From positions 20,015 to 84,014 of the forward strand of contig JBPXJQ010000049.1 of assembly GCA_051715345.1 (NCBI GenBank): DNA of 64,000 nucleotides, written 5' to 3'. Below the pieces are notes generated by a model that saw nothing but the letters and a program-made list of their open reading frames with translations, did not search any database and was not told the origin of the DNA. Of this stretch, positions 1 through 64,000 are shown one piece after another (the stretch's first letter is position 1; each line of letters begins with the position of its first letter). The translations under genes and the position numbers were made by a program. Source of the stretch: Candidatus Blackallbacteria bacterium (GTDB lineage: Bacteria > Cyanobacteriota > Sericytochromatia > UBA7694).

Positions 1-219
1 ATCGAGCATTTCCAGCGGCGTCACACAGACTGGGCAGCCAGGCCCGTGTAACAATTCAACCCCTGGGGGCAGCAGTTGATCGAGTCCATATTTGACGATC
101 GCATGGGTCTGCCCACCACAGACCTCCATCAAGGTCCAGGGGCGGGTCACCGTTTTGGCGATCTGTTCAGCCAAGGCCTGAACCCCAGCCGGATCGCGGT
201 ATTCGTCCAAATATTTCAT
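1..219 (-). CDS. hypD: Hydrogenase maturation factor HypD, N-terminal part only (runs off the left edge of the window)
   Basis: Minus-strand translation from the ATG at 217-219 gives [68 protein letters not shown]. This contains the HypD signature motifs ([16 protein letters not shown]). The start overlaps the hypC stop in an ATGA arrangement. Confidence 0.85.
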
Positions 220-464
220 GGCTTGAGTTCTTTTTCTATCTGCATCAGGGTCTCCAGATCCGCCAAGACCTTTTCCGCTGCTTCGGGGTCTAAAAGCGAG
301 AGCGCAAAACCCACATGCACGAGCACATAGTCTCCTACTTGGGCTTCGGGCACATAGGCCAAACTGATCTCTTTGATGATTCCGCCAAAACTCACTTTGG
401 CCGGGAGCAGCAGGTCGTGGGGGTCGACGATTGCGATAATTTCACCGGGCAGGGCTAAACACAT
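216..464 (-). CDS. hypC: Hydrogenase maturation factor HypC (HupF/HypC family)
   Basis: The internal start gives [13 protein letters not shown]..., the canonical HypC N-terminus with Cys2. Length is about 83 aa. The table ORF 216..551 is over-extended upstream into hypF. Confidence 0.85.
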
Positions 465-2797
465 GTGCGCTCCTTTGATTTGGCTAAAAGCAGGGAATAG
501 AGTTGACCAAGGGCCAGCCCACCATCGTTGGGGGGCACAAGCTGGGGCCAATAGACCTTAAACCCAGCTGCTTGAAGGCCTTCGCGGCAGAGTTGATGCA
601 AGAGGGCATTTTGAAAACAGCCCCCCGTGAGCACAATCTCTGGAATCTCAAACTGGATCGCCATTTTTACCAGGGCCTGGGCCAAACTCCAGTGGAATTG
701 GTAGGCGATCTGGGCCTTGGGCCTTTGTTCTGCAAGGGCCTGAAGCAGATCTGTGAGCAAGTCCGAAGTGGGAAAGTAGAACAGGCCCCCTTTTTCGCGC
801 AGGGCATAGTCAACCCCTGGGGTGGGGTGCGCTTTTTCAGCCAAATACTCCAAAGCCATGGCGGCTTGGCCTTCAAAACTGCTGACATGGCAGAGATCCA
901 ACAGCGACGCCACGGCATCAAAGAGCCGGCCCACACTGGAGGTCTGCAGGCAATTTAAACCGTGTTGGAGGGCTTGGTTTAAGAGTTTTTTCTCTTGCGA
1001 ATTCAGGGCCTTTAAGGGGGCCAAGTCTTTGTGCCAAAGGGTATCTCCCAGCTTTTGCCAGAGCCAGCCATGCGCCTGATAAGCCGGTTTGCGCAGGGCT
1101 CTTTCCCCGCCAGCGAAGCGCAGGGGTTCAAAGCTGGCGCGGCGCAAATAACGGCCTCCGGGGGAGATTTCCAAAGCCTCTCCGCCCCAGAGCTGGCCGT
1201 CTTCACCCAGCCCCAGGCCATCCCAGGCAAAGCCCAAGACCGGGCCCTGCAATTGGTGCTCTGCCATACAGGCCAAGACATGGGCGTGGTGGTGTTGCAC
1301 AGGCCAAACCCGAATGCCCATTTTTTCTGCAACCACACTTGAATAATAATCCGGATGGGTGTCTCGGGCCACAGCTTGGGGGGCCCCTTGGTAAAGGGTT
1401 TGAAAATGGGCCAAACTGGATTCAAACAGCTGAATGCTGAGATCCTGATCCAGATCCCCCAGATGGGGGCTGAGAAAGGCCTGGGGCCTGCCCGCTTGGG
1501 CAAAGGCCAAGCTGTTTTTTAAATGCCCGCCCACAGCCACGAGGTCGTGCTCAGGGGCCTGTGCAAGCGGAATCGGCAGCGGGGCAAAGCCGCGTGCCCG
1601 GCGCAAGACAACGGGCTTGCCGGCATAAAAGCGCAAAACGGAATCGTCAACGGGCCTGAGAATTTCGCGATTGTGGCTCAAAAAAACATCGGCAATGCTG
1701 CCCAAGCGCTCCAGGGCCTCGGGATCGCGCCACGCCAAAGGCTCTTGCGTGCGATTGCCGCTGGTGGCCACCAAAGGACGTTGCAGGGCCTGGGTTAACA
1801 ACCGGTGCAAGGGGGTGGTGGGCAACATCACCCCCAAGAGGGGATTGCCCGACTGGGTGACAGCAGGGGCCAAAGGCCCACCCGCTCTGCGGCGCAGAAG
1901 TAGAATCGGGGCGGCGGGGGATTGCAGCATATCCGCTTCGGCCTCGGCAAGAAAACACAGCGTCTGGATACTTTGCAGATCTGGCAGCATCAGCGCCAAC
2001 GGTTTGTCCGGGCGATTTTTGCGCCTGCGCAGCTCCAAGACTGTGGCCTGAGCGGTGGCATCACAGATCAGCTGAAAGCCCCCCAGGCCTTTGAGCGCCA
2101 GGATTTTTCCCTCTTCAAGCGCTTGAATGGCTGCTTGCAATGCCGCCTGGCCGCTGAGGGGAGAGGCCTTACATTCACTTGGGCAGCTGCGCTCACTTAG
2201 CGTGGATTCAAATAGCGTGGATTCAAAAAAGACCAATTCGGGGCCACAATCGGCACAGGCGTTGGGCTGGGCATGAAAGCGGCGATCGCGTGGATCACGG
2301 TATTCACTTAAACAGGCCGGGCACATCTCAAACGCGGCCATGCTGGTCTTGGGCCGATCGTAAGGCAAACCCGCAATAATCGAATAGCGGGGGCCACAAT
2401 GTGTGCAATTGGTAAAGGCATAGCCAAAGCGCCGATTCTGGGGGTCGTCCATGTCGGCGCTGCAGGCTGGGCAAATGGCCAAGTCTGGCAGTACCACGGC
2501 TTGGAAGTCCCCGGTTAAGACACTTGGGCGAATTTCAAATCCCTGCCAATCCTGAGCAGGCAACTCTTCCAGGTCAAAATCCTGGTAAGTCACCAAAGTG
2601 GGTTTTTCACTCTGGAGCCCCTGCAAAAAGGCTTCGACCGAGGGAGCGGGCCCTTCGGCGCAGATTTCAACCCCCTGGGGGGAATTGAAGACATAGCCAT
2701 TTAAGCCCTTTTGCAGGGCCAGATTGTAGACAAAAGGCCGAAAGCCTACACCTTGGACGCATCCCTGGACGCGGAGGCGGATCGATCTTGTTTGCAT
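455..2797 (-). CDS. hypF: [NiFe]-hydrogenase maturation carbamoyltransferase HypF
   Basis: About 780 aa. It has an N-terminal acylphosphatase-like domain (VQGCVQGVGFRPFV), two Zn-finger CxxC pairs, a YrdC-like domain and a C-terminal Kae1/HypF carbamoyltransferase domain. Using the second Met (MQTRSIRLRV) aligns the N-terminus with E. coli HypF; the table ORF extends to 2815. Confidence 0.93.
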   Translation of the reverse strand: MQTRSIRLRVQGCVQGVGFRPFVYNLALQKGLNGYVFNSPQGVEICAEGPAPSVEAFLQGLQSEKPTLVTYQDFDLEELPAQDWQGFEIRPSVLTGDFQAVVLPDLAICPACSADMDDPQNRRFGYAFTNCTHCGPRYSIIAGLPYDRPKTSMAAFEMCPACLSEYRDPRDRRFHAQPNACADCGPELVFFESTLFESTLSERSCPSECKASPLSGQAALQAAIQALEEGKILALKGLGGFQLICDATAQATVLELRRRKNRPDKPLALMLPDLQSIQTLCFLAEAEADMLQSPAAPILLLRRRAGGPLAPAVTQSGNPLLGVMLPTTPLHRLLTQALQRPLVATSGNRTQEPLAWRDPEALERLGSIADVFLSHNREILRPVDDSVLRFYAGKPVVLRRARGFAPLPIPLAQAPEHDLVAVGGHLKNSLAFAQAGRPQAFLSPHLGDLDQDLSIQLFESSLAHFQTLYQGAPQAVARDTHPDYYSSVVAEKMGIRVWPVQHHHAHVLACMAEHQLQGPVLGFAWDGLGLGEDGQLWGGEALEISPGGRYLRRASFEPLRFAGGERALRKPAYQAHGWLWQKLGDTLWHKDLAPLKALNSQEKKLLNQALQHGLNCLQTSSVGRLFDAVASLLDLCHVSSFEGQAAMALEYLAEKAHPTPGVDYALREKGGLFYFPTSDLLTDLLQALAEQRPKAQIAYQFHWSLAQALVKMAIQFEIPEIVLTGGCFQNALLHQLCREGLQAAGFKVYWPQLVPPNDGGLALGQLYSLLLAKSKERTCV

Positions 2798-5202
2798 TCT
2801 TCTTCCGCTTTGCAAATATTCTGAATGCCTTTTAAGAGGGCATCGGGATTAAACGAGATACTGTTGATTCCCGCTTTGACCAAAAAGGCGGCAAAGTCAG
2901 GGTGATCACTGGGGGCTTGACCACACAGCCCTATTTTAGTCCCTTTTGCGTTGGCTGTGGCAATCGCCTGAGAGATCATTTTGGTCACGGCGGGGTTTAA
3001 TTCCGAAAAAGAGTCCATCATGATCTCTGAATCGCGGTCCACGCCCAAGGTGAGCTGGGTCAGGTCATTGGAGCCAATCGAAAAGCCGTCAAAGATCTCC
3101 GCAAATTCTTCAGCCAGAATCACATTGCTGGGAATTTCACACATCACATAGATTTCTAGGCCATTTTCGCCCCGTTTAAGCCCACAGGCCTCCATGGTCA
3201 AAAGCACCCGGCGGCCCTCTTCGAGGGTGCGGCAGAAGGGAATCATCAGCTTGACATTCGTCAGCCCCATTTCGTCGCGAACCCGTTTCATGGCCTCACA
3301 TTCCAAGGCAAAGCCCGCCCGGTAGCGGGGGTGGTAATAGCGGGAGGCGCCGCGAAAGCCAATCATGGGATTTTCTTCGTGGGGTTCAAACTCCCGGCCA
3401 CCAATCAAATTGGCGTATTCGTTGGATTTAAAATCGCTCATACGCACAATCACATCGTGGGGGTAAAACGCTGCAGCAATGGTGGCCACTGCCTCTGAGA
3501 GTTTTTCGACAAAATACGCACTTTTGTTGGGGTATTCTGCGGTCAGTCTTTCAATTTCTGCTTTGGCTTCCGCATCTGCCAAATGGGGGTAATTGACCAG
3601 GGCCATGGGGTGAATTTGAATGCTGTTGTTGATCACAAATTCCAAGCGCATCAGCCCCACGCCACGATTGGGCAAAAAGGCCAATTTAAAGGCCTGTTCG
3701 GGGTCTGCCAAAATTAACATCACATCGGTTTTTTCTGGCAATTGCACGCCCGCGGTGTCGATCACCTGTTCGTCCCACTCCAGCAAACCGTCGTAAACCT
3801 GGCCCACCGTGCCATCGATACAGGAGACAGTCACAGCCTGGCCATCGCGGATTTGACTTGTGCCATTGCCGGTGCCAACCACAGCCACTGCGCCGGTTTC
3901 GCGCGCCACAATGGCCGCATGGCTGGTGCGACCCCCTTTGTCGGTGACAATGGCGGCCACTTTTTTTAAGATTGGGTCCCAGTCGGGATTGGTAATTTCG
4001 GTGACCAGCACATCCCCAGTTTGAATTTTGTCGATTTCATCGGGGGATTTGAGCACCCGTGCGCGCCCCGAAGCAATGCGGTCGCCAATGTTTTTGCCCG
4101 TGACCAAAACTGAACTTCTGCTTTTAAGCGTGTAACTGTGGTAGCGATAGGCTTGGCGGTGTCCGCTGTGAACGGTTTCGGGCCGGGCCTGGACAATATA
4201 CAACTCCCCGCTCAGGCCGTCTTTGGCCCATTCAATGTCCATCGGCTTTTGGTAATGGTCTTCAATCGTTTGGCACCACTGGGCCAATTGAATCACTTCA
4301 TCAGGGCTGAGCACCCATTTGGCTTGTAAATGTTCGGGGGTCGTGAGATTGACGATCGTGTGGCTCACCCCCACACTGTGACGGTGACTGTGGGGGGCGT
4401 CTTCTGCATAGACCAAGGTCTGGTTCTTTGAACCGCGTTTTTTGCTGATCAGGGGATATTTTCCCTGTTTGAGGGTGGGTTTAAAGACATAAAATTCGTC
4501 GGGATTGACGTTGCCCTGCACGACATTTTCACCGAGGCCCCAAGCGCCCGTGATCAAAATAATATTTTCAAATCCCGTTTCGGGATCGAGGGTAAAACAG
4601 ACCCCAGCACAGGCTTTGTCGGAGCGCACCATTTTTTGCACCCCCAGTGAGAGCGCCACTTTCATGTGGTCAAAGCCATTGTCTTCGCGGTATTTGATCG
4701 CCCGATCGGTAAACAGTGAAGCATAACAATGGAGACAGGCTTCAAACAATTCCTGTTCATTGCGAATATTTAAATACGATTCCTGTTGGCCAGCAAAACT
4801 GGCTTCGGGCAGGTCTTCAGCGGTGGCGGAGGAACGCACCGCGACCTCCAGTCTGCCACCACAATCGATACTGAGTTGGGCATACGCGGAGAGGATCGCC
4901 GCCTTGAGATCGTCGGGGAGCACGGCGTGTAAGATCTGTGAACGGGCTTGGCTGCCCACGGCATGTAAATTGCTGAATTGGGTCCGGTCGAGTGTTTGTA
5001 ACAGGGCACTCAGAGGCTCAAACAGCCCATTGTGGTTTAAAAAATGCCAATAGGCCTGTGCCGTGGTGGCAAAACCATCGGGGACCCGGATGCCTTGGCG
5101 TGATAAATGTTGAACCATTTCACCGAGTGAGGCATTTTTGCCACCGACTTCTTCAATGTCTTCAATGCAAATCTTTGAAAAGGGTTTGATAAAGCTGTTC
5201 AT
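2746..5202 (-). CDS. ppsA: Phosphoenolpyruvate synthase (pyruvate, water dikinase)
   Basis: 818 aa. It has an N-terminal PPDK_N ATP-grasp domain, a central mobile phospho-His domain (GGRTSHAAIVARE) and a C-terminal PEP-utilising TIM barrel. Domain order and length match PpsA, not a rifampicin phosphotransferase. A GGAGAG RBS lies upstream of the ATG at 5202. Confidence 0.9.
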   Translation of the reverse strand: MNSFIKPFSKICIEDIEEVGGKNASLGEMVQHLSRQGIRVPDGFATTAQAYWHFLNHNGLFEPLSALLQTLDRTQFSNLHAVGSQARSQILHAVLPDDLKAAILSAYAQLSIDCGGRLEVAVRSSATAEDLPEASFAGQQESYLNIRNEQELFEACLHCYASLFTDRAIKYREDNGFDHMKVALSLGVQKMVRSDKACAGVCFTLDPETGFENIILITGAWGLGENVVQGNVNPDEFYVFKPTLKQGKYPLISKKRGSKNQTLVYAEDAPHSHRHSVGVSHTIVNLTTPEHLQAKWVLSPDEVIQLAQWCQTIEDHYQKPMDIEWAKDGLSGELYIVQARPETVHSGHRQAYRYHSYTLKSRSSVLVTGKNIGDRIASGRARVLKSPDEIDKIQTGDVLVTEITNPDWDPILKKVAAIVTDKGGRTSHAAIVARETGAVAVVGTGNGTSQIRDGQAVTVSCIDGTVGQVYDGLLEWDEQVIDTAGVQLPEKTDVMLILADPEQAFKLAFLPNRGVGLMRLEFVINNSIQIHPMALVNYPHLADAEAKAEIERLTAEYPNKSAYFVEKLSEAVATIAAAFYPHDVIVRMSDFKSNEYANLIGGREFEPHEENPMIGFRGASRYYHPRYRAGFALECEAMKRVRDEMGLTNVKLMIPFCRTLEEGRRVLLTMEACGLKRGENGLEIYVMCEIPSNVILAEEFAEIFDGFSIGSNDLTQLTLGVDRDSEIMMDSFSELNPAVTKMISQAIATANAKGTKIGLCGQAPSDHPDFAAFLVKAGINSISFNPDALLKGIQNICKAEEECKQDRSASASRDASKV

Positions 5203-5224
5203 ATCTAACTCTCCACGCTCTCTT

Positions 5225-5256
5225 GATGTTCTCTGTCGCTGATGTTCTCTATCGCT
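5225..5256. repeat. Tandem 16-bp direct repeat (gatgttctctgtcgct / gatgttctctatcgct) in the hypA-ppsA intergenic spacer
   Basis: Two adjacent 16-mers differ at one position. They lie between the hypA-like stop (5257) and the ppsA RBS. Confidence 0.8.
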
Positions 5257-5526
5257 TTAATCGTCGTCTTCAACTTCAATCCTGGTTAAGACAATCGATT
5301 GTGCATCGGGGGCGTTTTGATCCCCGTCTTCTTCGATGTTTAATTCTGCGCCTTCGCAGCAGGTCCCCCTGACAGCATGTTCAAAGTGTTCGCGAAAATG
5401 GGAGCCTGAAATATGGGCCATGGCCCCAATTTTGACCGAGACAGAGACCACGCGGCTGGCATTTTCGCGTTGCGCTGTGTCTTCGATTTTTTTGAGCAAA
5501 TTGGCCAAAAGCGAAAATTCATGCAT
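5257..5526 (-). CDS. hypA: HypA-like hydrogenase nickel-insertion protein, atypical (zinc-site CxxC pairs absent)
   Basis: The MHEFSL N-terminus is the Ni-binding MHE motif of HypA. Length is 89 aa with an acidic C-terminus (EVEDDD). The only cysteines are one adjacent CC pair, so the canonical CxxC-X12-CxxC zinc finger is absent. Confidence 0.7.
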   Translation of the reverse strand: MHEFSLLANLLKKIEDTAQRENASRVVSVSVKIGAMAHISGSHFREHFEHAVRGTCCEGAELNIEEDGDQNAPDAQSIVLTRIEVEDDD

Positions 5527-6013
5527 GGGATATTTCTCCTGTTTGATGTGTTTGAAAATAGGCGGGGTAGCGGTTGTGGATTCGCAACATTAATTCTGGC
5601 AGGGCAGCAGTGACAATCGGGGAAAGCCCCGTGCCTGAGCCAAAGTCGGCCCCTTCGATGCCAAACAGTGTCAGGGCTTGGGGCAATTCGCCCAAGGCCT
5701 TTGCCATTTCAATCGCTTCGGCCACACTGAAGGCATGGGTGGAATAGTGAAAAAAACGTGAGGGAATGACCTGTTCTGAGGCCTCCAGCTCAAAGACCGT
5801 GCCAGGCAGCGCGCCAGAACAGACCGCATCGACCAGCACAACCTGCTCATACCCTTGCCAAGCCGCCATCAAGGAACTGCCTTCACCGCTTTGAACCTGC
5901 AGCTCGACTCCCTGCAAGTCTGACCTTTGAAGCTGTTTGAGTAGAGCTGGGCCGAGGCCATCGTCTTTGCGAAAGCCATTGCCAATGCCGAGGATCAAAA
6001 GCGGTTTTAACAT
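5519..6013 (-). CDS. Hydrogenase maturation endopeptidase (HoxW/HyaD/HycI family)
   Basis: 164 aa with ILGIGNGFRKDDGLG, the GxGN...DDG signature of [NiFe]-hydrogenase large-subunit C-terminal proteases. Confidence 0.85.
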   Translation of the reverse strand: MLKPLLILGIGNGFRKDDGLGPALLKQLQRSDLQGVELQVQSGEGSSLMAAWQGYEQVVLVDAVCSGALPGTVFELEASEQVIPSRFFHYSTHAFSVAEAIEMAKALGELPQALTLFGIEGADFGSGTGLSPIVTAALPELMLRIHNRYPAYFQTHQTGEISHA

Positions 6014-7434
6014 GTTTTGAACTCCCGGATCAGGGTTTGCAGGGATTCTCGGGCGTCGCCAAAGAGCATGCGGCTGTTGTTTAAAAAGAAGAGGGGATTG
6101 TCGATGCCAGCAAACCCTTGGCCCATCGAGCGTTTGAGAATGATCACATTGTGCGCTTTTTCGGCATCCAAGATCGGCATGCCGTAAATCGGGCTGTGGG
6201 GATCGCTGTGGGCCGCCGGATTGACGATATCGTTGGCCCCAATCACCAAACAGACATCGACACGGGGCAGCCGGGAATTGGCCTCTTCCAATTCGAGCAA
6301 TTGTTCATAAGGGACATTGGCCTCTGCCAACAGCACATTCATATGGCCTGGCATGCGTCCCGCAACGGGATGAATCGCGTAAAAGACCTCTGTGCCGCGT
6401 TTGTTTAAGAGTTCAGCCAATTCAAACACAGCGTGTTGGGCCTGGGCCACAGCCATGCCATAACCGGGAATAAACATCACGGTTGCAGCGCTCTCCAGCA
6501 GGTAAAAGGCCTCTTCCCCTGTCAGGGGATGGGCGTGCAGGGCAGGTCCTTTGGCTCCCGCTGCGGCAGCACTGGCGCCAAACTGGCCAAAGAGCACCTG
6601 GGCCAAGCTGCGATTCATGGATTTACACATGATCTGGGTCAGGATCAGACCACTGGCCCCCACCAAACAGCCCGTGACAATTAAGACCTTGTTGAGCAAA
6701 ACAAAACCCACGGCACAGGCTGCCAGTCCAGACAGGGCATTGAGCAGGGAGATCACCACGGGCATGTCGCCTCCGCCAATCGGTAAAACGGCCAAAACCC
6801 CCAAGAGCAGGGCCAAGCCCCCTGCGATCAACAAAATCGAGAGGGGGGGCGAGGGCAAAGCCAAGTAGAGCAATCCCAAGCCCAAGCTCAGACAAAAAAG
6901 CAGGAGATTGATCAGGCCCTGGCCTTGAAAGCGCAGGGGTTTGCCGCTGAGTTTTTCCGAGAGTTTGGCCCAGGCGATCAGGCTGCCGCTGAAGGTGATG
7001 CCGCCAATCAAAACCGAGAGATAACCCGCTCCACTGGATAAGATGCTGAGCGCGGGGCGAATCAAGGTCTCTGCCAGGGCCACCAAGACAGAGGCCAAGC
7101 CCCCCAAACCATTAAACAGGGCCACCATTTCGGGCATCCCCGTCATCGGCACCCGCAGGGCCAAAATCACCCCCAGGGCGGTGCCAATCAAAAGCCCCAA
7201 TAAGATCCACTGAAAATGCAGGCCCGTGCTCAACAGCGTGGCCAAAATGGCCAGCAACATTCCCCCCGCAGAGAGCAAATTGCCTTGGCGGGCAGAGGTT
7301 TGTTTGCCCAGCAATTTAATCCCCAAGACAAAGGCCACCGCAGAAAAAACATATAAAAATTCGCGGGCCAAATTCAGATTCAGATTCAGATTCTGGGCAT
7401 TCAAAAAAGCTAAATTCATGCCAAGCACATTCAT
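6007..7434 (-). CDS. pntB: NAD(P) transhydrogenase subunit beta
   Basis: 475 aa. It has a multi-pass membrane N-terminal half and a C-terminal NADP(H)-binding dIII domain (GYGMAVAQAQHAV, HMNVLLAEANVPY). The start overlaps the pntAB stop. Confidence 0.9.
   Translation of the reverse strand: MNVLGMNLAFLNAQNLNLNLNLAREFLYVFSAVAFVLGIKLLGKQTSARQGNLLSAGGMLLAILATLLSTGLHFQWILLGLLIGTALGVILALRVPMTGMPEMVALFNGLGGLASVLVALAETLIRPALSILSSGAGYLSVLIGGITFSGSLIAWAKLSEKLSGKPLRFQGQGLINLLLFCLSLGLGLLYLALPSPPLSILLIAGGLALLLGVLAVLPIGGGDMPVVISLLNALSGLAACAVGFVLLNKVLIVTGCLVGASGLILTQIMCKSMNRSLAQVLFGQFGASAAAAGAKGPALHAHPLTGEEAFYLLESAATVMFIPGYGMAVAQAQHAVFELAELLNKRGTEVFYAIHPVAGRMPGHMNVLLAEANVPYEQLLELEEANSRLPRVDVCLVIGANDIVNPAAHSDPHSPIYGMPILDAEKAHNVIILKRSMGQGFAGIDNPLFFLNNSRMLFGDARESLQTLIREFKTC
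7373..7394. repeat. Hexanucleotide tandem repeat (TTCAGA)x3.5 inside the pntB 5' coding region, encoding NLNLNLNL
   Basis: The plus strand reads aattcagattcagattcagattctgg. The repeat is in-frame, and the protein shows AQNLNLNLNLARE. Confidence 0.85.
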
Positions 7435-7721
7435 GGTGGTGGTCCCGCAGAATCGTTTTTTTTCTCAAACATTTTTAACATGCGGTCGGTGACCACATAG
7501 CCCCCAACCACGTTAACCGTGGCAAAGATCACCGCAGCTGTGCCCAAGAGGGTCCCCCAGAGGGAATGCCCCGAACCGGCTGCCAAGAGCGCCCCCACCA
7601 CCGTGATCCCTGAAATGGCGTTGGAGCCCGACATCAGGGGGGTGTGTAATTGTGAAGGCACACGGGCAATGAGTTCAAAGCCCAAAAAAGCGGAGAGAAT
7701 GAGGATCAACAGCAGTTCCAT
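7431..7721 (-). CDS. pntAB: NAD(P) transhydrogenase subunit alpha part 2 (membrane dII portion)
   Basis: The internal Met start gives MELLLILILSAFLGFELIARVPSQLHTPLMSGSNAISGITVVGAL..., about 97 aa. This is typical of a split alpha subunit. Its ATG overlaps the pntAA stop at 7721; the table ORF is over-extended to 7829. Confidence 0.8.
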   Translation of the reverse strand: MELLLILILSAFLGFELIARVPSQLHTPLMSGSNAISGITVVGALLAAGSGHSLWGTLLGTAAVIFATVNVVGGYVVTDRMLKMFEKKNDSAGPPP

Positions 7722-8878
7722 CAGCCCAGCCTTCCTTGCCAATAATCTTTGAGTTTGGCCTGTTGCCATTCGCCTTGAGACGTCAGCAAAGCGGCCATGT
7801 ATATTTCGTTTTGGGCATCCAAAACCCATGTTTTTGTTTCTGCTTGCGCTTGGCTATCCGCCAATTCTTTGAGCAAAAAAGACAGATTGGCGGAATACAT
7901 CCGACTGGCATCGTGGGGCACCCGGCCAGCCAAATTGCGGTAGCCGATCAATTTCACGCCTTTGCGTTCGATCAGCTGATCGGCAACGATCCCTTCCACA
8001 TTGCCGCCACTGTCCACGGCCCCATCGACCACAACCGAACCCGGTTTGAGCAGATCCAGCAGTTCTTCTGTGAGGATCAGCGGCGCGCGTTTGCCAAAGA
8101 CCTGCGCGCTGGTGATCACCACATCGCTGTGGGAGACAGCCTCTGCCAAACCTGAGGCCTGTCTTTTGAGTTGTTCTGTACTGACTTCTGTGACATACCC
8201 TTCTGAATTGGTCTCGGTGGGCGAGAGGGCAATTTGAATGGCCCGCGCCCCCAGGGACATAATTTGCTCTGAGGCTTCCGGGCGCAGATCATAGCCCTCG
8301 ACCCGCGCCCCCAGTCGCCGGGCTGTGGCGATGGCCTGCAGGCCCGCAACTCCTGCGCCAATCACCAAGACCCGCGCTGGTTGCAGGGTTCCGGCTGGGG
8401 TGCTCATCATCGGAAAGACCCTGGGCAAATATTCTGCTGCCAACAAAACCGCCACATAGCCAGCCAGACTGGCTTGAGAGGTTAGGGCATCCATGGCTTG
8501 GGCCCGGCTGATGCGGGGAATCCACTCCATGCTCAGGGCCCTGATTTTTTTGTCGAGGCAGACCTGCAAAAGGGCCTGATTCTGAAATGGATTCAGATAG
8601 CTAATATGCAGGGCCTGGGGGGAGACCCAAGCCATTTCTTCGGGTGGGGGTGGATTGAGGCGCAAAATAAGATCCGATTCTGCCAAGATCTGCCGCCGGT
8701 CATTTAACACAGTGGCGCCCATCTCCAGATAGTCTGTGTCGGGAATCTTCAGGCTTGTTGCCAGATCCGCTTCGATCTGCACCGCTAAGCCCAGGGCCCT
8801 GAGTTTTTTGACCTCAGCGGGCAAAAGCGGCACACGGGCCTCTTCGCTCTGACTTTCGCGGGGGACCCCGACGATCAT
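7721..8878 (-). CDS. pntAA: NAD(P) transhydrogenase subunit alpha part 1 (dI, alanine-dehydrogenase-like NAD(H)-binding)
   Basis: 385 aa with a Rossmann VLVIGAGVAGLQAIATARRLGARV. The MIVGVPRES start is typical of PntA. Its ATG (8876-8878) overlaps the hydrogenase large-subunit stop (8875-8877) as ATGA. Confidence 0.9.
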   Translation of the reverse strand: MIVGVPRESQSEEARVPLLPAEVKKLRALGLAVQIEADLATSLKIPDTDYLEMGATVLNDRRQILAESDLILRLNPPPPEEMAWVSPQALHISYLNPFQNQALLQVCLDKKIRALSMEWIPRISRAQAMDALTSQASLAGYVAVLLAAEYLPRVFPMMSTPAGTLQPARVLVIGAGVAGLQAIATARRLGARVEGYDLRPEASEQIMSLGARAIQIALSPTETNSEGYVTEVSTEQLKRQASGLAEAVSHSDVVITSAQVFGKRAPLILTEELLDLLKPGSVVVDGAVDSGGNVEGIVADQLIERKGVKLIGYRNLAGRVPHDASRMYSANLSFLLKELADSQAQAETKTWVLDAQNEIYMAALLTSQGEWQQAKLKDYWQGRLG

Positions 8879-10173
8879 GAGCGCGCCACCTCCAGTTTGA
8901 GGAAATGGGTCGAGCAGGAGATACAGGGGTCGTAATTGCGAATGGCCTGTTCGCAGAGATGTTGCAATTCGGGGTCGGCTTTGTCTAAATAGGTGTGCAA
9001 TAAATGCCGCAAATCTGCTTCGATGGTCTTTTGGTTCTGTGAGGTCGGCGGCACAATTTTGGCGTTAAGAATCAGCCCGTTGGCATCGATCTCGTAGCGG
9101 TGATAACAGATTCCCCTGGGGGCTTCGGTACAGCCATGGCCTTTTCCCGCTTTGACGGGCCAAGACACAAACGCCGCTTCGGGCTTTTGGTAAAGTTCAA
9201 TCAGGCGCAGGGCTTCTTCAAGTGCGTAGAGGGTTTCCAGGCTGCGCACCAAAATGCTTTTAAACGGGTTGTGGCAATGTTCAGCAATCCCCACTTCTTC
9301 TGCCAGGGCTTTGACATTGGGGCTGAGTTGCTCAAAATTGAGGTTGTACCGTGCCATGGGCCCGACAAAATAGGCCCCGTGGCCGGTGTGAATAGAATGC
9401 AATGCAGTTGAGCGGGCCACGTGTTCTTCTTCAAAATGCGCTTCGTATTCAGCAATGGGAATATCCAGGCCCAAATTGGAGACCAAGCGGCCTTCGTGAA
9501 TGGCGTATTCGCTCGGGTGTTTGAGGGCCACGTATTCATATTCCCGCTCAAAGGCTGGGAATTCAAATCCTGCCACCCAGCGCAGGGTGTCTATTGCGGC
9601 TTCTCGCGCCCATTCCAGTTCGGGTTTCAGCGCAAGCAATTCTGTTTTTTCGGGCAGGCGGTAAAAGCCCCCCACCTGTAAATTGATCGGGTGGATTTCC
9701 CGGCCGCCCAAAAGGGTCATCAGGGTATTGCCGATTTTTTTTAAGCGCAAACCGCGTTTGACAGCTTCTGGCGCGACTTTGGCCAGGGCCACTGCGTCTG
9801 GAAAACCGAGAAAATCTGGGGCATGTAACATGTAAATATGCAAAACATGGCTTTCGATCCACTCGCCGCAGTAGATCAGCCTGCGCAAACTGCGCAAAGG
9901 TTCGGGGACTTCAAGTCCGAGAATCGCTTCCATGGCCTGCACGGCCCCCATTTGGTAGGCAATTGGGCAAATGCCGCAGATCCGCGAAGTGATGTCTGGC
10001 GCTTCGCGGTAATCGCGCCCCCGCAAAAAGGCCTCAAAGAAGCGGGGCGGCTCAAAAATTTTCAGTTGGACTTCTTCCAATTCGCTGCCGTTCATTTGGA
10101 TATACAGCGCCCCTTCCCCCTCGACACGGGCCAGGTAATCGACTGAAATGATCCGGCGTTTTTTCTCACTCAT
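8875..10173 (-). CDS. Group 3b [NiFe]-hydrogenase large (alpha) subunit
   Basis: It has the N-terminal RICGICP Ni-binding motif and the C-terminal DPCISCSTH motif followed by a cleavable tail. The start is placed at the Met ([10 protein letters not shown]) 2 bp after the small-subunit stop; the table ORF extends to 10248. Confidence 0.9.
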
Positions 10174-10930
10174 GCTGCAGGCTCTCCTCTCGAAAGGCGG
10201 GGGCATTGCTATTAAAGCCCCGGTATAATCGGACCAATTCGGCTTCACTGACCCCCAATGATTTAAACGCTTGGCTCAATGCCGCCGGATGGGGGGAATC
10301 CGAGGGGCCAAAACAGCCGTAGCAGCCCCGTTGGAATGCCGGGCAAATCGCGCCACAGCCCGCGTGGGTCACTGGGCCCAAACAGGGGATTCCCTGTGAG
10401 ACCATCACACAGACCGTGCCCCTGAGTTTACATTCATGACAGACACTTTCGCTGGGCAAATGGGGCTTGCGCCGGTTTAACAGGGCGTTGATCAGCTCCA
10501 GCAATTGGTTTTTATTGATCGGGCAGCCCCGCAATTCAAAATCGACTTTGATATGCTCGGAGATCGCCGTGGATTGGCTGAGGGTTTGAATGTATTCGGG
10601 CCGGGCGTAGACCATGCGCATAAAATCTTCGACAGCCTGAAAATTGCGCAGGGCCTGAATCCCCCCAGCGGTGGCACAGGCCCCAATGCTGATCACCAAA
10701 GCCGATTGGGCCCGAATGGCTTGGATCCGCTCCAAATCGTGGGGGGTGGTGATTGAGCCCTCGACCAGAGAAATGTCATAGGGGCCCGCCACCACCGCCC
10801 GGCTGGCCTCTGGAAAATGGGCAATTTCAAGGGCATCTGCCACCATCAGCAATTCGTCTTCACAGTCCAATAAACTGAGCTGGCAGCCATCACAGGAGGC
10901 AAATTTCCAAACAGCCAATTTGGGTTTCAT
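10166..10930 (-). CDS. Group 3b [NiFe]-hydrogenase small (delta) subunit
   Basis: 254 aa with the [16 protein letters not shown] Fe-S motif of group 3 small subunits and additional Cys clusters C-terminally. Confidence 0.88.
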
Positions 10931-11770
10931 TTAGACCTCCCGGGTATTCAAAAGGGATTGGACCTTGTCATAGCGAAAGACGGGGCCGTCTTTGCAAATA
11001 AAGTGGGGACCGAATTGGCAGTGGCCACACAGCCCCACGGCACATTGCATATTGCGCTCCAAAGAGACATAGATCTGTTCGGGCTTGAGGCCCTTTTCCA
11101 AGAAGGTGTGAGCACTGTAGCGCATCATGATTTCGGGGCCACAGATCATCGCCAAGGTCTGATCGGGATCCAGGTTTTGCGCTTGGATCAGCGAAGTTAC
11201 CACCCCTACCCTGCCCTGCCAACTCTGTGTGGCTTGATCGAGGGTGATATGCACGGCGATCTCTGCGCCTGTTTGCCAGGACAGCAGTTCGTCGGCATAG
11301 AGGATTTCGGCATGTTGTCGGGCACCATAGAGCAAGGTCAGCGAACGGATTTCTGAGCGCATCGCCAGGGCCGCATAAATGGCAGGTCGAACAGGAGCCA
11401 AACCCAACCCTCCGGCCACAATCACCAGATCTTTGCCTTTGGCTTTGTGTAAGGGCCAGACGGAGCCAAAGGGCCCGCGCAGCCCCAGTGATTGCCCTGG
11501 TTTGAGTTCTGCCAAGGCGTTGGTTACAGCCCCCACTTTGCGAATGGTGTGGATTTGCGCCGAGGTGTTTTCGGGCGAGCCCGAGATTGAAATGGGCACT
11601 TCTCCCACCCCAAAGACATAGAGCATATTAAACTGCCCTGGCCGAAACGGGGGGATCGTCTGGACACGCGTTTGTACTTCGGGCTTTTCACAGCTCAGGC
11701 TAAAGGTCTGGGGGGTTTCCCAGCGAAAATCGCTGATACGCCAGACCTCTGGCAAAAGCGCTTGGCTCAT
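10931..11770 (-). CDS. Sulfhydrogenase gamma-like subunit (FAD/NAD(P)-binding, [2Fe-2S]; PyrK/AsrB-like)
   Basis: 279 aa with a ferredoxin-NADP-reductase-like fold and a C-terminal [15 protein letters not shown] cluster. Its ATG overlaps the upstream gene's stop as ATGA. Confidence 0.85.
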
Positions 11771-12228
11771 GTTTGACCTCCATACAGATCCAATAATTGC
11801 AAGCGCGTGGCCTGCAGTCGTTCTACCATCATTTGCCCAAAGCGCTTCTGAATCAGATACCCCATTTCATGGTCAGTTTCACATTGCTCCAAAAAGGCTT
11901 TGGCATCAAAGACCAGAATTTGGCTGTCTTCAAGCGCCTGGGCATCAAAATGCCATTTATACGGGGGATAGAGCCAAGACCAGCCCAGCAGATCCCCTTC
12001 ATGCAGGGTTTGGATCCGCACGCAGCCCCGCTGCGAGGAGAACATTTCAATCGCCACCGTACCCGATTGAATCAGGTAAAACGCTTCCGCTTTGCCGCCC
12101 AATTTAAACACAAAGTCGTTGGCCGCAAAGCTCCGCAGGTGTGCGCAGCGAATCAGGGCCTGCAGGTAGGGGGTGGGCAAATCTTTAAAATGGCGTTGTT
12201 TGCGGATCGCGTCCTCTTTAATTTCCAT
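11767..12228 (-). CDS. Cyclic-nucleotide-binding-domain-only protein (Crp/Fnr effector-domain-like, no HTH)
   Basis: 153 aa with a beta-roll [22 protein letters not shown]...[12 protein letters not shown]. The phosphate-binding cassette is degenerate, with no RTA/RSA. The gene is embedded between the beta and gamma hydrogenase genes, with an ATGA overlap downstream and a 5-bp gap upstream. Confidence 0.7.
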
Positions 12229-13360
12229 GGGGGATCTCCTCTGCTTTTGTTTGTAATGCGTTCAATGCTTCAATTTCTGAGGTGAGATCGATTCCCACCG
12301 GGCACCAGGTAATACAGCGGCCACAGCCGACACAGCCTGATTGGTCAAATTGCTCCTGCCAAAAGGCCAGTTTGTGGCTGATCCACTGTCGGTAGCGTGC
12401 GCCTGGGCTTTGGCGAATCGGCCGACCCGCGGTAAGTGTAAAATTCAATGAAAAACAGGAGTCCCACTCACGCCAGCGCTCACTGCTTGTGCCTGCCAAG
12501 TCGGTCACTTCTTGAACCCCTGAACAAAAACAGGTGGGGCAAACCAGTGTGCAATTGCTGCAACTCAGGCAGCGCTCCCCCACGTCTTTCCAATGGGGGC
12601 TTTCATACCCGCTTTTTAAGGCCGCGCTGGCCTGCTGGGGATTCAAACTCCGGCCCATCTGCGCTGCCGCCGCTGCCCACAACTCACTTTCTTTTTCAAG
12701 CAGTGTTTCTGGGGCCTGGCTCGGGCTGCATTGCTGGAGCAGGGCTGCCCCTTTGGCGCTGCCAGCTCGGGCCAGATAACAGGGGTCTGCGGTATCAAGT
12801 ATTTCAGTGATGGCCAGATCGTAACCGGGCCCGGCTGCTGGGCCTGCCTCCATCGACACACAAAAACAGGTATTGCCGGGCTCGGTGCAGTTCACGGCCA
12901 AGATAAAGATCTGCTCCCGTCTTTCCCGGTAAAAATCATCGCTGTAAGGGCCTTCGAGAAAGACCCTGTCTTGGATTTGGATCGCTTTCAGTTCACAGCC
13001 CCGCACGCCAATCATGGCGTATTTGGGCACAACCTGATCGGGGGCTGTGATCTGCAAACCACGGCTGTTTTGTTCCGCTTTCATCAACAATTGCCGAGGC
13101 GGGTAGAGGTATTTTTTCCAAGCCTGGGGGCCCACAACATAGCCAAACAAGGCTGCATCGTCTCGGGAACGCAAGCGGTAAGTGCCTTTTTCTTGAATGT
13201 CGCCGATACCCATCGGCAGATCTGCTGTACTCTGAATGGCGTCGTAGACAATGGCCTGATCCCTGACCACGGGACCCACGGTCTGGTACCCAGCGGCCTG
13301 CAATTGGCTGAGCAGTTGATCCAGTTGTTTGCGCTGGAGAAGTACGACTTCTGTTTGCAT
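12218..13360 (-). CDS. Sulfhydrogenase beta-like subunit ([4Fe-4S]; AsrA-like)
   Basis: It contains [16 protein letters not shown] and [15 protein letters not shown] ferredoxin motifs. The start is placed at MQTEVVLLQ, preceded by a GGGGGA RBS; the table ORF extends to 13411. Confidence 0.85.
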
Positions 13361-13533
13361 CTTCGCTGATTCCCCCGTTTCTCGGCTCCTTTGAGGAAAC
13401 ACGATCCTCATCTACAGCATGGCTGATTATCCCTTTATTATCTTTGATAGATCTCCAGTATGAAATTGATCTTGATCAGGAAAAAATCAAATAATCCAGA
13501 TAAAATAGTGATAAAGCGTTAAACTTAAAATAC

Positions 13534-14586
13534 ATGAAACCCCAGACACGAAATTATGCCGGTGTACACAGCAATAATGCGCAATTTGCGGGATTTTCTT
13601 GGGCATTTACCCGAAATATTCGCGCAGAGCTTGTTATTTTTACTGGGCTGACGGGATATCTTGAAACCCTGACAGATCCGTCTTATCAGGGGCAAATTGT
13701 GGTGTTTACCTCTCCCCAAGTGGGCAATTATCTGCCTGATTTGACCCGGATGCAATCCCCCCGGATTCAAGTGGCGGGTGTGGTGGCCAGGGCCTATAGC
13801 CCGCCCCCAGAGAGCCCAAACCAAATCACTTTGGCCCAGCTTTTGCTCACTGCAAAGATCCCCGCCCTGATGGGGGTCGACACCCGCAGTTTGACTTTGG
13901 CGCTGCGCCAAGACTCCCAAACAAGACGCGAAGTTGAGCTGATAACGGTGCCGGGAGCGCCGATTGAAAATCCCGCCTTGCCCCATCCCGCTCAGGTCGC
14001 AATTCAGGCCCCGTATTTGCACAGAGGTGGCGAAAAAACGGTGGTGCTGGTGGATTGTGGCGTCAAAAACCGGCTTTTAGACCTGCTGCTGCAGGCGGGT
14101 TTAAGTGTGTGGCAGGTTCCCTGGGACTTTGATTGGCGGGATTTGCCCCATCAGGGCCTGTTGCTATCTAATGGCCCAGGCAATCCCGCTGAGTGTGAAA
14201 CCACAATTTCGATTTTAAAATCCGGGCTCAATCCGCAGATCCCTGTTTTGGGCATTTGTCTCGGGGCACAATTGCTCGCCCATGCGGTGGGTGCAAGCAC
14301 CGCCCCCCTGCCATTTGGTCACCGGGGGGCCAATCATCCCTGCCGCGATCGTTTGAGTGGGGCCTGTTATATCACCGCGATGAATCATGGCTATGCCATT
14401 GTTTCGGAGAGTTTGCCCCCGGAATGGCAGGTCTGGTTTGAACATCTCCACGATGGCAGTTGTGCAGGATTAAAACACCGTGTTTTTCCTTGGCGGGGGG
14501 TGCAATTTCATCCGGAGGGCTGCCCAGGCCCCACAGACACGGCATTTATCCTTGCGGATTTTCTGAGCGAGGTTCTCGATGCCTGA
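13534..14586 (+). CDS. carA: Carbamoyl-phosphate synthase small (glutaminase) subunit
   Basis: 350 aa with N-terminal GYLETLTDPSYQGQIVVFTSPQVGNY, the GICLGAQLL catalytic Cys region and the C-terminal FHPEGCPGP. Confidence 0.85.
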   Translation: MKPQTRNYAGVHSNNAQFAGFSWAFTRNIRAELVIFTGLTGYLETLTDPSYQGQIVVFTSPQVGNYLPDLTRMQSPRIQVAGVVARAYSPPPESPNQITLAQLLLTAKIPALMGVDTRSLTLALRQDSQTRREVELITVPGAPIENPALPHPAQVAIQAPYLHRGGEKTVVLVDCGVKNRLLDLLLQAGLSVWQVPWDFDWRDLPHQGLLLSNGPGNPAECETTISILKSGLNPQIPVLGICLGAQLLAHAVGASTAPLPFGHRGANHPCRDRLSGACYITAMNHGYAIVSESLPPEWQVWFEHLHDGSCAGLKHRVFPWRGVQFHPEGCPGPTDTAFILADFLSEVLDA

Positions 14587-17275
14587 ATCCGTTTTGGTGC
14601 TGGGATCGGGTCCGATTCAAATTGGCCAAGCAGGGGAGTTTGACTATGCCGGGGCCCAGGCCCTCAAAGCGCTCAAAGAAAGGGGGTTCCGCACCCTTTT
14701 GTTAAATTCGAATCTGGCCAGTGCCCAGACGCTGGGGGTTTTTGCCGATCGCGTGTTTGCCCTGCCACTCACACCCGCCTCGGTACAAGCTATTTTGGCA
14801 AGTGAAACCCCGATCGGGGTTTTGGCGGGATTTGGCGGCCAATCGGCCCTCAATTTGGCCTTGGAACTCGATCAAGCGGGGCTGTTAAAGCGCTTGCCCC
14901 TGCTCGGCACCGCTCTGGAGACCCTGATGATCTGTGAAGATCGCTTGAAGTTTTTCAGATTTTGTCAGAATCTGGGTTTGCCGGTCCCCAAGACCTATGT
15001 TTTGTCGGATCTCTCGGCCTTTAATTCTGAATTAAACGCAACAGACGCCTTTCCCTTGCTGCAGCGCAAAAGTTTTGCCTTGGGGGGCCAAGGCGCGGTC
15101 TTTTATCCCAACTTGGCGGCATTGTGGGCAGATCCCGGCCTCAAAGATCGTTTGAACCCAGCGGCACTTTTAAACGCGCCACTTTTGCTCGAAGAAGATC
15201 TCAGGGGCTGGCAAGAAATCGAGTTTGAAGTTTTGGCGGATGCTGCGGGCAATCAATTGGTGGTCTGTGCCACTGAAAACATAGACCCAATGGGCATTCA
15301 CACGGGGGACAGCTATGTGGTCACGCCGCCGATGACTTTGAGTGACGCCAGCTATTTTGGGCTGCGGGCGGCTGCCCTGAAATTGGTCTCCGCCCTGAAA
15401 TTGGTCGGGGAATGCAATGTGCAATTTGCTTACCATCCCAAAAGTGACGCCTTTCGCCTGATCGAATTGAACCCCCGTTTGAGCCGCAGTTCTGCGTTGG
15501 CCTCCAAAGCCACGGGTTATCCGATTGCCTATGTGGCCGCCCAATTGGCCTTGGGTGGGCTTTTGCCTGACATTGTCAATCCACTAACGGGGGTCACCTC
15601 CTGTTTTTTTGAACCGGCGCTGGACTATGTTGTGGTCAAAGCCCCCCGTTGGCAATTTGACAAATTTCCAGGGGCCGATCGGCATTTGGGGCCCGAGATG
15701 AAATCCATCGGTGAAAACATGGGGATCGGAGAAGATTTTGCTTCTGCTTTTGCCAAAGCATGGGCCCTGACCCAAACTCAGAAACTGCCTCATGGGGCAA
15801 ATGGGTCAAATTGGTCAATGACTGCCTTGCGGCAAGAATTGGCCTGTCCCACAGATCTGCGCATGTCGGCCCTCTTTGCGGCGCTGGAACAGGGCCTGCC
15901 TTTGGCCGAAATAGAGGCCTTAACAGGGTTTTCTGGCTGGTTTTTGCAGGCCTTTCGAGATTTGGCACCCAGGCTCAAAACGGGCCATCTCGGTTTCTGG
16001 GGCTTTCGCCAAATCGACACCCTGGCAGGGGAATTTCAGGCCCAGACGGCCTATCTCTATCGCGGCCAAGCCCTTGAATTCACCTTCGGGCCAGGTCCCT
16101 GGGTCTTGATTCTGGGCAGTGGGCCCTATGGGATTGGTTGCTCCGTCGAATTTGACTATTGCTGCGTCAGCGCGATTTATGCCCTGCAAGCAGCGGGTTA
16201 TAAAGTAGCCATGATGAATTCAAACCCCGAAACCCTGAGCACAGATTGTGATTTGGCGGATGCCCTGATCTTTGAACCTCTGTTGCCTGAAAGCCTCAAT
16301 GCAGTGATGGCGGCGCTTCGACCTGTGGGTGTCTTGGCTTCGCTGGGCGGGCAAACACCCCAGAATTTATTGCAGGTCTTGCCCCGGCACTGGCCCTTTT
16401 GGGGCACGCCAGTGGGCCAAATTTTAAAAGCTGAAAATCGCCTGGCATTTGCCCTGGCCCTGGATCAATTGCAGATCCCCCAGGCCCCTTGGGCCAAAGT
16501 GACATCCTTGGCTGACGCTTTGGCGTTTGGTCAAAAGGTCGGTTATCCGCTGATCTACCGCCCTGGTTTTGTCTTGGGGGGGGGCGGTATGCAGGTGATT
16601 GAAAACGCCCAAGCCTTAGAAAAATGGGGAGACCATCTTCAGCTCAACGGCCCTTTACCGCGCACAGAAGGGGCCTTGCTGAACCGCTTTTTGGCGGAGG
16701 CCAAAGAGTTTGAACTCGATGGCATCGCCCGTTTGGGGCAATTGGAGTATTACCTCTTTTCAGAAAATCTTGAACCCTCAGGCATTCATTCCGGGGATTC
16801 TCACCATGTCTTCCCGGCCCAAAGCCTGTCCCCTGAGGTGCGCGCCCAGGCTTTGACTTATGCCTTAAAATTGGCACAATCGTTTGAACTCCACGGTTTG
16901 TTTAATCTCCAGTTTTTTTACCATCAAGGCGCGGTTTTGCTGATCGAAGCCAATCTGCGCGCTTCCCGCAATCTGCCTTTTTTGAGCCATGTTTCGGGCC
17001 AGAACCTGGTCAGTTTGGCGATTGAGCGCCTGCTTGCGAGCGCCCCCTTGGCAGAAGCCCCTGTCGAAATCAGTGCAGATCAGGTCGGGATCCGGGTGCC
17101 AACGTTTTCTTGGGAGCGCATGGTCGGGGCCAAACGGGAATTGGGGGTGGAAATGAAGGCCACTGGCGAGTTTTGTCTGCTGGCGGACAGCTTTGATAAC
17201 GTGCTTCAGCTGTGTTATAATTTGCCAGATTTTTGTGCCTTCACACCGTCTTGGCGCCTCTCCAAAGGAGAATGA
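14579..17275 (+). CDS. carB: Carbamoyl-phosphate synthase large subunit, short form lacking the C-terminal allosteric (MGS-like) domain
   Basis: 898 aa. It has two ATP-grasp halves (GSGPIQIGQAGEFDYAG; LILGSGPYGIGCSVEFDY). The protein ends directly after the second-half PxFSWERMVGAKRELGVEMKATGEF segment. Canonical CarB is about 1070 aa. Confidence 0.88.
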   Translation: MPESVLVLGSGPIQIGQAGEFDYAGAQALKALKERGFRTLLLNSNLASAQTLGVFADRVFALPLTPASVQAILASETPIGVLAGFGGQSALNLALELDQAGLLKRLPLLGTALETLMICEDRLKFFRFCQNLGLPVPKTYVLSDLSAFNSELNATDAFPLLQRKSFALGGQGAVFYPNLAALWADPGLKDRLNPAALLNAPLLLEEDLRGWQEIEFEVLADAAGNQLVVCATENIDPMGIHTGDSYVVTPPMTLSDASYFGLRAAALKLVSALKLVGECNVQFAYHPKSDAFRLIELNPRLSRSSALASKATGYPIAYVAAQLALGGLLPDIVNPLTGVTSCFFEPALDYVVVKAPRWQFDKFPGADRHLGPEMKSIGENMGIGEDFASAFAKAWALTQTQKLPHGANGSNWSMTALRQELACPTDLRMSALFAALEQGLPLAEIEALTGFSGWFLQAFRDLAPRLKTGHLGFWGFRQIDTLAGEFQAQTAYLYRGQALEFTFGPGPWVLILGSGPYGIGCSVEFDYCCVSAIYALQAAGYKVAMMNSNPETLSTDCDLADALIFEPLLPESLNAVMAALRPVGVLASLGGQTPQNLLQVLPRHWPFWGTPVGQILKAENRLAFALALDQLQIPQAPWAKVTSLADALAFGQKVGYPLIYRPGFVLGGGGMQVIENAQALEKWGDHLQLNGPLPRTEGALLNRFLAEAKEFELDGIARLGQLEYYLFSENLEPSGIHSGDSHHVFPAQSLSPEVRAQALTYALKLAQSFELHGLFNLQFFYHQGAVLLIEANLRASRNLPFLSHVSGQNLVSLAIERLLASAPLAEAPVEISADQVGIRVPTFSWERMVGAKRELGVEMKATGEFCLLADSFDNVLQLCYNLPDFCAFTPSWRLSKGE

Positions 17276-19422
17276 GTTCAAACGTGGATTTTGAGCCCCC
17301 CCACAGCGATGATTGGATTGAATTGACCCAGTTGGAAGACCTCCTGCCGCCTGCCAGCGTGGCGGACCCCGCGTCCCCACTTTTGCCGCCGGCCCCTGAG
17401 CGCTATACCTTTATGGGCACCGTTGGCAAAGGCGCCATGGGTGAGGTTTTGCTGGCCCAAGATGTGCATCTGCGTCGCAAGGTGGCGTACAAAAAAATTC
17501 TGCCGCAGATGGCTGTCAGTCAGCAGGTGTTGAGTCGCTTTTTTGCCGAGGCGCAAATCACGGCTCAACTCGATCACCCGGCCATTATTCCGGTTTACAA
17601 CCTGGAAGTCAGTCCCGAAGGCCAAATCGCCTATTCGATGAAGCTGATTCAAGGCAAAACCCTCAAAGAGCTGATCAGCGAAGCCCGCGAGCAATACCAA
17701 GCCGGTCAAACCCCCGATCCCCAGCACAGTCTGGATACCTTGCTCAGGCATTTCCTCAAAGTCTGCGATGCCCTGTATTTTGCCCATATCAAAGGGGTGA
17801 TTCACCGCGATCTCAAGCCCGCCAATATCATGGTGGGCATGTACCACGAGGTCTATGTGATGGACTGGGGCATCGCCCGAATTATGGGGGGGGCCGAAGC
17901 CCGGATCGATGACGAGGTGGTCAGGTTGATTCATCCCGATGCCGATGCGCCCCCGCTCGAGCGCACCCAAATGGGCCAAATCATGGGCACGCCGCGTTAT
18001 CTTTCACCGGAGCAGGCCGCCGGAAAAAACGATTTGCTCGATGGCCGCAGTGATCTCTTTGCCCTGGGCCTGATCCTGTTTGAATTGGTGACGCTCAAAC
18101 CGGCGTTTACAGCCAAGACCCAAATCGAACTCCTCAAAAAAATCCTCAAAGCCGAAAAAGAGCCGCTGGAACACAGCCAAGCGGGTGTCAAAATTGCCCC
18201 AGAATTAGAGGCGATTATTCACAAAGCCACCGCCCGGCGCAAAGAGCATCGCTACGCTGATGTGGCCGAATTGGCCGAAGATCTGCGCCGCTATTTGCGG
18301 GGCGAAGCGGTGCTTGCCAGCCCAGATCGTTTTTGGCAAAAGGCCCGCCGCTATATGAGGCAACACCGGCAAGCCACGCTGCTGGGGCTGTCTCTGCTGG
18401 TTTTTCTCTCGCTCAGCGGTGCGGCTGGGTTATTGGCCTTGCGTAGCCAGGCCATGTTGGCCGCACGGGCTCACGAACAGCGTCTGGGGGGCTTTCTCGA
18501 AACCGTGGCAGAGCGCAGCCGTTTGCTCGACCGGCAGTTTTTTCTGACCGAGATGGCCCTGGAAAGTCTGTCGGCGATTGTCACTGAGGCCCTGTTTCAG
18601 GGGGAGCGCAGCGGCCAACGTCTGTATCTGGACGCGGATTATGCCCAAGCGCCGCCCCCAGATTTTGGCTTTGCGCCCCGCTATGGCAAAGCGATTAGCA
18701 CGGCCTGGCCGGTGTTTAAATTGGCCCCTGGCAGTGATTTAAACGCCCTGCGTGGGCAAATGCAGAAGCTCAATCGCCTGCATTTGGATCTGGGCCGCCT
18801 CTTTTTACGCGGGCAATTGGGCAATTTGCCTGTGCCGCCACCCGCGCAATTGCGCCAGAAGATAGTGACCGGGGAAGGCACCCTCTTGCGTTGGGTCTTT
18901 GCGGGGCTCAAAGAGGGCCTGATGTTTGCCTATCCCGGCAAAGGGGGCTATCCCGCTGATTATGATCCCAGGCAACGCCCCTGGTACAAACAAAGTGTTC
19001 AGACCCGGGGTCTGCACTGGCAAAAACCCTATTTGGATGTGCAGGGCCAAGGCCTGATGCTGACCTGCACCCGTGCACTGTATGACTATAACGAGCGCTT
19101 TTTGGGTGTCGCAGGGGCTGAAATTGCCCTCAAAGACATTCTCAAATTATTGCCCCTGCCCGATGCCCGCGCCCGCAAGGTCTATTTGCTCAATCAGGCC
19201 ATGCAGGTGGTTGCCGAACAGAGCACAGGCCAAGCTGCCAAGACCATGGGCGCGGCAGGCCTCAGTTTGGCTTTTCCCTGGCCCGAAGCCCTGCCCGCTT
19301 TGCGTTCCCGCGACAGTGGCTTTGTCCACCAGGGCCAAACGCTGTTGGTCTTTTACCGCCTGGATATTCTCGGTTGGACCTATGTGGTCGAAGCGGATCA
19401 GGCTTTGGAGCTGCAGCCATGA
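17272..19422 (+). CDS. Transmembrane Ser/Thr protein kinase with C-terminal extracytoplasmic Cache-like sensor domain
   Basis: It has a Gly loop GKGAMG, VAYKK, a catalytic loop HRDLKPANIM and DWG. There is one TM segment (LLGLSLLVFLSLSGAAGLLAL), followed by a domain with the YDPRQRPWY Cache motif. The start overlaps the carB stop; the table ORF starts at 17233. Confidence 0.85.
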   Translation: MSSNVDFEPPHSDDWIELTQLEDLLPPASVADPASPLLPPAPERYTFMGTVGKGAMGEVLLAQDVHLRRKVAYKKILPQMAVSQQVLSRFFAEAQITAQLDHPAIIPVYNLEVSPEGQIAYSMKLIQGKTLKELISEAREQYQAGQTPDPQHSLDTLLRHFLKVCDALYFAHIKGVIHRDLKPANIMVGMYHEVYVMDWGIARIMGGAEARIDDEVVRLIHPDADAPPLERTQMGQIMGTPRYLSPEQAAGKNDLLDGRSDLFALGLILFELVTLKPAFTAKTQIELLKKILKAEKEPLEHSQAGVKIAPELEAIIHKATARRKEHRYADVAELAEDLRRYLRGEAVLASPDRFWQKARRYMRQHRQATLLGLSLLVFLSLSGAAGLLALRSQAMLAARAHEQRLGGFLETVAERSRLLDRQFFLTEMALESLSAIVTEALFQGERSGQRLYLDADYAQAPPPDFGFAPRYGKAISTAWPVFKLAPGSDLNALRGQMQKLNRLHLDLGRLFLRGQLGNLPVPPPAQLRQKIVTGEGTLLRWVFAGLKEGLMFAYPGKGGYPADYDPRQRPWYKQSVQTRGLHWQKPYLDVQGQGLMLTCTRALYDYNERFLGVAGAEIALKDILKLLPLPDARARKVYLLNQAMQVVAEQSTGQAAKTMGAAGLSLAFPWPEALPALRSRDSGFVHQGQTLLVFYRLDILGWTYVVEADQALELQP

Positions 19423-21518
19423 GCCCAGAACAGATTTCTACCCCTGACGAAATGGAAGAATTGCTGCAGACGATCACGGCTGATTATAAACTCAGCTCAG
19501 AGCAACTCAGCACCCCGGGGCGTCAGTTTTACGCCCTGATCGCACATTTGGCAGAAGGTGAAATGGGCCAGATAGATTTGGTCAAAGAGAGCGCCTTGCA
19601 GCGCAAAGTGGCGATGAAAATGGTGCGCCAGCAAGAAAAACCGGCCCGCATTCGCCGTTTTTTGTTGGAGGCGCAAATCACAGCCCAATTGGACCATCCG
19701 CATATTGTGCCCGTTTACAGCCTCGAAAACACCCAAGCCGGTCTGGCATATACCATGAAACGGGTCCAGGGCCAGACCTTCCGAGAGCTGATCGATGCCG
19801 CACAATCGCAAACCCTGCCCGTGATGCCTTTGACCCAGCGTTTGGAAGTCTTTTTGGCTGTGTGTGATGCCCTGGAATATGCCCACAGCCGGGGCGTGAT
19901 TCACCGCGAATTGGAGCCCAATAACTTGATGATCGGCCATTTTCATGAGGTCTATGTGATGGATTGGGGCTTGGCCCGTGTCTTGCCCGATTCGCCTTTA
20001 GAAGTGCGCATTCCGCCAGAATTGGATCAAGATCAAGTCGACGACAGTCCACTTGAAGGCAATCTCTGCTATTTTTCGCCCGAACAGGCCAAAGGGCAAT
20101 GGGCCGAACTGGATCAGCGCAGCGATCTCTATGTGCTCGGCCTGATACTTTACGAATGGATTTGTCTGCGCCCTGCCCGCACGGGTGATTCTTACCTGGC
20201 GCTCTTGCAAATGGCTGAACAGGGCTGGATCAACCCACCCGCTTTGCCTGGCGCACAAAAACTCCCGAGTGAGCTCACTGCGATTTTGCGCAAAGCTACG
20301 GCTTTAAAGCCTGAGCAGCGCTACGCCAGTGCCAGCGCCTTGGCTGATGACCTGCGCCGCTATTTAAAGGGGGAGAGTGTCTCTGCCCAACGGGACACCC
20401 TTTTGCAGAGCACAAGCCGGCTGTTCGTCAAGCACCAGTTATTGGCCCTTGGCACGGTCTTGACATTGGTTTTGCTCTGTTCTCTGCTCGGGCTCTGGAG
20501 TCTCTGGAGCCAGCAGCGTGAATTGGCGCGTTTGCGGGCCCGCGAACAGGCCCTCAATCGCTATTTGGGTGCCGTTTATGCGCAAAGCCGTCTGATGAAC
20601 CGCCAATTTCTCAAAGCCGAAATGCAACTCGAAGCGCTGTCCGCGGTGGCGGTCTCCCATCTGACCCAGCAAAATCCGGTCAGGGATCGCTATTATTTGC
20701 ACACAAAATTTACCCCCCCCGATCAGGTGGCCTCCAAGCAATTTCACAGCCAGCTCAGTGTCAATTGGCCCCTTTCGGTCAAAACCTGGTCTTTGCCTGA
20801 ATCCCAAGTGGCAAAAGAATTGGGTGAATTGTCCAGTTTGCGCCATTTTCAAAAACGCCTCTTGATCGAGAGCAAAACCCCCGAACGGCTCAGCGCGTTG
20901 GAGAAACAAACCCTGATAGCCCAAAGCGGCACCCCCGTGAGTTATGCCACTTTGGTGCTCAAACAAGGCGCGGGGGCCTGGCTGCCGGGGGGCGATTTTG
21001 AGAGCCACAACTACGATCCGGTGATCCGGCCCTTTTACAAATTTGGGGCCTACCAACACGCCCGGCGCTGGGGCAATCCGTATATCGACGTCAGTGGGGC
21101 TGGCTTGCTTTTGATTGCCGCCACAGGTCTCTTCGATCACCAGAACCAGTTTTTGGGCACCGCCAGTCTGGATGTTAAATTTGACACGATCATTCAGACC
21201 ATGTTGGCCCTGCCACCGGCTTTGCGCACTTTAAAAGGGGGGTATTTACTCGATGACCAGGGCCGGATTGCGATTCGCTCGAATCAAAAAGGCCAAAAGT
21301 TTTCAGCCACCATTCACCCCGATTTAAAATTGCCCGACTACCCCCACCCGGCTGTGGTGAAAGCGATCAAGGCCCAACAATCGGGCCACCAGATTTTGCC
21401 CGGCAAACAGCCGCTTTTGGTGGCCTATTACCGCATTCCCGCTTTGGGTTGGTATTATCTGGTCGAAAGCGATTTGGAAAAGGCCTTGCAAGCGGCAGAT
21501 TTGAGTAAAGAAAACTAG
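19419..21518 (+). CDS. Paralogous Cache-domain transmembrane pseudokinase (degenerate catalytic loop HRELEPNN, degenerate Gly loop)
   Basis: It has the same architecture as the upstream kinase, but HRD->HRE, K->E and a Gly loop AEGEMGQ. It retains VAMK and DWG. There is a TM segment and a Cache-like C-terminus (YDPVIRPFY). Its ATG overlaps the kinase-1 stop as ATGA. Confidence 0.8.
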   Translation: MSPEQISTPDEMEELLQTITADYKLSSEQLSTPGRQFYALIAHLAEGEMGQIDLVKESALQRKVAMKMVRQQEKPARIRRFLLEAQITAQLDHPHIVPVYSLENTQAGLAYTMKRVQGQTFRELIDAAQSQTLPVMPLTQRLEVFLAVCDALEYAHSRGVIHRELEPNNLMIGHFHEVYVMDWGLARVLPDSPLEVRIPPELDQDQVDDSPLEGNLCYFSPEQAKGQWAELDQRSDLYVLGLILYEWICLRPARTGDSYLALLQMAEQGWINPPALPGAQKLPSELTAILRKATALKPEQRYASASALADDLRRYLKGESVSAQRDTLLQSTSRLFVKHQLLALGTVLTLVLLCSLLGLWSLWSQQRELARLRAREQALNRYLGAVYAQSRLMNRQFLKAEMQLEALSAVAVSHLTQQNPVRDRYYLHTKFTPPDQVASKQFHSQLSVNWPLSVKTWSLPESQVAKELGELSSLRHFQKRLLIESKTPERLSALEKQTLIAQSGTPVSYATLVLKQGAGAWLPGGDFESHNYDPVIRPFYKFGAYQHARRWGNPYIDVSGAGLLLIAATGLFDHQNQFLGTASLDVKFDTIIQTMLALPPALRTLKGGYLLDDQGRIAIRSNQKGQKFSATIHPDLKLPDYPHPAVVKAIKAQQSGHQILPGKQPLLVAYYRIPALGWYYLVESDLEKALQAADLSKEN

Positions 21519-21545
21519 CTTTTTCTAATAATGCGATTATAACCA

Positions 21546-21573
21546 TTGACTTGGGGCTTGACCTTGTTAAAAT
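21546..21573 (+). promoter_or_regulatory. Candidate sigma70-type promoter (TTGACT-N16-TAAAAT) for the channel gene
   Basis: -35 TTGACT is at 21546-21551 and -10 TAAAAT at 21568-21573, in the 130-bp intergenic gap upstream of the 21650 start. Confidence 0.4.
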
Positions 21574-21649
21574 GGGGCTGGCTAAGCAAAGCTGAATATT
21601 CACTTAAAAAACAGTTTCGCAGTAAATTCTCTCTATTCAGGAGCCTCTG

Positions 21650-23560
21650 GTGGGCAAAATTCCCCTTTCGTACCGTCTGCGCTATCATTTCGACAATACC
21701 ATGTCCAAAGGCACACCCGCCTTGATTGGCTGGCTTTTTGCGATCACTGCTTTGGTGATTTTTTTGGTGGCCTTGGGCCTGATCAATTCCCCACTGGTGC
21801 CGATCGAAGACAAAAAACCGATTGGACTGGATAAAGCACTCTGGAATGTGCTGATGCGTTCCATAGACGCTGGCACTGTGGCGGGCGATGTTGGCACCTG
21901 GCCCTATTTGCTGCTGATGTTAGGTGTCACCTTTTTTGGCATTTTTGTTGTCAGCATCTTGATTGGCCTTTTGACCAGCGGGATAGAAAACAAAATGGAC
22001 GAATTGCGCAAAGGCCGTTCGCGGGTGATTGAAAGCAATCACACCGTGATTCTGGGCTGGTCCTCTCAGGTTTTCACGATTATCTCTGAATTGATGGTGG
22101 CCAATGAAAATGTCAAGCGCCCGGCGATTGCCATTTTGGCCGAAAAAGACAAAGTCGAGATGGAAGATGAGATCCGCGACCGTTTGGGGGGAACGGGCAA
22201 TACCCGTGTGATCTGCCGCAGTGGCAATCCGATTGAAATGAGCGATTTGCAGATCGTCAATCCCCAAGATGCCCGATCGATTGTGATTCTGGCTCCCGAA
22301 GACTCCCAAGATCCCGACTCCCACGTGATCAAAACCATTTTGGCTTTAACCAACCACCCCGAGCGCAAGCCCGAACCCTACCATATTGTCGCTGAAATTC
22401 ACTCGCCACAAAATCTCGATGTGGCCAAAATGGTCGGCGGTGACGAAGTTGAATTGGTTTTGGGCGAAGATCTCATTGCGAGAATCTCTGTTCAGACCTG
22501 CCGCCAATCGGGCCTGTCGGTGGTCTATACCGAATTATTGGACTTTGACGGCGACGAAATTTACTTTCAAGCAGAACCCGGTTTGGTTGGCAAAACCTTT
22601 GCCGAAGCGATCATGTCTTACGAAGAGTCGGCCCTGATGGGGCTGCGCAAAGCCGATGGCGACATTTTGATCAATCCCCCGCTCGAAAGCCTGATCGCCA
22701 CCGGAGATAAGGTGATCGCCATTGCCCGTGACGATGATGCGGTGGTGCTTTCCAAGACCAGCGATCACCAGATCGACGAAAATGCAATTCAATTGCGCGC
22801 TCCCGAGGCCAATGTTCCTGAAAAAACCCTGATTCTGGGCTGGAATCAGCGGGGCTTTATTATCATGTCGGAGCTCGACAATTATGTCAGCCCGAACTCA
22901 GCCTTGACGATTGTGGCCGATGTAGAAGAAGCTGTCGAAATGGCGATTCGGGCCCGCAGCGAAAACATGACAAACCAAAGTCTGAGTTTTACCCAGGCAG
23001 ATACCACCGATCGCAAAGTGCTGGAAAGCCTTCAGTTGGAGAACTTTGCGCATATTATTACCCTGAGTTATTCCGACACGCTTGAAATTCAAGCTGCAGA
23101 CGCCAAAACCCTGGTGACCCTGTTGCACCTCAGAGATATCTCCGAAAAAAGCCAGGTCAGCCTTTCGATTGTCAGCGAGATGTTGGATTCACGCAACCGC
23201 GAGCTGGCCTCGGTGACCCAGGCCGACGATTTTATTGTCAGCGATAAACTGATCAGTTTGATGCTCTCTCAGCTCTCAGAAAACAAAGAGCTGGGCCGGG
23301 TTTTTGACGATCTCTTTCAATCCGAGGGCTCCGAAATCTACCTCAAACCGATCGACGAATATATCCGCCTGGATCAGCCTGTCAATTTTTATACCCTGCT
23401 CAAAGCGGCCAGTCAGCGCGGAGAGTTGGCGATTGGCTATCGCCTGCAGGCCCACGCCCAGGATCGGGAAAATGGCTTTGGCGTCAAAGTCAATCCGAAA
23501 AAATCTGAGCGGATTCAATTTGGCCCCTTGGACAAATTGATCGTCTTGGCCGAAGATTAA
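21650..23560 (+). CDS. CASTOR/POLLUX (DMI1)-like ion channel with tandem RCK/TrkA-N domains
   Basis: 636 aa with N-terminal TM helices. HTVILGWSSQVFTIISEL matches the CASTOR/POLLUX ILGWSD motif, and there are two RCK-like NAD-fold halves. The GTG start is as called; an ATG 17 codons downstream is an alternative. Confidence 0.6.
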   Translation: MGKIPLSYRLRYHFDNTMSKGTPALIGWLFAITALVIFLVALGLINSPLVPIEDKKPIGLDKALWNVLMRSIDAGTVAGDVGTWPYLLLMLGVTFFGIFVVSILIGLLTSGIENKMDELRKGRSRVIESNHTVILGWSSQVFTIISELMVANENVKRPAIAILAEKDKVEMEDEIRDRLGGTGNTRVICRSGNPIEMSDLQIVNPQDARSIVILAPEDSQDPDSHVIKTILALTNHPERKPEPYHIVAEIHSPQNLDVAKMVGGDEVELVLGEDLIARISVQTCRQSGLSVVYTELLDFDGDEIYFQAEPGLVGKTFAEAIMSYEESALMGLRKADGDILINPPLESLIATGDKVIAIARDDDAVVLSKTSDHQIDENAIQLRAPEANVPEKTLILGWNQRGFIIMSELDNYVSPNSALTIVADVEEAVEMAIRARSENMTNQSLSFTQADTTDRKVLESLQLENFAHIITLSYSDTLEIQAADAKTLVTLLHLRDISEKSQVSLSIVSEMLDSRNRELASVTQADDFIVSDKLISLMLSQLSENKELGRVFDDLFQSEGSEIYLKPIDEYIRLDQPVNFYTLLKAASQRGELAIGYRLQAHAQDRENGFGVKVNPKKSERIQFGPLDKLIVLAED

Positions 23561-25449
23561 AACAATTTCAGGTCTTCAAACACATCGTCGCGGTTGCGCA
23601 CATAGAGGTAATCCCCTTTTTGGAGTTTGGAAAGGCTGGGATCTGTGGGGGTGCCAAACGATTCCGTATATTGATACAGTCCAGGAAAGTTCGCGGCTGT
23701 CATGCGGGGGGACTGTTTAAATGGATTGAGGGCCGACCATTGCGAGCTGTAATCGTCTTGCAATGCGCTGAATTTTTGCACCTCGGCTGGGGACATCTCA
23801 ACAACCTGCACCTGCTGATTATTAAAGGCATAGACCCGTTCGCCCACTTTGGCCAGGTTAAAGACATGGCCGGGTTGGCGTATCGGCAAAGACAGATTTC
23901 CGGGGGCAAGGGTATCGAGCAGAATTTGAGAGAGTTTGGTAAAGCCTTCACAATCGATCAGGGCCCGGCCATCAGGCAGCCGGTCCAAAGGGGGAGGGCT
24001 GCCAAAGAAAACCTTTTCCGACATGCCCAAACGCTCAGACAAATGGGCCAGGGCTGACCAAGAGCTGCCTTTGCCAGGATGTTCGTAATGGGCCCTGAGG
24101 TAGAGGCCTATAAAGTTGACTTGGTCTTCGGGCGTCTTGAGCTTGGCTTTGATCGCTTTAATGGCATTGAAGTCGTGGGGGTTGGCGGGTTCAAAACCAT
24201 ATTTACTGCGCAATTCCTGGCGGGCCCCCTCTGCTTTGCGGGCCCCTTCACTCAAGTTCAGGTCTTTGAGGGTGTTTTTGCTGGGCTCTAAAATCCGCAG
24301 TTTCTGGCCCTCAACCTCTAAATTCCAGCCCCCGCGCTCGATTAAATCGGGATCTGAAAGGGTTTTTTCGATCTGTTTGAGATTGGCTTGAAAGGCTTCC
24401 AGGTCTGCTTTGGGCAATTTTAAGGGCTCAAAGCTGTGGGTCATATAGGGCCTGGGCTGTTGGCCCTTTTCAAAGGCAAAGGAGCTGTTGCCAAAGATGT
24501 TCAGGGCTTCGGGCCGACTGAGCTGGGTCATGATTTGAACCAGGCGTTGGGCATGGGGGGGATTGCCTGCCTGTTTGAGGGTTTGCAGGAGGGTTTTGAC
24601 AGCGTGGGGAGAGGCTTTGGCCAAGTCCAAGCTCGATAAATTGGCGGCGTTGCCATCGGCGGCCATCCAGGCTTTGAGGGTCGTTTTGGCGGATGCAGGC
24701 AATTGGTCTAAATCTGCCTGACTGATACGGGTGGGCTGATTCAACATCTGTTTCCAGGCGATAGCTTCTTGCAAAGCCGTTGCAAGCTTTTGCTCTGGGG
24801 CTGTGGGCTTGTACTTGAGCAGATGATTGTTCTCAGCTGCTTTGAGCTGAAACAGCCAGGTCATGTCTTCGGGCGAGGGGTCGGGAGGGGGGGACGTTTG
24901 GTAATGGGCCAATTTACCGGCTACATCTTGGGCTTTGAGGCCCTCCGCCAATTTTGCCGCTGCTGTTTGCTGAGCGGCGATCACATTTGGCACGTCGATT
25001 TTCGCGGGGTCGTCCAAAAACGAGAGGCTGGGTGTTGCGTTGCCTTCGGTCTCAAACCTGGGCAAAATTGAAGGCAGGAGAATGACTTGGCCTGCTTGGA
25101 GCTGATTGGGAGAGGTGAGTTTGTTGAGCTTGGCGGCGGCCTGCACCCAACGTTGAATATCTTGGGGACTGTTGTTTTGGGGCGGCAATTTTTGCTTGGC
25201 AATCTTTTCAAGGCTCTCACCCTTTTCGACCTTGTGGGCAGTAGGACCAAACCCCAGGCCCATACTCAAGCTGGCCATGCCCCCAAATACACCAAAATCT
25301 CCAGGTGGTTTCGCGCCTGATTCTTCAGGTAAACAGCCCTCCAGAGGCGGCTTCGCAGGCGAGGATTGCGGTAACTTTTGCGGCTGAGTCTGACCTTTGG
25401 CAGATTCAGTTGGCGGGTAGTATGAGGGCTGTGGTTTTATACTTGTCAT
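23557..25449 (-). CDS. Hypothetical Pro/Gln-rich protein with LysM-like segment
   Basis: 630 aa. It has a low-complexity N-terminus. ESLEKIAKQKL...LQAGQVILLP resembles a LysM motif. No other recognisable domain. Confidence 0.4.
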   Translation of the reverse strand: MTSIKPQPSYYPPTESAKGQTQPQKLPQSSPAKPPLEGCLPEESGAKPPGDFGVFGGMASLSMGLGFGPTAHKVEKGESLEKIAKQKLPPQNNSPQDIQRWVQAAAKLNKLTSPNQLQAGQVILLPSILPRFETEGNATPSLSFLDDPAKIDVPNVIAAQQTAAAKLAEGLKAQDVAGKLAHYQTSPPPDPSPEDMTWLFQLKAAENNHLLKYKPTAPEQKLATALQEAIAWKQMLNQPTRISQADLDQLPASAKTTLKAWMAADGNAANLSSLDLAKASPHAVKTLLQTLKQAGNPPHAQRLVQIMTQLSRPEALNIFGNSSFAFEKGQQPRPYMTHSFEPLKLPKADLEAFQANLKQIEKTLSDPDLIERGGWNLEVEGQKLRILEPSKNTLKDLNLSEGARKAEGARQELRSKYGFEPANPHDFNAIKAIKAKLKTPEDQVNFIGLYLRAHYEHPGKGSSWSALAHLSERLGMSEKVFFGSPPPLDRLPDGRALIDCEGFTKLSQILLDTLAPGNLSLPIRQPGHVFNLAKVGERVYAFNNQQVQVVEMSPAEVQKFSALQDDYSSQWSALNPFKQSPRMTAANFPGLYQYTESFGTPTDPSLSKLQKGDYLYVRNRDDVFEDLKLF

Positions 25450-25493
25450 GGTGTCTCTGAATGATTATCGCTCAAAGGCCCAAAAACTTGTCT

Positions 25494-26609
25494 TCAGGGC
25501 TGATTCAAATTCAGTTTGGGGATTACCGTTTGCAAGATTTTCTCGCTATAAGGGTAATCCTGAGGATCTCCCCCCAGCCAGCCCAGTTCAAACCTGTAAA
25601 AATCGGCCCAGGCAAAGTCAAACAGTTCCCGCCATTCCGCAACAAGCGTTTTTGCCAAGCGGGGATTGTCCAAGGCCTGTGCCAAAGTGTCAAAGTACAG
25701 ATCTAAATAGCGAGGAATCGCCTCGGAGGCTTGGGTTTCAGAGCAACAAGCCGACAAAAAATAGGCCAAATCTTTCATCCCGCAGCCCCTGCCAATGTAT
25801 TGAAAGTCCACGGCGGCCACCTGAGGGGGGGCGGTTGTGGGGGTTGAAAAACAGAAATTGGCGGGTTTGGCATCCCCGTGAATCAGGGTTTGAAAATGGC
25901 AGGTCTTGAGTTTTGTTGCAATGGCCGCTGCGGATGATTTGAGGGGACCTTGTGGCAGGGCCTGCCATTCGTCTGGACGCGTATCCAGATGCCAATAACT
26001 GCCCTCTTCCCAGAGTTCGGGGGCGACTTGGCCGAGAAAGCTTGCATGAAAATGGGCCAGCCAGCTCACAACTGCTGCCATTTCGGCGCTGTTTAAGTGT
26101 CGCCGCCGCTCGGGGTAGCCGACTGGGTCGAGGTCTTCTAAGAGCAGCCAATCGCCAGCTGGGGAGTGGCCCTGTGCGAGAAAGCGCGGGACCCGGCACG
26201 CTTGATTCAGGCCGCTGCTGTAGCGGCTGTACCAGGTCCGCTCGATCTGATACGATCTGACCTTACGCTGGTGGGAAAGGCTCTTTCCAGAGGTGTCAGC
26301 GGGGGGAGCGATCTGTTTTAAAATCACAGAGCCCATTGGAGCCCCTTCCAGATGCAGGCGCAGGATCTGGCCATAGCCTTTCCAAAGGGTTTGTACGGTC
26401 TCAATGCGGCTCAGGTCTTTGGCCCCGATTGCGTCTACAATGGGCGTCAGCCAGGGGCGCGGGACATTATTTGCGTTTTTCAAGTTCGGCCAACAGATCC
26501 GCGTGTTTGATGGCATTTTCATACTGCACTTCTGCGGAAATGTGTTCCTGTTCGCGGGCCACCAACGAGGCTTCGTAGAAAAAACCTCCCAGCCCCTGCT
26601 GCTGTTCAC
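25494..26609 (-). CDS. Phosphotransferase (APH/choline-kinase-like) family protein
   Basis: It has a LIHGDAKPANFCF catalytic loop and a DFQYIGRG Mg-binding motif. The 5' end is probably shorter than the table ORF, which overlaps the upstream small gene by about 140 bp. Confidence 0.6.
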   Translation of the reverse strand: MNSSRGWEVFSTKPRWWPANRNTFPQKCSMKMPSNTRICWPNLKNANNVPRPWLTPIVDAIGAKDLSRIETVQTLWKGYGQILRLHLEGAPMGSVILKQIAPPADTSGKSLSHQRKVRSYQIERTWYSRYSSGLNQACRVPRFLAQGHSPAGDWLLLEDLDPVGYPERRRHLNSAEMAAVVSWLAHFHASFLGQVAPELWEEGSYWHLDTRPDEWQALPQGPLKSSAAAIATKLKTCHFQTLIHGDAKPANFCFSTPTTAPPQVAAVDFQYIGRGCGMKDLAYFLSACCSETQASEAIPRYLDLYFDTLAQALDNPRLAKTLVAEWRELFDFAWADFYRFELGWLGGDPQDYPYSEKILQTVIPKLNLNQP

Positions 26610-26646
26610 TCAAACTTGGGGAATTCAGGCTTTCAAATTCTTGCAT
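26467..26646 (-). CDS. Small hypothetical protein (about 59 aa)
   Basis: There is a GAGGT RBS 5 nt upstream of the ATG at 26646. The start sits 3 bp after the stop of the upstream TPR-like gene. No homology recognised. Confidence 0.35.
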   Translation of the reverse strand: MQEFESLNSPSLSEQQQGLGGFFYEASLVAREQEHISAEVQYENAIKHADLLAELEKRK

Positions 26647-26648
26647 TT

Positions 26649-27578
26649 TTACCTCTGCAGTTCGTGGCGCACGAGCGCTTCGTCGAGCAAATCGCGGTAG
26701 AGATCGAGTTGCAATTGGAATCGTTGCCATTGGGCTTCGGTGCGCAGGTCTTGCTGGTTTTGCAAGCGTAAATTTTCCAACTTAAGGCCATAGGCATCAG
26801 CGCGGTCGAGGTAATACTCCAGGCGTTTTTCGAGGAGGTCTATCGCTTCGGGTTGTACCGCTGTAAGTGTGGCGTGCATATCCAGATTGAGCAGCGATAT
26901 GTCTTCACTCAGCCATTTGTACATACTCGCAAAACCTTTACACAGACGCAGACTGGCCTGAATATTTGAAATCAGGGTTTCAAGGGGCTGGAGGGTAAAG
27001 CTCAAGCTGGCATTGTTGTATCCCCAATCCAGGTCTTTGAGATGGGCCAAAAATGTTTGGTGTTGTTTTTGCAGTTTGGCCAGGTCTATTTCACATCGGT
27101 TGATCAGCTCTGGATCGGATGTGACAAAGGGGATGACCGTTTGTTGGGCTGCCTGCACCAAGCTTTGGATTTGGTGGTCAATATCCGCGTATTGATCCAG
27201 ATCTGAGACCGGAAGTCCTGTATCGTCCTCGCCCAGCAGATCCGCTTCGATGCGTTTGACAAAGGTCTGCGCCAAACGATCTTGGGGATTTTTTTCGAGC
27301 ACCTGCAGGGCGTATTGGCGGGCCAAGGTGTGATTTTCGAGCAAGAGTAAAATATAGGCAAAAGCCAAGCCTGGATTGGGGTTGTCGTGCGTAATTTGGT
27401 TGGCCCTTAAAAAAGCCTTGCCGGCTTCTTGTAAATGCTCTGGATTCTGAAATTTTTTGCTGTGGGCCTGTTTTAAAAACAAAAGCCCTTGATTGTAAAT
27501 GACTTGCGCGTGCTCAAACCTTTGGGCTGTGAGTTTGCGGTGATGTTCACTGAGTTGCTCTGAAGAGATAACACCCAT
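26649..27578 (-). CDS. TPR-like/coiled-coil hypothetical protein (paralog of 38388..39374)
   Basis: 309 aa. It has the same architecture and recognisable sequence similarity to the second copy (NPNPGLAFAYILLLLENHTLARQYALQVLEKNP vs NPEPYVGLSYLLMSMEQYDNALVYLEEANRLCP). Confidence 0.5.
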   Translation of the reverse strand: MGVISSEQLSEHHRKLTAQRFEHAQVIYNQGLLFLKQAHSKKFQNPEHLQEAGKAFLRANQITHDNPNPGLAFAYILLLLENHTLARQYALQVLEKNPQDRLAQTFVKRIEADLLGEDDTGLPVSDLDQYADIDHQIQSLVQAAQQTVIPFVTSDPELINRCEIDLAKLQKQHQTFLAHLKDLDWGYNNASLSFTLQPLETLISNIQASLRLCKGFASMYKWLSEDISLLNLDMHATLTAVQPEAIDLLEKRLEYYLDRADAYGLKLENLRLQNQQDLRTEAQWQRFQLQLDLYRDLLDEALVRHELQR

Positions 27579-27949
27579 GTATCCCTCTGATGTTTAAAAG
27601 ATATACCAGTATAGGGCTGTGAACCTGGGCAGGCAAGTTGGCAGATCTGGAAAGAATCTGGCACACAGCCGAAATTCGACGAAATAGCTCACAAGAATAA
27701 GATTGAATTTGCCGCTGCTCCTCTTACCTGGCTTTGGTGGTTCTGGTCTAAACGGGCGTCTGTTTATCGCCTCGGCACTGCGATTTCTTTAGTCCCACGA
27801 TTAACGGACGGTTTTTCGCGATTATCTCAGAAGTGGATGGAGATTGGACCGGACAGCGCAACTGATTTTGAGTGCCGTGAACCCAGTCTATGAAAAAAAT
27901 GCCTCGCTGAGCGTACCTCTGTTTATCCTGTTTTTCAGAGGTAATCGCC

Positions 27950-29881
27950 ATGACGGACTTTATCCCAAACAACGTGAATCGCTCGTTTCAATCTGTCCCA
28001 GGTATTCCCAAAGAAACCCCTGCCATCAGACAGGCCCCTACCCTACCCCCAAAAGCCAATACCAGTCCCAATCTGTTTAAACAAATTGGGACCAAATATC
28101 TGCAGGCAAATGCGGATTCTCCCCCCACACAGGGCCTGGGCCTCCGCAACCTCCTCGGGTTGGGCCTGGGAAAAAAAAATGATGACTTTGCTGTTTTGAG
28201 TGCGGCTCAGCCATCACCCCAAACGACCTCTCAAAACCGGATTTCAGATGCATTTAACCCCGACTTATTGCCTGCGGTCAATCAAGCTGCACCCCTCAGC
28301 CCTCCCGCTGTCTGTACTGACATCAATACTTGTGAGCCTGGCAGTGTCCGCCCGCCCATCTATGCCTTTGATTTTGCGCCCAGTAAAATGAGGCCCTTTC
28401 CAGAAGCCCGCAGCTTAAAAGGCCCATTGGCCATCCGCACAAGTTGGCTGAGTCAATTAGAAAAAAGTCACAGGGGTTATAATCTTGAGATTTTTCATAA
28501 CGGTATTCCTTTTGGAGCGCTTAAATCTGCCTTGGGAAAATCCGACAAAAATCAGGATTCCCAACTCAATTTGGATGAGGCAAAACGGGCTGGTGTACTT
28601 AACTCGACTCAAGCAGATGCTCTAAAACAGCTTGCGCGCGCTCATCAGCTCATGCCAGCAGACCCAAAGAATATCGACGCGGTAGCGCTGGGCAAAGCCC
28701 TTGAAACACAGGGCGTCACAATTCCAGCAGAACTGGCTGATGCACTTTCTGATTTGGAAGTGTTGAATCACTATTTGGGTCAAGTGGATATTGCCCCAGA
28801 AGAAATAATCTTGCAAGCGGATCCCCAAGCCCGTGCAACGTCTAAAACCACCCTTACGATGAAAGACTATGCCGAAACGACGATTGAACAAAAGGCTGAA
28901 ACCAAAGAGCAGTACCGTGCAGCCAAACTTGAATACCTGAAACTAAAAAGTGAGGTTCGATCATTGGAACAAAATGTAAAAACACTCACAGGAAAAATGG
29001 AAGCAGCAACAAAAGAGCGGGATCGCCTGATAGCAAGAAATCCAAGTCATTCTGGGATTCCGTCTCTGCAAGCAAAAATGGCAAGTCTGCAAACAGAGTT
29101 AACGCCTAAAATCGCGGAATTGGCCGCAAAGCAAGCTTTGCTTTCTGAAAAGGGAAATGCCACAGTAGAAGGGGTTTATGCGAAAGGGGGCACTGTGGTA
29201 GAAAAATATATATTTGGTCCCCAAACCCCTGAACAGAAGGCCGTCCAGTTTGGGGATATTTACGATCGCAGGGCTCAACAAGGCATTACCGATGGCTATA
29301 AACACGATAACGTGGGGTGTGCTGCTTTGACAGACCTGCTGCATACCCTGGTGCTCGGCCGAGAAATCAATGTCCAAAAAATGTTAGAACTCACCCAAAG
29401 TTCAGATCATTATGGCTCCGTCCAAGTCACCCATACAGCAGGGACGCGGACAACGCCATTTGCCAAAGACAAACCCAATCCTGCAGATCCTGGAGCCAAA
29501 CCACAGGAAGAAAATTTGCAGGCCCTGTTCGATCAAGGCGTGATCAAACCAGGAATGGTGTTGTTTATTAATACCGATTCTGATATGCGTCTGACCGGAG
29601 AAAGTGCAGACATGGGCAGTAAATCATTTGGTTCAAGTGACCGGCACTGGTTTACCTATATGGGAAAATCAGGAGAAACTCCTCTATTTTTAGACAATAC
29701 AGGCACAAAGTATACACTCCAGCAAATGATCAACCACTTCCAGGTCGGCCGAGAGGACAATATCGGCTCTCCAACTGTCTTACATACTGTCTTTGATTTT
29801 TATCCCACTGAAGCCGAACGCGAAAAATTTAAGGCTTTTGCCCAAAAATTGCTGGGAAATACCCTCTCAGAAAACGAATGA
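27950..29881 (+). CDS. Hypothetical 643-aa protein with central coiled coil and a C-terminal Cys/His-containing domain; lower GC than its neighbours
   Basis: It is a long ORF with a central heptad-like stretch (EQKAETKEQYRAAKLEYLKLKSEVRSLEQNVKTLTGKMEAATKERDRL). A C-terminal region has DNVGCAALTDLLH ... HWFTYMG. Local GC is visibly lower than flanking genes. Confidence 0.5.
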   Translation: MTDFIPNNVNRSFQSVPGIPKETPAIRQAPTLPPKANTSPNLFKQIGTKYLQANADSPPTQGLGLRNLLGLGLGKKNDDFAVLSAAQPSPQTTSQNRISDAFNPDLLPAVNQAAPLSPPAVCTDINTCEPGSVRPPIYAFDFAPSKMRPFPEARSLKGPLAIRTSWLSQLEKSHRGYNLEIFHNGIPFGALKSALGKSDKNQDSQLNLDEAKRAGVLNSTQADALKQLARAHQLMPADPKNIDAVALGKALETQGVTIPAELADALSDLEVLNHYLGQVDIAPEEIILQADPQARATSKTTLTMKDYAETTIEQKAETKEQYRAAKLEYLKLKSEVRSLEQNVKTLTGKMEAATKERDRLIARNPSHSGIPSLQAKMASLQTELTPKIAELAAKQALLSEKGNATVEGVYAKGGTVVEKYIFGPQTPEQKAVQFGDIYDRRAQQGITDGYKHDNVGCAALTDLLHTLVLGREINVQKMLELTQSSDHYGSVQVTHTAGTRTTPFAKDKPNPADPGAKPQEENLQALFDQGVIKPGMVLFINTDSDMRLTGESADMGSKSFGSSDRHWFTYMGKSGETPLFLDNTGTKYTLQQMINHFQVGREDNIGSPTVLHTVFDFYPTEAEREKFKAFAQKLLGNTLSENE

Positions 29882-30419
29882 ATTTTCATCTGGAGTCAAT
29901 GCCATATCCCGAAATCCAATTATTACTGCGCAAGTCTAGCCAAATTTAGAATATATTTTGTTGTTTTTATTGGAGTAAAAGTCTAAAAATCAAATTTCTA
30001 GAAAAATATTTTCTAAGATAATTGTGTAAATATTGAAAAAAAATTTAAATTTTTAAAATTAAAATCTATTTGAGAAATCAAATTTTGAATCAAATTAATA
30101 ATTCTTTATATTCCGGAACTATTATTTTATAGTCTCGTCCTAAATATATGCTTACTCATCGTTGATGCTCTACAGCAATAAACTTTGGAATTTTTTCAAT
30201 CCACCCAAATACTGCTTGTGGAGGAAAAATAAATTTTGTCGTCTTGCTTCAAATTTTTAAAAAACCATTTTTTTTATTTAATATTCATAAAAATAAATAG
30301 AGATAAATCAAAAAATCTTTTTAAATTAAAGCAAGAATTATATTGGTTAAAAAATTCTAAACGTAAATGTAGAGATTTGAATAAGTTTAAATTATTTTCT
30401 ACAAAATGGAGATTATTAA
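29882..30419. promoter_or_regulatory. About 540-bp extremely AT-rich intergenic tract (A/T runs, likely curved DNA) upstream of the ice-binding-domain adhesin
   Basis: GC is estimated at around 20% against roughly 55% for the surrounding coding DNA. It has many A5-8/T5-8 runs and no credible ORF; the table ORF 30236..30439 is AT-rich noise. Confidence 0.6.
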
Positions 30420-33038
30420 GTGAAAGTATTTGCGCGTAAATTTCGGATCAATAGAACATCGCTTTTTTCGATGGTCTTGTTGATTTCTACAGTCGGATGC
30501 CAGCCAACATCTACTTCAGGACCTAATGTCCCCAGCGCTCCAACCGCGAGTCCCGTCAATTCAGCTGCTCCAGCCGCGACGCCCACTCCAGGTGCCTCAG
30601 CGACGCCTGTTCCGGTCAGTTCGGGCCTCCCAGGGCAAACCGATAAGACACCGCCCACTGTGTCGTTTACCAGCCCCATTAATGCCGAACTGGGTATTGC
30701 TGTCAATCGTAAAATTGTTGCTACCTTCAGTGAAGTCATGGACCCGGCAAGTTTGTCAGAATCCACCTTCACGGTAACAGCTCCCGGACCTGTCCCTGTT
30801 TCTGGCAAGGTGACATATATTGGAAGCGTGGCCACTTTTACACCCACCAGCAACTTGGCTGTTAGCACCAGCTACACAGCGACAATCAGCACCAAAGCCA
30901 AGGACTTGGCTGGTAATGCCATTACACTCAAGAAAAGCTGGGTTTTTACCACAGACGCCTCGAGTGATACCACGGCCCCAAGTGAAAGTTATTCAAACCC
31001 TGCCAGTGGCGCAACCAATGTCGCCACCAGTGGCAATCTCGGCTTGACTTTCAGTGAAGTGATGGATCCCGCAACGATCAATACAGACACGTTTATCCTG
31101 AGAGAGCAACCCGGTTCAAAACCCGTTGCTGGTACTGTGACTTATATTGGGAATATTGTCAGCTTCAACCCCAAAGAATCACTCAAGCCCAACACCAGTT
31201 ATACAGCAACGATTACAACCGGTGCCAAAGATCTGGCAGGCAACCCCTTTGCCGCGGATAAAACCTGGACCTTTATCACAGGCTCGTCTGACGGCGCTGG
31301 TACGGGCAGCACCGGCGGCGGCGGCGGTGGCGGTGGCGGTGGCGGCGGCGGTAGCTCGGGTGGCGGTGGCAGTTCGGGTGGCGGTGTTGTCAATCCAGAT
31401 ACCTTCCCTCCAACCCTGAGTGCAAGCAACCCTGTCAATGCGGCCCTGAACGTCTTTACCAACGGCAAGTTGGCAGTGACCTTCAGTGAGGTGATGGACG
31501 CCTCAAGTTTAAATCCAACCACCTTTTCTCTGGTCGGGCCCGGTCAGACCCCAGTCCCTGGGACGGTGACTTATGCGGGCACCACGGCCACCTTTACCCC
31601 CAGCGCAAATCTCGCCGCCAATACCCAGTTTACGGCCACGATTACCAATGGGGTGAAAGACCTGGCTGGCAATGCTCTGGCTGCCAATCAGACTTGGACC
31701 TTTACCACCGGGTCCGCCACCGATACAACTGCCCCAACAGTCAACCTGAGTACGCCAGCCAACGCGGCCACAGGCGTGGCTGTTAACGCTGCTGTTTCAA
31801 GCACCTTTAGCGAAGCGATGAATGCCCTGACTATCAGCTCCAACAGCTTTAAGCTGACGGGGCCTGGGGCGACGCCCGTTTCTGGCGCTGTCACCTACGT
31901 TGGCAATATTGCGACCTTTACACCCACCAGCAACCTTGCGGCCAATACCCTGTATACAGCCACTGTGAATATGGGCGTCTTGGACCTCGCTGGCAATCCG
32001 TTGGCGGCCAACAAAGTCTGGACGTTCACCACCGGAGCGACTCCGGATACCACGGCGCCTCTGGTGAATGCAAGCAATCCTGCGAACCTGGGTGCCAGTG
32101 TGATTACCACAAGTTTGAACACCGCCACCTTCAATGAGCCAATGAATCCGCTCACTTTGACCACAGCCACATTTACCCTGACTGGGCCTGGTCAGGTGCC
32201 TGTTCCAGGCACCGTCAGCTATCTTGGCAATGTGGCCACCTTTACCCCGACAACAGAACTGGCACGCAAGACCCAGTACACGGCGACCTTGACCACGGGC
32301 GCTCAGGATCTCGCGGGCAATCCGCTGGCGGCCAACAAGGTTTGGACCTTTACCACCGCTCTGGGTCCAGCTGCCGTCAATCTCAGAACCGCCGCTGATT
32401 TTGCCGTCTTATCCAAATCCGGTATTTCGTCAGTTCCAGGTTCTGTGATCACCGGAGATATCGGGGTGAGCCCAATCGGGCTCACAGCCATCACAGGTTT
32501 CTCTGAGGTGATGGATGCTTCGACCACCTTTGCGACTTCGACACAGGTCACTGGCCGGATTTATGCGGCCAATCTGACCGCGCCCACACCCACAAAAATG
32601 ACAACGGCGATTGGAGATTTGGCCACAGCTTATACCGATGCAGCTGGCAGGGCCATCCCTGATTTCTCTGAGTTGGGCACAGGTCAAATCGGGGGGCAGA
32701 CATTGGTGCCGGGTCTCTACAAATGGGGAACCAATGTTTTGGTCTCAACCAATGTCACCTTAAACGGCGGCCCCAACGATATCTGGATCTTTCAGATTTC
32801 GGGCGGCGTGATCCAGGCTTCTGATACACGGGTGATCCTCTCAGGTGGGGCCCAGGCCAAAAATGTCTTTTGGCAGATTGCTGGCGATGTGAGCATTGGT
32901 GCTCGCGCCCATTTTGAGGGAATCATCATGTGTGAAACCGAGATCAATTTGGGTTCAGACGCCTCGATCAACGGTCGCCTCTTGGCCAATACGGCGGTTA
33001 ATTTGATCAAAAACACGGTGACGCAACCGGCTCTCTAA
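30420..33038 (+). CDS. Surface lipoprotein with about 7 tandem Ig-like (SbsA/Big-type) modules, poly-Gly linker and C-terminal DUF3494 ice-binding-like domain
   Basis: It has a GTG start with GGAG 9 nt upstream. The signal peptide ends in a lipobox (LLISTVGC). There are repeated ~100-aa modules (...TFSEVMDP/A..L...TF.L.GPG..PV.GTVTY.G..ATFTP...LA..T.YTATI...KDLAGN...). The C-terminus has AADFAVLSKSGISSVPGSVITGDIGVSPIGLTAITGF ... AKNVFWQIAGDVSIGARAHFEGIIMCETEINLGSDASINGRLLANTAVNL, typical of DUF3494 IBPs. Confidence 0.8.
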   Translation: MKVFARKFRINRTSLFSMVLLISTVGCQPTSTSGPNVPSAPTASPVNSAAPAATPTPGASATPVPVSSGLPGQTDKTPPTVSFTSPINAELGIAVNRKIVATFSEVMDPASLSESTFTVTAPGPVPVSGKVTYIGSVATFTPTSNLAVSTSYTATISTKAKDLAGNAITLKKSWVFTTDASSDTTAPSESYSNPASGATNVATSGNLGLTFSEVMDPATINTDTFILREQPGSKPVAGTVTYIGNIVSFNPKESLKPNTSYTATITTGAKDLAGNPFAADKTWTFITGSSDGAGTGSTGGGGGGGGGGGGGSSGGGGSSGGGVVNPDTFPPTLSASNPVNAALNVFTNGKLAVTFSEVMDASSLNPTTFSLVGPGQTPVPGTVTYAGTTATFTPSANLAANTQFTATITNGVKDLAGNALAANQTWTFTTGSATDTTAPTVNLSTPANAATGVAVNAAVSSTFSEAMNALTISSNSFKLTGPGATPVSGAVTYVGNIATFTPTSNLAANTLYTATVNMGVLDLAGNPLAANKVWTFTTGATPDTTAPLVNASNPANLGASVITTSLNTATFNEPMNPLTLTTATFTLTGPGQVPVPGTVSYLGNVATFTPTTELARKTQYTATLTTGAQDLAGNPLAANKVWTFTTALGPAAVNLRTAADFAVLSKSGISSVPGSVITGDIGVSPIGLTAITGFSEVMDASTTFATSTQVTGRIYAANLTAPTPTKMTTAIGDLATAYTDAAGRAIPDFSELGTGQIGGQTLVPGLYKWGTNVLVSTNVTLNGGPNDIWIFQISGGVIQASDTRVILSGGAQAKNVFWQIAGDVSIGARAHFEGIIMCETEINLGSDASINGRLLANTAVNLIKNTVTQPAL
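31316..31385. repeat. (GGC/GGT)n trinucleotide tract encoding the poly-Gly/Ser linker
   Basis: The sequence ggcggcggcggcggtggcggtggcggtggcggcggcggtagctcgggtggcggtggcagttcgggtggcggtg encodes GGGGGGGGGGGGSSGGGGSSGGG. Confidence 0.85.
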
Positions 33039-33066
33039 ACATCCGGTGACGAAACAACTTTGAGGG

Positions 33067-33099
33067 AATGCCCCTGCTGTCTAACAGCGGGGGCATTCT
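33067..33099. terminator. Candidate bidirectional stem-loop between convergent adhesin and photolyase genes
   Basis: Stem gaatgcccctgctg, loop tctaa, stem cagcgggggcattc (14-bp stem, one mismatch), followed by ttgttgg on the plus strand. Confidence 0.45.
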
Positions 33100-33113
33100 T
33101 GTTGGGCTGGGGG

Positions 33114-34430
33114 TCAAACACTCTTTTGACCCTTTGTCTCTTGCAACCAAAGGGCTTGAAATTGCCCCTCAGAGTCATAGCGCTGGGCCTGGCCTTCGGG
33201 ATCAAAACGGCGCAAAGGTCGGGGATCATTGCCCACCCCCGCCAAGTACATCCAATTGCCCCAATTGCTACAGGGATCGTAGTCAATCAGGCAATGTTCA
33301 AACCAAGCTGCTCCCCAGGTCCAGGGCAAGTTTAAATCATGAATGAGATAGCTGGCGACGTTCTGCCGTCCCCGATTGGACATCCAGCCCGAAAGCGCCA
33401 ATTCGCGCATATTGGCGTCGATAAAGCGCTGACCGGTTTGCCCCCGACACCAAGCCGCAAAAAGTGCTGGGTCTGCTTTTGCGGGCGGAACTTTGCCCTG
33501 CAGTCCTCCCAAGAGAAAAATCTATTTGCCCGCTTGAAGTGCCACCAGCCGAAAGTATTCCCGCCAAAGCAATTCAAAGATCAGCCAATAGGTGGAGTCA
33601 TTGGCTCCCAATTGGGCTTCATGGGCCCTCACCTGGGCGTAAATCTGCCGAGCCGAGAGCGTCCCATTGGCCAACCAAGCTGAAAATTTGGACGAATAGG
33701 CTTCCCCAATCAGGCCATTGCGGGTCTCTTTGTATGTGCGGATCAGACCACGTTGCCAGATATAATCATCTAAACGCCCCAAAGCCGCAGTTTCTCCTCC
33801 CACAAAACGCAAGACTGCACGGGGATCGTCTTGGGGCGGTTCCAGAGCCAGATCTTGCATGCCGGGGAGGGCAGGACAGTCTGGCAACAATTCTGGCAAT
33901 GGGGGCATGTGTCGAGGGGGAGGCAGCGGGGGGAGGACGTGTAGCTCGGGTTCGATCAGTTTGCGAAAAGCTGTGAAGTTCTTGGGCAAGTCTGTCAGGT
34001 CAAAGGGCAGATTTTCGAGTTGCAATAAACTTTCACTGGGAGCAAGCAAGAGCGGCAGACCCCCTTTTGCCAGTTTTCGTTGTAGGGCATCTTCTTCGGC
34101 CTTTTCTTCAGGCAAAAACGCGCCCAAGCCGTAGACTGCGTCTGCTTGAATCTGCGTGACCAAGGCAGGGATGATCTGCTGGGGAGGGCCCAGAAACACA
34201 TACAGATCACTGCCCAATTGTTTCAGCTGGGTCTGTAAATCTTTCAGGCTTTCCAGCAAAAAGCGCGTCCGCCAAGGGCCGGTTTTGGCAAAGCCCAAAG
34301 GGAGTTTGCGAAACCGTGCCGGGTTGAGGCAATAGACAGGCAGAAGTGTATCGGCACTTTTCGCGAGTTGACTGAACAGGGCCTGATCATGCAGGCGCAA
34401 ATCTTGACGGAACCAATAAATGACGTGCAT
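33114..34430 (-). pseudogene. DNA photolyase/cryptochrome family gene interrupted by one in-frame TAG (33522-33524)
   Basis: The N-terminal ORF 33522..34430 has MHVIYWFRQDLRLHDQALF (photolyase alpha/beta domain) and ends ...WREYFRLVALQAGK*. ORF 33114..33512 is in the same frame and continues ...FIDANMRELALSGWMSNRGRQNVASYLIHDL...GNWMYLAGVG (FAD-binding domain). Spacing across the stop matches intact photolyases. Confidence 0.75.
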
Positions 34431-34491
34431 GCTGCTCAGAAAAACATGTGACAGAGGCTGATTGCAATTTTAGGGCGGGCTCACCGCGGGC

Positions 34492-36441
34492 TCAGGTCAT
34501 AAACTCCCAGCCGCTGCGCCAGGCCTCGAGGCCTTCGCAGTACTCCTGAAAGCCATGGTAAAAACGGTGATTGGCCAAGGTGGCGCTGTCGCCAATTACC
34601 ACCAGTTTTTTGCGCGCGCGGGTCAGGGCCACATTCATGCGCCGGGTGTCTTTGAGAAAGCCCAATTCACCTTCGCCATTGGAGCGTACCAGCGAGATAT
34701 ACATGATATCCCGCTCTTGGCCTTGAAAGCCATCGACGGTATCCACACTGAAACTGCCCAGCTTCAACACGTGTGGATCTGTCCGTAAAAGATCTTTAAG
34801 CAGATTGACCTGCTGGCGATAGGGCGAAATGATTCCCAGACTGAGTTGGCTCAGATCCAGACCTGCAGACTGGAGGCCCACCAGCAATTGTGTCAGGTGG
34901 ATTTGTAAGAGGCCTGCTTCGCCCGGATTGCCCGTGCTTTTGCTTTCGGGGTTGAGCTCTTCTTCGTGACCACAGCCTGCGGTGTCGATAAACTCCAAAG
35001 GCCGGTTCAGCCAGGGATCGTCGCCCCCAAGATCAGGGCTGGGTTCATCACTGCCCAGGAGCGTGTGTTCGGCCACCGAAGCATGCGCCAAGAGCCGATC
35101 TTGGTAAAATTCATGGCTGGAAAAGCCCATGATTTGCTGATTCATGCGGTACTGGGTATCCAACAATGTTGCGGCTTCGGGCTGGGCCTCTGCACAAATT
35201 TCAAACAGGGTTTTGTTCAGGCCTCCGGCCAGGGCCTGGGGGGATTTGACCGTGGGGGGCAATTGGCAGTGATCCCCCGCCAGAATTACCCGTTTGGCTT
35301 TGAGAATCGGAATCAAGGTACCGCCCAACAGTGCCTGGGCCGCTTCGTCGATAAAGACCGTCTCAAATTTGCGCTTGTGCATAATCTCCTGCGAGGCTCC
35401 CACCAAGGTGCAGAGAATGACCCTGGCGCGGTCGAGAATATGTTCCAACATCTGGTTTTCCATCTCACGGGCCATTGCCAACATGCGTTTGACATCTGCC
35501 ATTTCTTCGCGGCGTTGGGCCCGTTCCGCTGGCCCAAAATTGCGCTTAAAACGCAGGGCCTTGCTGCGGGTGTCGCGGGCCTCGCGGCGCAAATTCTGGA
35601 GCACCTGAAAATTGGGGTGTTGGCTCAATTGTTCGTCGAGGGTATAGGGCAAGATTTTTTCTGACATGCGGGCAGGATGACCCAAGCGAACCACGGGCAG
35701 ACCTGATTCGGCCAATTTTTCGCAGAGCAAATCTGTGGCGGCATTGCTTGGGGCTGAAACCAATACCTGTTTTTCGTGTTGTAAGACAGCCTGAATGGCT
35801 GCAACCAGCGTGGTTGTTTTGCCGGTGCCCGGTGGGCCGTGAATCATGGCCAATTCCTGGGCCTGCAAGACCTGAGAGACAGCCCGGTTCTGGGAATCAT
35901 TTAAATGGGGCAAGGGCTGAAAGGGAAAGGCCAAAAATTTAACTGGCGCTTCGCCAAAGAGTTTTTCTCGCAAACTCAGAAGGGGTCCCTGTTGAATGCC
36001 TTTAAAAATCTCCACAGCCCGGCGCATCTCGCGGTAGGTCGTTTCGTCATAACAGAGATCGAGACCCAATTTGCCCTCGTCGAGCCAATCGGGCAATTCG
36101 TCGCGTTGCATCACCAATTTGAGGCTGTTGCGGCTCACATGCGTTGCCACGCCCGTTAAAGGCGCCTCTTGCGGGAAGGCCATGCTGAAGATCGCCAAAA
36201 TCTGCCCATTTTGAAAGAGGTGGTGTTGATCCAATTCACTTGTGCGCTCCAATTCCAGAATCAGCTTCTGGCCCAAGCCCAAATCTGTCTGTTTGAGCAC
36301 CACCGGATACCAGCAAATTCCTTGGGCCTTGCGGGTTTTTAAGGGGGTTTCCAAGACCTGGGTGCGGTAGAGTTCTTCTTCCGCTTTTTCTTCGAGCTTG
36401 AGCAATTGCAACCACTGTTCCAGCTGAGCTGAACTGTTCAC
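34492..36441 (-). CDS. Superfamily 1 Upf1/DNA2/IGHMBP2-like helicase (AAA_11/AAA_12)
   Basis: It has Walker A MIHGPPGTGKTTTLVAAI, motif II VFIDEAAQ and C-terminal motifs VDGFQGQERDIMYISLVRSN, TRARKKLVVIG. The start is placed at the GTG at 36441, preceded by GGAGA; the table ORF extends to 36588. Confidence 0.8.
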   Translation of the reverse strand: MNSSAQLEQWLQLLKLEEKAEEELYRTQVLETPLKTRKAQGICWYPVVLKQTDLGLGQKLILELERTSELDQHHLFQNGQILAIFSMAFPQEAPLTGVATHVSRNSLKLVMQRDELPDWLDEGKLGLDLCYDETTYREMRRAVEIFKGIQQGPLLSLREKLFGEAPVKFLAFPFQPLPHLNDSQNRAVSQVLQAQELAMIHGPPGTGKTTTLVAAIQAVLQHEKQVLVSAPSNAATDLLCEKLAESGLPVVRLGHPARMSEKILPYTLDEQLSQHPNFQVLQNLRREARDTRSKALRFKRNFGPAERAQRREEMADVKRMLAMAREMENQMLEHILDRARVILCTLVGASQEIMHKRKFETVFIDEAAQALLGGTLIPILKAKRVILAGDHCQLPPTVKSPQALAGGLNKTLFEICAEAQPEAATLLDTQYRMNQQIMGFSSHEFYQDRLLAHASVAEHTLLGSDEPSPDLGGDDPWLNRPLEFIDTAGCGHEEELNPESKSTGNPGEAGLLQIHLTQLLVGLQSAGLDLSQLSLGIISPYRQQVNLLKDLLRTDPHVLKLGSFSVDTVDGFQGQERDIMYISLVRSNGEGELGFLKDTRRMNVALTRARKKLVVIGDSATLANHRFYHGFQEYCEGLEAWRSGWEFMT

Positions 36442-36614
36442 ACCTTGTATCTCCCTGTTCTGAATGTTGCCCAGTATACCAGAGGCGAAGCGAAGAGAAA
36501 TTCCAATGTCGGATCTGACTTGTTGAATCGGGCGATTGCGTCTATGCTTAGGGAAGAATAAGAGCGAAAATTCAAGAATCAATCCCACTTAAATTCAAAG
36601 CAGGTATTGCTATT

Positions 36615-38255
36615 ATGGGTTCCATTGGTGGTTTAGGTTCTTCACCTATCATGCCGATTTCTCAAGTGTCGACCGCTCCCGATTCTGCCAACAAAGTTGC
36701 CCCCGTTCAGACGGTAACTGCGACCCAAGCCCCGTCCACTTCTTCTGTCACCCAGGCGCCCGAAAGCCAAGAAACAGCCCAATTGGTCAGAGCTGCCAAA
36801 ATAGGATCCGAGTCTGGCCCAACGGTTGAGGCAACCACTCAGCTTGGCACCGATCTTGAAAGCCAACCGATCACGGAGCCCAAGGGATTCCCGCTGACGC
36901 GCATGGATGGCTCCACTGCCAGCCCTGCACCGCTCACATCAGGCTATACCGCTTACGTGGTTCTTTCTGAACAACCAAAGGCAACGACAACCCGTCAATC
37001 TCAAACTGCGCCAAGCTATGAAGCTGTAACAATAACCCCAGAATCCAGTTATGCAAGCAGTTTGACACCCTCAGCCCCCAGTTCACAACCGACCTCACCC
37101 ACCCACAATACGGGGTACGCATCCAGCCTGTCGCAAACTTCCCCAAGCTCTGTTCAGGCTTCGCAGATTTCGCATTCTCCTTCGTCTGTCACCCCAACCC
37201 ATTCCTCCCCGTCAGACAGTCTGGCTCCTATCTCTCTGCCCAAAACCTACCACGGTGAAGATACCCGTGTGGCCTGGCGAGCGACCTTTGGCGCAGAAGA
37301 CCTGAAAACCTCGGATCCAGAAGAATACAAGCGAAGGGAGGATTTTGGAAAAAACAGTGCTCAAATTGTGACCGAGTACTTTAGCAAAGACCAGATCACT
37401 GAACATACCTTGACTCCCAAAGATGGCAAATTGGTTACCCATGACGGCCAGACGGCCTCCTCTGTCTCTAACCATTCTATTTATGCCATGAGCCCAGATG
37501 GCAAGATCGTTTCGCAACAGAGTAAACCCTTTCAGACCGTTATTAAAGATGCCGATGGCAACGAGATCCAAAAAAGAAATCTCCATCACTCCTCAATGCT
37601 GGCCGGCGGTGATGTGGCCCATGCTGGGCATATCGGAACGGATACCCAGGGCAAAGTCAATTATCTCGATGACGACAGTGGTCATTATCGCCCAGACGAA
37701 AAACACACCCACAACGCTTTCCAGCGCATGGCCAAAGACAAGATTGTCGATATCAACTCCACCAGCGGACGCGTCAAACTGGTCGATAAACAAACCCGCA
37801 AAGGCCTTGAGGAAAGAGACAAAGATGGCAAGACCATCGACAAGACGATCTCCGTACATTTCTCGGGTTATCAACAGTCCCAGGGAAATGAAAAAGGCAT
37901 TCGGGCCAAAGCGGATGTCATGAAAGAACTGCTCGCCAAAAAATCTGAAAGCGAAAAAAAACCATCGGTCCCTCTCACCGTCGTTTCAGTGGAGGGCTAT
38001 GAGTCTTATTCACAAAGCGATGCAAAACCCGTTCAGACATCCGTTCCCCAGGAACAAGTCTCATCAGATCAGCACAGCAGTTCATCTGTCAGTGCGACAC
38101 ATCCCTCTGCGCCAGTCACCTTTGTTTCCATGGAGGGCTATGAGTCTTATTCGCGCAGTGATGCAAAACCTCTTCAGACACCGCAGAACCCAGAGCCCTC
38201 ATCATCGGCTCCGCCAGAACAGCTCAGCAATCCGGTTCCTGAGCTTAAACCCTGA
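36615..38255 (+). CDS. Ser/Thr/Pro-rich hypothetical protein with His-rich central domain and C-terminal tandem repeats
   Basis: 546 aa with a low-complexity S/T/P/Q N-terminal 200 aa. The central domain has NLHHSSMLAGGDVAHAGHIGTDTQGKVNYLDDDSGHYRPDEKHTH. The C-terminus has repeated VVSVEGYESYSQSDAKPVQT / FVSMEGYESYSRSDAKPLQT. Confidence 0.5.
   Translation: MGSIGGLGSSPIMPISQVSTAPDSANKVAPVQTVTATQAPSTSSVTQAPESQETAQLVRAAKIGSESGPTVEATTQLGTDLESQPITEPKGFPLTRMDGSTASPAPLTSGYTAYVVLSEQPKATTTRQSQTAPSYEAVTITPESSYASSLTPSAPSSQPTSPTHNTGYASSLSQTSPSSVQASQISHSPSSVTPTHSSPSDSLAPISLPKTYHGEDTRVAWRATFGAEDLKTSDPEEYKRREDFGKNSAQIVTEYFSKDQITEHTLTPKDGKLVTHDGQTASSVSNHSIYAMSPDGKIVSQQSKPFQTVIKDADGNEIQKRNLHHSSMLAGGDVAHAGHIGTDTQGKVNYLDDDSGHYRPDEKHTHNAFQRMAKDKIVDINSTSGRVKLVDKQTRKGLEERDKDGKTIDKTISVHFSGYQQSQGNEKGIRAKADVMKELLAKKSESEKKPSVPLTVVSVEGYESYSQSDAKPVQTSVPQEQVSSDQHSSSSVSATHPSAPVTFVSMEGYESYSRSDAKPLQTPQNPEPSSSAPPEQLSNPVPELKP
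37991..38180. repeat. Two 49-bp direct repeats (37991-38039 and 38132-38180) inside the 3' end of the S/T-rich gene
   Basis: ggagggctatgagtcttattcacaaagcgatgcaaaacccgttcagaca vs ggagggctatgagtcttattcgcgcagtgatgcaaaacctcttcagaca. Confidence 0.85.
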
Positions 38256-38387
38256 TTTTCTCCTTTGCAAGTAGATATCAACTCACCACCGCGTGAAGGC
38301 CGGCTTCTGGCTTTCACGGTTTTTTCTCACTCCCAAGAGTGGGAACAACAAATTGCCAATCTTGGGCAATTGTAAGGAGAACAAGGC

Positions 38388-39374
38388 ATGGATCTCACCC
38401 AACTCTCACGCATCGAGAACAAAAAAGCGAAGCTTGGCCAAGAGCGCAGCCAAAACGCAAGTGCGGCATGCGATTTGGGTTTTCAATGCCTGGCAAATGC
38501 CTTTCAGCCAGAAAACAGGGTTCAATCACGCCAATTGCTGATCCAGGCCTATGATGCCTTTCAGCAGGCCCTTGAACAGCAGCGAACAAACCCCGAACCC
38601 TATGTCGGCCTCAGTTATCTGTTGATGTCGATGGAACAATACGACAATGCCCTGGTTTATCTCGAAGAAGCCAATCGCCTCTGCCCCAGCTATCCCAATC
38701 TTCAGGCCATGTTCCAGTCAATCACAGAAGCTCAGCAGAACAAATCCAAACTACGCCGTCAGCAGTCTGGGGCCGCAAAGGTAGACAGGTCAAAACCACC
38801 TGTTCCCCCATTCAAGCCCAGCGAACCCCAACAGATCGATTACGATGCGCTTTACGATCAGACCATGAACCTGATTGTCCAGCGGGTGCATAAGATCATG
38901 GGTGAAAACCGCCTGCCACCCCATCCGACCCTGAATAGCAATGAATTGGAATTGCTCTCAATTCAACGCAAAAACTGGCGCAAATGGCACAAAGAGGTTC
39001 AATCCAACCTCGACATCCTGGATCAGGAAATCGACGTTTCGCCGCTCCAATTACAGCTCAAACCCTTTGAGCTTCTCCTCAAACGCTATAGCGATTTCAT
39101 TGCTGCCTCCCAACTGCTCATCGAGCTCAAACTGCGTATTCGCGAGGAATCAGTGCTGGTGCTGGCACAAATCCGCGAAGGCCAAGGTGTCGTCGATCCC
39201 AGCGATGTTGCAATCCTGCAAGAAAACCTCGAATCGATCCTCGATCAATGCGATAAAATGGCCGATCAATTGGATCAGATTGAAGACCTGGGCTTTGACA
39301 ACAGCGTGGTGCTGGTCGATTACGAAAAGTTAATCCGCTGTGTTGAGGCCCTGCAGGAAGCGATCGACACCTAA
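38388..39374 (+). CDS. TPR-like/coiled-coil hypothetical protein (paralog of 26649..27578)
   Basis: 328 aa with an N-terminal TPR-like helix pair and a C-terminal coiled coil. It shows clear similarity to the other copy. Confidence 0.5.
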   Translation: MDLTQLSRIENKKAKLGQERSQNASAACDLGFQCLANAFQPENRVQSRQLLIQAYDAFQQALEQQRTNPEPYVGLSYLLMSMEQYDNALVYLEEANRLCPSYPNLQAMFQSITEAQQNKSKLRRQQSGAAKVDRSKPPVPPFKPSEPQQIDYDALYDQTMNLIVQRVHKIMGENRLPPHPTLNSNELELLSIQRKNWRKWHKEVQSNLDILDQEIDVSPLQLQLKPFELLLKRYSDFIAASQLLIELKLRIREESVLVLAQIREGQGVVDPSDVAILQENLESILDQCDKMADQLDQIEDLGFDNSVVLVDYEKLIRCVEALQEAIDT

Positions 39375-39476
39375 ACCTCAACCCCAACTCCGCCAAATGT
39401 GTCGAATGCACATCTCTCGCGCGCAAGCCTGTGTTAGGCTTAAATTAACCGCTGTACCTAGGTTTGGTCAAAAAAA

Positions 39477-39776
39477 ATGAAAAAAAAACACATCATGGTT
39501 GCCGCCGCTTTTCTCTATTTGGTTGGCAATCTCGTCAATTTAATCACCCAGGAATTTCGACTCCAGAAATACCATGCCCTGCTTGAACAAGACCTGCAAG
39601 TTGCAAAAAAAGAACAAGAGAGTCTCAAAGGTGCGATCAAACGTTTTGAGACCAAACAAGGGGTCGAAGAACTGGCCCGCAAACGTCTGGGATATTACCA
39701 AAACAACGAAGTGCCTGTACGTGTGATTGAATCCAACCCTGCTCAGGCCAGCGATCCGGCAATAAGCAGCCCTTGA
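39477..39776 (+). CDS. Septum formation initiator family protein (FtsB/DivIC-like)
   Basis: 99 aa with an N-terminal TM (VAAAFLYLVGNLVNLI), a coiled coil, and an EELARKRLGYYQNNEV C-terminal motif typical of FtsB/DivIC. Confidence 0.6.
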   Translation: MKKKHIMVAAAFLYLVGNLVNLITQEFRLQKYHALLEQDLQVAKKEQESLKGAIKRFETKQGVEELARKRLGYYQNNEVPVRVIESNPAQASDPAISSP

Positions 39777-39831
39777 TTCTGGCCAAGCAGTGGTATACTG
39801 AACCAGAGGCTATTGGCAGAAAGGGAGAAGC

Positions 39832-40668
39832 ATGGATACCCGCGAAATGATTCAGACCATGATTGGGTTTGGAGGCAAGTGGGAGAGCGAACACCGTTTT
39901 CGCGTTGATCCCCTGACCTACGGGTATCTCACCCCGATTGAAAAGGTAGAGATCGAATTTGGGGGCTTGGTGCTCAGTTCCAGTCCCCTGACCAACACTG
40001 AGTGGTGGCACCATTTGATGCCCGCCATGGGTTTGCCCCCGCATATCAAAGTCGATGAATCCGAAATTGAAGACGGCTTTGTTGAATTGAGTGCCGGCAA
40101 ATTGAGCCTGCTCGATGATGCAGAATTTATCGAAAATCACTTTATTCGTTTGTACACCTATCTCTCGCGCGCCATGTCGATGATCGAAAAAACCAATACG
40201 GTTTTGACCATGGGTATAGGCCTGGATTTAACCGGCTCTGTCATGCGCTTGCAATCCCGCGTTGTGACCGACCAAGATCTGTTTATTCGCAACTGTGAGG
40301 CCTTCAAAAAGCTGTACTCCAAAATCACGGATATTCATGGCAAAGTGGATACCTCCATTCTGCCCCAGCCCTCCGACTTCAATGGGCAGGATATCGAAGA
40401 CATTATCCGCGAGTCGAAGTTTTATGCCCTGATGGAAGCGGTTCGTTTGGAGAGCATGGATATTCTCTCGTACATCATGTCCAAAAAAGGTGGCCAAGTG
40501 GATGGCCTCGAATACCAATTGCCCAAAGAGCGCATGGTCTACCGCGTGCACCCCAACCGGATCGAGGCCCACCGCGCCGGCAATTATATGGGCATGATCG
40601 GCTTTGACAAAGGCATCAAGCAGATGCAGCAATTCTTTGCCACCACGCTCGGCGGCGGTCGCTGGTAA
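39832..40668 (+). CDS. Hypothetical protein
   Basis: It is a 278-aa ORF with no recognisable motifs. Codon usage is consistent with its neighbours. Confidence 0.4.
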   Translation: MDTREMIQTMIGFGGKWESEHRFRVDPLTYGYLTPIEKVEIEFGGLVLSSSPLTNTEWWHHLMPAMGLPPHIKVDESEIEDGFVELSAGKLSLLDDAEFIENHFIRLYTYLSRAMSMIEKTNTVLTMGIGLDLTGSVMRLQSRVVTDQDLFIRNCEAFKKLYSKITDIHGKVDTSILPQPSDFNGQDIEDIIRESKFYALMEAVRLESMDILSYIMSKKGGQVDGLEYQLPKERMVYRVHPNRIEAHRAGNYMGMIGFDKGIKQMQQFFATTLGGGRW

Positions 40669-40689
40669 ATCGCTAAAATAGAAACATCT

Positions 40690-41472
40690 ATGGAAACCTC
40701 TATGGAAACCCTTCAGACCCAACGCCCCGACGAATACAACCAAGCGCGCCTGATCATCACCCTCAACCGGGGCAAAGCCAACCCAATCAACATGCAAATG
40801 GTGACAGAGTTGCGCGCTGCTGTGAAAACACTGCGTGAAGACGAGACCCTCAAAGGCGGGATTTTAACCGGCCAACCCCGCTATTTCTCAGCCGGACTCG
40901 ATGTGGTTGAACTCTACGGTTACGACGAAGCCACGATGCGCGAATTTTGGGTTCAGTTTTCGGCCCTGATCGTCGATCTGGTCAGTCTGCCCAAACCACT
41001 CGTGGCCGCAATTTCTGGCCACAGTCCCGCTGGGGGCTGTGTCTTGGCCCTGTGCTGTGATCAGCGCCTGATGGCAGAAGGACCCTACCGGATTGGCTTA
41101 AACGAAGTTCCTGTGGGCATCGTTGTGCCCCCCACCATTTATTATCTCTATGCCGCAGTGATCGGTGAAGGCAAAGCCTACCACCACCTGCTCAATGGCT
41201 CATTGATGCTGCCCGAGGAGGCCCTGGCAGAAGGGCTGGTGCATCAGGTCTTGCCTGCTGAAGCGCTGATGGAAGTGGCCCAAGGCCGACTGACTCATTA
41301 TTTGGGCATGAACCCCACTGCCTGGGGGATCAGCAAAGGGCTGCTACACAAACAGCTCTTGGGCCAATTGCAAGGCGATTTTGAAGACCTCTTTGGCCCT
41401 GTGCTCAAACATTGGTGGGCGCCTGAGTTTCGTTCTCAGCTCGCAGCCATGATTCAAAAATTAAAAAAATAA
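40690..41472 (+). CDS. Enoyl-CoA hydratase/isomerase (crotonase) family protein
   Basis: 260 aa with the ...ITLNRGKANPINMQMVTEL...FSAGLDV... crotonase fold pattern. Confidence 0.7.
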   Translation: METSMETLQTQRPDEYNQARLIITLNRGKANPINMQMVTELRAAVKTLREDETLKGGILTGQPRYFSAGLDVVELYGYDEATMREFWVQFSALIVDLVSLPKPLVAAISGHSPAGGCVLALCCDQRLMAEGPYRIGLNEVPVGIVVPPTIYYLYAAVIGEGKAYHHLLNGSLMLPEEALAEGLVHQVLPAEALMEVAQGRLTHYLGMNPTAWGISKGLLHKQLLGQLQGDFEDLFGPVLKHWWAPEFRSQLAAMIQKLKK

Positions 41473-41499
41473 CCCGCTTTTGCTCTTGAAGGAGTCCCC

Positions 41500-43365
41500 A
41501 TGGTGTTAATACCCGGCAATATGCATGTCGAAAACGTGCCCGATCTCTATTACGAAACCGCCGACCGTGTGCGTCAATATTTACAGGTTCGCTCAGCCTG
41601 GTTCTGCGATTGGCACCCCGATGGCCAACGCATGTTGATCGCCACGCGCTTTGCCGACACGATGCAATTGCACCTGCTCGAACAACCCGGTGGTGCCCGC
41701 AAACAATTAACCTTTCTGCGTGAACCTGTCTCGAGTGGGGCTTTTTGCAGTGCCCCCGGAGAAAATGGCTTTCTCTACAGCATGGACCAAGGCGGCGGCG
41801 AAAATTACCAGCTCTTTTATTTCGACAAAGACAATGGTCAGCGCAAATGTCTGACCGATGGTCTCTCCAAAAATGGCTCTCCACTTTGGGCCCGTGGCAC
41901 AACGGCCTTTGCCTATAGCAGCACGGCCCGCAATGGCCGTGACCACGACATTCACCTCAGTGATATTAAACGGCCCGAAGCCTCTCGGCTGATCTGCCAA
42001 GTCCAGGGCCTCTGGGCGCCCCTGAGTTGGTCCCCGGATTCAAGCCAATTGCTGCTGCTCGACTATATCTCCGCCACCGAATCCTATCTGTATATTCTCG
42101 ATGTCGAAAGCGGCGAGACCAAATTGCTCTTTGCCAAAACAGGGCAAGCGGTGGCTTATGGCGATGCCTATTGGAGCCGCGACGGCAAAGGGATTTATTT
42201 TATTGCCGACCGCGATGGCGAGTTTCAACAGCTCTATTATGTTGATCTCGACACCCACAAAGTAGAGGCCCTGAGTCAACACATTCCTTGGAATATCACA
42301 GAGATCGAACTCTCTCCTGACGGCAATTTGCTGGCTGTGGTGGCCAACGAAGATGGGGTCAGCAAACTCTACCTCATGGACACCCAAAACAACCAAATGG
42401 AGCCGCTGGAAATGGGCATGGGCCTGATCTCCGGCCCCCGTTTCAGCCCCGATGGGCAGTCGCTGGCCTTTACCTTTAACCGGCCCCACAGCCCTGCGGA
42501 TATTTATACCTTGACTCTCGATAGTGGCGAAGTGATCCGCTGGACCGAGAGCGAAGTCGGGGGCTTAAACACCCGTCATTTTGCCACCCCTGAGCTGATC
42601 CGTTATAAATCCTTTGACGATCTCGAAATCCCGGCTTTTTATTATCGGCCCAAGCTCAATTCCGATCGCCCTCTGCCGGTTTTGATTCATATCCACGGCG
42701 GCCCCGAGAGCCAGTTTCAGCCCGGTTTTTCGTCGATGTTTCAGTATTGGATCAACGAATTGGATCTGGCTGTGATCGCGCCCAATGTGCGCGGTTCAAC
42801 GGGGTATGGCAAAACGTATATCAAGCTCGACAATGGCTATTTGCGGGAAGACTCCGTCAAAGACATTGGGGCTTTGCTCGATTGGATCGAACAACAGCCC
42901 GAACTCGACCAAAAGCGCGTTTGCGTCTATGGTGGTTCGTATGGTGGCTACATGGTGCTGGCCTCGCTGATTCACTATTCACACCGCTTGCGGGCTGGGA
43001 TCGATATCGTCGGTATCAGCAATTTTGTTACTTTTCTCAAAAACACCAAGGCCTACCGCCGCGACCTGCGCCGCGTCGAATATGGCGACGAACGCGACCC
43101 AGACATGTGCGCCTTTTTGGAGAAGATCTCCCCCACCACCAATGCCCACCAAATCAAGGTACCCCTGATGGTGGCCCAGGGTCTGAACGATCCGCGTGTG
43201 CCTGCCTCTGAGGCCGAGCAGATTGTCAAAACCGTGCGCGAAAATGGCAAAGAAGTCTGGTATATTCTGGCCAAAGACGAGGGCCACGGCTTTCAGAAAC
43301 AGGTCAATTTGGAATATTATTACACCGCTGTTTCCGAGTTCTTGGAGACCCATCTCCTGGATTGA
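41500..43365 (+). CDS. S9 family serine peptidase (prolyl oligopeptidase/acylaminoacyl-peptidase-like) with N-terminal beta-propeller
   Basis: 621 aa with a GGAG RBS. The N-terminus has WD40/TolB-like repeats. The C-terminal alpha/beta hydrolase has GGSYGGYM (GxSxG), Asp (LMVAQGLNDPRV) and His (DEGHGF) triad elements. Confidence 0.8.
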   Translation: MVLIPGNMHVENVPDLYYETADRVRQYLQVRSAWFCDWHPDGQRMLIATRFADTMQLHLLEQPGGARKQLTFLREPVSSGAFCSAPGENGFLYSMDQGGGENYQLFYFDKDNGQRKCLTDGLSKNGSPLWARGTTAFAYSSTARNGRDHDIHLSDIKRPEASRLICQVQGLWAPLSWSPDSSQLLLLDYISATESYLYILDVESGETKLLFAKTGQAVAYGDAYWSRDGKGIYFIADRDGEFQQLYYVDLDTHKVEALSQHIPWNITEIELSPDGNLLAVVANEDGVSKLYLMDTQNNQMEPLEMGMGLISGPRFSPDGQSLAFTFNRPHSPADIYTLTLDSGEVIRWTESEVGGLNTRHFATPELIRYKSFDDLEIPAFYYRPKLNSDRPLPVLIHIHGGPESQFQPGFSSMFQYWINELDLAVIAPNVRGSTGYGKTYIKLDNGYLREDSVKDIGALLDWIEQQPELDQKRVCVYGGSYGGYMVLASLIHYSHRLRAGIDIVGISNFVTFLKNTKAYRRDLRRVEYGDERDPDMCAFLEKISPTTNAHQIKVPLMVAQGLNDPRVPASEAEQIVKTVRENGKEVWYILAKDEGHGFQKQVNLEYYYTAVSEFLETHLLD

Positions 43366-43399
43366 GTCGAAAGGCTTAGTGCATCAATTAGTGTACCAA

Positions 43400-44065
43400 T
43401 TAGTGAACCAAAGGCACAAAGGCAATCTGGTCAATCCACTGCCCTGTGCCTGCGGTGTCAAAGACATAAAAAGACTGGGTCTGCCGCTGGCTGGCAGGCA
43501 AAACACTCAGGGCATGGCTCTTGTTTTTGGTGCGGCCCGAGTTTAAGCTGCGGTTGAGATCGAGGCCAAAGTGTTCACGGCGATAGGCAGGGCGTTTGTG
43601 AGACAGTTCCTGGTAAATTTCGCTGAGCAAGACCGGCTCTCCATCTGCGCTGCAGAGCAATTGGTATTGTTCAAAAAGGGCGTTCAAAAAGGCCGGGGGA
43701 TCACTTTTCCAGGCTGCAGCTTGGGCCAGATCTGCTGCAATTTGCATCTGTAAACCGTCCATGGTTAAGGGATCCAGCGCCGTATGAGAACGGGCGTTCA
43801 TAATACGGCAAAAGCCTTTGTTTTTGAGGCTCAGTGTGACCTCTACTTGGTTTTGCACAAAGAAGCGCGGGTATTCACCACTGAGTTTCCACTTTTTTAA
43901 TTCACAGGCCTTGCGCAAAAGAAAGAGTTCGGGATTTTGGCCCTGTTCCATTTCCAGGTCCAGGCCGTCAAAGCCCAGGAGATTGTGAATCAGGTCTTGC
44001 GACTGGGCATAGGGTATCTCCTGATCTTCAGGATGATCAACGGCTTGAAAAATTAAATGGTGCAT
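43400..44065 (-). CDS. Hypothetical protein
   Basis: It is a 221-aa ORF convergent with the S9 peptidase. No motif recognised. Confidence 0.4.
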   Translation of the reverse strand: MHHLIFQAVDHPEDQEIPYAQSQDLIHNLLGFDGLDLEMEQGQNPELFLLRKACELKKWKLSGEYPRFFVQNQVEVTLSLKNKGFCRIMNARSHTALDPLTMDGLQMQIAADLAQAAAWKSDPPAFLNALFEQYQLLCSADGEPVLLSEIYQELSHKRPAYRREHFGLDLNRSLNSGRTKNKSHALSVLPASQRQTQSFYVFDTAGTGQWIDQIAFVPLVH

Positions 44066-44077
44066 ATGGTCTCCCCC

Positions 44078-44881
44078 TCAGGAAATTGGCAGGCTGGGCG
44101 CCTGTAGGAAATTGGAAAGTGTCTGTAAAAAATTGGTAAAGATCAAAATCCCGACCAGAATCAAAAATGCGCCGCTGGCCACAGAAATGGCCTGCATATG
44201 TTTTTGCAATTTGCGAAAATAGACAAAGACCTTGTCCATCAGCAGGGCGGTGATAAAAAAGGGAATGGCCAACCCCAGCGAAAAGACAGCCAAGAGGCGT
44301 ATGCCTTCGACCACCGAGGTTTTGGTGCTGGCAATGGCCAGAATCGATCCCAATTGGGGGCCAATACAAGGCGTCCAGCCCAAGGCAAAACTCAAGCCAA
44401 TCAAAAAAGCCCCCAAATAACCCGGTGGGCGGGCCTTGAGATGAACCCGTTTTTCGTAGAGCAGGGCATTGATCTGAATCAGGCCCATCATGTGCAGGCC
44501 CATCACAATCACCACCACCCCCCCGATTTTGCGCAGCAGATCTTGGTGGGCCTTGAGCATAGCGCCCAGCCCTGTGGCTGTTGCACCCAGGGCGATAAAC
44601 ACCAACGAAAAACCGAGAATAAAACAGAGGGAGCTGAGGATAATCTGGCGCTGGGTCTTTTTCTTTTCCTGCGCTTTTTCGTCAGCCTTGCTGTCTGAAC
44701 GGGCATCTGTATTGGACTCCGATTCTGTATCTTCCTCATTGGCTTTTAATGCGGCAGCAGAAGTGCCTGAGATAAAAAACATATATGAGGGAATGATCGG
44801 CAAGATGCAGGGCGAGGCAAACGAAAAAACACCGGCCCCAAAGGCTGTCCAGAGATCAATCGAACGGACAAATGGATCCAT
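44078..44881 (-). CDS. ccdA: Cytochrome c-type biogenesis protein CcdA (DsbD transmembrane-domain family) with an unusual acidic/Lys-rich loop insertion
   Basis: It has the two conserved Cys-containing motifs ASPCILPIIP and GWTPCIGPQLG. An inserted loop reads KANEEDTESESNTDARSDSKADEKAQEKKKTQRQ. Confidence 0.8.
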   Translation of the reverse strand: MDPFVRSIDLWTAFGAGVFSFASPCILPIIPSYMFFISGTSAAALKANEEDTESESNTDARSDSKADEKAQEKKKTQRQIILSSLCFILGFSLVFIALGATATGLGAMLKAHQDLLRKIGGVVVIVMGLHMMGLIQINALLYEKRVHLKARPPGYLGAFLIGLSFALGWTPCIGPQLGSILAIASTKTSVVEGIRLLAVFSLGLAIPFFITALLMDKVFVYFRKLQKHMQAISVASGAFLILVGILIFTNFLQTLSNFLQAPSLPIS

Positions 44882-44884
44882 TCT

Positions 44885-45577
44885 TTACCAAGCAATCGGC
44901 GGATTGGGTGTGGGCAAGGGGGGCAGGGGAGGCGCTGTCGGGCCAGGAGGCGGGGGTTCAGGATAACGCCGCCGCTTGATATCGTCAATCAGGGCCTTAA
45001 ACACGTCTTTTTTATATACGGAGACTTCCATGCCGCCTTTGTGAAAGCCCACCTTATAGCCATAGAGATCTCCCAAATAATAGGCGTAACCGTCGTAACC
45101 TTTGGGAATCAGAGATTTTTCTGATCCATCAAAGGTGGCCATTTCCATTTTGTATTTATTGAGGTGTTTTTTATCTTTGGCGTCTTTAAAGTCTTTTACA
45201 ATCTGTGAACCCGAATTGCTTTCGGCATACACCAACTCGACCAATTTTAAGGCACGGGCAAATGTGGCATCTTTGGGAGTGGCAGGTGTGACATAGAGAA
45301 CCACTTCATCCACAATCGGGGGGGCGCTCTCGACATACATCCAGATCATTAATTTGCGGCCATTGTCCAGGCGGTATTGGGCATGGTAGTTGCCCACACC
45401 CAATTTGTCAAAAGAGGGAAGATCGCTGACCCTGCGGTGTTTAAATTCATTGCCTACGGGGGTGGGCTTGCGACTGAGCAGGGTATTTTTGGCACTGGTA
45501 ATTTCCATACCGGGCAGGGCCCAAGCTGGAGCAGACAGGCACAGCAAAGCGGCAGACAGTAATAGGGGATGTTTCAT
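44885..45577 (-). CDS. Secreted hypothetical protein with Pro-rich C-terminus
   Basis: It has a signal peptide (MKHPLLLSAALLCLSAPAWALPG) and a C-terminal PEPPPPGPTAPPLPPLPTPNPP. It is 3 bp from ccdA and 3 bp from the GT2 gene. Confidence 0.5.
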   Translation of the reverse strand: MKHPLLLSAALLCLSAPAWALPGMEITSAKNTLLSRKPTPVGNEFKHRRVSDLPSFDKLGVGNYHAQYRLDNGRKLMIWMYVESAPPIVDEVVLYVTPATPKDATFARALKLVELVYAESNSGSQIVKDFKDAKDKKHLNKYKMEMATFDGSEKSLIPKGYDGYAYYLGDLYGYKVGFHKGGMEVSVYKKDVFKALIDDIKRRRYPEPPPPGPTAPPLPPLPTPNPPIAW

Positions 45578-45580
45578 CGT

Positions 45581-46879
45581 TTATTCAATCAGAGGGGGCG
45601 CACCCACTCCGTTGAAAACCTCCTTTGAGCTGGATATTGCTCCCGTTTGATCAAAACGGGAGGGGTATTTATAAACTTCGGTTTCGACATCGCTGATCAT
45701 GCGGTAGTAAATCTGCCGCCAGACAAAGCGATCGGTAAAGGCTGATGCAAAGAGCGTCAGCCAGACAAAGACGTAAGCAAACGGGGACCAGAACGCCCAG
45801 TATACCTTGCCACCGAGCGGATCGGAATCCGGGCGGCGATCGCGAATCATGTTTAAGGCCCGAATAAACAGGGCTGATTGCACAATCCCTGCCGGAAAAA
45901 TACTCAACATGCCCCAGGTTGTTGCCGCAATCGGCGCACCCGTTTGCAGGGCAACATATAGTTGCCAGAGCCCGACTGCTCCCGCGATATGGATGGCGGT
46001 GAGCATGGTGACTGTGGCATACCAAACCTCTTTGAGGGTGTGTTTGCCAATCACACATTGGCGCACGGCAAAGATCAAAATATCTTTGAGACTGTATTCA
46101 CTCGAAAGGCTGGTCATTGACGCTGTGACAAATTCCACGCGATAACCGGCTCTGCGGACACATTCGTTGAGCACACAATCGTCAGACAGGGCATTGTCCC
46201 ACTCTTTGCGAATATTTAATTCTTCAAAGCGTTTGCGGGTAATGGCCATGGTGCCGCCCCAGGTGACCACATAGCGGTTGAGGTAAAAATTGCTGAATTG
46301 GAAACCCGTCCAGAGCGCCAAAGCATAGGTGATCGCGCGACCCGGCTCGGGGCGGTACCAGCGATAAGAAGTGGTGGCCCCTACTTTTTCTTGGGCCAAA
46401 GGCGCAACCAGATTGCGCAGCCAATCCGTCGAAACCCGTGCATCGCTGTCGACAAAAGCATAGATATCCACGCTCCCGTCGAGGGCATCCATGGCAGCCA
46501 TGATATTGTCTAATTTTTGGCAGCGCTTTTTGCTGAATCCGCCCAGGAGTAAACGGGCAGGTACCTTGGACTCGGCCACCATGCGCTTGAGAACGGGATA
46601 GCTGTCATCCTGCTCATCAAGGGTGACAAAGACAATTTCGTAATTGGGATAGTCCTGATGCAACAACATGCGCATATTGTCTTCGAAATCGGGGTCGAGA
46701 TCTTTGCAGGGCGAAATGAGGGCCACGCGGGGCCACTCACTGGCGAGTTTGTCTCCGGGTTGGGCCACTTTTTTATCCAGCTCAGCTTTAAAAAAACGGA
46801 GGGTCATCAGGCCACCGAAGATGATAAAAGCTGAAAAAAAGCTTGCCAAGACTGATAATAGCAAAAACAGGAGCGCCAT
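45581..46879 (-). CDS. Membrane glycosyltransferase family 2 (ceramide-glucosyltransferase/GT21-like)
   Basis: 432 aa with an N-terminal TM, a GT-A fold with D...DxD-like residues (FVDSDARV) and C-terminal TM helices. Confidence 0.65.
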   Translation of the reverse strand: MALLFLLLSVLASFFSAFIIFGGLMTLRFFKAELDKKVAQPGDKLASEWPRVALISPCKDLDPDFEDNMRMLLHQDYPNYEIVFVTLDEQDDSYPVLKRMVAESKVPARLLLGGFSKKRCQKLDNIMAAMDALDGSVDIYAFVDSDARVSTDWLRNLVAPLAQEKVGATTSYRWYRPEPGRAITYALALWTGFQFSNFYLNRYVVTWGGTMAITRKRFEELNIRKEWDNALSDDCVLNECVRRAGYRVEFVTASMTSLSSEYSLKDILIFAVRQCVIGKHTLKEVWYATVTMLTAIHIAGAVGLWQLYVALQTGAPIAATTWGMLSIFPAGIVQSALFIRALNMIRDRRPDSDPLGGKVYWAFWSPFAYVFVWLTLFASAFTDRFVWRQIYYRMISDVETEVYKYPSRFDQTGAISSSKEVFNGVGAPPLIE

Positions 46880-46936
46880 GATTCCCCACTTTTTTTATCA
46901 ATTATAGCAGGGGCAAGGCGTGACTCGGAACACCTG

Positions 46937-47539
46937 TCAGTCATTCTCTGAGAGTTGTAAACATTCCCGAATCCAAGCTGCCGGTTGAGCAGAGACCGTG
47001 GCAAAGGCATGAATTTCGACCAAATCTGTCATTGCGATGACTTTGCGCCATTCAAAGCCCGCTTCTTTCAAGACCTTTTTCAAGAGCTTGGGGCTGAAGC
47101 CAAATTTATGCGCATAGGGTTCCCCTTTGCGGGCAATTTGGGGGCTGTGGCCAAAAATCAGATCCAAATATCTTACCGGCCCGGCAGAAGAGAGGTAAAG
47201 CACGGCATCGGGTTCAGCCATGCGCACTGCCATATGGCCCATGGCCTGTTGTAAATTGGGCACGATAATATGCACAAAACCCGCGGGGTTGAGCATATGT
47301 TTAAAACCTGCCAACACCTGGGGAATCTCGTGTTCGTAATAATGCTCGAGATTGTGAGAGCAAAACAGGGCATCATAGTCTGCGCGGGGCTGTTCGGTCA
47401 ATAAGCGGGCATCTGAACACAGGTCCACATCTGGGCCTGGTAAAATATCGAGCAAGTGATGTTCCATGCCTGCAAAATGCGGTGGCAGCTCACCGCGTTT
47501 ATTGGCGCCGCCGACATTGAGAAATTTGCGTTGAATCAT
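46937..47539 (-). CDS. Class I SAM-dependent methyltransferase
   Basis: 200 aa with an LNVGGA motif and Methyltransf-like topology. Confidence 0.6.
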   Translation of the reverse strand: MIQRKFLNVGGANKRGELPPHFAGMEHHLLDILPGPDVDLCSDARLLTEQPRADYDALFCSHNLEHYYEHEIPQVLAGFKHMLNPAGFVHIIVPNLQQAMGHMAVRMAEPDAVLYLSSAGPVRYLDLIFGHSPQIARKGEPYAHKFGFSPKLLKKVLKEAGFEWRKVIAMTDLVEIHAFATVSAQPAAWIRECLQLSEND

Positions 47540-47672
47540 GAGAGCAGTTTAACAATTTTTCTCAGCTCTCCCAAGAAACGCTGAGAAAGTTCCAAACAGA
47601 CGTTAAAATAGAGAATATCTGTTCGGGGTCGTCAATCTGAAAAAAACACCTGAACTGGAAAGGGCCCGGCCA

Positions 47673-48503
47673 ATGGCAATTACACCCCCATCTCTCAGAG
47701 TAATCCTGTCTTGGGGGGGGCTGCTCAGCTCGCTGCAATTACTGGCCTGTAGCTCTCCCCGGCCAGCCCCGCTCGATCTGACAGAACTCAATCAAGCCAT
47801 TCATCGCTTAACCAATGCCCTGCGGGTCGAAAAAGGCCTGCCGCCATTGGCTGAACTTGATAGCTTAAATTCCCTTTCAACGCGCCACAGCTTGGACATG
47901 GCACGGCAGAATTTTTTCGACCATACCAATCCCCAAGGCCAGGATCCCTTTTCTCGACTTAAAGCCCAACAGCCAGGCCTGCTTGTGACTGTTTCTGGTG
48001 AAAACATCGCCATGCGCAGCACCGCAGGCGAAAAGGCGAGCGAATTTGCCCAGGTATTGCTTGAGCTTTGGAAAAATTCTCCCGAACACTATGCCCATTT
48101 GGTCGAACCCACGTTTCGGCATTTGGGGGTGGGTGTGGCTCAGGCCGAAGATCGGATCTATGCCACCCAAACCTTTGCTGCCGCTGTGGCTGAATTGGAA
48201 GCCCCCCTGCCTGAAACGGTTTCAACAGGAGAGACCGTCAACCTCTCTTTCCGCTTTCATGCCGATTTTCCGCCAGCGGAACTCAGCGCCTTTATGAGTG
48301 CTCCCGATGGCACTGCCCGCATTCCCAGCGGCGACGGGCGCTATTATATCGGCAAAGGCCCGATTGGCATTCAATGGAGCGATAGCATGCATTTTCAGAT
48401 TCAGATTCCCACCCTTTACGGTTTGGGCAATTATCGGCTGAGTTTGGGCCATCAATCCCAGTATTATGATCACCCGTTTGTGTTTAAAGCCCTGGCCAAA
48501 TAA
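47673..48503 (+). CDS. CAP (SCP/PR-1-like) domain lipoprotein
   Basis: It has a signal peptide with lipobox LLACSS. The CAP signature segments are HSLDMARQNFFDHTNPQG, GENIA and NSPEHYAHL. Confidence 0.7.
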   Translation: MAITPPSLRVILSWGGLLSSLQLLACSSPRPAPLDLTELNQAIHRLTNALRVEKGLPPLAELDSLNSLSTRHSLDMARQNFFDHTNPQGQDPFSRLKAQQPGLLVTVSGENIAMRSTAGEKASEFAQVLLELWKNSPEHYAHLVEPTFRHLGVGVAQAEDRIYATQTFAAAVAELEAPLPETVSTGETVNLSFRFHADFPPAELSAFMSAPDGTARIPSGDGRYYIGKGPIGIQWSDSMHFQIQIPTLYGLGNYRLSLGHQSQYYDHPFVFKALAK

Positions 48504-48650
48504 CCCATCAAGGCATAGGCGGTGCGCCAGTACGGCCCCTCTCATGCAGCGTAAGCACACACATGAATTGGTTATAATGGTGAACAGACCCTCTCACTGA
48601 GTCCCTTTCCTTTAGAGCCAATTTACTATTAGAGCCAGGAGTTCGCATTC

Positions 48651-50288
48651 ATGTCTATTGAACCCATATCCGAAGCCGAAACTGAAGATTCGCTCGATCG
48701 CTTTCTTGCGACAGAAACCTCAACCCAAAGTTTAGAGACCCCCACAGAGAGCTATCTTTCTCCTTTTGCTGGCCTGAGCCTGTATGCCGAAGAAGATGAA
48801 TACCAAGAAGAAGATGAAGATCTACCGCCTTTTATGCGGGCCCAAGCCCAAAAAACAGAAGAAAAACCCGCGCCGGTTGCCCCTTCGGTACCAGAAACAC
48901 CCTCGGCCAAGGTGACTCCCGCCGCTCCAGCGGCCCCGCCCCCTGTTCCCCAACGGGCAGCCGCTGAATTGGCCCCTGAAGAGTTGCAAGAGACCCTGAT
49001 TGTGGGGGGATTCAGTTTAAATTCAGGCGATAGTCAATACAAGCAAGAAGAGAGCATGCTCAATTATCTGATCAAAAATGCCCTGGTTGATCAGGTTTCT
49101 GCGATCCATATTGAACCCATGGACCGGTATATTCGTGTGCGCTACCGGATTGGCGGTGTTTTACAACAAAAAACCGCCTTGCCCCCCAATTTGGGCATGC
49201 CCATGCTTGCGCGTTTAAAACAACTCTGTGCCTTAAATGCCGAAACTGTTGCATCACCCCAGCAGAACCGGGTTCACGCCAGTTTTAATGAGCAAGAATT
49301 TGAGTTGGGCTTGGCCACCTATCCCACCGCCTGGGGTGAGAGCATGGTCTTGAGTTTGCGTCAGAAACAGAAATCTGCCAATGATGTACTCCGACTCGAT
49401 AGCATTGGGCTTTCACCCTTGAATCTTTGGCGCTTGCAAAAATTATTGGGCCAACCCGGCGGCCTGACGATCGTGACCGGCCCCGCCCGTTCAGGCAAAA
49501 CAACCACCCTTTATGCAGCTTTAAATGCCCTAAATTTGCTCAGCCGTTCGATTGTTACGGCTGAAAATCCGCTCGAACACCTGATCATGGGCATTACCCA
49601 GGGCAATTGGAGCCCCGAAAACGGGGAATCTTATCCAGACTTGATCCGCGCCATGTCTCATTTGGATCCCGATGTCTTGATGGTGAGTCAATTGGATTCA
49701 CCCGAAACCGTTGAAGCCACTGTGGAGCAAGCTCTTACCGGTGCCAAGGTGCTCACTTCGTATCACAGCTTTGATACCATGGGGGCCCTGCTGCGTTTGG
49801 GGGTGCAGGGGCTGGAATCGTATTTGATCGCCTCCAGCAATGTGACCCTGATTTCCCAGCGCTTGGTGCGCAAGCTTTGCCCCCATTGTCGCCATGCCGA
49901 TTCTCCTCCCAAAGAATTCCTCGACGTCTTGGGACTCAAAGGGGTTCATCCCAAGTCTTTTCCCGTTTATTGGGCCCGTGGCTGTAGCGAATGTAATCAA
50001 ATGGGCTATTTGGGCCAAACCACCCTGCAAGAGATGTTGGTCTTAAACGAATCCATGCGTGAGGCCATTTTGGACCATCAACCCGCCGCCCGTATTCGCG
50101 AGTTGGCGAGACAAGAAGGCAAATTGGTGACCATGGCTGAAGACGGCTATTTTAAGGCCACAGAAGGGATCACCTCACTCTCTGAAGTGCAAAGGGTGGC
50201 TTTTGTGAACGAGTTTGATGCCAAATCACCCTGGGAAGCCGAAAAAATCCTCAAGGTCTGCAAGGGTGAAGATCAGAGCTATTTGTAA
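48651..50288 (+). CDS. Atypical GspE/PilB-family secretion ATPase, paralog 1 (acidic disordered N-terminus, divergent Walker A and Asp box)
   Basis: It has the N1E/N2E cores HIEPMDRYIRVRYRIGGVL and Walker A TGPARSGKTTTL. The Asp box reads TAENPLEH, with N replacing the usual D. The tetra-Cys motif is CPHC...CSEC. A C-terminal tail VAFVNEFDAKSPWEAE is shared with paralog 2. Confidence 0.8.
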   Translation: MSIEPISEAETEDSLDRFLATETSTQSLETPTESYLSPFAGLSLYAEEDEYQEEDEDLPPFMRAQAQKTEEKPAPVAPSVPETPSAKVTPAAPAAPPPVPQRAAAELAPEELQETLIVGGFSLNSGDSQYKQEESMLNYLIKNALVDQVSAIHIEPMDRYIRVRYRIGGVLQQKTALPPNLGMPMLARLKQLCALNAETVASPQQNRVHASFNEQEFELGLATYPTAWGESMVLSLRQKQKSANDVLRLDSIGLSPLNLWRLQKLLGQPGGLTIVTGPARSGKTTTLYAALNALNLLSRSIVTAENPLEHLIMGITQGNWSPENGESYPDLIRAMSHLDPDVLMVSQLDSPETVEATVEQALTGAKVLTSYHSFDTMGALLRLGVQGLESYLIASSNVTLISQRLVRKLCPHCRHADSPPKEFLDVLGLKGVHPKSFPVYWARGCSECNQMGYLGQTTLQEMLVLNESMREAILDHQPAARIRELARQEGKLVTMAEDGYFKATEGITSLSEVQRVAFVNEFDAKSPWEAEKILKVCKGEDQSYL

Positions 50289-50310
50289 TGCGTTTCAATG
50301 GGGTTTGCAA

Positions 50311-50337
50311 AGAAAAAACGGCGGGTGAAAGCCCGCC
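50311..50337 (-). terminator. Rho-independent terminator candidate downstream of the glycine-zipper gene (minus strand)
   Basis: Stem GGCGGG, loop tgaaag, stem CCCGCC. Read on the minus strand it is followed by TTTTTTCTTTG. Confidence 0.55.
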
Positions 50338-50370
50338 GCTTGAGAGAGATACCAATACGAGAATCGAATT

Positions 50371-51087
50371 TTACTTGTCGGTATTGAGCAAACCAATACC
50401 TGCGCCGATAGCTGCACCGATCACAAAGGCAACTGGAGAGGCATGAGTCAGGCGATCGGCGGCCATTGAGGCGATCGCAGAGCCCGCAATACCGACAGCA
50501 GAGCCACCGATTAATGCGCCAGCAACGGTATTTTTAATCGCGTTGGTATTTTTGTCGCCGGTGTCGAGGTTCACCAAGCCAATGCCGGTGCCCAGAGCGA
50601 TACCGATGCCCACACCCAGACCACTGGGGCCAGAAAGCTGATCAAATCCAATGGAACGGACGGCGCTGTTGGCAATCGCCATGGCTGAACCGCCAATTAA
50701 GGCGCCTGCAGCGGTGTTTTTAATTTGATTGGTGGTTTCGTTGCCGGTTTCGAGATTGAGCAGGCCGATGCCAGCGCCCATCGATACACCAATACCAACA
50801 CCCGTCAGGGTGGGGGCGGTCAGGCGATCGGCTGCAATGGAGTTGACGATGCCATTGGCCAGGGTACCAGCACCACCACCGATTAAGACGCCACCGGCGA
50901 TTTTTTTTGCGATGTCTAAGGGGTCAGAGGTTTGTTTTTTGAATTCTACAGCGTCACCCTGGTCGAGGGGGCTGGGCGCAGGTGGGGCAGGAGGCAGGGG
51001 TTGTTGTTGGGGTTCTACGGCGCGGGCGGTAATCCGGGTTTCAACTGTGACTTGAACGTTGGAGCCAGAAACTTGAAAATTTCCCAT
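50371..51087 (-). CDS. Glycine-zipper repeat protein (three tandem ~55-aa repeats)
   Basis: The repeats read NT.AGALIGGSA..IA.SA..S...D.L..P..LGVGIG...G.GIGL.NL.TG, x3. The N-terminus has a Pro-rich segment QQQPLPPAPPAPSP. Confidence 0.6.
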   Translation of the reverse strand: MGNFQVSGSNVQVTVETRITARAVEPQQQPLPPAPPAPSPLDQGDAVEFKKQTSDPLDIAKKIAGGVLIGGGAGTLANGIVNSIAADRLTAPTLTGVGIGVSMGAGIGLLNLETGNETTNQIKNTAAGALIGGSAMAIANSAVRSIGFDQLSGPSGLGVGIGIALGTGIGLVNLDTGDKNTNAIKNTVAGALIGGSAVGIAGSAIASMAADRLTHASPVAFVIGAAIGAGIGLLNTDK

Positions 51088-51243
51088 TTTTCGAATTCTC
51101 TCTTTGCAATTAATCTCTCTTGATAATAAAGTTATACCCCAAAAAGGGGGCTTCCTGACATTAAGAAAGACAAGTCCAATTTAAGCTTGGGTTAGATTTG
51201 ATTAATCCTATTTTGCAGCTGTGGGAGCCCCTCAATGATCGGC

Positions 51244-52431
51244 TCAATGATCTGCAGGGGCTTTGCGGCGGCGGGAGATTTCCCGAATAATCAGATCCAA
51301 CTCCCGGCCCACTTGTCCAGCCACAGAGGTATTTTCCTCGGCCCGGCGGATCAAATAGGGCACAATTTCTTTGACCGGGGCATAAGGGACGTATTTGACC
51401 ACGTGGTACCCCGCCCGTGCCAGATTGAAGCTGAGATGATCACTCATCCCGAGCAATTGGGCAAACCAAATGTGGGGGTGCTCAGCAGGCAAATTGCGTT
51501 TTTGCATTTCTGCCACAAGGTGGTAATTGCTCTCTTCGTTGTGGCTGCCTGCACAAAAGGCCACACGCTCCAGGTGATCCAGACAGAGGCTGACAGCGGC
51601 ATTATAATCGCGGTCGGTGGCCGCTTTATTGGGCTGAATCGGGTCGGGATAGCCTTTCTGAGCCGCACGGGCGCGCTCTTTCTCCATATACGCACCGCGT
51701 ACCAATTTTAATCCCAATTGAAATCCCTCTTGCTCAGCCAGATGCAGGCTGTCTTTGAGATAGCTCAGGCGATCACTGCGGTACATCTGCAGCGTATTCC
51801 AAACCCAGGCTTGTTTACGGTTGAATTTGCGCATCATATTGAGGGCAAAGCGGTCTATGGCCGGTTGAATCCAACTCTCTTCGGCATCTAAAAATACCGG
51901 TGTCTCGGCCTCTGCGGCTGCGGCACAAATGCGCTCTATTCGAGCTTCTACCCGTTCCAGTTCGGCCTTTTCGCTTTGGCTCAGTCCGCCCCATTGGCTG
52001 GCTTTTTCCAAAAGTTCAAAGCGGGCGAGCCCCGTCACTTTAAACACGGCAAAGGGAATATCTGCATCCCCTTTGGCACGGGCAATGCCATGCAAAAGTT
52101 CAGTCGTGGTATTTTCAAAGCTGCTTTCGGAAGATTTGCCCTCAGCAGAATAGTCCAAAATGGTGCCAATTTTGTACTTGGCCAATTGGCTGATCGTTTC
52201 AGCACAGGCTTCTATATTTTCGCCCCCGACAAATTGGCGAAACAGCGTCGCTTTGATCAGGGGACCAATTGGCAGGTGCAGGGCAAAACTGGCCTGGGTG
52301 ACATATTTTCCCATTTCGACCAGCTTGCGGCTGCCAAGTGTCTTAAACAGCAGATAGGCCCTGCGTAAATCCAAATTGCTGCGGGATTCAAAGGCGATTT
52401 GGGTGTTGTCAAAGGAGAGGGGGGTCGGCAT
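51244..52431 (-). CDS. Proline dehydrogenase (PutA PRODH-domain family)
   Basis: 395 aa with the LKLVRGAYMEKER and VKYVPYAPVKEIVPYLIRRAEEN motifs of FAD-dependent proline dehydrogenases. Confidence 0.8.
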   Translation of the reverse strand: MPTPLSFDNTQIAFESRSNLDLRRAYLLFKTLGSRKLVEMGKYVTQASFALHLPIGPLIKATLFRQFVGGENIEACAETISQLAKYKIGTILDYSAEGKSSESSFENTTTELLHGIARAKGDADIPFAVFKVTGLARFELLEKASQWGGLSQSEKAELERVEARIERICAAAAEAETPVFLDAEESWIQPAIDRFALNMMRKFNRKQAWVWNTLQMYRSDRLSYLKDSLHLAEQEGFQLGLKLVRGAYMEKERARAAQKGYPDPIQPNKAATDRDYNAAVSLCLDHLERVAFCAGSHNEESNYHLVAEMQKRNLPAEHPHIWFAQLLGMSDHLSFNLARAGYHVVKYVPYAPVKEIVPYLIRRAEENTSVAGQVGRELDLIIREISRRRKAPADH

Positions 52432-52521
52432 AAAAGGTACTTTCGCATCTTCAAGATAGAATTCACTGGTATCTTAACCCCAGATTGGGGGCTTCCCCAA
52501 GTAAAAGCCAAGTAAAAAGCC

Positions 52522-52553
52522 AAAGAAAAAACCTGCCCCGGGGGAGAGGCAGG
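52522..52553 (-). terminator. Rho-independent terminator candidate after the nucleotidyltransferase gene (minus strand)
   Basis: Read on the minus strand: CCTGCC, loop tctcccccgg, GGCAGG, followed by TTTTTTCTTT. Confidence 0.6.
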
Positions 52554-52663
52554 CTTCGGGCCACTTGCTGAAGACAAGCATTTGAAGGGACAGAGTCAAA
52601 TCCTGAACTCTTTTATTATATAAAGAATTGTAAACTTTTGTCAAGTATTGTGAATGACTTTTT

Positions 52664-53425
52664 TTAATCCGGGTTTTTGCTCTCTGAAAGTGTGGGCTGG
52701 AACATCAGCGAATTGGCGTAATACCAAGAGTCAAAGGTGCCTGCGTCGGTCCACCAGCCTGGCATTACCTCGTGCTGTAATAGGCCAGCGTGTAAATAGG
52801 CCCGGTTGACCTCGGTGATCTCCAATTCGTTGCGGGTCGAAGGCTTGAGGCCGCGAATGATCTCAAAGACCTCGGCATCATAACCATAAATGCCCGTCAC
52901 AGCATAATCCGAAGGGGCTAGTTCGGGTTTTTCGAGAATATCGCTGATCACCTGGCTGGTGTTACCGTCTTTGCTGACCTCTTGAAGGGCCACCACCCCG
53001 TAGCGCGTGGGGTCGGGCACCTGTTTGAGCAAAATTCGCGCTCCGCTTCCCTGTTTTTCGAAGCGCCGAATAAAGCCCTTGAGATCGCTTTGAAAAATAT
53101 TGTCTCCGAGGATCACGGTCATCAGATCGTGAGAGGCGAAGTGCTCCGCCAGAGCCAGGGCCTGGGCAATGCCACCCGGTTGGTCTTGGACCCGGTAAGT
53201 CAAACGGCAGCCAAGTTCATAGCCGCTTCCCAGCAGGCCAATCACAGCCCCCATGTGTTCGACCCCCGTGACAATCAAAATTTCTTCAATCCCCGCTTCT
53301 ATCAATTTACGCAAAGGGTGAAAAATCATGGGCTCTTTGCCCACGGGCAAGAGATGTTTGTTGGTGACTTTGGTCAGGGGAAAGAGACGGGAACCGGTGC
53401 CACCGGCCAAGATAATACCTTTCAC
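52664..53425 (-). CDS. Sugar-phosphate nucleotidyltransferase (RmlA/RfbA-like short form)
   Basis: The N-terminus has the MKGIILAGGTGSRLFPLTKVTNKHLLPV signature. Confidence 0.75.
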   Translation of the reverse strand: MKGIILAGGTGSRLFPLTKVTNKHLLPVGKEPMIFHPLRKLIEAGIEEILIVTGVEHMGAVIGLLGSGYELGCRLTYRVQDQPGGIAQALALAEHFASHDLMTVILGDNIFQSDLKGFIRRFEKQGSGARILLKQVPDPTRYGVVALQEVSKDGNTSQVISDILEKPELAPSDYAVTGIYGYDAEVFEIIRGLKPSTRNELEITEVNRAYLHAGLLQHEVMPGWWTDAGTFDSWYYANSLMFQPTLSESKNPD

Positions 53426-54714
53426 TGTTGAATATGCTCCTGAATTTGATGCAAGTGACTTTCCCAGGCGGCATAACCAGCAGGTTCAGATGGGTAGCTT
53501 TTAAAATGTTTGTGCAGATCCCCGGCCCAGTTCAGACGGTGATTAAAGCGCAGCAAGAGCGAGGGGTTTGAGGCTCCCCGCAACCCTTTTTGGAGTTTTT
53601 GCATGGTGCTGAAATCCAAAATTTTGCCTCCCAGCGCACTGCGGATATCGTCAGCGGTGATGATATCACGTTCAAAGGCAAACTCCATATTTTCAACACT
53701 TTCATTCATCAGAATCATGCGCATCACGTCTTGATAGGCCAATTGGGCGCCGACATCGCGCTGATAGTTCAAATTATACTCCCAAAGCCGCTCCAGACTC
53801 AGATCCTGTTCGGCCAAGGCGATTTTGGCCACCTCTGCCAGGGCCTTTGCGCCTTTGAGACCTGCAGAAATGCCCCCTCCGCGCACAGAATTGACCATAA
53901 ATGCCGCATCGCCAACGGTTGCAAAGCTGTTGGTTACCATATTGGTGAGTGGGTAGCGCAAAGGGATTTTGCCCAGGTTTTCTTGGCTGACTTCACCCAC
54001 GTCCCAACCAAATTGTTCAATCGCCTGATCCAAGATCACTTTGACCTGCTCAGGTTCCACCCGCGACATCATGCCCACGCCGATGTCATTGGGAGATCGC
54101 CAAACATAACCCCCTTCAACCGAAAAATAGATATGCAATTCAGAGTCGCCCGTTTGGCTCTGACACATGCGGCGATAGGCAATGCCATATTCGCTTTCGA
54201 GGGTCAGTGGGTGTTCGGACAGTGGCAGCCCCAAATCCGCCAATTGACTGCTGAGCACCTGATGCATCCCCGAGGCATCGATAATTAACCGGGCTTTGAG
54301 TTGCTCGCCAGTTCTGAGCTCGACTCCGCTCACCCGGTTATTTTCTACCAAGGGCCCTTTGACTTCGGCCTGGAGATAGCTGAGATTGTTTTCCAGCGCT
54401 TCGTGTAAGAGGCGCTGTAAAAGTGCATGGCCATTCACCAAAATGGAGGAAAAATCGATCGGTTTTTTAATTCTGGCCGAAGGTGAATAGGCATAAAACT
54501 GATCGAGTAAATGCAGGAGTTCGTCTCCCTGTGGGCGTTCCATCGCGGTTTTGGAAAAGGTATCGACATCGAGCATCACACTTACAAAGCGGGCTCCCAA
54601 TTCGAATTCGGGGTGACGGTCGATCAGCAGGACTTTGTAGCCCGCTTCGCTGAGGATCTTTGCGCAAAAAACGCCGCTAAATCCACCGCCTGTAATAATC
54701 ACATCCAAGCTCAT
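53422..54714 (-). CDS. FAD-dependent oxidoreductase, geranylgeranyl-reductase-like family
   Basis: It has VIITGGGFSGVFCAKIL (GxGxxG), a DAAFMVNSVRGGGI FAD motif, and an LIIDASG. Its stop overlaps the nucleotidyltransferase start in ATGA style. Confidence 0.65.
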   Translation of the reverse strand: MSLDVIITGGGFSGVFCAKILSEAGYKVLLIDRHPEFELGARFVSVMLDVDTFSKTAMERPQGDELLHLLDQFYAYSPSARIKKPIDFSSILVNGHALLQRLLHEALENNLSYLQAEVKGPLVENNRVSGVELRTGEQLKARLIIDASGMHQVLSSQLADLGLPLSEHPLTLESEYGIAYRRMCQSQTGDSELHIYFSVEGGYVWRSPNDIGVGMMSRVEPEQVKVILDQAIEQFGWDVGEVSQENLGKIPLRYPLTNMVTNSFATVGDAAFMVNSVRGGGISAGLKGAKALAEVAKIALAEQDLSLERLWEYNLNYQRDVGAQLAYQDVMRMILMNESVENMEFAFERDIITADDIRSALGGKILDFSTMQKLQKGLRGASNPSLLLRFNHRLNWAGDLHKHFKSYPSEPAGYAAWESHLHQIQEHIQQ

Positions 54715-54728
54715 GACTCAAGCTTCCT

Positions 54729-57452
54729 TTAATCTGTGGTGAGTGTGGTTGGTGCCCCGGCCACCACCAAGGTGCAGGCCGCAGGCTGAAGATGTTTTTG
54801 GGCCGCAGCTTGAATCGACTCAGGGGTGAGTGCTTCCAAGCGCTGCCAATGGTCTTCTAAATGTTTCTCGGGCCAGGCGTAAATTTCACGTTGCAGCAAA
54901 AATCCGACGCGCTGGTCGTTGGTTTCAAAGCGAAAGGGCAATCGCCCGCTGAGATAGGCACGGGACCGGTCCAATTCCAATTGGCTAATTCCGTCATTTA
55001 AGAGCTTTTCGACCTCTTCGCGCATGGCTTTGAGACCGGGGGCCACCCCTTCTGGACGGGTTTCCATCCAGGCCATAAAGACGCCAGGATAGAGACCTGC
55101 ACTGCCCGTAATCGAGGCCCCAGCGCTGTAAGCCAGGCCCTCTTGCTCGCGTAAACGTGCTGGCAAGCGTGAAGTAAAACCAGGGCCGGCTCCCAAGACC
55201 AAGTCGAGAATCTGCAAGGCGGCAAAATCGCTGTGGCGACGATCCACGCCCAAATGACCCCAATAAACTTGGCATTGTTCTTTGCCCGGCAGATGAATTT
55301 GCTGAAAAGAAGGGGTATTTTGGCGCAGGGGCAGGGGATAATGGGGGGCGATGCCTTTGGCCGGAGAAAAATCGTGCCAAATTTCGGCGAGTTGGGCCAG
55401 GGTCTCTTTGGCAGAAACCGCACCTGACAGGGCCAAAATTGCCCCCTGAGAGCCATACCAGGTCTGGTAAAACTGCCGCACGTCTTTTGCTTGCAGCGGT
55501 TCGACACTGCTGATCATGCCACTTTCAGGTCTTGAGGCCGGAAAATCACCATAGATCGACTTGTAAAAGGCCCGACTGGCCAAATACGAGGCCTGTTCTT
55601 CTGCTGCTTCGAGGTCGGTTAAAATCAGGCGTTTTTCACGCAAAATTTCGACTTCGTCCAAAGCCGGTGAACCCAAAATTTCGCGCATCAAATGCAAAGC
55701 CGTGTCTTGATGTTTGGCCAAAATTTCAAAACTCAAAAAACTGCCACTCAGGCCAGTTGCCACACTCAGGCTGCCGCCCAATGATTCCAAATAGCGTGAG
55801 AGGGCCACACCGGGTTTGGCTTGGGTGCCTTTGATCAGGGCCGAGGCTGTCAGATTGGCCAGACCTTGCTGTTTGATGGGGTCGTGCAGGCTCCCCGCTG
55901 GCCAAAAGACCTCCAAAGACAGGGTGGGAATGCGCATGTTTTCGTGTACCAACAGCGTCATGCCATTCGGCAAAGACAGCTTTTCGGCATGTAAGCTGGG
56001 AAACCAGAGATGGGGGGCGGGCAGGGGTTTTTCGGTAAAACTCATGCTGCGGTGGGCCTGGGGGCGGGAGTGGGTGCGATCAGCCAGGGGGGCTGCCGAA
56101 GATTCCCCTTCTTGATCGGGGTCAGAATGTTCGGGCATGAGCCAACCGACTGTGCGGCGCTCTGGAGCCAGCCAGTTCAGGGCCACGCGGGTGATATCTT
56201 CCACTTTGACAGCCTGAATCTGGGGCACAAAATCATGAATCAATTGCCAGCGGGCCAAACTTGCCAACTCACCCAGCACCTCGGCCTGGTCTTCAGCGGT
56301 TTCTTGACTGAGGTAAAAGTCGGTCAACATCTGGTTTTGGGCCTTGGTTAAATGGGCAAAATCCCACTCCCCGTTTTGGACCTTGGTCAGGGCCTTGAAA
56401 AGTGCGGCTTCGGTCTGGGCCAAGGGAATCCCTGAATGTCCATCCACAGCAATCCAAAACAGATAGGGCTGTTCTGTTTCAAAACAGGCGGCGTCGATAT
56501 CTGTGGCCACTTGTTCCTCTTCCACCAAGGTTTGATAGAGCAGCGAACTGAGGCCTTCGGCCAGGATGTACTGCAGCAAACTCAGGGCATAATAATCGGG
56601 ATGGGTCAAGGCTGGCGCTGGCCAAGCGACGACCAAACGCGGCAGGGTCACATCGGCCTGGGTCAGACTGACCCGGCGTTCAGCAATTTGCAGCGGTTCC
56701 GCTTGGTATTGGCGCGGTGGCAATTTACCTGCGGGCAAGGCCCCGAAATAGTGTTTGACGCGTTCAAGTGCCTGATCGGTTTGAATATCGCCGACGATCA
56801 CCAGGGTGGCATTGTTGGGGTGGTACCACTTTTGGTAATAGGCCCGCAATTCTTCAGGGCTGAGGTTTTTAATGTCGTCGACCCAGCCCAGCACCGGATT
56901 GCGGTAGGCGTGTGTGGTTAACGCGGCCTGGGTCACGGCCTCCCAGAGGTTTTCTTCGGGATCGTCTTTGGACGTGCGCCACTCTTCGAGAATCACCTGG
57001 CGCTCAGCTTCGATCTCGATCGGATCAAGCAGGCAATTTAACATGCGGTCGGCTTCAATTTCGAGTGCGATTTCCCAGCGGTCCGAAGCAAAATTAAAAT
57101 AATAAGCGGTATTGTCAATCCAGGTATAGGCGTTGTTTTCACCCCCACCCGACAGGGTCAGTCGGTCGATTTCGCCCCGTGGAAAAAGCCGGGTGCCTTT
57201 AAACAGCATATGCTCCAAAAAATGAGAGACCCCGGTGGGGGAGCCCGCTTCGTTGCCTGAGCCGGTGTGATACCAAATCATGACCGTCACCACGGGCAGA
57301 GCTGAGTCTGCTCTGAGTAAGACACGCAAACCGTTGTCCAGGTGGCTTTCTTGGACATCGGCAAAAAGGTCAGTTGGAAAAGGGGATTCAGGCGTTAGAC
57401 TCATGATTGCAACAGTATACCGCAATTGGGGGGGGCGGGCCTGTGATCGCAC
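54729..57452 (-). CDS. Tandem-domain M16 (pitrilysin/insulinase) family zinc peptidase
   Basis: 907 aa with an HFLEH (HxxEH) zinc motif near the N-terminus and a second inactive-like M16 half. A possible alternative start lies at MSLTPESPF, 16 codons downstream. Confidence 0.8.
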   Translation of the reverse strand: MRSQARPPQLRYTVAIMSLTPESPFPTDLFADVQESHLDNGLRVLLRADSALPVVTVMIWYHTGSGNEAGSPTGVSHFLEHMLFKGTRLFPRGEIDRLTLSGGGENNAYTWIDNTAYYFNFASDRWEIALEIEADRMLNCLLDPIEIEAERQVILEEWRTSKDDPEENLWEAVTQAALTTHAYRNPVLGWVDDIKNLSPEELRAYYQKWYHPNNATLVIVGDIQTDQALERVKHYFGALPAGKLPPRQYQAEPLQIAERRVSLTQADVTLPRLVVAWPAPALTHPDYYALSLLQYILAEGLSSLLYQTLVEEEQVATDIDAACFETEQPYLFWIAVDGHSGIPLAQTEAALFKALTKVQNGEWDFAHLTKAQNQMLTDFYLSQETAEDQAEVLGELASLARWQLIHDFVPQIQAVKVEDITRVALNWLAPERRTVGWLMPEHSDPDQEGESSAAPLADRTHSRPQAHRSMSFTEKPLPAPHLWFPSLHAEKLSLPNGMTLLVHENMRIPTLSLEVFWPAGSLHDPIKQQGLANLTASALIKGTQAKPGVALSRYLESLGGSLSVATGLSGSFLSFEILAKHQDTALHLMREILGSPALDEVEILREKRLILTDLEAAEEQASYLASRAFYKSIYGDFPASRPESGMISSVEPLQAKDVRQFYQTWYGSQGAILALSGAVSAKETLAQLAEIWHDFSPAKGIAPHYPLPLRQNTPSFQQIHLPGKEQCQVYWGHLGVDRRHSDFAALQILDLVLGAGPGFTSRLPARLREQEGLAYSAGASITGSAGLYPGVFMAWMETRPEGVAPGLKAMREEVEKLLNDGISQLELDRSRAYLSGRLPFRFETNDQRVGFLLQREIYAWPEKHLEDHWQRLEALTPESIQAAAQKHLQPAACTLVVAGAPTTLTTD

Positions 57453-57519
57453 TTTTGCGCATTTTTGGATTTAGCGGGTACAATGAAGTAATTTCACAGA
57501 ATCAAGAGGGTGCCTTTTT

Positions 57520-59511
57520 ATGAGTCAAACGCAGCCATCCAGACAAGGACAGGCCGGTTTCCGCATTGGTGAACTGCTGGTACGCGAAGGCTATCTCACC
57601 ATGGATGCCCTGAACAAAGTCCTGGCGATTCAAAAGCAGCAAAAAGAGGCCCTGAGCGGTGAATACAAGCCCTTCGGACAGATTTGTCTGGAGCTGAAAC
57701 TGATCACCCGTGAAGAGTTACAGCGCTTTCTGAAAAAATACAACAAACGCATTTACCTGGGTGAATTGCTCGTGAATATGGGGCTGATCACGATCAAACA
57801 CGTGGACCTGATTCTCAACCAACAAAAACAAAGTGGCAAACGCTTTGGTGAGCTGTTGGTGGAACAGAAAATCATCACCGAATCCCAATTGACCGACGCC
57901 CTTTCGACCCAATTGGATGTGCCCAAAATTATCCCTTCGCTGCAATTGATGGACCGCTCGCTGATGGACGGCATGTCTGAGCAATTTGTGCGCTCCAATC
58001 AGTTTTTGCCAGTCTACAAAGAGGGGGACCAACTCACGGTCGTGATGGCCGACCCTGCCAATCAGGATCTGGTCAAAGAACTGGAACACCAATTGCAATT
58101 GCGGATTGCCCCCGCCATTGCCCCTGCCTCTGAAATTTCCCGCACGATCAACGAGTATTACCACAGCTCGACTTCGATCGACAAAAAAATGGATCCGAAT
58201 TTGGAGCAGGTCAAACTCGAAGGCATTCAGCCCGAAGCCGAAGACAAAGCCAGTTCTCAAGACAATTCAGCGGCCATTGCCAATTTCTTGATCTCCAATG
58301 CCATGAAAGACCGGGCTTCGGATATTCACGTCGAACCCCAAGAAAAATATATCCGCATCCGCTACCGCATTGACGGGGTTTTGCACCACAAAACCGACCT
58401 TCCCAGCAATTTGGGTCCGGCCCTGGTCACCCGCCTGAAAAAGGTCTGCCGCCTCAATCCCGACGATGTCAAAGCCTATCAAGATGGGCGCGTGGTCGGA
58501 GATATTGCTGGCAGCAAAATCGAAATCCGGGTCTCGACCTATCCCAGCATCTGGGGCGAAAACGTGGTCATTCAATTGCAGGACAAAGAGAGCACTTTCC
58601 AAGATCTGCTCTTAAATATGGACCGCACAGGCTTTTCGCCACTGTATATTCAGCGCTACCAAAAGATCCTCAACCAACCCGGTGGGATTGTAATTGTGAC
58701 CGGCCCTGCCAATACCGGCAAGACCACCACGCTTTACGCCTCAATCAATTACCTCAATCAACAGAACCGCTCGATCATCACGGCCGAAGATCCGATTGAA
58801 CGGCCCGTGCCTGGCACGGTTCAGGGGGCCTATAACCCCGATTCGGGTATCAGCTACGCAGACATGATTCTGGCCATGTTGAAACAGGATCCAGATATTC
58901 TTGTGGTGGGAGAAGTCAAAGACAAAGCCACCATGGGTGCTGTGGTCGAAGCCGCGCTCTCAGGCTCCAAGGTGCTCACCACCTATCCGGCCTTTGACGC
59001 CACGGGCGCGCTTTTGCGCTTGATGAATCTGGGGCTGGAAGACTATTTGATTGCCTCCAGCAATATCACAGTCATGAACCAGCGTTTGGTGCGCCGCCTC
59101 TGTGATTCTTGTAAAGCCACTTATACCCCCAAGAAAGAGACCTTTAATCTCTTGGGTCTGGTCGATGTCGATCCCTCTTCGTATGAATTTTACCGGCCAG
59201 TGGGTTGCCCCGAGTGCAGCCAACACGGTTTTAAAGGCCAGACAGCGATTCACGAATTGTTGCAGATCAACGAAGCGATTCGTGAGGCCCTGATCGAGCG
59301 CAAACCCGCCGCCACCATTCGCGGGATCGCCAGAACCGAAGCCAAATTGGTGAGCATGGCCGAAGACGGTCTTTACAAGGCCATCGAAGGCATGACCTCG
59401 GTCGAAGAAGTCCAGCGCGTGGCCTTTGTCAATGAATACGATTCACAAACCCCCTGGGAAGCTGAAGAGATCTACCAGATCTGTTCTGGCCTGGAACCCG
59501 AATACCTGTGA
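57520..59511 (+). CDS. Atypical GspE/PilB-family secretion ATPase, paralog 2, with three N-terminal MshEN-like (c-di-GMP-binding type) repeats
   Basis: It has three repeats of the ~24-aa motif (FRIGELLVREGYLTMDALNKVLAIQ / IYLGELLVNMGLITIKHVDLILNQQ / KRFGELLVEQKIITESQLTDALSTQ). There follow the GSPII_E N domain (FVRSNQFLPVY), N2E HVEPQEKYIRIRYRIDGVL, Walker A TGPANTGKTTTL, Asp box TAEDPIER and tetra-Cys CDSC...CPEC. Confidence 0.85.
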   Translation: MSQTQPSRQGQAGFRIGELLVREGYLTMDALNKVLAIQKQQKEALSGEYKPFGQICLELKLITREELQRFLKKYNKRIYLGELLVNMGLITIKHVDLILNQQKQSGKRFGELLVEQKIITESQLTDALSTQLDVPKIIPSLQLMDRSLMDGMSEQFVRSNQFLPVYKEGDQLTVVMADPANQDLVKELEHQLQLRIAPAIAPASEISRTINEYYHSSTSIDKKMDPNLEQVKLEGIQPEAEDKASSQDNSAAIANFLISNAMKDRASDIHVEPQEKYIRIRYRIDGVLHHKTDLPSNLGPALVTRLKKVCRLNPDDVKAYQDGRVVGDIAGSKIEIRVSTYPSIWGENVVIQLQDKESTFQDLLLNMDRTGFSPLYIQRYQKILNQPGGIVIVTGPANTGKTTTLYASINYLNQQNRSIITAEDPIERPVPGTVQGAYNPDSGISYADMILAMLKQDPDILVVGEVKDKATMGAVVEAALSGSKVLTTYPAFDATGALLRLMNLGLEDYLIASSNITVMNQRLVRRLCDSCKATYTPKKETFNLLGLVDVDPSSYEFYRPVGCPECSQHGFKGQTAIHELLQINEAIREALIERKPAATIRGIARTEAKLVSMAEDGLYKAIEGMTSVEEVQRVAFVNEYDSQTPWEAEEIYQICSGLEPEYL

Positions 59512-60614
59512 GTTTGCGCCGCTCTGCCCCCGGCATTCGGCTCTCACGTTTATTCTGGCTTTTTGCCTGCCTATTCTGGGCCAGCTTATGCTGGGCCGGG
59601 GACAGTTTCGCCAACGACAGCAGTATTGCGTTTGAGGCGGGACTGCCCCGGCTCCAGTCTGAAAAAGATGTGGACATGGTGGCTGAGAAATTGGTCTTTT
59701 CTTTTCGGCCCCCACAGCGCTTGCCCGTCGGTAAGGCCTGCCCAGCTTGGAGCCGGGTCTACGAGGGTTTTTGCGAGATTCCCAGCCACTGGGTGGCCGA
59801 GCTAAAGTACACCTTTCGCAACCGGGGTCCGGCACGCAAATTACAGATCGGCCTGCCTTTTGACATGCCCCCCTGCCCCCCAGAAAGTGATATCAACGGG
59901 CCCAAGGCCTGTGACCCGATTGAAAATTTTGGCACCTGGCTTGATGGCCAACGGGTGCCCGTCACGTTTTTAAACCAAACCTGGCAAGAGGCGATTCCCT
60001 TTAACCGGGTCTATCTCTCCGAGGTGCCTTTTGCCAGGGGGCAAACCCGCGTCTTGCGCCACCAATACCTGAGTTACCACCAATCGGGCATTGGCGGGGA
60101 GCGCTTTCGCTATTTGTTGCGCACGGGCAGTACCTGGGGTCAACCGATTGAAAAGGTAGAAATCGCCTTTGAATTGCCGCCCCAACTCGGCCCCTGCGCC
60201 CTGAGCAATTTGCCTTTTCAACGGCTGGGGAATTGGCTCAAGATTGATTTGCACCATTGGCGTCCAGAGCGCGATCTGGAAATCGCCTTTGCCTCCCGTG
60301 AGCGGGCACTGCTTGGGACCGCCTTTCATCCCTATGGCCAAGCAGCGGAAGCGGATCTCTGCGCAGAGGCCCGCGCTTTGGACCCTCAAACACGTCAAAC
60401 CCTGGTGGATCAGGTCAAACGTCTCTATGGGGCCCCAGCCAGTTCCACCCCCCAACTCGCAGGTGATGCTTGGCCGCTTTGCGCCAATGCCGATTATCTC
60501 TCTCCCTACCGCGACACAGGTTTTGCCCTGCCCTTTTTGCCGGATCCAGCTTGGCCCAGCAATCTGCCCAGCGGGCTGGCAATCTGTTTAAAAGAATTGG
60601 ACAATCAACCATGA
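59508..60614 (+). CDS. Secreted hypothetical protein translationally coupled (GTGA) to ATPase paralog 2
   Basis: It has a signal peptide MSLRRSAPGIRLSRLFWLFACLFWASLCWAG and six or more Cys residues. No domain recognised. Confidence 0.5.
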   Translation: MSLRRSAPGIRLSRLFWLFACLFWASLCWAGDSFANDSSIAFEAGLPRLQSEKDVDMVAEKLVFSFRPPQRLPVGKACPAWSRVYEGFCEIPSHWVAELKYTFRNRGPARKLQIGLPFDMPPCPPESDINGPKACDPIENFGTWLDGQRVPVTFLNQTWQEAIPFNRVYLSEVPFARGQTRVLRHQYLSYHQSGIGGERFRYLLRTGSTWGQPIEKVEIAFELPPQLGPCALSNLPFQRLGNWLKIDLHHWRPERDLEIAFASRERALLGTAFHPYGQAAEADLCAEARALDPQTRQTLVDQVKRLYGAPASSTPQLAGDAWPLCANADYLSPYRDTGFALPFLPDPAWPSNLPSGLAICLKELDNQP

Positions 60615-61744
60615 ACAATGCCGAACAGATTCCCACAGCCATCCAAAGCTTGCAACTTTCCCTGGGCCCTCACAACAGCTCAGAAATTCGCATTGGCGCA
60701 GGTATTTTGGCTCACCTCCCCGAGTGGCTGCCCAAAGACAGCGCCGATCCCCATGTGGTGCTGGTGGCGGACGCTTTTTTAAGCGCTCAGGCCGAAGTGC
60801 TTCAGGCGGCTTTCTTGGCTCAGGGCTGGCGTGCAGACCTGATTCAGGTGCAGGTCAGTGAAGCTTTTAAAGATTTGGAAAAGCTCTTGCCACTTTACGG
60901 CCAATTGCTCGAAGCCAAAACCCATCGTCGCTCCTGGCTCTTGGCCCTGGGCGGCGGCGTGATCGGCGACGCCGCGGGTTTTCTCGCTGCCAGTTATATG
61001 CGCGGGATTCGCTGGGTCAGCTTGCCTTCGACCTTGCTGGCCCAGGTCGACAGTGGCCTCGGCGGCAAAACGGGGGTCAATCATCCCGCAGGCAAAAACC
61101 TGATTGGGGCCTTTCATCAGCCCCGTTGGGTACTCTGTGATTCGGCATTATTGAACAGTTTGCCCGCCCGTGACGTGGTCTCGGGCCTGGGTGAAATGTT
61201 GAAATATGGCTTGATCTACGATGCCGCCTTTTTTGACTGGCTGATGGCCCATTTGCAAGCCTTACAGGCCCTGGATGCAGATTGTTTGGTTGCTGCGATT
61301 GGCCGCTGTGTGGACTTTAAACTACAGGCCGTGGCCGCCGACGAACGCGACGAAAGCGGGGTGCGCGAAATCCTCAATTTTGGTCACACGGTGGGTCATG
61401 CACTGGAGAGTTTGAGTGATTATGGCTATTATCGCCACGGCGAAGCTGTGATTTTGGGCATGTGGGCTGCGATTGAAATCTCTGCCAGATCTGGCCTGCT
61501 GGCTGAGTCATGTGCAAAAGAGTTACAAAGCAGTCTCGAAAAATTAAAACTACCGCCCATTCCCGAAATTATCACCGACAATGCAATTTGGGCCAAGTTG
61601 CGCTACGACAAAAAAGCCGAGGGCAGTTCCCTGCGTCTGATTCTGCTCAAAAATCTGGGCCAACCTGTGGTCGTCAAAGACACCCCCGTGGCACTTATTC
61701 GGGAGGCGATTCAGGCACTTTTGAAGCGCTTTCAAGCCCTTTAA
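60611..61744 (+). CDS. aroB: 3-dehydroquinate synthase
   Basis: 377 aa starting at MNNAEQIPT; the ATG overlaps the upstream stop. It has a GGGVIGDAAGF NAD-binding motif and metal-binding His (NFGHTVGHALE). Confidence 0.85.
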   Translation: MNNAEQIPTAIQSLQLSLGPHNSSEIRIGAGILAHLPEWLPKDSADPHVVLVADAFLSAQAEVLQAAFLAQGWRADLIQVQVSEAFKDLEKLLPLYGQLLEAKTHRRSWLLALGGGVIGDAAGFLAASYMRGIRWVSLPSTLLAQVDSGLGGKTGVNHPAGKNLIGAFHQPRWVLCDSALLNSLPARDVVSGLGEMLKYGLIYDAAFFDWLMAHLQALQALDADCLVAAIGRCVDFKLQAVAADERDESGVREILNFGHTVGHALESLSDYGYYRHGEAVILGMWAAIEISARSGLLAESCAKELQSSLEKLKLPPIPEIITDNAIWAKLRYDKKAEGSSLRLILLKNLGQPVVVKDTPVALIREAIQALLKRFQAL

Positions 61745-62483
61745 AATAGTCCATCAGGCGCGTCAGCAAGAGCTGTTTGTGTCCGGCTGGTGCCAAACGT
61801 TCAAAGATCGCTTCAAAGCGATCCGCCAAAGGTGTAAAGGCGTAAAACAAGAGGTTTTGCCCTTGGCTGACCTCGGCCTGAATACGCAGGGCCTCTGAAT
61901 GGCACGTCAGTGGCAGCGGCTTCTTGCGCGCCATCATCTGCTGCAAAAAACCCGAGAGTGGCAGGGGCTTTTCGCCAGGCAGGCGTTTGCTAAAAAAATA
62001 GCCCATGGCCCGGCAGCTCAGCGGCCGATAGGCATAAACGGAGCAGCGCCCATCGATTAAGAGTGGGCAGCCGAGTTGGGCATAGGCATTGCGGGGGTGA
62101 CGGGGCCAGCCTTGGCTGTCAAAATCGGCTTCAGGAATCGCAGACACCTGGGCCTGCACCCGCGCGCGGGTTGTTTCGGGCATGTCTGAAAGCGCCACTT
62201 GCACCAGTTCCCATTCGGCCCGCGTGACTTCGGGCAAGGCATAGCTCTCGCAGCAACGGCTGCAGCCCTGGGCACAGCCAATATTGGGGTTGAGCTTTTG
62301 CAACCGGTCGGTGAGAATATCCACGGCCAGCAGGCATTGCTCCAGCAAGAGGTGATCCTTGATTTCTTCGGCCAAAAAATGCACGTCTTCAATCCAGGAC
62401 TTTTGCTCAGGGCTCAGTTGATCATACAGGGCCCGGATTTCGGGCTGCATTTGCTTGGGCGGTTCAGGGCGTGGCATGGGCAA
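61695..62483 (-). CDS. YkgJ-family (CxxCxxCC) putative Fe-S/zinc protein, copy 1
   Basis: It has the CAQGCSRCCES motif and further Cys residues (CPLLIDGRCSVYAYRPLSCR) typical of the YkgJ/UPF0153 family. Confidence 0.6.
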   Translation of the reverse strand: MPMPRPEPPKQMQPEIRALYDQLSPEQKSWIEDVHFLAEEIKDHLLLEQCLLAVDILTDRLQKLNPNIGCAQGCSRCCESYALPEVTRAEWELVQVALSDMPETTRARVQAQVSAIPEADFDSQGWPRHPRNAYAQLGCPLLIDGRCSVYAYRPLSCRAMGYFFSKRLPGEKPLPLSGFLQQMMARKKPLPLTCHSEALRIQAEVSQGQNLLFYAFTPLADRFEAIFERLAPAGHKQLLLTRLMDYFKGLESASKVPESPPE

Positions 62484-63069
62484 AATACCTCTCTAAAAAG
62501 ACCAATAAGCTCGATGCGGGTTTGCCATCTAAGGCTTCCAGGGTTTGAAACAGGGTTTCACGCGGAGGAAGATTTACAGGCGGGGCATCTGCCATTTTGA
62601 GTTGTTTTTCCCAGCGCTCTTTTTCCATGGTGCAGCTGTAGATCTCCTGCCAATTGCCGGGGTCGGAGTCGGCGAAAAGACGCGTATTGCCAAAGGTGCG
62701 GCAGGTCAATGGGCGCGCCGCATAGATCGAGCAGCGGCGGTCTTCCAAAAAAGGACAGGTGGTTTCAAACAAGGCCTCGCGCAAACTGACCAATTCGCCG
62801 CTTTTTAGGTTCTGACGCAGGCCCTGTTTGAGGGTCTCAAAGCGCTCTCTCACCCGGGCTGTAAAGGCCGAATCTTGTGCGAGCAGGGCTTCTATGCCCT
62901 GCCACTCCAGGGCATAGGTAATTGGGCTGCCATGGTGTTCACAGCAAAAAGAACAGCCTGCATGGCAGATCATCTCTGGGTTTTGGCTGTGAACTTCCTG
63001 CTGCAGTCGATCGGCCTCGGCAAACAAGGCATTCAGGGCTTCGGCCTGTGAGGCGGAAGTGGATTCCAT
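62464..63069 (-). CDS. YkgJ-family (CxxCxxCC) putative Fe-S/zinc protein, copy 2
   Basis: It has the CHAGCSFCCEH motif and a CPFLEDRRCSIYAARPLTCR segment. It is a paralog of the downstream gene. Confidence 0.6.
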   Translation of the reverse strand: MESTSASQAEALNALFAEADRLQQEVHSQNPEMICHAGCSFCCEHHGSPITYALEWQGIEALLAQDSAFTARVRERFETLKQGLRQNLKSGELVSLREALFETTCPFLEDRRCSIYAARPLTCRTFGNTRLFADSDPGNWQEIYSCTMEKERWEKQLKMADAPPVNLPPRETLFQTLEALDGKPASSLLVFLERYFAHATP

Positions 63070-63078
63070 CGGGCAACC

Positions 63079-63990
63079 TCAATCGGGCAAGTGATGCTGT
63101 ATCTTACCATTTTGGGGCAGGGACTGCTGCGCCGAGCTTGGACTGCGCTGCAAGACAAATAAGCTCGGAGCTGCGCCATCGTTGTCTGAACCCAGATAGA
63201 GTTTACCTGGTGCCAAAGCCAAACCCTCAATTTTGTGACCCACAAAGCGTGCGTCGAGTTGGCTCAAATTGAACCAATGGCTGGGTTTGAGTACGCTTTC
63301 AGTTTCGAGTTTGGAATAATTTTCAATCACGCCCAGATACGAATCACCAATTTGCCCATCTTCGTAAACACTGCCTGTCAACTCAGTCGTGGCTGTAAAC
63401 CAGAGCCGGTCGGTCTCGGCCTCGTATTCCAGTGCAGAAATCCCCGCAAAGATTTCTGTGGGCAAGTCCAAACGCTGAAGGCCCATGACTTGTTCGGCCT
63501 GAACCCGAATCAGGGAATTAACCGGCTGGCCCAAGTGACCGCGATTGGCCAAAAGAAACCCAGCGCCAAAGGCCGCTGCCCCTTCGATATTCAATTCCAG
63601 ACCTTTGGCAGCAATCTGGCTGTAGACAGGGCTTAAGTTACCTATTTCAAAGGTTTGGCCATCAAGATCCACTTTGACCAAGCGATTGCGGATCGCAGCT
63701 AAAGTACCAGAACCAGAGCCAGATCCAAAAATCCAGAGCTGGCCATCGACCCAAGCCGAAGCTTCAAAATCTGATTTATGTGCCTTGGGAATTTCGGCAA
63801 AATCTCCATTGGGGTTCAAAGCCAAACGTGGAGAAATCTCAAAGGTGTTTAAATCGAGCTGATAAAGCCCATCGACATTGTCTGCCAAGAGCCAGAGACC
63901 TTCGGGACTCCAATGCAAGGCGGAAATGCCGGGCAGGGCATTTAAAGTCAACGCCAGCCAAAGCGAAAATGGAGCAAGTAATTCTGCCAT
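63079..63990 (-). CDS. Secreted hypothetical protein (possible beta-propeller/phytase-like fold)
   Basis: It has a signal peptide MAELLAPFSLWLALTLNALPGISA. Repeated beta-strand-rich segments resemble esterase-like phytase domains only weakly. Confidence 0.4.
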   Translation of the reverse strand: MAELLAPFSLWLALTLNALPGISALHWSPEGLWLLADNVDGLYQLDLNTFEISPRLALNPNGDFAEIPKAHKSDFEASAWVDGQLWIFGSGSGSGTLAAIRNRLVKVDLDGQTFEIGNLSPVYSQIAAKGLELNIEGAAAFGAGFLLANRGHLGQPVNSLIRVQAEQVMGLQRLDLPTEIFAGISALEYEAETDRLWFTATTELTGSVYEDGQIGDSYLGVIENYSKLETESVLKPSHWFNLSQLDARFVGHKIEGLALAPGKLYLGSDNDGAAPSLFVLQRSPSSAQQSLPQNGKIQHHLPD

Positions 63991-64000
63991 AACTGCCTCT

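Follow-up and report, generated by a model that had tools for sequence, protein, structure and literature searches.

A receptor Ser/Thr kinase and a pseudokinase-like paralog with amino-acid-type Cache sensors, a predicted two-gene module of Sericytochromatia

Two adjacent paralogs, STK1 and STK2, are best read as an autonomous module of a receptor kinase and a pseudokinase co-receptor with Cache pockets of the amino-acid type, a reading to which we give a probability of about 0.6. They were found in a 64,000-nt stretch of DNA (the window), and all coordinates are positions within it. The two proteins share 35% identity and a common architecture. The first-pass annotation had described neighbouring paralogs of ~700 aa with an N-terminal Hanks kinase domain, one transmembrane helix and a Cache domain; Pfam searches and hydropathy analysis agreed with this, and the ORF coordinates and both ATGA overlaps were as claimed in the window. 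The genes and their parts are:

17272–19422, + strand: STK1, canonical receptor Hanks Ser/Thr kinase of 716 aa (Pfam Pkinase, PknB match)
17404–18255, + strand: STK1 kinase domain, residues 45–328 (Pfam, PknB alignment)
17425–17442, 17482–17493, 17803–17826 and within 17860–17871: STK1 motifs GKGAMG, VAYK, HRDLKPAN and DWG
17959–18015, + strand: STK1 activation loop with Thr (PknB alignment)
18379–18435, + strand: single transmembrane helix of STK1, residues 370–388 (Kyte-Doolittle 19-residue maximum 2.17)
18484–19419, + strand: extracytoplasmic dCache_1 sensor of STK1 (Pfam, phmmer to the PctA ligand-binding domain)
19419–19422, + strand: ATGA overlap of STK1 stop and STK2 start, pointing to translational coupling (ORF coordinates)
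19419–21518, + strand: STK2, catalytically degenerate paralog of 699 aa with STK1-like architecture, predicted pseudokinase
19533–20345, + strand: STK2 pseudokinase domain, residues 39–309 (PknB alignment, clade alignment)
19551–19568, 19608–19619, 19902–19925 and within 19959–19970: STK2 motifs AEGEMG, VAMK, HRELEPNN and DWG
20040–20087, + strand: acidic, Thr-less activation loop of STK2 (alignment)
20439–20495, + strand: single transmembrane helix of STK2, residues 341–359 (Kyte-Doolittle 19-residue maximum 2.51)
20511–21515, + strand: extracytoplasmic dCache_1 sensor of STK2 (AF2 model, Foldseek, phmmer to PctA)

The kinase domain of STK1 scored well above the Pfam Pkinase cutoff (E = 1e-32, 114 bits versus 31.7), and its best PDB match was PknB of M. 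tuberculosis (E = 7e-42). [quoted passage not shown] In the alignment with PknB all catalytic motifs of STK1 were intact (GKGAMG, VAYK, EAQ, HRDLKPAN, DWG, the loop Thr and SPEQ), which bore out the earlier description of the first paralog as having an intact GxGxxG, VAYK and HRDLKPAN. By these sequence criteria STK1 is a catalytically competent Hanks-type Ser/Thr kinase (PF00069). Apart from the transmembrane helix, the sole hydrophobic peak in its Kyte-Doolittle profile was the buried alphaF helix of the kinase domain.

STK2 also has a kinase fold (Pfam Pkinase, E = 4e-28, 98.9 bits), and PknB was its closest relative among solved structures (E = 2e-37). In the PknB alignment, the catalytic-base Asp was replaced by Glu164 and the catalytic-loop Lys by Glu166 (HRELEPNN), so that both the HRD Asp and the HRDxK Lys expected of a competent kinase are gone. 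The first-pass annotation had recorded the loss of the catalytic Asp and Lys. This holds for the Asp and for the Lys of the catalytic loop, but STK2 keeps the beta3 Lys (VAMK), which anchors ATP, together with the alphaC Glu, the Asn of the loop and the DWG Asp. With these ATP- and Mg-holding residues in place, STK2 is predicted to bind nucleotide. The bacterial STK atlas defines a pseudokinase operationally by the absence of at least one of the VAIK Lys, the HRD Asp and the DFG Asp; with Glu in place of the HRD Asp throughout the clade, STK2 is a predicted pseudokinase under this definition. Since Asp-to-Glu is a conservative change, residual or unusual catalysis is possible.

HRELEPxN was invariant in all eight STK2 orthologue clusters (52–100% identity), and over 220 other family members lacked it. 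The remaining 112 matches of the orthologue search all carried HRD, and the other sampled family members all kept HRD[LI]K. In a search of 1.84 billion proteins, where one representative stood for the STK2 clade (1212 bits versus 632 for the next score), the motif was missing from the best 150 representatives. The VAIK-position Lys was likewise invariant across the clade, and the DWG motif had a lone exception, NWG in orthologue P0007. A degraded Gly loop, also claimed for STK2, was present in the window protein, where the first Gly has been lost in that lineage, and in its closest relatives, but it was not a feature of the clade, since the other orthologues keep GxGxxG.

The C-terminal halves of both proteins were detected by the Pfam models dCache_1 and MCP-like_PDC_1. 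The dCache_1 scores (36.5 and 35.3) lay under the gathering score of 45, and MCP-like_PDC_1 was above its cutoff for STK1. An AF2 model of STK2 residues 365–699 (pLDDT 94.4, pTM 0.91) had Mlp24, PctA, Mlp37 and CtaA as best Foldseek matches (probability 1.0), all of them amino-acid-binding dCache domains. phmmer connected both sensors to the ligand-binding domain of PctA (STK1, E = 1e-11; STK2, E = 3e-6). The model and the profile matches thus assign the extracytoplasmic domains to dCache_1, a class defined by a long N-terminal helix and two PAS-like alpha/beta modules after it.

The RPWY and RPFY motifs noted in the first-pass annotation were located at residues 564–572 of STK1 and 532–540 of STK2, within a recognizable amino-acid-binding signature. 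In this AA_motif, Y121, R126 and W128 of PctA contact the ligand carboxyl and Y144 and D173 the amino group, and its two parts are spaced 13–17 residues (PMC8915833). Register and spacing relative to PctA were correct in both sensors: STK1 has Y564, R569, W571, Y572 and Y587, with E617 at the D173 position, and STK2 has Y532, R537, Y540, Y555 and D585, with F539 at the W128 position. The distal pockets are therefore predicted to be of the amino-acid-binding type. Whether they bind amino acids is uncertain, because each sensor deviates from the motif once (D173E in STK1, W128F in STK2) and PctA with D173N or D173A no longer binds; the text of PMC8915833 consulted does not report on D173E.

The pair occurred only in a few members of the Sericytochromatia, which are related to cyanobacteria but do not photosynthesise, and its two members have evolved together. 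STK1 orthologues were 98–58% identical, and STK1/STK2 identities fell in step (97/96, 83/82, 66/64 and 52/53%). Neighbour-joining trees built from numpy distances gave congruent topologies for the two clades. The STK1 stop overlapped the STK2 start by 4–11 nt in every locus recovered (L001–L007, L018–L020, L022 and L023), in keeping with the tight coupling proposed earlier for the second paralog. Both genes were under purifying selection (dN/dS 0.087 for STK1 and 0.112 for STK2). The kinase-domain dN of STK2 was 1.7–2.8 times that of STK1, at an omega of ~0.08–0.10 in the two unsaturated comparisons, and its ectodomain dN was lower than that of STK1 in three of four comparisons. In the wider family, only 2 of 80 loci had kinases in tandem, with HRD in both copies. 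This 80-locus background consisted of the loci returned by a metagenome scan seeded with the clade of P0009, P0010 and P0013; the scan did not recover that clade itself (best match 41%). The same clade, and not STK1, was the nearest outgroup of STK2 in the neighbour-joining tree, and an STK1 relative at 47% identity was an unpaired singleton. We rejected the idea that STK1 and STK2 had recently duplicated in tandem or undergone gene conversion: they are only 35% identical, the longest exact DNA runs that they share measured 17–29 nt and sat in the most conserved motifs, and the outgroup nearest to STK2 is that other clade.

We propose that the cell would produce STK1 and STK2 at a constant ratio and that the two would combine into a heteromeric receptor; heterodimerisation is our inference. 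STK2 would add a second, different ligand pocket, and its nucleotide-binding, phosphotransfer-dead domain would allosterically switch or scaffold STK1, for which PknB-type kinases, activated by dimerisation, and the kinase/pseudokinase co-receptors of eukaryotes offer precedents. The output would be STK1-dependent Ser/Thr phosphorylation of cytoplasmic targets. In the window, the pair would have been inserted between a short carB gene and a Castor-like channel gene, with no functional coupling to carAB. Annotation of the window ORFs revealed no kinase substrate gene, and no FHA, PP2C or other obvious partner gene was found among 45 of the 49 long ORFs. A stricter version, which we advance only tentatively, is an obligate ligand-gated heteromer in which STK2, with its differently tuned pocket, switches STK1; this HRELEP, Lys-retaining class would be uncatalogued in bacteria.

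The co-receptor reading competes with others that interpret the same residues and rates differently. STK1 and STK2 might be two parallel active sensor kinases, STK2 using Glu164 as its base and each acting on its own or on shared targets. The residues that STK2 retains from the beta3 Lys to the DWG Asp, the GxGxxG of most orthologues, the strong purifying selection on its kinase domain and the difference between the two sensor pockets all fit this idea. Against it stand two invariant active-site changes, one of which reverses the charge at the gamma-phosphate-contacting Lys, in a family whose other sampled members all have HRD[LI]K. The missing activation-loop Thr, the faster divergence of the STK2 kinase domain relative to that of STK1 and the atlas definition, under which loss of the HRD Asp makes a pseudokinase, also weigh against it, and we consider parallel kinases unlikely. 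That STK2 is a functionless, decaying duplicate could be argued from the two lost catalytic residues and, in the window lineage, the lost first Gly. Its ORF is intact in 8/8 clusters, down to 52% identity, however, and its ectodomain is mostly the better conserved of the two. Because STK2 diverges at the rate of STK1, keeps its altered motif invariant and has a dN/dS of ~0.11, we rejected this reading as effectively refuted. The second paralog is, as first suggested, pseudokinase-like, and it is not decaying.

Less probable than parallel kinases, though not as remote as decay, is a regulatory tie to the neighbouring genes, by which the pair would be co-transcribed with carAB and an extracellular signal would control carbamoyl-phosphate supply, or hydrogenase maturation or activity, through phosphorylation. 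The neighbours themselves are as first annotated: a carA-like and then a carB-like gene lie directly upstream of STK1, and a sulfhydrogenase-type NiFe hydrogenase operon is divergent from carA-carB-STK1-STK2. HypF takes carbamoyl phosphate as the precursor of the CN ligand (PMC12134894), and at 17272–17275 the stop of the carB-like gene shares an ATGA with the start of STK1. We could confirm the order of hydrogenase, carA, carB, STK1 and STK2 in no locus beyond the window and its two nearest relatives, L001 and L002. More distantly related orthologous pairs lay behind a 2OG-Fe(II) oxygenase gene in L004 and behind recG in L022, with neither carAB nor hydrogenase genes, and conversely the kinases were absent where the synteny persisted, in L024 (hydrogenase divergent from carA, short carB, Castor-like channel and LysM genes) and L026 (hypE-carA-carB-hydB). 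The linkage expected of an operon or functional unit of the pair with carAB and hydrogenase is thus not conserved, and the position of the pair looks like a local accident. In the window, the STK1 ATG at 17272 has a GGAG no more than 1 nt away, and a GTG at 17284 is an alternative start. In L002, carB ends ~70 nt before the GTG equivalent to 17284, so that of the two start/stop overlaps first reported, the one between STK1 and STK2 recurs in every locus, but the one between carB and STK1 does not.

Transcription of the pair may also be its own. Upstream of STK1, within the 3'-terminal part of the carB-like ORF, we found:

17193–17221, + strand: promoter-like site of the STK1-STK2 unit (TTGATA, 17-nt spacer, TG-n-TATAAT)
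17209–17221, + strand: extended -10 element GCTGTGYTAKAHT with conserved core GCTGTGTTATAAT, invariant in five lineages

In the window this site has 11 of 12 consensus positions as well as the extended -10 TG. When the sequences preceding STK1 in the window, L001, L002, L004 and L022 were compared, no block but the core, GCTGTG[T/C]TA[T/G]A[A/C/T]T, was invariant, and its pattern had one match in the window against 0.01 expected. The 13 nt were kept in these five lineages behind three different upstream genes. Consensus promoter scans upstream of STK1 found none in L004 and L022; there the block was found by direct reading, and it lacks a good -35. Read-through from carAB is possible, since no terminator-like site was found between carB and STK1 in the window. 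An extended -10 that is invariant whatever the upstream gene nevertheless argues for transcription of STK1-STK2 independent of carAB, and we infer from consensus and conservation that the pair has its own, putative promoter. The co-transcription with carAB claimed in the first-pass annotation is therefore disfavoured, and the kinase control of hydrogenase maturation built on it is not supported.

In overall layout, STK1 and STK2 resemble PknB, with an N-terminal cytoplasmic kinase, one transmembrane helix and an extracytoplasmic sensor. L33 of PknB lies in the back-to-back N-lobe dimer interface, and the corresponding Leu was conserved family-wide and invariant in STK2. In contrast to the PASTA sensor of PknB, both proteins have dCache_1; DFG is DWG in their whole family; HRDxKP of PknB is HRELEP in STK2; and PknB is a homodimer without a dedicated degenerate partner. 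Solved PknB-type structures of M. tuberculosis are available as PDB 1MRU and 3ORM. The sensors resemble dCache_1AA receptors, as they can be aligned with PctA through the whole YxxxxRxWY...Y...D register, with one deviation in each. A dCache_1AA Ser/Thr kinase of Enhygromyxa salina was selected for biochemical binding assays (Gumerov et al. 2022, PMC8915833). The dCache_1AA proteins known so far are receptors that stand alone, whereas STK1 and STK2 form a kinase/pseudokinase pair.

Pseudokinase families in the atlas, such as the MviN-associated ActPs3, are likewise conserved and non-decaying with a residue of the triad missing (bioRxiv 10.1101/2025.01.12.632604). In all seven of them (CP1, DYD, ActPs1-3, DLHK and GLW) the VAIK Lys is substituted in 34–100% of members; it is always lost in five, and several families lack the DFG Asp as well (bioRxiv 10.1101/2025.01.12.632604). 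Compared by the atlas description, the STK2 clade differs in keeping the VAIK Lys and, with one exception, the Asp at the DFG position. The atlas text makes no mention of Cache domains or of tandem kinase/pseudokinase gene pairs (bioRxiv 10.1101/2025.01.12.632604), and our literature search for a Cache kinase/pseudokinase pair found no description.

If the co-receptor reading is true, the pair would be a bacterial counterpart of kinase/pseudokinase co-receptors that integrates two extracellular ligands. In EGFR-HER3, an active receptor kinase is joined by a paralogous receptor with a substituted catalytic base that keeps its nucleotide-binding residues, each with its own ligand-binding ectodomain. 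The comparison is an analogy, homology being limited to the kinase fold, and we know of no eukaryotic counterpart to the operon coupling of the two genes. Bacterial pseudokinases have been catalogued only lately, and those described to date are mostly soluble or fused to machinery such as MviN or the T7SS component EssB/YukC. A co-inherited, translationally coupled receptor pseudokinase would offer a two-gene model for the regulation of an active kinase by a dead one, and a Cache sensor on each partner would permit the study of two-pocket ligand integration.

Kinase control of hydrogenase maturation had been a tempting inference from adjacency in one genome, which is now corrected. The carAB-hydrogenase link itself looks real, given L024 and L026. 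Canonical CarB (TIGR01369) is ~1,060 aa long, has the oligomerisation domain in full and carries an MGS-like allosteric domain at its C terminus. The carB-like protein, at 898 aa, scored 879 bits versus the TIGR01369 cutoff of 1027, matched the oligomerisation domain over only 43 residues and had no MGS-like domain (PF02142) detectable by Pfam; its nearest canonical CarB was 40–43% identical. Judged by its sequence, it is not a canonical CarB. Our literature search for hydrogenase-linked carAB found no description. The short carAB, which lacks the allosteric domain, was conserved with NiFe hydrogenase and hyp genes, and such a hydrogenase-linked short carbamoyl-phosphate synthetase bears on the source of the [NiFe] cyanide-ligand precursor.

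STK1 and STK2, adjacent paralogous membrane Hanks kinase genes, were co-inherited as a translationally coupled pair, the second encoding a predicted pseudokinase. ORF listing and translation gave the following features.

17272-19422, + strand, STK1, 716 aa
19419-21518, + strand, STK2, 699 aa
17272-17275, + strand, ATGA joining the carB-like stop and the STK1 ATG
19419-19422, + strand, ATGA joining the STK1 stop and the STK2 start

In both proteins, which are 35% identical, Pfam placed a protein kinase domain N-terminally (STK1 E = 1e-32, STK2 E = 4e-28) and dCache_1 / MCP-like PDC matches in the C-terminal half. Each contained one strongly hydrophobic 19-mer (STK1 residues 370-388, STK2 residues 341-359). 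Since this single segment lies between the two domains, the kinase domains are placed in the cytoplasm and the Cache domains, which reach the C-terminus, outside the cell. Coordinates, Pfam domains and hydrophobic segments agreed with the first-pass annotation of adjacent ~700-aa kinase-TM-Cache paralogs with ATGA overlaps.

The nearest solved structure to both kinase domains was M. tuberculosis PknB (STK1 E = 7e-42, STK2 E = 2e-37), and motif states were read residue by residue from alignments to it. STK1 had the intact catalytic motifs ascribed to it: GKGAMG, VAYK, the alphaC Glu, HRDLKPAN, DWG, a Thr at the PknB T171 position and SPEQ. STK2 had AEGEMG, VAMK, the alphaC Glu, HRELEPNN, DWG and an acidic activation loop without Thr. 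The predicted loss of catalytic residues in STK2 was thus seen for the Asp and the catalytic-loop Lys (HRDxK), but the ATP-anchoring beta3 Lys was kept. The Gly loop, also described as degraded, was so in the window but intact (GxGxxG) in four STK2 orthologues, so its degradation is a local feature.

A search of 5.8 billion proteins assigned the window to a Candidatus Sericytochromatia MAG and gave eight clusters of STK2 orthologues, 52-100% identical. The next matches (≤42%) belonged to a very large Pkinase-TM-dCache family spread over many phyla. HRELEPxN was kept in 8/8 orthologue clusters, in agreement with a pseudokinase, and the other 112 matches listed had HRD plus Lys. The beta3 Lys, alphaC Glu, loop Asn and HRELEP were invariant across the clade; DWG was changed to NWG in one orthologue. 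With a profile of the eight orthologues searched against 1.84 billion 50%-identity representatives, the clade appeared as a single representative at 1212 bits, followed by 632 bits, and HRELEP-type substitutions were absent from the rest of the top 150 representatives. When a single genome from each of 185,579 species was scanned with the clade alignment, the STK2 clade turned up in just four, each belonging to Sericytochromatia or UBA7694.

The possibility that STK2 is a decaying gene was ruled out by its divergence in step with STK1 and by low dN/dS. Over the same genome pairs, STK1/STK2 orthologue identities were 97/96, 83/82, 66/64 and 52/53%. Both genes were under purifying selection, with dN/dS (Nei-Gojobori) of 0.087 for STK1 and 0.112 for STK2 between the window and the homologous locus L001. 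Non-synonymous change in the kinase-like domain was 1.7 to 2.8 times higher in STK2 than in STK1, with an omega of ~0.08-0.10 for STK2 in two comparisons with unsaturated dS, and the ectodomain was better conserved in STK2 in three of four comparisons. Such a pattern would be expected if catalysis was relaxed while structure and sensing were kept. In a neighbour-joining tree, the STK1 and STK2 clades had congruent branching orders. The STK2 clade adjoined three database homologues (P0009, P0010, P0013) instead of STK1, so the duplication is old. These sister proteins kept HRDLKPAN, but their Gly-rich loop (SGPLGD, SSPQGE) no longer had its first Gly, or its first two.

An STK1 orthologue stood directly 5' of an STK2 orthologue in every recovered homologous locus (L001-L007, L018-L020, L022, L023), with an overlap of 4-11 nt between stop and start. 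Tandem kinase genes occurred in 2/80 metagenomic loci of the wider family, where both copies were HRD, and an STK1 relative at 47% identity was a singleton gene. Four Logan contigs (L005, L007, L018, L019; four runs, three lineages) started at the same STK1 codon, at EVYVMDWG. Positions 17848-17873 of STK1 and 19947-19972 of STK2 shared 17 identical bases, one mismatch and 8 identical bases; the common contig start is probably an assembly-graph break at this short inter-paralog repeat.

The gene neighbourhood of the pair included the following features.

13534-14586, + strand, carA-like
14579-17275, + strand, carB-like, 898 aa
21546-21573, promoter-like site of the Castor/Pollux-type channel gene
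21650-23560, + strand, Castor/Pollux-type RCK-domain channel homologue, 636 aa, directly 3' of STK2

The first-pass annotation suggested that the kinase pair controls hydrogenase maturation or activity, a proposal that the gene orders did not support. A short carB preceded the pair in the window, L001 and L002, but a 2OG-Fe(II) oxygenase gene did so in L004 and recG in L022, where a CsgG-like lipoprotein gene followed. The channel gene lay 3' of the pair in the window, L001, L002, L003 and L018. Conversely, kinase genes were absent from L024, in which the hydrogenase operon diverged from carA, an orthologue of the short carB (67% identity), a Castor-like channel and a LysM protein, and from L026 (hypE-carA-carB-hydB-cNMP). 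In its gene linkage the pair is independent of carAB and the hydrogenase. The simplest reading of these gene orders would be two separate conserved units, hydrogenase with short carAB and the kinase pair, the latter sitting between carB and the channel gene in the window's lineage.

Transcription of the pair together with carAB, also proposed, was disfavoured by a conserved promoter-like element, found by consensus scan.

17193-17221, + strand, promoter-like site: TTGATA, 17-nt spacer, TG-n-TATAAT

The site scored 11/12 consensus positions plus the extended -10 TG, and fell inside the final codons of the carB-like gene, 51 nt 5' of the STK1 ATG. The STK1 upstream regions of five loci (window, L001, L002, L004, L022) followed three different genes and were unalignable except for one invariant island, GCTGTG[T/C]TA[T/G]A[A/C/T]T, 41-77 nt 5' of the STK1 start, with one match in the 64-kb window vs 0.01 expected. 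From these sequences we infer a putative extended -10 promoter of the pair's own. No terminator-like site was found between the carB-like gene and STK1 in the window, so read-through from carAB may also occur. As for overlap coupling to carB, the ATGA was present in the window but the overlap was absent in L002, where the carB ORF ended ~70 nt before STK1 and STK1 started with GTG, equivalent to window position 17284. Because of this, and because GGAG is only 1 nt from the window ATG at 17272, the overlap is neither conserved nor certain.

An AlphaFold2 model of the STK2 ectodomain (residues 365-699, 72 aligned homologues; pLDDT 94.4, pTM 0.91) showed a long helix followed by two alpha/beta modules. 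Its top Foldseek matches in the PDB were the amino-acid-binding dCache domains of Mlp24, PctA, Mlp37, CtaA, PctB and PctC (probability 1.0, E ~1e-10). Both sensors aligned to the PctA ligand-binding domain (STK1 E = 1e-11, STK2 E = 3e-6), in register with the published AA_motif (Y121, R126, W128, Y144, D173; PMC8915833). STK1 had Y, R, W, Y, E, with Glu at the D173 position, and STK2 had Y, R, F, Y, D, with Phe at the W128 position. Family-wide, the motif combination seen most often was YRWYYDE, and YRWYYDD and YRFYYDD were also frequent, so amino-acid or amine-type ligands are plausible candidates. PctA lost binding with D173N or D173A, and no report on D173E was found in the accessible text of PMC8915833. 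The proteins tested for binding there include a dCache_1AA Ser/Thr kinase from Enhygromyxa salina, so the single kinase receptor architecture is already known.

We infer that STK1 and STK2 assemble into a heteromeric receptor. STK2 has neither the catalytic base nor the gamma-phosphate Lys, although it still looks capable of holding ATP/Mg, and its role towards STK1 would be that of an allosteric partner, a scaffold or a co-sensor. Precedents are PknB-type kinases, which are activated by dimerisation, and the kinase/pseudokinase co-receptors of eukaryotes. At the position of PknB L33, a Leu is conserved throughout the family and invariant in the STK2 clade, a weak hint of a common N-lobe interface. 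Among 45 of the 49 long ORFs of the 64 kb, no FHA or PP2C gene was found.

The seven pseudokinase families of a 2025 bacterial kinase atlas (bioRxiv 10.1101/2025.01.12.632604) all show VAIK-Lys substitution. By their descriptions, they differ from the STK2 clade, a receptor that keeps the Lys, has HRELEP and is always paired; there is no obvious place for STK2 among them. In the atlas text there is no mention of Cache domains or of tandem kinase/pseudokinase genes. The pair joins known kinds of protein, namely Hanks receptor kinases, dCache_1AA-like sensors and bacterial pseudokinases, in an apparently undescribed kinase/pseudokinase receptor pair whose reach is a few uncultured genomes. P0350, a 1,349-aa homologue from another organism, combined in one polypeptide a degenerate kinase domain (HGGLRPSN), a second, canonical one and a complete Pkinase-TM-dCache unit; in this family, then, pseudokinases and kinases are brought together by fusion in addition to gene pairing.

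The short carAB was linked to sulfhydrogenase-type NiFe hydrogenase genes in every recovered context (including L001, L002, L024 and L026), and lay between hypE and hydB in L026.

8326-12007 (L024 coordinates), short carAB
1251-4890 (L026 coordinates), short carAB

CarB was 867-898 aa long across the window, L024 and L026. In the window it lacked the MGS-like allosteric domain, had a truncated oligomerisation domain and scored below the TIGR01369 cutoff. Canonical CarB proteins matched it at just 40-43% identity, and no more than four other clusters came above this level (54-89%), two of them partial. Carbamoyl phosphate is the HypF substrate for cyanide ligands (PMC12134894), which makes a dedicated supply enzyme reasonable, and the short carAB may be a dedicated, allosterically unregulated source for HypF/HypE cyanide ligands. 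In L002, an 82%-identity relative, the short carB (5154-7793) was called as two ORFs (317 + 560 aa), which may stem from a frameshift, from misassembly or from the beginnings of gene loss.

Further genes in the window were as follows.

11767-12228, - strand, cyclic-nucleotide-binding-domain protein, 153 aa, within the hydrogenase operon
7721-8878, - strand, pntA (transhydrogenase), after the hydrogenase large subunit
6007-7434, - strand, pntB (transhydrogenase), likewise
5519-6013, - strand, HycI-type maturation protease, likewise
33522-34430, - strand, DNA photolyase, DNA_photolyase domain ORF
33114-33512, - strand, DNA photolyase, FAD_binding_7 domain ORF
30420-33038, + strand, 872-aa protein, five Big_5 Ig-like repeats and a C-terminal ice-binding-like domain

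The cyclic-nucleotide-binding gene lay between the Fer4_22 (HydB-like) and NAD-binding (HydG-like) subunit genes, a placement kept in L001, L002, L024 and L026, which may point to regulation of the hydrogenase by cNMP or to an additional subunit. The pntA/pntB/HycI-type order recurred in L024, ending with hypA, and suggests an NADP-coupled hydrogenase wired to NADH/NADPH exchange. The apparently split photolyase gene (33114-34430) may be due to a frameshift or in-frame stop, or to an error in sequencing. The Big_5 protein probably serves as an adhesin at the cell surface or binds ice.

Follow-up and report, generated by a model that had tools for sequence, protein, structure and literature searches.

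A putative lipoprotein with a five-module Big_5 stalk and a C-terminal DUF3494 domain in a Sericytochromatia genome

Gene, leader and neighbourhood

The window analysed here, that is, the whole stretch of 64,000 nucleotides taken from a contig of a Candidatus Blackallbacteria bacterium (Sericytochromatia), a relative of the cyanobacteria that lacks photosynthesis, harbors a gene for a protein of 872 residues whose features are collected in Table 1. The open reading frame, which a preliminary description made from the letters alone had pointed out, is real and runs without interruption on the forward strand, and a GGAG Shine-Dalgarno sequence is found at 30408-30411, 8 nt before its GTG start. 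The leader that precedes it is rich in AT (22% GC, vs about 53% genome-wide), a property kept in the homologues L001 (24% GC) and L080 (25% GC), and contains promoter-like sites at 30085-30133, identified by consensus match alone. Nothing in the window, leader included, matched an Rfam family, and a structured RNA in the leader was therefore rejected. The hairpin downstream of the stop codon should be considered a candidate only, since such sites are not above the shuffle expectation in this region.

Concerning composition, the gene itself (GC 0.551, GC3 0.577) is typical of the window, so that recent horizontal acquisition was rejected for it on these grounds, the low GC measured for the 30-32 kb bin being due to the AT-rich leader. 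The flanking genes encode an RCK channel, a LysM protein, a kinase, hypothetical proteins, a photolyase and a helicase; as these are unrelated, and as the neighbourhoods differ in L080, L081 and L082, a functional operon with the neighbours was rejected as well. An upstream ORF of 643 aa was considered as a partner and discarded, as its matches in Pfam, NCBIfam and PDB do not rise above noise. The overlapping minus-strand ORFs (e.g. 30416-30868), for which no support was found, are taken to be a side effect of repetition in the coding sequence. Screening of the window revealed no second DUF3494 copy.

Table 1. Features of the 872-residue protein gene and its surroundings, in window positions.
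Feature	Positions	Strand	Basis or remark
AT-rich upstream leader or promoter region, 538 bp	29882..30419	+	22% GC
CDS, 872 aa, complete	30420..33038	+	single uninterrupted ORF; GTG start; stop codon 33036-33038
Type II (lipoprotein) signal peptide, predicted, residues 1-27	30420..30500	+	pattern match and hydropathy
Pro/Ala/Ser/Thr-rich tether, residues 28-74	30501..30641	+	predicted disordered
Big_5 Ig-like module 1, residues 75-178	30642..30953	+	Pfam, motifs, tblastn, model
Big_5 Ig-like module 2, residues 183-287	30966..31280	+	Pfam, motifs, tblastn, model
Gly/Ser hinge, residues 288-326	31281..31397	+	sequence; pLDDT <50 over 290-326
Big_5 Ig-like module 3, residues 327-430	31398..31709	+	Pfam, motifs, tblastn, model
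Big_5 Ig-like module 4, residues 435-538	31722..32033	+	Pfam, motifs, tblastn, model
Big_5 Ig-like module 5, residues 543-646	32046..32357	+	Pfam, motifs, tblastn, model
DUF3494 / Ice_binding beta-solenoid domain, residues 647-872	32358..33035	+	Pfam, PDB sequence matches, model
Weak terminator-like hairpin, candidate	33109..33134	+	71 nt 3' of stop codon

Anchor, stalk and hinge

The N-terminus of the protein conforms to the pattern of bacterial lipoproteins, the substrates of signal peptidase II, with a basic n-region (MKVFARKFRINR; 3 K/R among the first 7 residues), a hydrophobic h-region (mean hydropathy 1.96 over residues 14-26) and a lipobox, SMVLLISTVGC, at 17-27, whose S-T-V-G-C ends in Cys27, the predicted first lipidated residue. 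The pattern employed was modelled on PROSITE PS00013 and asks for [LIVMFWSTAG](2)-[LIVMFYSTAGCQ]-[AGS]-C, the Cys lying at position 15-35, after a basic n-region and a hydrophobic h-region. The lipobox (TVGC or TMGC) is kept with its Cys in L001, P0003 and P0007, the Cys being invariant across orthologues 72-96% identical, and hence the lipobox signal peptide of the preliminary description stands; a lipobox-like N-terminus is present in at most 79 of the 120 best homologues, which is an upper estimate because the pattern is loose. We infer from this that the protein is lipidated at Cys27; it may be exposed at the surface or lie in the periplasm. In the AlphaFold model pLDDT is about 28-30 across residues 1-73.

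The stalk was originally thought to comprise about seven Ig-like modules, a number that had to be rejected, as four independent counts all arrive at five. Pfam identifies five stretches of PF13205 Big_5 (410.2 bits summed across them, cutoff 23.6), the best of which, residues 183-287, spans profile positions 1-105 of 105; five start and five end motifs are present; tblastn yields five matches; and the AlphaFold model displays five eight-strand sandwiches, mostly at pLDDT 75-94. Pairwise identity among the modules is 47-61%, and their predicted fold resembles the Ig arrays of S-layer and adhesin proteins, with Foldseek matches to SbsB, SbsC and Sap. The only PDB sequence matches of the stalk region are single-chain Fv antibodies, which were rejected as spurious because their synthetic (G4S)n linkers align with the natural Gly/Ser hinge.

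As for the poly-Gly hinge, it is indeed present as a Gly/Ser run, but with a length of 24 residues (299-322) instead of the 23 initially reported, within a 37-residue linker (290-326) that is predicted disordered, and it is coded by a (GGY)n tract at 31313-31386. Nor does it divide the modules from the DUF3494 domain, as had been stated, since it splits the stalk into two plus three modules. Its position is constant and its length variable in L001, P0003, P0025 and P0007, and it is absent from P0087.

The two long disordered segments (1-73 and 290-326) could be accessible to proteases, and most characterised DUF3494 ice-binding proteins are secreted and soluble (PMC7783341), which would agree with a protein that is secreted or released, e.g. 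by cleavage in the tether or the hinge, and then structures ice, or forms part of a matrix, outside the cell in soluble form. The lipobox conservation described above, in the close orthologues and, by the loose pattern, among the best homologues, argues against such a release, and it is hard to see what a protein that diffuses freely would need a five-module stalk for, so we regard this reading as quite improbable.

DUF3494 domain and predicted binding face

The assignment of the C-terminus to DUF3494, first made from characteristic start and end strings that are both found in the ORF, is borne out by the HMM search, in which PF11999 matches residues 663-868 over its whole length (profile positions 1-208 of 208, E 6.2e-71, 238.8 bits, cutoff 28.7), so that the lack of a significant DUF3494 match, named in the preliminary description as grounds for refutation, did not occur. 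Against 20 solved ice-binding proteins the domain yields phmmer E values of 1.7e-75 to 1e-55, with an ungapped identity of 56.6% to mFfIBP, 52% to TisAFP8 and 49% to LeIBP, and Foldseek reports 50-55% identity to ice-binding proteins of Candidatus Cryosericum odellii. For the confirmed features, domain matches by chance are excluded. The NCBIfam equivalog NF045625 (IBP_CFB) is matched over profile positions 59-275 of 275 only, at 240.1 bits, below its cutoff of 400, and the protein is therefore not to be assigned to it.

The AlphaFold model, with pLDDT 86-97 in most of the domain, presents a beta-solenoid with discontinuous coil order, braced by a single long alpha-helix at 723-742. This predicted fold superimposes on 4NU3, 9LHN, 5B5H and 7DC5 with TM 0.96-0.98 and rmsd 0.7-0.9 A over about 221 residues (Foldseek; the identity of 9LHN and related PDB entries is taken from the Foldseek descriptions). 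The domain shares its DUF3494 branch with FfIBP and mFfIBP of Flavobacterium frigoris PS1 (4NU2, 4NU3), LeIBP (3UYU), TisAFP6, 7 and 8 (3VN3, 7DC5, 5B5H) and the Candidatus Cryosericum odellii proteins (9LHN, 9LI0, 9LHS, 9LHR), a set showing 47-57% identity (Foldseek) and rmsd 0.7-1.0 A, with the exception of wild-type FfIBP (4NU2), whose capping head is different and which gives rmsd 3.0 A and TM 0.91. The capping head of the domain has the length seen in LeIBP and TisAFP, and for this reason the match is closer to the head-swapped mFfIBP than to wild-type FfIBP. All these proteins are single-domain and soluble, whereas here DUF3494 forms the tip of an 872-residue lipoprotein. FfIBP also carries a capping-head disulfide that raises its activity (PMC10853241); the domain has one Cys, C838, and hence none. 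The lack of this disulfide together with the LeIBP/TisAFP-type head suggests that ice activity would be moderate rather than hyperactive.

The predicted strands of the binding face, or b-face, are 668-672, 773-775, 797-799, 824-826, 841-844 and 859-863, and the TisAFP binding-site ranges published in PMC7966756 align without gaps to short beta-strands of the domain model. Inward positions of this face are occupied by conserved hydrophobic residues, while the outward centre ladder, S670-N861-N843-S825-I798-L774, contains no aromatic or basic residue and is adjoined by a column made up of G668, A859, E841, D823, G796 and N772. In 71 homologues, the centre positions I798, S825, N843 and N861 are occupied by Thr in 49, 54, 34 and 47 cases, respectively, and the site residues T20, F43 and A214 of TisAFP7 correspond to S667, A690 and N861. 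The papers on FfIBP and LeIBP reportedly describe a T-A/G-X-T/N motif, which strictly occurs in one coil only, T858-A-V-N861. The neighbouring column, for its part, bears Asp823 and Glu841 where polar and glacier sequences show an Ala "trough" that has been tied to efficient ice binding (PMC12337378). In the column taken to be equivalent to b-face column 2 of SfIBP, which in that hyperactive protein is lined by Ala alone (PMC12337378), the residues are N, G, D, E and A.

As modelled, the b-face thus appears polar and flat, compatible with ice binding, and at the same time unlike the Thr ladder found in its own family as well as the Ala trough found in polar proteins. Such deviations are not disqualifying for ice, because LeIBP is active with Asp, Phe and Glu in the same column, its Asp occupying the site of Asp823; FfIBP, also active, has an Asn in the ladder, and the DUF3494 family as a whole lacks a conserved binding-site motif (PMC7966756). 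That the Sericytochromatia tip recognises a periodic surface other than ice, for instance the lattice of a mineral or of a crystalline polysaccharide, and that the lineage-specific Asn/Ser/Ile/Leu ladder with its adjoining Asp and Glu reflects this ligand, is in our view less likely than not.

Distribution, related designs and proposed role

A public Candidatus Sericytochromatia MAG is syntenic with the window at about 93% nucleotide identity, and the L001 orthologue is 96% identical over its full length. More broadly, the Big_5 plus DUF3494 architecture is common to 108 of the 120 best homologues, among more than 7,800 matches, and proteins built in this way number in the thousands across many phyla, including organisms of habitats that never freeze. 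The architecture turns up in MAGs whose titles indicate groundwater or spring samples ("Zod" for Zodletone, "HGW" for Horonobe, "OW334" for Olkiluoto) and in the typically anaerobic lineages Treponemataceae, Saccharofermentanales and Oscillospiraceae. The caution voiced in the preliminary description, that DUF3494 domains are found in mesophiles too, is justified and bears on the interpretation, given these MAGs and the literature, which records the family all over the world, in the tropics, hot springs, caves and groundwater among other places (PMC7783341; PMC11645318). No habitat was found in literature or metadata for MAG_89, SRR26831655, IMG 3300051370 or ERZ27284381, and a literature search for Sericytochromatia and ice binding returned nothing.

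Any implication that the design is unusual has to be dropped, since the tethered arrangement of several Big_5 modules followed by DUF3494 is already known and very common. Proteins classed as pfam13205_pfam13205_pfam11999, "BIg-like, tethering", with up to 7 Ig-like domains, have been described from central Arctic Ocean (sea-ice) metagenomes, in a paper that views Ig-like repeats as tethers between the cell and the ice-binding domain (PMC9957290). They share the Pfam order, Big_5 repeats and then Ice_binding; the protein described here differs in coming from a Sericytochromatia genome and in its five modules, internal Gly hinge and lipobox.

Similarly, the Nostoc sp. HG1 protein nIBP is a DUF3494 protein of a cyanobacterial lineage, in the broad sense, and is thought to be attached to the cell and argued to act at its surface (PMC7783341). 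It is a single domain with a C-terminal PEP-Cterm anchor and no Ig-like stalk, and belongs to the EfcIBP/AnpIBP branch, without capping head (PMC7783341), which is only 28-31% identical to the domain studied here. The concept of an Ig-like extender array that projects an ice-binding domain off the cell is shared as well with MpIBP of Marinomonas primoryensis, a 1.5-MDa RTX ice adhesin with a Ca-dependent RTX beta-solenoid, type I secretion and about 120 extender repeats (PMC5550230), whose ice-binding fold is unrelated to DUF3494. A Pfam search (E up to 0.01) detected neither RTX nor any other Ca-binding repeat family in the 872-residue protein, which ends in the DUF3494 domain and not in a type I signal, and hence it is not an RTX adhesin of the MpIBP kind.

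A close parallel in layout is SfIBP_1 of Shewanella frigidimarina (6BG8), which likewise unites in one polypeptide an anchor, a series of beta-sandwich extenders and, at the end, a DUF3494 domain; its Ig-like repeats are presented as a tether that makes adhesion to ice possible (PMC9957290). SfIBP_1 is said to have its anchor at the N-terminus and was reportedly proposed as an ice adhesin by Vance, Graham and Davies (2018, FEBS J 285:1511), although the term used is said to be "potential" ice adhesin, and cell-to-ice attachment is not known to have been shown directly. The DUF3494 fold is shared (TM 0.87, Foldseek), but the two domains are 28% identical and SfIBP_1 lies on a distant branch (E 1.5e-19, vs 1.7e-75 for the top match). 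Its PDB entry is named "Ig domain protein, group 2", while the extenders here are Big_5, and the poly-Gly joint finds no mention for SfIBP_1 in the literature searched.

At the level of domains, then, the likeness to a surface-anchored adhesin noted at the outset was read correctly: a lipoprotein signal comes first, Ig-like extenders follow in tandem, and DUF3494 closes the chain. We propose, at roughly an even chance, that the protein is a display protein tethered to the cell envelope, with a tip that binds some regular surface, ice being the most likely. Qualitatively, the type II signal peptide would direct export and lipidation at Cys27; the disordered tether and five rigid Big_5 beta-sandwiches, with the poly-Gly joint between modules 2 and 3, would form a jointed stalk that, judging from the domain count, may be tens of nanometres long; and the DUF3494 beta-solenoid, as far as sequence and predicted fold indicate, would be held out at its tip, where the flat b-face could dock onto a regularly spaced surface. 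By analogy, ice is the most probable ligand, because the relatives at 46-57% identity that have been characterised all bind ice. The protein may in this way anchor the cell to ice, or concentrate ice-recrystallisation inhibition at the cell surface during freezing, a mode that would parallel the proposals for SfIBP_1 and for nIBP.

The same tethered architecture would serve equally if the tip bound a repeating lattice other than ice, such as that of a mineral, of a crystalline polysaccharide, or of another organism's EPS or cell wall. The protein would then act as a general surface or biofilm adhesin, for which any affinity to ice is incidental. Such a ligand would suit the worldwide occurrence of DUF3494, of which it is said that the "original substrate remains unclear" and for which mineral or other repetitive substrates have been suggested (PMC7783341; PMC11645318), the treatment of the family as "ice-binding and substrate-binding" (PMC12337378), the presence of Big_5 with DUF3494 in lineages and sites unlikely to freeze, the stalk fold with its likeness to S-layer and adhesin arrays, and a b-face that has Asp823 and Glu841 and neither Thr ladder nor Ala trough. 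It is weakened by the activity of LeIBP in spite of a similar column and by the uniform ice binding of the characterised relatives, and the literature searched offers no PF11999 domain with a demonstrated ligand of this kind; we regard it as a serious rival, somewhat less likely than ice.

The tethered display protein proposed here adds one more member, from the poorly sampled Sericytochromatia, to a class that is very large and already described. Its value is modest and lies in its use as a test case for what DUF3494 domains bind in organisms that perhaps never meet ice, a use favoured by its small size (872 aa), its completeness, its clean modularity and a binding face that resembles neither the consensus nor the polar type; thousands of others would do just as well. 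If the tip were indeed to bind a periodic ligand other than ice, the very large Big_5-DUF3494 class would for the first time have a defined substrate that is not ice.

Domain architecture of the protein

The gene under study is a single unbroken ORF that starts with a GTG and codes for 872 aa, with a Shine-Dalgarno GGAG located 8 nt 5' of the start. This GTG is favoured over an internal ATG at 30471, since it is the only one of the two that yields the basic n-region MKVFARKFRINR, which is kept in the closest orthologue. The GC (0.551) and GC3 (0.577) values are typical of the window, and hence give no compositional sign of recent transfer.

Pfam profile searching of the whole protein yields five stretches of PF13205 (Big_5, E 4.8e-125) and a PF11999 (Ice_binding/DUF3494) match covering all 208 profile positions (E 6.2e-71), in agreement with the C-terminal DUF3494 domain proposed in the preliminary description, whose quoted sequence strings are found. 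The lipobox signal peptide also proposed there is corroborated by Cys27, the basic n-region and the hydrophobic core, and the lipobox Cys is kept in orthologues of 72-96% identity. Concerning the stalk, the tandem Ig-like (Big_5) array holds, but Pfam, motifs, tblastn and the AlphaFold2 model all count five modules instead of seven: each opens with D-[KT]-[TF]-[PA]-P and closes with W-[TV]-F-[TI]-T, the same five are recovered by tblastn, and module-to-module identity is 47-61%. Likewise, a Gly/Ser hinge is present, but splits the stalk into 2 + 3 modules instead of preceding DUF3494. Apart from module count and hinge placement, the initial observation is real and its domain-level recognition correct.

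In the AlphaFold2 model of the full-length protein, built from a 15-sequence alignment (mean pLDDT 79.7), five sandwiches share one eight-strand pattern, the C-terminus is a beta-solenoid with one long helix (723-742), and pLDDT falls below 50 at residues 1-73 and 290-326. These results establish which domains are present, in what order and with what predicted folds, and where the disordered linkers lie.

The hinge run, GGGGGGGGGGGGGSSGGGGSSGGG (residues about 299-322), is encoded by a microsatellite-like (GGY)n tract (window 31313-31386). Its length varies among L001 (the contig with the closest orthologue) and the homologous proteins P0003, P0025 and P0007; together with the nature of the tract, this suggests that slippage drives the variation. 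When searched against the PDB the hinge retrieves single-chain Fv antibodies, through its likeness to synthetic (G4S)n linkers.

Features of the gene, its product and its immediate neighbours
Feature	Position	Remarks
643-aa ORF	window 27950-29881 (+)	
Intergenic leader	window 29882-30419	538 bp
Gene under study	window 30420..33038 (+)	
Lipoprotein signal pattern	residues 1-27	lipobox S-T-V-G-C with Cys27, hydrophobic core, three K/R among first seven residues
Tether	residues 28-74	Pro/Ala/Ser/Thr-rich
Big_5 module 1	residues 75-178	
Big_5 module 2	residues 183-287	
Gly/Ser hinge	residues 288-326	links modules 2 and 3; 24 consecutive G/S residues at 299-322
Big_5 module 3	residues 327-430	
Big_5 module 4	residues 435-538	
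Big_5 module 5	residues 543-646	
DUF3494	residues 663-868	
Cryptochrome-DASH/photolyase gene	window 33114-34430 (-)	in-frame TAG at codon 303 (33522-33524)

Genomic neighbourhood and distribution of the design

A contig of 'Candidatus Sericytochromatia bacterium MAG_89' is syntenic with the window at about 93% DNA identity, and its version of the protein is 96% identical. Orthologues further away, at 72-76% identity, include that of 'Cyanobacteria bacterium UBA7694'. The gene appears monocistronic, because its neighbours are functionally unrelated and the neighbourhood is kept only in close relatives. Its leader, with 22% GC vs about 53% for the genome, is conserved and likewise AT-rich in L001 (24%) and the relative's contig L080 (25%), the two closest contigs; it matched no Rfam family, and its promoter-like consensus matches are as expected from AT-rich DNA anyway.

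The upstream 643-aa ORF, coiled-coil-like in its central part, has a GC3 of 0.433 vs 0.55-0.65 in its neighbours and no match above noise in Pfam, NCBIfam or PDB; it is possibly of foreign origin or evolving fast. Directly downstream, the two halves of the interrupted photolyase match the DNA_photolyase and FAD_binding_7 families, and the L001 orthologue has Gln at codon 303. The TAG could mark a pseudogene, be a nonsense mutation specific to the strain, or stem from a sequencing error. Small insertions or replacements adjoining the gene distinguish close relatives: L001 carries about 650 bp extra between gene and photolyase (window 33107-33145 vs L001 12679-13370) and about 875 bp near window 23560 (vs L001 2253-3128), while in L080 other genes replace the photolyase (window 33101-34496) and the 36482-39397 segment is missing.

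The Big_5 + DUF3494 design is already known and very abundant. Of the 8,000 candidates in the homology search, at least 7,802 proteins scored at E <= 1e-10, and 108 of the best 120 homologues contain both Big_5 and Ice_binding; hosts span Bacteroidota, Ignavibacteria, Spirochaetota, Planctomycetota, Acidobacteriota, Gemmatimonadota, Proteobacteria, Patescibacteria and even archaea. Among these best 120, a loose pattern detects a lipobox-like N-terminus in 79, and no more than 6 contain 10 or more G/S residues in a row, of which at least three, namely P0003, P0007 and P0025, are the nearest relatives of the protein under study; DUF3494 lies at the extreme C-terminus in 60 of the 71 homologues in which it aligns well. 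The architecture pfam13205_pfam13205_pfam11999 has been catalogued as 'tethering' in a study that also describes, for S. frigidimarina and M. primoryensis, Ig-like repeats acting as ice-adhesion tethers (PMC9957290). Some record titles hint at origins that are cold or freeze seasonally (Glaciimonas, a glacier-fed-stream MAG, fen and bog MAGs, Chersky), others name groundwater, a sulfur spring or typically anaerobic lineages.

Solved relatives and predicted binding face

The DUF3494 domain matches 25 distinct solved DUF3494 sequences in the PDB, the best being the head-swapped FfIBP mutant 4NU3 (E 1.7e-75), with Candidatus Cryosericum odellii proteins, LeIBP and TisAFP8 also among the best; SfIBP_1, IBPv, EfcIBP and AnpIBP (7BWX/7BWY) are much more distant (E about 1e-20). 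Gap-free alignments yield identities of 56.6% with mFfIBP, 52% with TisAFP8 and 49% with LeIBP, the Cryosericum proteins are the closest natural solved relatives (50-55%), and the model superposes on close crystal structures with TM 0.96-0.98 and rmsd 0.7-0.9 A. It should be noted that 9LHN, 9LI0, 9LHS and 9LHR, entries released in 2025, carry just the name 'DUF3494 domain-containing protein' in the sequence file; their structure titles identify them as Candidatus Cryosericum odellii ice-binding proteins. The capping head has the same length as in LeIBP and TisAFP. It lacks the disulfide that rigidifies that of FfIBP and raises its activity (PMC10853241), since the domain has only one Cys. The domain scores 240 bits, below the NCBIfam ice-binding equivalog cutoff of 400 bits.

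The family's ice-binding site has no conserved motif, and in TisAFP T20Y and A214Y each roughly halve activity (PMC7966756). With an ungapped offset of +647, the TisAFP site residues (PMC7966756) map to KSGISSV (19-25), PIGLTAIT (38-45), GTNVLVS (123-129), SGGVIQA (147-153), AGDVSIG (174-180), ETEINLG (192-198) and NTAVNLI (210-216), whose sheet parts are short strands in the model. The register of this predicted b-face is supported by its inward positions, which are hydrophobic and conserved across 71 homologues. The predicted outward centre ladder is S670, N861, N843, S825, I798 and L774, next to a column of G668, A859, E841, D823, G796 and N772. The retrieved Big_5-DUF3494 homologues form a strong Thr ladder, with Thr at positions 798 (49/71), 825 (54/71), 843 (34/71) and 861 (47/71); the protein under study has I, S, N and N (window about 32811-33002), a pattern common to L001, P0003 and P0025, P0007 having His at 843. 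In b-face column 2, polar-marine and glacier sequences show Ala, and sediment, subsurface and rock sequences Ser, Gly and Thr (PMC12337378). The predicted face fits neither the homologue Thr ladder nor these column patterns; however, Asp, Phe and Glu occupy the same column in LeIBP, which is active, and Asn occurs in the centre ladder of hyperactive FfIBP, hence the face is consistent with ice binding without being diagnostic of it.

Candidate mechanism and ligand

The protein would be exported and then lipidated at Cys27, a jointed stalk probably tens of nanometres long carrying the solenoid, whose b-face would dock onto a periodic surface; a released, soluble form, the minor rival, seems quite improbable. 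Ice is the most likely ligand, because every tested relative at such identity binds ice and no demonstrated non-ice ligand was found in the literature examined, and we regard the complete statement, tethering and ice together, as about an even call. Both points argue against the main rival, the same machine with a tip that binds a non-ice substrate, which draws on the atypical b-face and on the spread of the family through unfrozen habitats (PMC7783341, PMC11645318) and to which we give somewhat less credence. That the DUF3494 domain of this Sericytochromatia lineage has a non-ice ligand we consider rather unlikely; if true, it would be moderately interesting, since the original substrate of the DUF3494 family is acknowledged to be unknown (PMC11645318).

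What the first reader, a model, noticed from the sequence alone, without database searches (positions are those of the whole stretch)
57520..59511. GspE/PilB-like ATPase with three MshEN-type repeats and no cognate secretion machinery nearby
The N-terminus carries three consecutive 24-residue motifs matching the RLGxxLVxxGxITxxQLxxALxxQ c-di-GMP-binding MshEN consensus (FRIGELLVREGYLTMDALNKVLAIQ; IYLGELLVNMGLITIKHVDLILNQQ; KRFGELLVEQKIITESQLTDALSTQ). A full GspE ATPase core follows. There are no platform (GspF/PilC), secretin or pilin genes within ~10 kb. Instead a translationally coupled secreted Cys-rich protein lies downstream and an M16 peptidase lies divergent upstream.
Basis: partly seen in the sequence, partly recalled or inferred. 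Interest (0 to 1): 0.58.

Follow-up and report, generated by a model that had tools for sequence, protein, structure and literature searches.

The report
Orphan c-di-GMP-sensing PilB-like ATPase, altered active site
This gene encodes a pilus-motor-type (PilB-like) protein from a non-photosynthetic relative of cyanobacteria that carries two predicted c-di-GMP-binding modules. It belongs to a small lineage-specific group of paralogues that have lost key catalytic residues, so it is probably a signal-sensing regulator rather than a standard secretion or pilus motor.

Summary
The ORF (57520-59511, 663 aa) is real and under strong purifying selection. The three MshEN-type motifs are real and far beyond chance. 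The N-terminus is two complete c-di-GMP-motif domains (aa 15-74 and 79-131), followed by an MshEN C-subdomain and a PilB/GspE core.

The core is not complete. Both His-box histidines are replaced (S483, P490). This holds in all 56 members of a clade found only in Sericytochromatia MAGs.

Each genome carries 2-3 such paralogues. One (545 aa, no MshEN) lies 7 kb upstream in this window. It and a third paralogue also carry a Glu-to-Gln change at the catalytic glutamate.

No PilC/GspF, secretin or pilin gene is in the window. A lone prepilin gene lies about 9.5 kb downstream, just beyond the window end. The downstream secreted protein is linked only in orthologues of at least 91% identity.

The N-terminal layout, a C-terminal tail and the orphan status are shared with a wider, catalytically intact PilB-like subfamily.

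Best reading: a c-di-GMP receptor on a PilB scaffold with impaired or altered ATP turnover, acting as a regulator. It is a new variant of a known kind, of moderate interest.

The parts
57520..59511 (+). Gene for the PilB-like protein 'paralogue A' (663 aa)
   Evidence: The ORF is confirmed. Pfam finds T2SSE plus MshEN. The best matches among solved structures are Thermus PilF and Geobacter PilB. Ka/Ks is 0.014-0.039.
57562..57741 (+). c-di-GMP-motif domain 1 (aa 15-74). It consists of motif 1 (aa 15-38), a 12-residue spacer, and a diverged motif (aa 51-74).
   Evidence: On its own it scores 42.3 bits on NF053729 against a cut-off of 38. The AF2 model has helices at 16-22, 28-43, 52-58 and 64-73. 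P51, G53, Q54, C56, L67 and L71 are at least 90% conserved in the clade. Ka is about 0 against L006.
57754..57912 (+). c-di-GMP-motif domain 2 (aa 79-131). It consists of motifs at aa 79-102 and 108-131 with the canonical 5-residue spacer.
   Evidence: It scores 61.7 bits on NF053729 and aligns to MshE structure 5htl. Both motifs match 10 of 11 consensus positions. The deviations are Y79 in place of Arg and K117 in place of Gly.
57946..58173 (+). MshEN C-terminal subdomain (aa 143-218)
   Evidence: Pfam PF05157, 64.9 bits, profile positions 12-88 of 90.
58174..58263 (+). Disordered linker (aa 219-248)
   Evidence: pLDDT is below 50 for aa 218-246. This region has the highest Ka/Ks in the gene, 0.21.
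58279..59418 (+). T2SSE core, N2D plus CTD (aa 254-633). Retained residues: Walker A G395-T402, Arg fingers R324 and R337, Asp-box E423, Walker-B E465, and Zn cysteines C528, C531, C563 and C566.
   Evidence: Pfam PF00437, E = 1.9e-92. Motif columns come from the 122-sequence alignment. Residues were mapped to G. metallireducens PilB.
58954..59007 (+). Remodelled His box (aa 479-496, ALSGSKVLTTYPAFDATG). S481, S483 and P490 replace T411, H413 and H420 of G. metallireducens PilB.
   Evidence: Both histidines are lost in 56 of 56 clade members and kept in about 140 of 147 other representatives.
59422..59508 (+). Conserved C-terminal tail (aa 635-663, AFVNEYDSQTPWEAEEIYQICSGLEPEYL)
   Evidence: Invariant columns are A635, F636, V637, N638, E639, D641, P645, W646, A648, I651 and G657. 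Ka is 0 against L001. Residues 648-655 form a helix at pLDDT 84-93. Related tails occur in the wider subfamily but not in classical PilB.
48651..50288 (+). Paralogue B (545 aa). It belongs to the same clade and has the same C-terminal tail. It has no MshEN, and its N-terminus is acidic and Pro/Ala-rich. It carries Walker-B Glu to Gln and second Arg finger to Gly.
   Evidence: T2SSE E = 3.7e-76. It is 51% identical to A over 412 aa.
59508..60614 (+). Downstream ORF (368 aa). It has a signal-peptide-like N-terminus, 10 Cys and a weak DUF4424 N-terminal match. Its start overlaps the ATPase stop codon (GTGA). It is probably co-transcribed, but it is not a conserved partner.
   Evidence: It is present only next to orthologues of at least 91% identity.
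54729..57452 (-). Divergent 907-aa double-M16 peptidase. It is a neighbour, and any functional link is unproven.
   Evidence: Pfam finds M16 and M16_C twice. A 28%-identical double-M16 gene lies next to outgroup member P0060. No M16 gene is present in the other contexts examined.

Best explanation
The gene encodes 'paralogue A' of a PilB-derived protein family found only in Sericytochromatia, the non-photosynthetic sister class of cyanobacteria.

Anatomy, as shown: two MshEN_N-type four-helix c-di-GMP-motif domains (aa 15-74 and 79-131), an MshEN C-subdomain, a flexible linker, the PilB N2D and CTD core with Walker A and the Zn-Cys4 motif, and a strongly conserved C-terminal tail.

Mechanism, as inferred:
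- The protein still forms a PilB-like hexamer and still binds ATP, because Walker A, Asp-box Glu, the Arg fingers and Walker-B Glu are all kept.
- It binds c-di-GMP at least at the canonical pair (aa 79-131), and possibly at a second site (aa 15-74).
- Both His-box histidines are replaced by a new, conserved motif, (T/S)YPAFDATG. One of these histidines contacts the gamma-phosphate and couples neighbouring subunits in PilB. ATP turnover or inter-subunit cooperativity is therefore impaired or rewired.
- Two sister paralogues in the same genome also carry Glu to Gln at the catalytic glutamate and lack the second Arg finger. These are B in this window and C on another contig.

I therefore read the family as nucleotide- and c-di-GMP-gated regulatory or scaffold subunits rather than autonomous motors. 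They would act through the shared C-terminal tail, through mixed oligomers with each other, or on a pilus machine encoded elsewhere. It is not the motor of a secretion system encoded next door.
For: Domains and motifs.

Structure:
- Sequence and fold matches go to PilF, PilB, GspE and MshE.
- The AF2 model shows eight N-terminal helices in two groups of four.

Catalytic residues:
- In 56 of 56 clade members both His-box histidines are replaced. The catalytic Glu, the GEIRD Arg and the Arg fingers are variably lost. Walker A and Asp-box Glu are kept.
- Outgroup sequences of 46% identity or less keep every one of these residues.
- McCallum 2017 reports these residues as conserved across the family, with H420 on the gamma-phosphate.
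- The equivalent PilT H229A mutant abolishes twitching motility.
- The T2SSE profile score falls from 400-420 bits in the outgroup to 310 (A) and about 255 (B, C).

Not a pseudogene: Ka/Ks is 0.014-0.039, with Ka about 0 in both c-di-GMP modules and in the tail.

Distribution:
- The clade was found only in about 10 Sericytochromatia MAGs out of 185,579 species genomes, with 2-3 paralogues per genome.
- Only about 6 clusters among 1.84 billion representatives share the His loss.
- The clade is monophyletic in a neighbour-joining tree.

Paralogue table.

No conserved neighbours and no pilus or T2SS genes lie within 10 kb in any of about 25 loci.

c-di-GMP link for the wider subfamily: REC-GGDEF and HD-type genes sit next to intact relatives.

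Arg at motif position 1 is not required for binding. A hydrophobic replacement is associated with high affinity in PilF GSPII-B.
Against: - No biochemistry exists for any member.
- Paralogue A itself keeps the catalytic Glu, both Arg fingers and Asp-box Glu, so it may still hydrolyse ATP.
- His-box loss could be compensated by the new conserved motif.
- K117 replaces the turn glycine of the last motif. Small deviations abolish binding in PilF GSPII-A, so c-di-GMP binding is not assured.
- I could not inventory the whole genome. If no canonical PilB exists there, this protein may simply be the pilus motor.
- A prepilin gene lies 9.5 kb away.
- Hetero-oligomerisation of A, B and C is pure inference.
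Confidence: 0.5

Rival explanations
1. It is the working type IV pilus extension ATPase (PilB) of this lineage, or one of several. It would serve a pilus machine whose genes are scattered around the genome, as they are in cyanobacteria. c-di-GMP would tune assembly as it does for MshE, PilB and PilF. On this reading the His-box change is a tolerated or compensated lineage-specific variant.
For: - The best family scores are to PilB (TIGR02538, 445 bits, aa 80-635).
- Paralogue A keeps the catalytic Glu, both Arg fingers, Asp-box Glu, Walker A and the Zn motif.
- A genuine prepilin gene lies 9.5 kb downstream.
- Pilin genes stand alone elsewhere in Sericytochromatia, so dispersal is normal in this group.
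- The gene is under strong purifying selection.
Against: - The score is well below the PilB equivalog cut-off of 675.65.
- The gamma-phosphate-contacting histidine is conserved family-wide, and its mutation abolishes function in PilT.
- Within the orthologue group of A, the first Arg finger becomes Lys in most members. The Walker-B Glu or the second Arg finger is lost in some (P0005, P0020-P0023). A motor should not tolerate these changes.
- No PilC or PilT lies within 10 kb in any of about 25 loci.
Confidence: 0.3
2. It powers or controls export or assembly of its immediate neighbours, as a novel minimal secretion module. The neighbours are the translationally coupled secreted DUF4424-like protein and/or the M16 peptidase.
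For: - The start of the downstream gene overlaps the ATPase stop codon (GTGA), and the protein has a signal-peptide-like N-terminus.
- The same gene pair occurs in Blackallbacteria CG17.
- A double-M16 peptidase also lies beside outgroup member P0060.
Against: - The downstream gene accompanies only orthologues of at least 91% identity. It is absent at 77%, 64% and 52% identity and beside paralogues.
- M16 is absent from the 91% orthologue's locus and from most other contexts.
- A Sec-type signal peptide needs no dedicated ATPase.
- No membrane platform protein is present.
Confidence: 0.05
3. It is a decaying duplicate, a pseudogene in the making, with no function.
For: Catalytic residues are relaxed across the clade.
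Against: - Ka/Ks is 0.014-0.039, with no non-synonymous change in the tail and in the motif modules.
- The ORF is intact in more than 50 orthologues and paralogues of constant length.
- The replaced His-box region is itself highly conserved: Y489, A491, F492, D493, A494, T495 and G496 are at least 90% conserved.
Confidence: 0.02

Closest known systems
Vibrio cholerae MshE and the MshEN c-di-GMP-binding domain (PDB 5HTL; Wang et al. 2016, PMC5013675)
   Same: - Residues 79-131 reproduce the two 24-residue motifs with a 5-residue spacer.
- An MshEN C-subdomain and a PilB/GspE-type core follow.
- Residues 77-213 align to residues 7-144 of 5htl.
- NF053729 scores above its cut-off.
   Different: - An extra MshEN_N-type module (aa 15-74) precedes it, with a 12-residue spacer.
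- Y79 replaces the first Arg, and K117 replaces a turn Gly.
- The His box is lost.
- There is no msh or pil operon around it.
- There is a C-terminal tail.
Thermus thermophilus PilF and Deinococcus PilB (PilB ATPases with several GSPII/MshEN domains)
   Same: - PilF is the best hit among solved structures (6f8l, E = 1.2e-100).
- Several c-di-GMP-motif modules lie N-terminal to a PilB core.
- Individual modules differ in motif quality. In PilF only two of the three bind.
   Different: - PilF has three complete GSPII domains, each with N- and C-subdomains. Here only the N-subdomain is duplicated.
- PilF has an intact active site and is a proven pilus and DNA-uptake motor.
(MshEN_N)2 tandem architecture noted by Wang et al. 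2016
   Same: Two consecutive MshEN_N modules.
   Different: In that paper the architecture is described only as a domain arrangement. Here it is fused to MshEN_C and a T2SSE core.
Wider 'double-MshEN_N' stand-alone PilB-like subfamily (P0057-P0120; Desulfobacterales, Binatia and others; uncharacterised)
   Same: - The same four-motif N-terminus.
- A related C-terminal tail.
- Orphan genomic position.
- 42-46% identity.
   Different: - These relatives keep every catalytic residue.
- Many have a further C-terminal extension of about 200 aa.
- Some sit next to GGDEF or HD-type genes.
Accessory second ATPases of pilus systems (Acinetobacter TfpB with PilB; PilU with PilT)
   Same: These are extra paralogues of a pilus ATPase that work only together with a primary ATPase. 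Hetero-association has been proposed for them.
   Different: - TfpB and PilU keep intact catalytic motifs.
- The score to the TfpB model is far below its cut-off (355 vs 850).
- No interaction data exist for the proteins described here.

Membership tests
T2SSE / PilT-like secretion ATPase superfamily (PF00437) | Profile match above the Pfam gathering score | tested here: met
   310.3 bits against a cut-off of 24.9, aa 254-633. Foldseek top hits are PilF, GspE and PilB.
T2SSE / PilT-like secretion ATPase superfamily (PF00437) | Walker A GxxxxGK[ST] | tested here: met
   GPANTGKT at aa 395-402. G400 and K401 are invariant in the clade.
T2SSE / PilT-like secretion ATPase superfamily (PF00437) | Asp-box glutamate (Mg2+ ligand; E357 in G. 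metallireducens PilB) | tested here: met
   E423 is invariant in the clade.
T2SSE / PilT-like secretion ATPase superfamily (PF00437) | Atypical Walker B with the catalytic glutamate (E395 in G. metallireducens PilB) | tested here: met
   E465 lies in DPDILVVGEVKD. The Arg of the canonical GEIRD is Lys here. The Glu is lost in paralogues B and C and in several orthologues.
T2SSE / PilT-like secretion ATPase superfamily (PF00437) | Two arginine fingers (R271 and R286 in G. metallireducens PilB) | tested here: met
   R324 and R337 are present in this protein. The first becomes Lys in most orthologues at 77% identity. The second is lost in B and C.
T2SSE / PilT-like secretion ATPase superfamily (PF00437) | His-box histidines (H413 and H420; H420 contacts the gamma-phosphate) | tested here: not met
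   S483 and P490. Both histidines are lost in 56 of 56 clade members and kept in about 140 of 147 other representatives.
Type IVa pilus assembly ATPase PilB (TIGR02538 equivalog) | Score at or above the curated equivalog cut-off | tested here: not met
   445.3 bits against 675.65.
Type IVa pilus assembly ATPase PilB (TIGR02538 equivalog) | Tetracysteine Zn-binding motif of the PilB/GspE clade | tested here: met
   C528, C531, C563 and C566 are invariant. The motif is described.
Type IVa pilus assembly ATPase PilB (TIGR02538 equivalog) | Works with the PilC platform and other pilus machinery | tested here: inconclusive
   No PilC, secretin or PilT lies in the 64-kb window or within 10 kb in about 25 related loci. 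A lone prepilin gene lies 9.5 kb away. The whole genome could not be scanned.
Type II secretion ATPase GspE (TIGR02533 equivalog) | Score at or above the curated cut-off, and a gsp operon context | tested here: not met
   416.9 bits against 630.25. There are no gsp genes nearby.
MshEN c-di-GMP-binding domain (53-residue domain; NF053729) | Two 24-residue motifs joined by a 5-residue spacer, with the profile score above the cut-off | tested here: met
   Residues 79-102, KQSGK, then 108-131. This stretch scores 61.7 bits alone against a cut-off of 38.
MshEN c-di-GMP-binding domain (53-residue domain; NF053729) | Key ligand-contacting residues: position 1 R/K/L, L2, G3, L17, L21 and Q24 in both motifs, plus the turn Gly at position 10 | tested here: inconclusive
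   - G81, G110, Q102 and Q131 are present, as are V95/L99 and L124/L128.
- Position 1 is Y79 and R108. A hydrophobic residue is tolerated there in PilF GSPII-B.
- Position 2 is L80 and F109.
- The turn Gly is present in motif 79-102 (G88) but is K117 in the last motif.

Sources.
MshEN c-di-GMP-binding domain (53-residue domain; NF053729) | A second, N-terminal domain (aa 15-74) also qualifies | tested here: inconclusive
   It scores 42.3 bits alone, just above the cut-off of 38. However, the spacer is 12 residues, and the second motif has P51, C56, K60 and Y74 at consensus positions. It is strongly conserved in the clade.
MshEN c-di-GMP-binding domain (53-residue domain; NF053729) | Actual binding of c-di-GMP | not testable with these tools
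   This needs ITC or DRaCALA on residues 1-135 and on each module.
Thermus PilF-type triple-GSPII ATPase | Three complete GSPII domains (N- and C-subdomain each) before the core | tested here: not met
   There is only one MshEN C-subdomain, at aa 143-218. Only the N-subdomain is duplicated.

The most novel reading that the evidence does not exclude
The Sericytochromatia clade would be the first natural family of PilB-derived pseudo-motors. Three paralogues per genome (A, B and C) carry different, partly complementary active-site defects:
- A keeps the catalytic Glu and both Arg fingers but has no His-box histidine.
- B keeps the gamma-phosphate histidine but has Glu to Gln and lacks the second Arg finger.
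- C lacks all of these.

The three would assemble through their shared core and C-terminal tail into mixed hexamers. Active sites form between subunits, so c-di-GMP binding to the MshEN modules of A and C would gate a slow nucleotide switch rather than a motor.
Probability: 0.2. Interest if true: 0.65.

Novelty: new variant of a known kind. Interest (0 to 1): 0.42.

Why it matters
c-di-GMP receptors on the cyanobacterial branch are poorly defined. A review notes that none of the Synechocystis MshEN domains has the full tandem motif, and that binding to cyanobacterial PilB has never been shown. This protein has a near-canonical tandem motif plus a second module, in the sister class of cyanobacteria. 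That makes it a good test case.

More generally, a whole clade of PilB-type proteins has given up the His box, and in its paralogues the catalytic glutamate, while staying under strong selection. [quoted passage not shown]

Tried and rejected
- Looking up the window's own protein in the assembly index found no record. Context was taken from orthologues instead.
- An Rfam scan of 44-64 kb, looking for example for c-di-GMP riboswitches, found nothing.
- A search for a conserved neighbour by all-against-all clustering of ORFs from about 29 loci found only TPR-type proteins recurring, and no specific partner.
- I tried to see beyond the prepilin gene with a metagenome scan using the neighbouring radical-SAM protein. 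It returned non-syntenic loci. The pilin's own lookup then gave the region, which holds no further pilus genes within 10 kb.
- A second Sericytochromatia pilin on a 3.5-Mb contig also stands alone. It did not lead to a pil cluster.
- I could not establish whether a canonical PilB, PilC or PilT exists elsewhere in the genome.
- I considered whether the C-terminal tail is unique to the clade. It is not: related tails occur in intact relatives.
- I considered whether the tail corresponds to the Hfq-binding C-terminus of cyanobacterial PilB1. No sequence or usable paper was available, so this remains untested.
- I considered a pseudogene and rejected it on Ka/Ks.
- Literature searches for PilB pseudo-ATPases or orphan PilB-like c-di-GMP receptors found nothing relevant.
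Full report
**What is there**

The ORF at 57520-59511 (+) is real: ATG to TGA, 663 aa.

Pfam finds a T2SSE core at aa 254-633 (E = 1.9e-92) and an MshEN match at aa 143-218. The MshEN match is the C-terminal subdomain of MshEN, not the motif region.

The motif region is recognised by NCBIfam NF053729, the 53-position 'c-di-GMP_motif' model. It scores 83.5 bits against a cut-off of 38, in two stretches.

Each matches 10 of 11 consensus positions. No copy at 10 of 11 appeared in 2000 shuffles of the protein. The scan also finds a fourth, diverged copy at aa 51-74, matching 7 of 11.

Fragments searched separately show two complete domains:
- Residues 1-76 alone score 42.3 bits, aligned to model positions 1-52 of 53.
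- Residues 77-136 alone score 61.7 bits.

The N-terminus is therefore two c-di-GMP-motif domains:
- The first has a 12-residue spacer and a diverged second half (P51, C56, K60, Y74).
- The second has the canonical 5-residue spacer.

An AlphaFold model (mean pLDDT 79) places eight helices here in two groups of four. It shows a disordered linker at aa 218-246 and a confident short helix in the C-terminal tail.

Sequence and fold searches against solved structures give Thermus PilF, Geobacter PilB, GspE and MshE.

**The ATPase core is not complete**

I mapped the protein onto G. metallireducens PilB through the alignments and the residue roles given by McCallum et al. 2017.

| Role in G. metallireducens PilB | Residue in this protein |
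|---|---|
| Walker A | G395-T402, kept |
| Arg fingers R271, R286 | R324, R337, kept |
| Asp-box Glu E357 | E423, kept |
| Catalytic Glu E395 | E465, kept |
| Zn cysteines | C528, C531, C563, C566, kept |
| His-box H413 | S483 |
| His-box H420 (contacts the gamma-phosphate) | P490 |
| T411 | S481 |

The Arg of the canonical GEIRD is Lys (GEVKD).

The scores stay below the equivalog cut-offs for PilB (445 vs 675.65) and GspE (417 vs 630.25).

The equivalent PilT mutant H229A abolishes twitching motility. His-box residues are described as essential for PilT activity.

**Who has it**

The closest relatives are all from Candidatus Sericytochromatia/Blackallbacteria, at 49-91% identity.

In a 122-sequence alignment, all 56 members of this group have lost both His-box histidines. 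The usual replacement is (T/S)YPAFDATG. Many members have also lost the Walker-B Glu (to S, Q, A, H, N or D), the GEIRD Arg, or an Arg finger. Walker A and Asp-box Glu are kept.

The next relatives are at most 46% identical and come from Desulfobacterales, Binatia and others. They keep every one of these residues.

Against 1.84 billion cluster representatives, the score drops from 812 to 599 bits after the first hit. Only about six of the best 150 share the double histidine loss.

A scan of one genome from each of 185,579 species used two clade-specific peptides. It found the clade only in about ten Sericytochromatia MAGs, with two or three paralogues in each. A neighbour-joining tree recovers the clade as monophyletic with three sub-groups. 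This tree is indicative only.

The gene is not decaying. Ka/Ks is 0.039 against the 91% orthologue and 0.014 against a closer one. There is essentially no non-synonymous change in either motif module or in the C-terminal tail.

**Paralogues in the same genome**

Its properties:
- It is 51% identical to A over the core and has the same C-terminal tail.
- It has no MshEN at all. Its N-terminus is acidic and Pro/Ala-rich.
- It carries Gln at the catalytic-glutamate position and Gly at the second Arg finger.
- It keeps the gamma-phosphate histidine.

A third paralogue lies on another contig of the same MAGs: C, 701 aa, 58% identical. It has the four-motif N-terminus, Gln at the catalytic glutamate, Gly at the second Arg finger, and no His-box histidine.

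Glu to Gln at this position is the classic hydrolysis-blocking change. This statement rests on established knowledge and was not tested here. B and C are therefore very probably hydrolysis-dead ATP binders. A is the least degenerate of the three.

**Surroundings**

About 50 ORFs across the whole window were scanned against Pfam. None is a platform protein, secretin, prepilin peptidase, PilT or pilin. No prepilin motif occurs in any frame.

E. coli HofC used as a tblastn probe finds PilC in a Legionella control locus. It finds nothing in the window or in about 560 kb of related loci.

The E. coli pilin probe gave a weak hit just beyond the window end. This turned out to be a genuine prepilin gene (MTRMKRQQSG|FTLVELMVV..., PF07963) about 9.5 kb downstream of the ATPase. 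It heads a same-strand gene string that runs back into the window: pilin, a 370-aa repeat protein, a B12/radical-SAM protein, an Rce1-like protease, DUF6929 and two CxxCxxCC proteins. Beyond the pilin there is no further pilus gene within 10 kb. Another Sericytochromatia pilin also stands alone. Pilus genes therefore appear to be dispersed in this group, and absence of neighbours carries little weight.

The downstream ORF (59508-60614) overlaps the ATPase stop codon as GTGA. It begins with a signal-peptide-like segment and has 10 Cys. It accompanies the ATPase only in orthologues of at least 91% identity. It is missing at 77%, 64% and 52% identity and next to paralogues.

No non-ATPase family recurs specifically beside clade members.

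The M16 peptidase is confirmed. A 28%-identical double-M16 gene also lies directly downstream of an intact outgroup member. It is absent from the other contexts examined.

- The four-motif N-terminus is present in the intact outgroup.
- A related C-terminal tail (..NE.D...P[RW].A.E[IV]..[IL]C.G) also occurs there, but not in classical PilB.
- Four outgroup loci are equally devoid of pilus or T2SS genes.
- Two of them have REC-GGDEF or HD-type genes adjacent to the ATPase, and a third (L029) has a response-regulator gene immediately upstream. This fits a c-di-GMP-linked role for the whole subfamily.
- Tandem MshEN_N modules and multi-MshEN PilB proteins were already described. Thermus PilF shows that individual modules can bind or not depending on small deviations.
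- Arg at motif position 1 is dispensable, and hydrophobic replacements correlate with high affinity. Y79 is therefore not disqualifying.
- K117 at a turn-glycine position is a concern.

**Interpretation**

Shown:
- A strongly constrained PilB-family protein with two c-di-GMP-motif domains.
- Membership in a Sericytochromatia-restricted clade with a remodelled His box and relaxed catalytic residues.
- Multiple paralogues per genome, a shared conserved tail and no conserved neighbours.

Inferred:
- It binds ATP and c-di-GMP.
- Its ATP turnover or subunit coupling is impaired.
- It acts as a regulatory or scaffold subunit, possibly with its paralogues or on a dispersed pilus machine, rather than as the motor of an adjacent secretion system.

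I give this reading about 0.5. The main rival, at about 0.3, is that A is still a working, c-di-GMP-tuned pilus assembly ATPase. A dedicated export role for the neighbouring secreted protein (0.05) and a pseudogene (0.02) are unlikely.

**Novelty and score**

c-di-GMP-binding PilB/MshE ATPases, multi-module N-termini and accessory pilus ATPases are all known. I found no report of a natural T2SSE-family clade lacking the His box. That search covers only the held library.

This is a new variant of a known kind. It is of moderate interest to specialists in pilus motors and c-di-GMP signalling, especially on the cyanobacterial branch, where PilB-c-di-GMP binding remains unproven.

Noticed in passing
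window 48651-50288 (+): A second PilB-like gene (545 aa) from the same degenerate clade. It has no MshEN and an acidic, Pro/Ala-rich N-terminus. It carries Walker-B Glu to Gln and second Arg finger to Gly, and has the same C-terminal tail. A CAP-domain (cysteine-rich secretory protein family) gene lies immediately upstream at 47673-48503.
   Followed up: yes
just beyond the window end (window-equivalent about 69.0-69.6 kb, minus strand); L035 10001-10591, and L005 about 21480-21955: A genuine type IV prepilin gene (196 aa, PF07963). It heads a same-strand string that ends at about 61.7 kb, inside the window: pilin, a 370-aa repeat protein, B12/radical SAM (627 aa), an Rce1-like CPBP protease (631 aa), DUF6929 (window 63079-63990) and two CxxCxxCC proteins (window 61695-63069). 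This could be a pilin-modification or pilin-processing operon. There are no other pilus genes within 10 kb beyond it.
   Followed up: partly
L005 about 21790 (minus strand): The prepilin gene has an in-frame stop (HVL*VM) in the L005 assembly but is intact (HVLQVM) in L013/L035. This could be an assembly error or a strain difference.
   Followed up: no
window 54729-57452 (-) and L029 10167-12824: A large double-M16 peptidase (about 890-907 aa) lies beside the PilB-like gene both here (divergent) and next to a catalytically intact outgroup member from an unrelated MAG (88 bp downstream, same strand). The two peptidases are 28% identical over their full length. This could be a recurrent linkage or a coincidence.
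   Followed up: partly
L039 6547-7962; L038 2892-3836 and 11094-12080; L029 6157-7890: Catalytically intact relatives with the same four-motif N-terminus sit next to REC-GGDEF, HD-type and response-regulator genes. This suggests that the wider orphan subfamily is wired to c-di-GMP signalling.
   Followed up: partly
L028 10001-11947 and 21625-21947 (Blackallbacteria CG17 contig PFFQ01000012.1): A sister group of PilB-like proteins (P0108, P0066) shows a different pattern of degeneracy: QSNH for QDGR, VQDIPD for VGEIRD, and first His to Tyr. It is also an orphan. Another MshEN-T2SSE gene lies 10 kb further on. These genomes hold at least five PilB-like genes.
   Followed up: partly
L032 11992-13719: In a related metagenome contig, the homologue of the radical-SAM gene is followed by yet another T2SSE-like protein (575 aa, partial domain match) and a BatD-like protein.
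   Followed up: no
window 30420-33038 (+): An 872-aa protein with five Big_5 Ig-like domains and a C-terminal ice-binding-like domain (PF11999, E = 6e-71).
   Followed up: no
window 17233-21518 (+): Two tandem Ser/Thr protein kinases (729 and 714 aa), each with a C-terminal Cache-type sensor domain.
   Followed up: no
window 455-13411 (-): A hydrogenase-related cluster. It contains HypF, a HycI-type maturation protease, a NiFe hydrogenase large subunit, an Oxidored_q6 small subunit, a NAD-binding/Fe-S subunit, a 4Fe-4S protein and a small cNMP-binding protein. It is interleaved with PntAB transhydrogenase and a PEP-utilising enzyme.
   Followed up: no
window 21650-23560 (+): A Castor/Pollux-type ion-channel protein with RCK/TrkA-N domains.
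   Followed up: no
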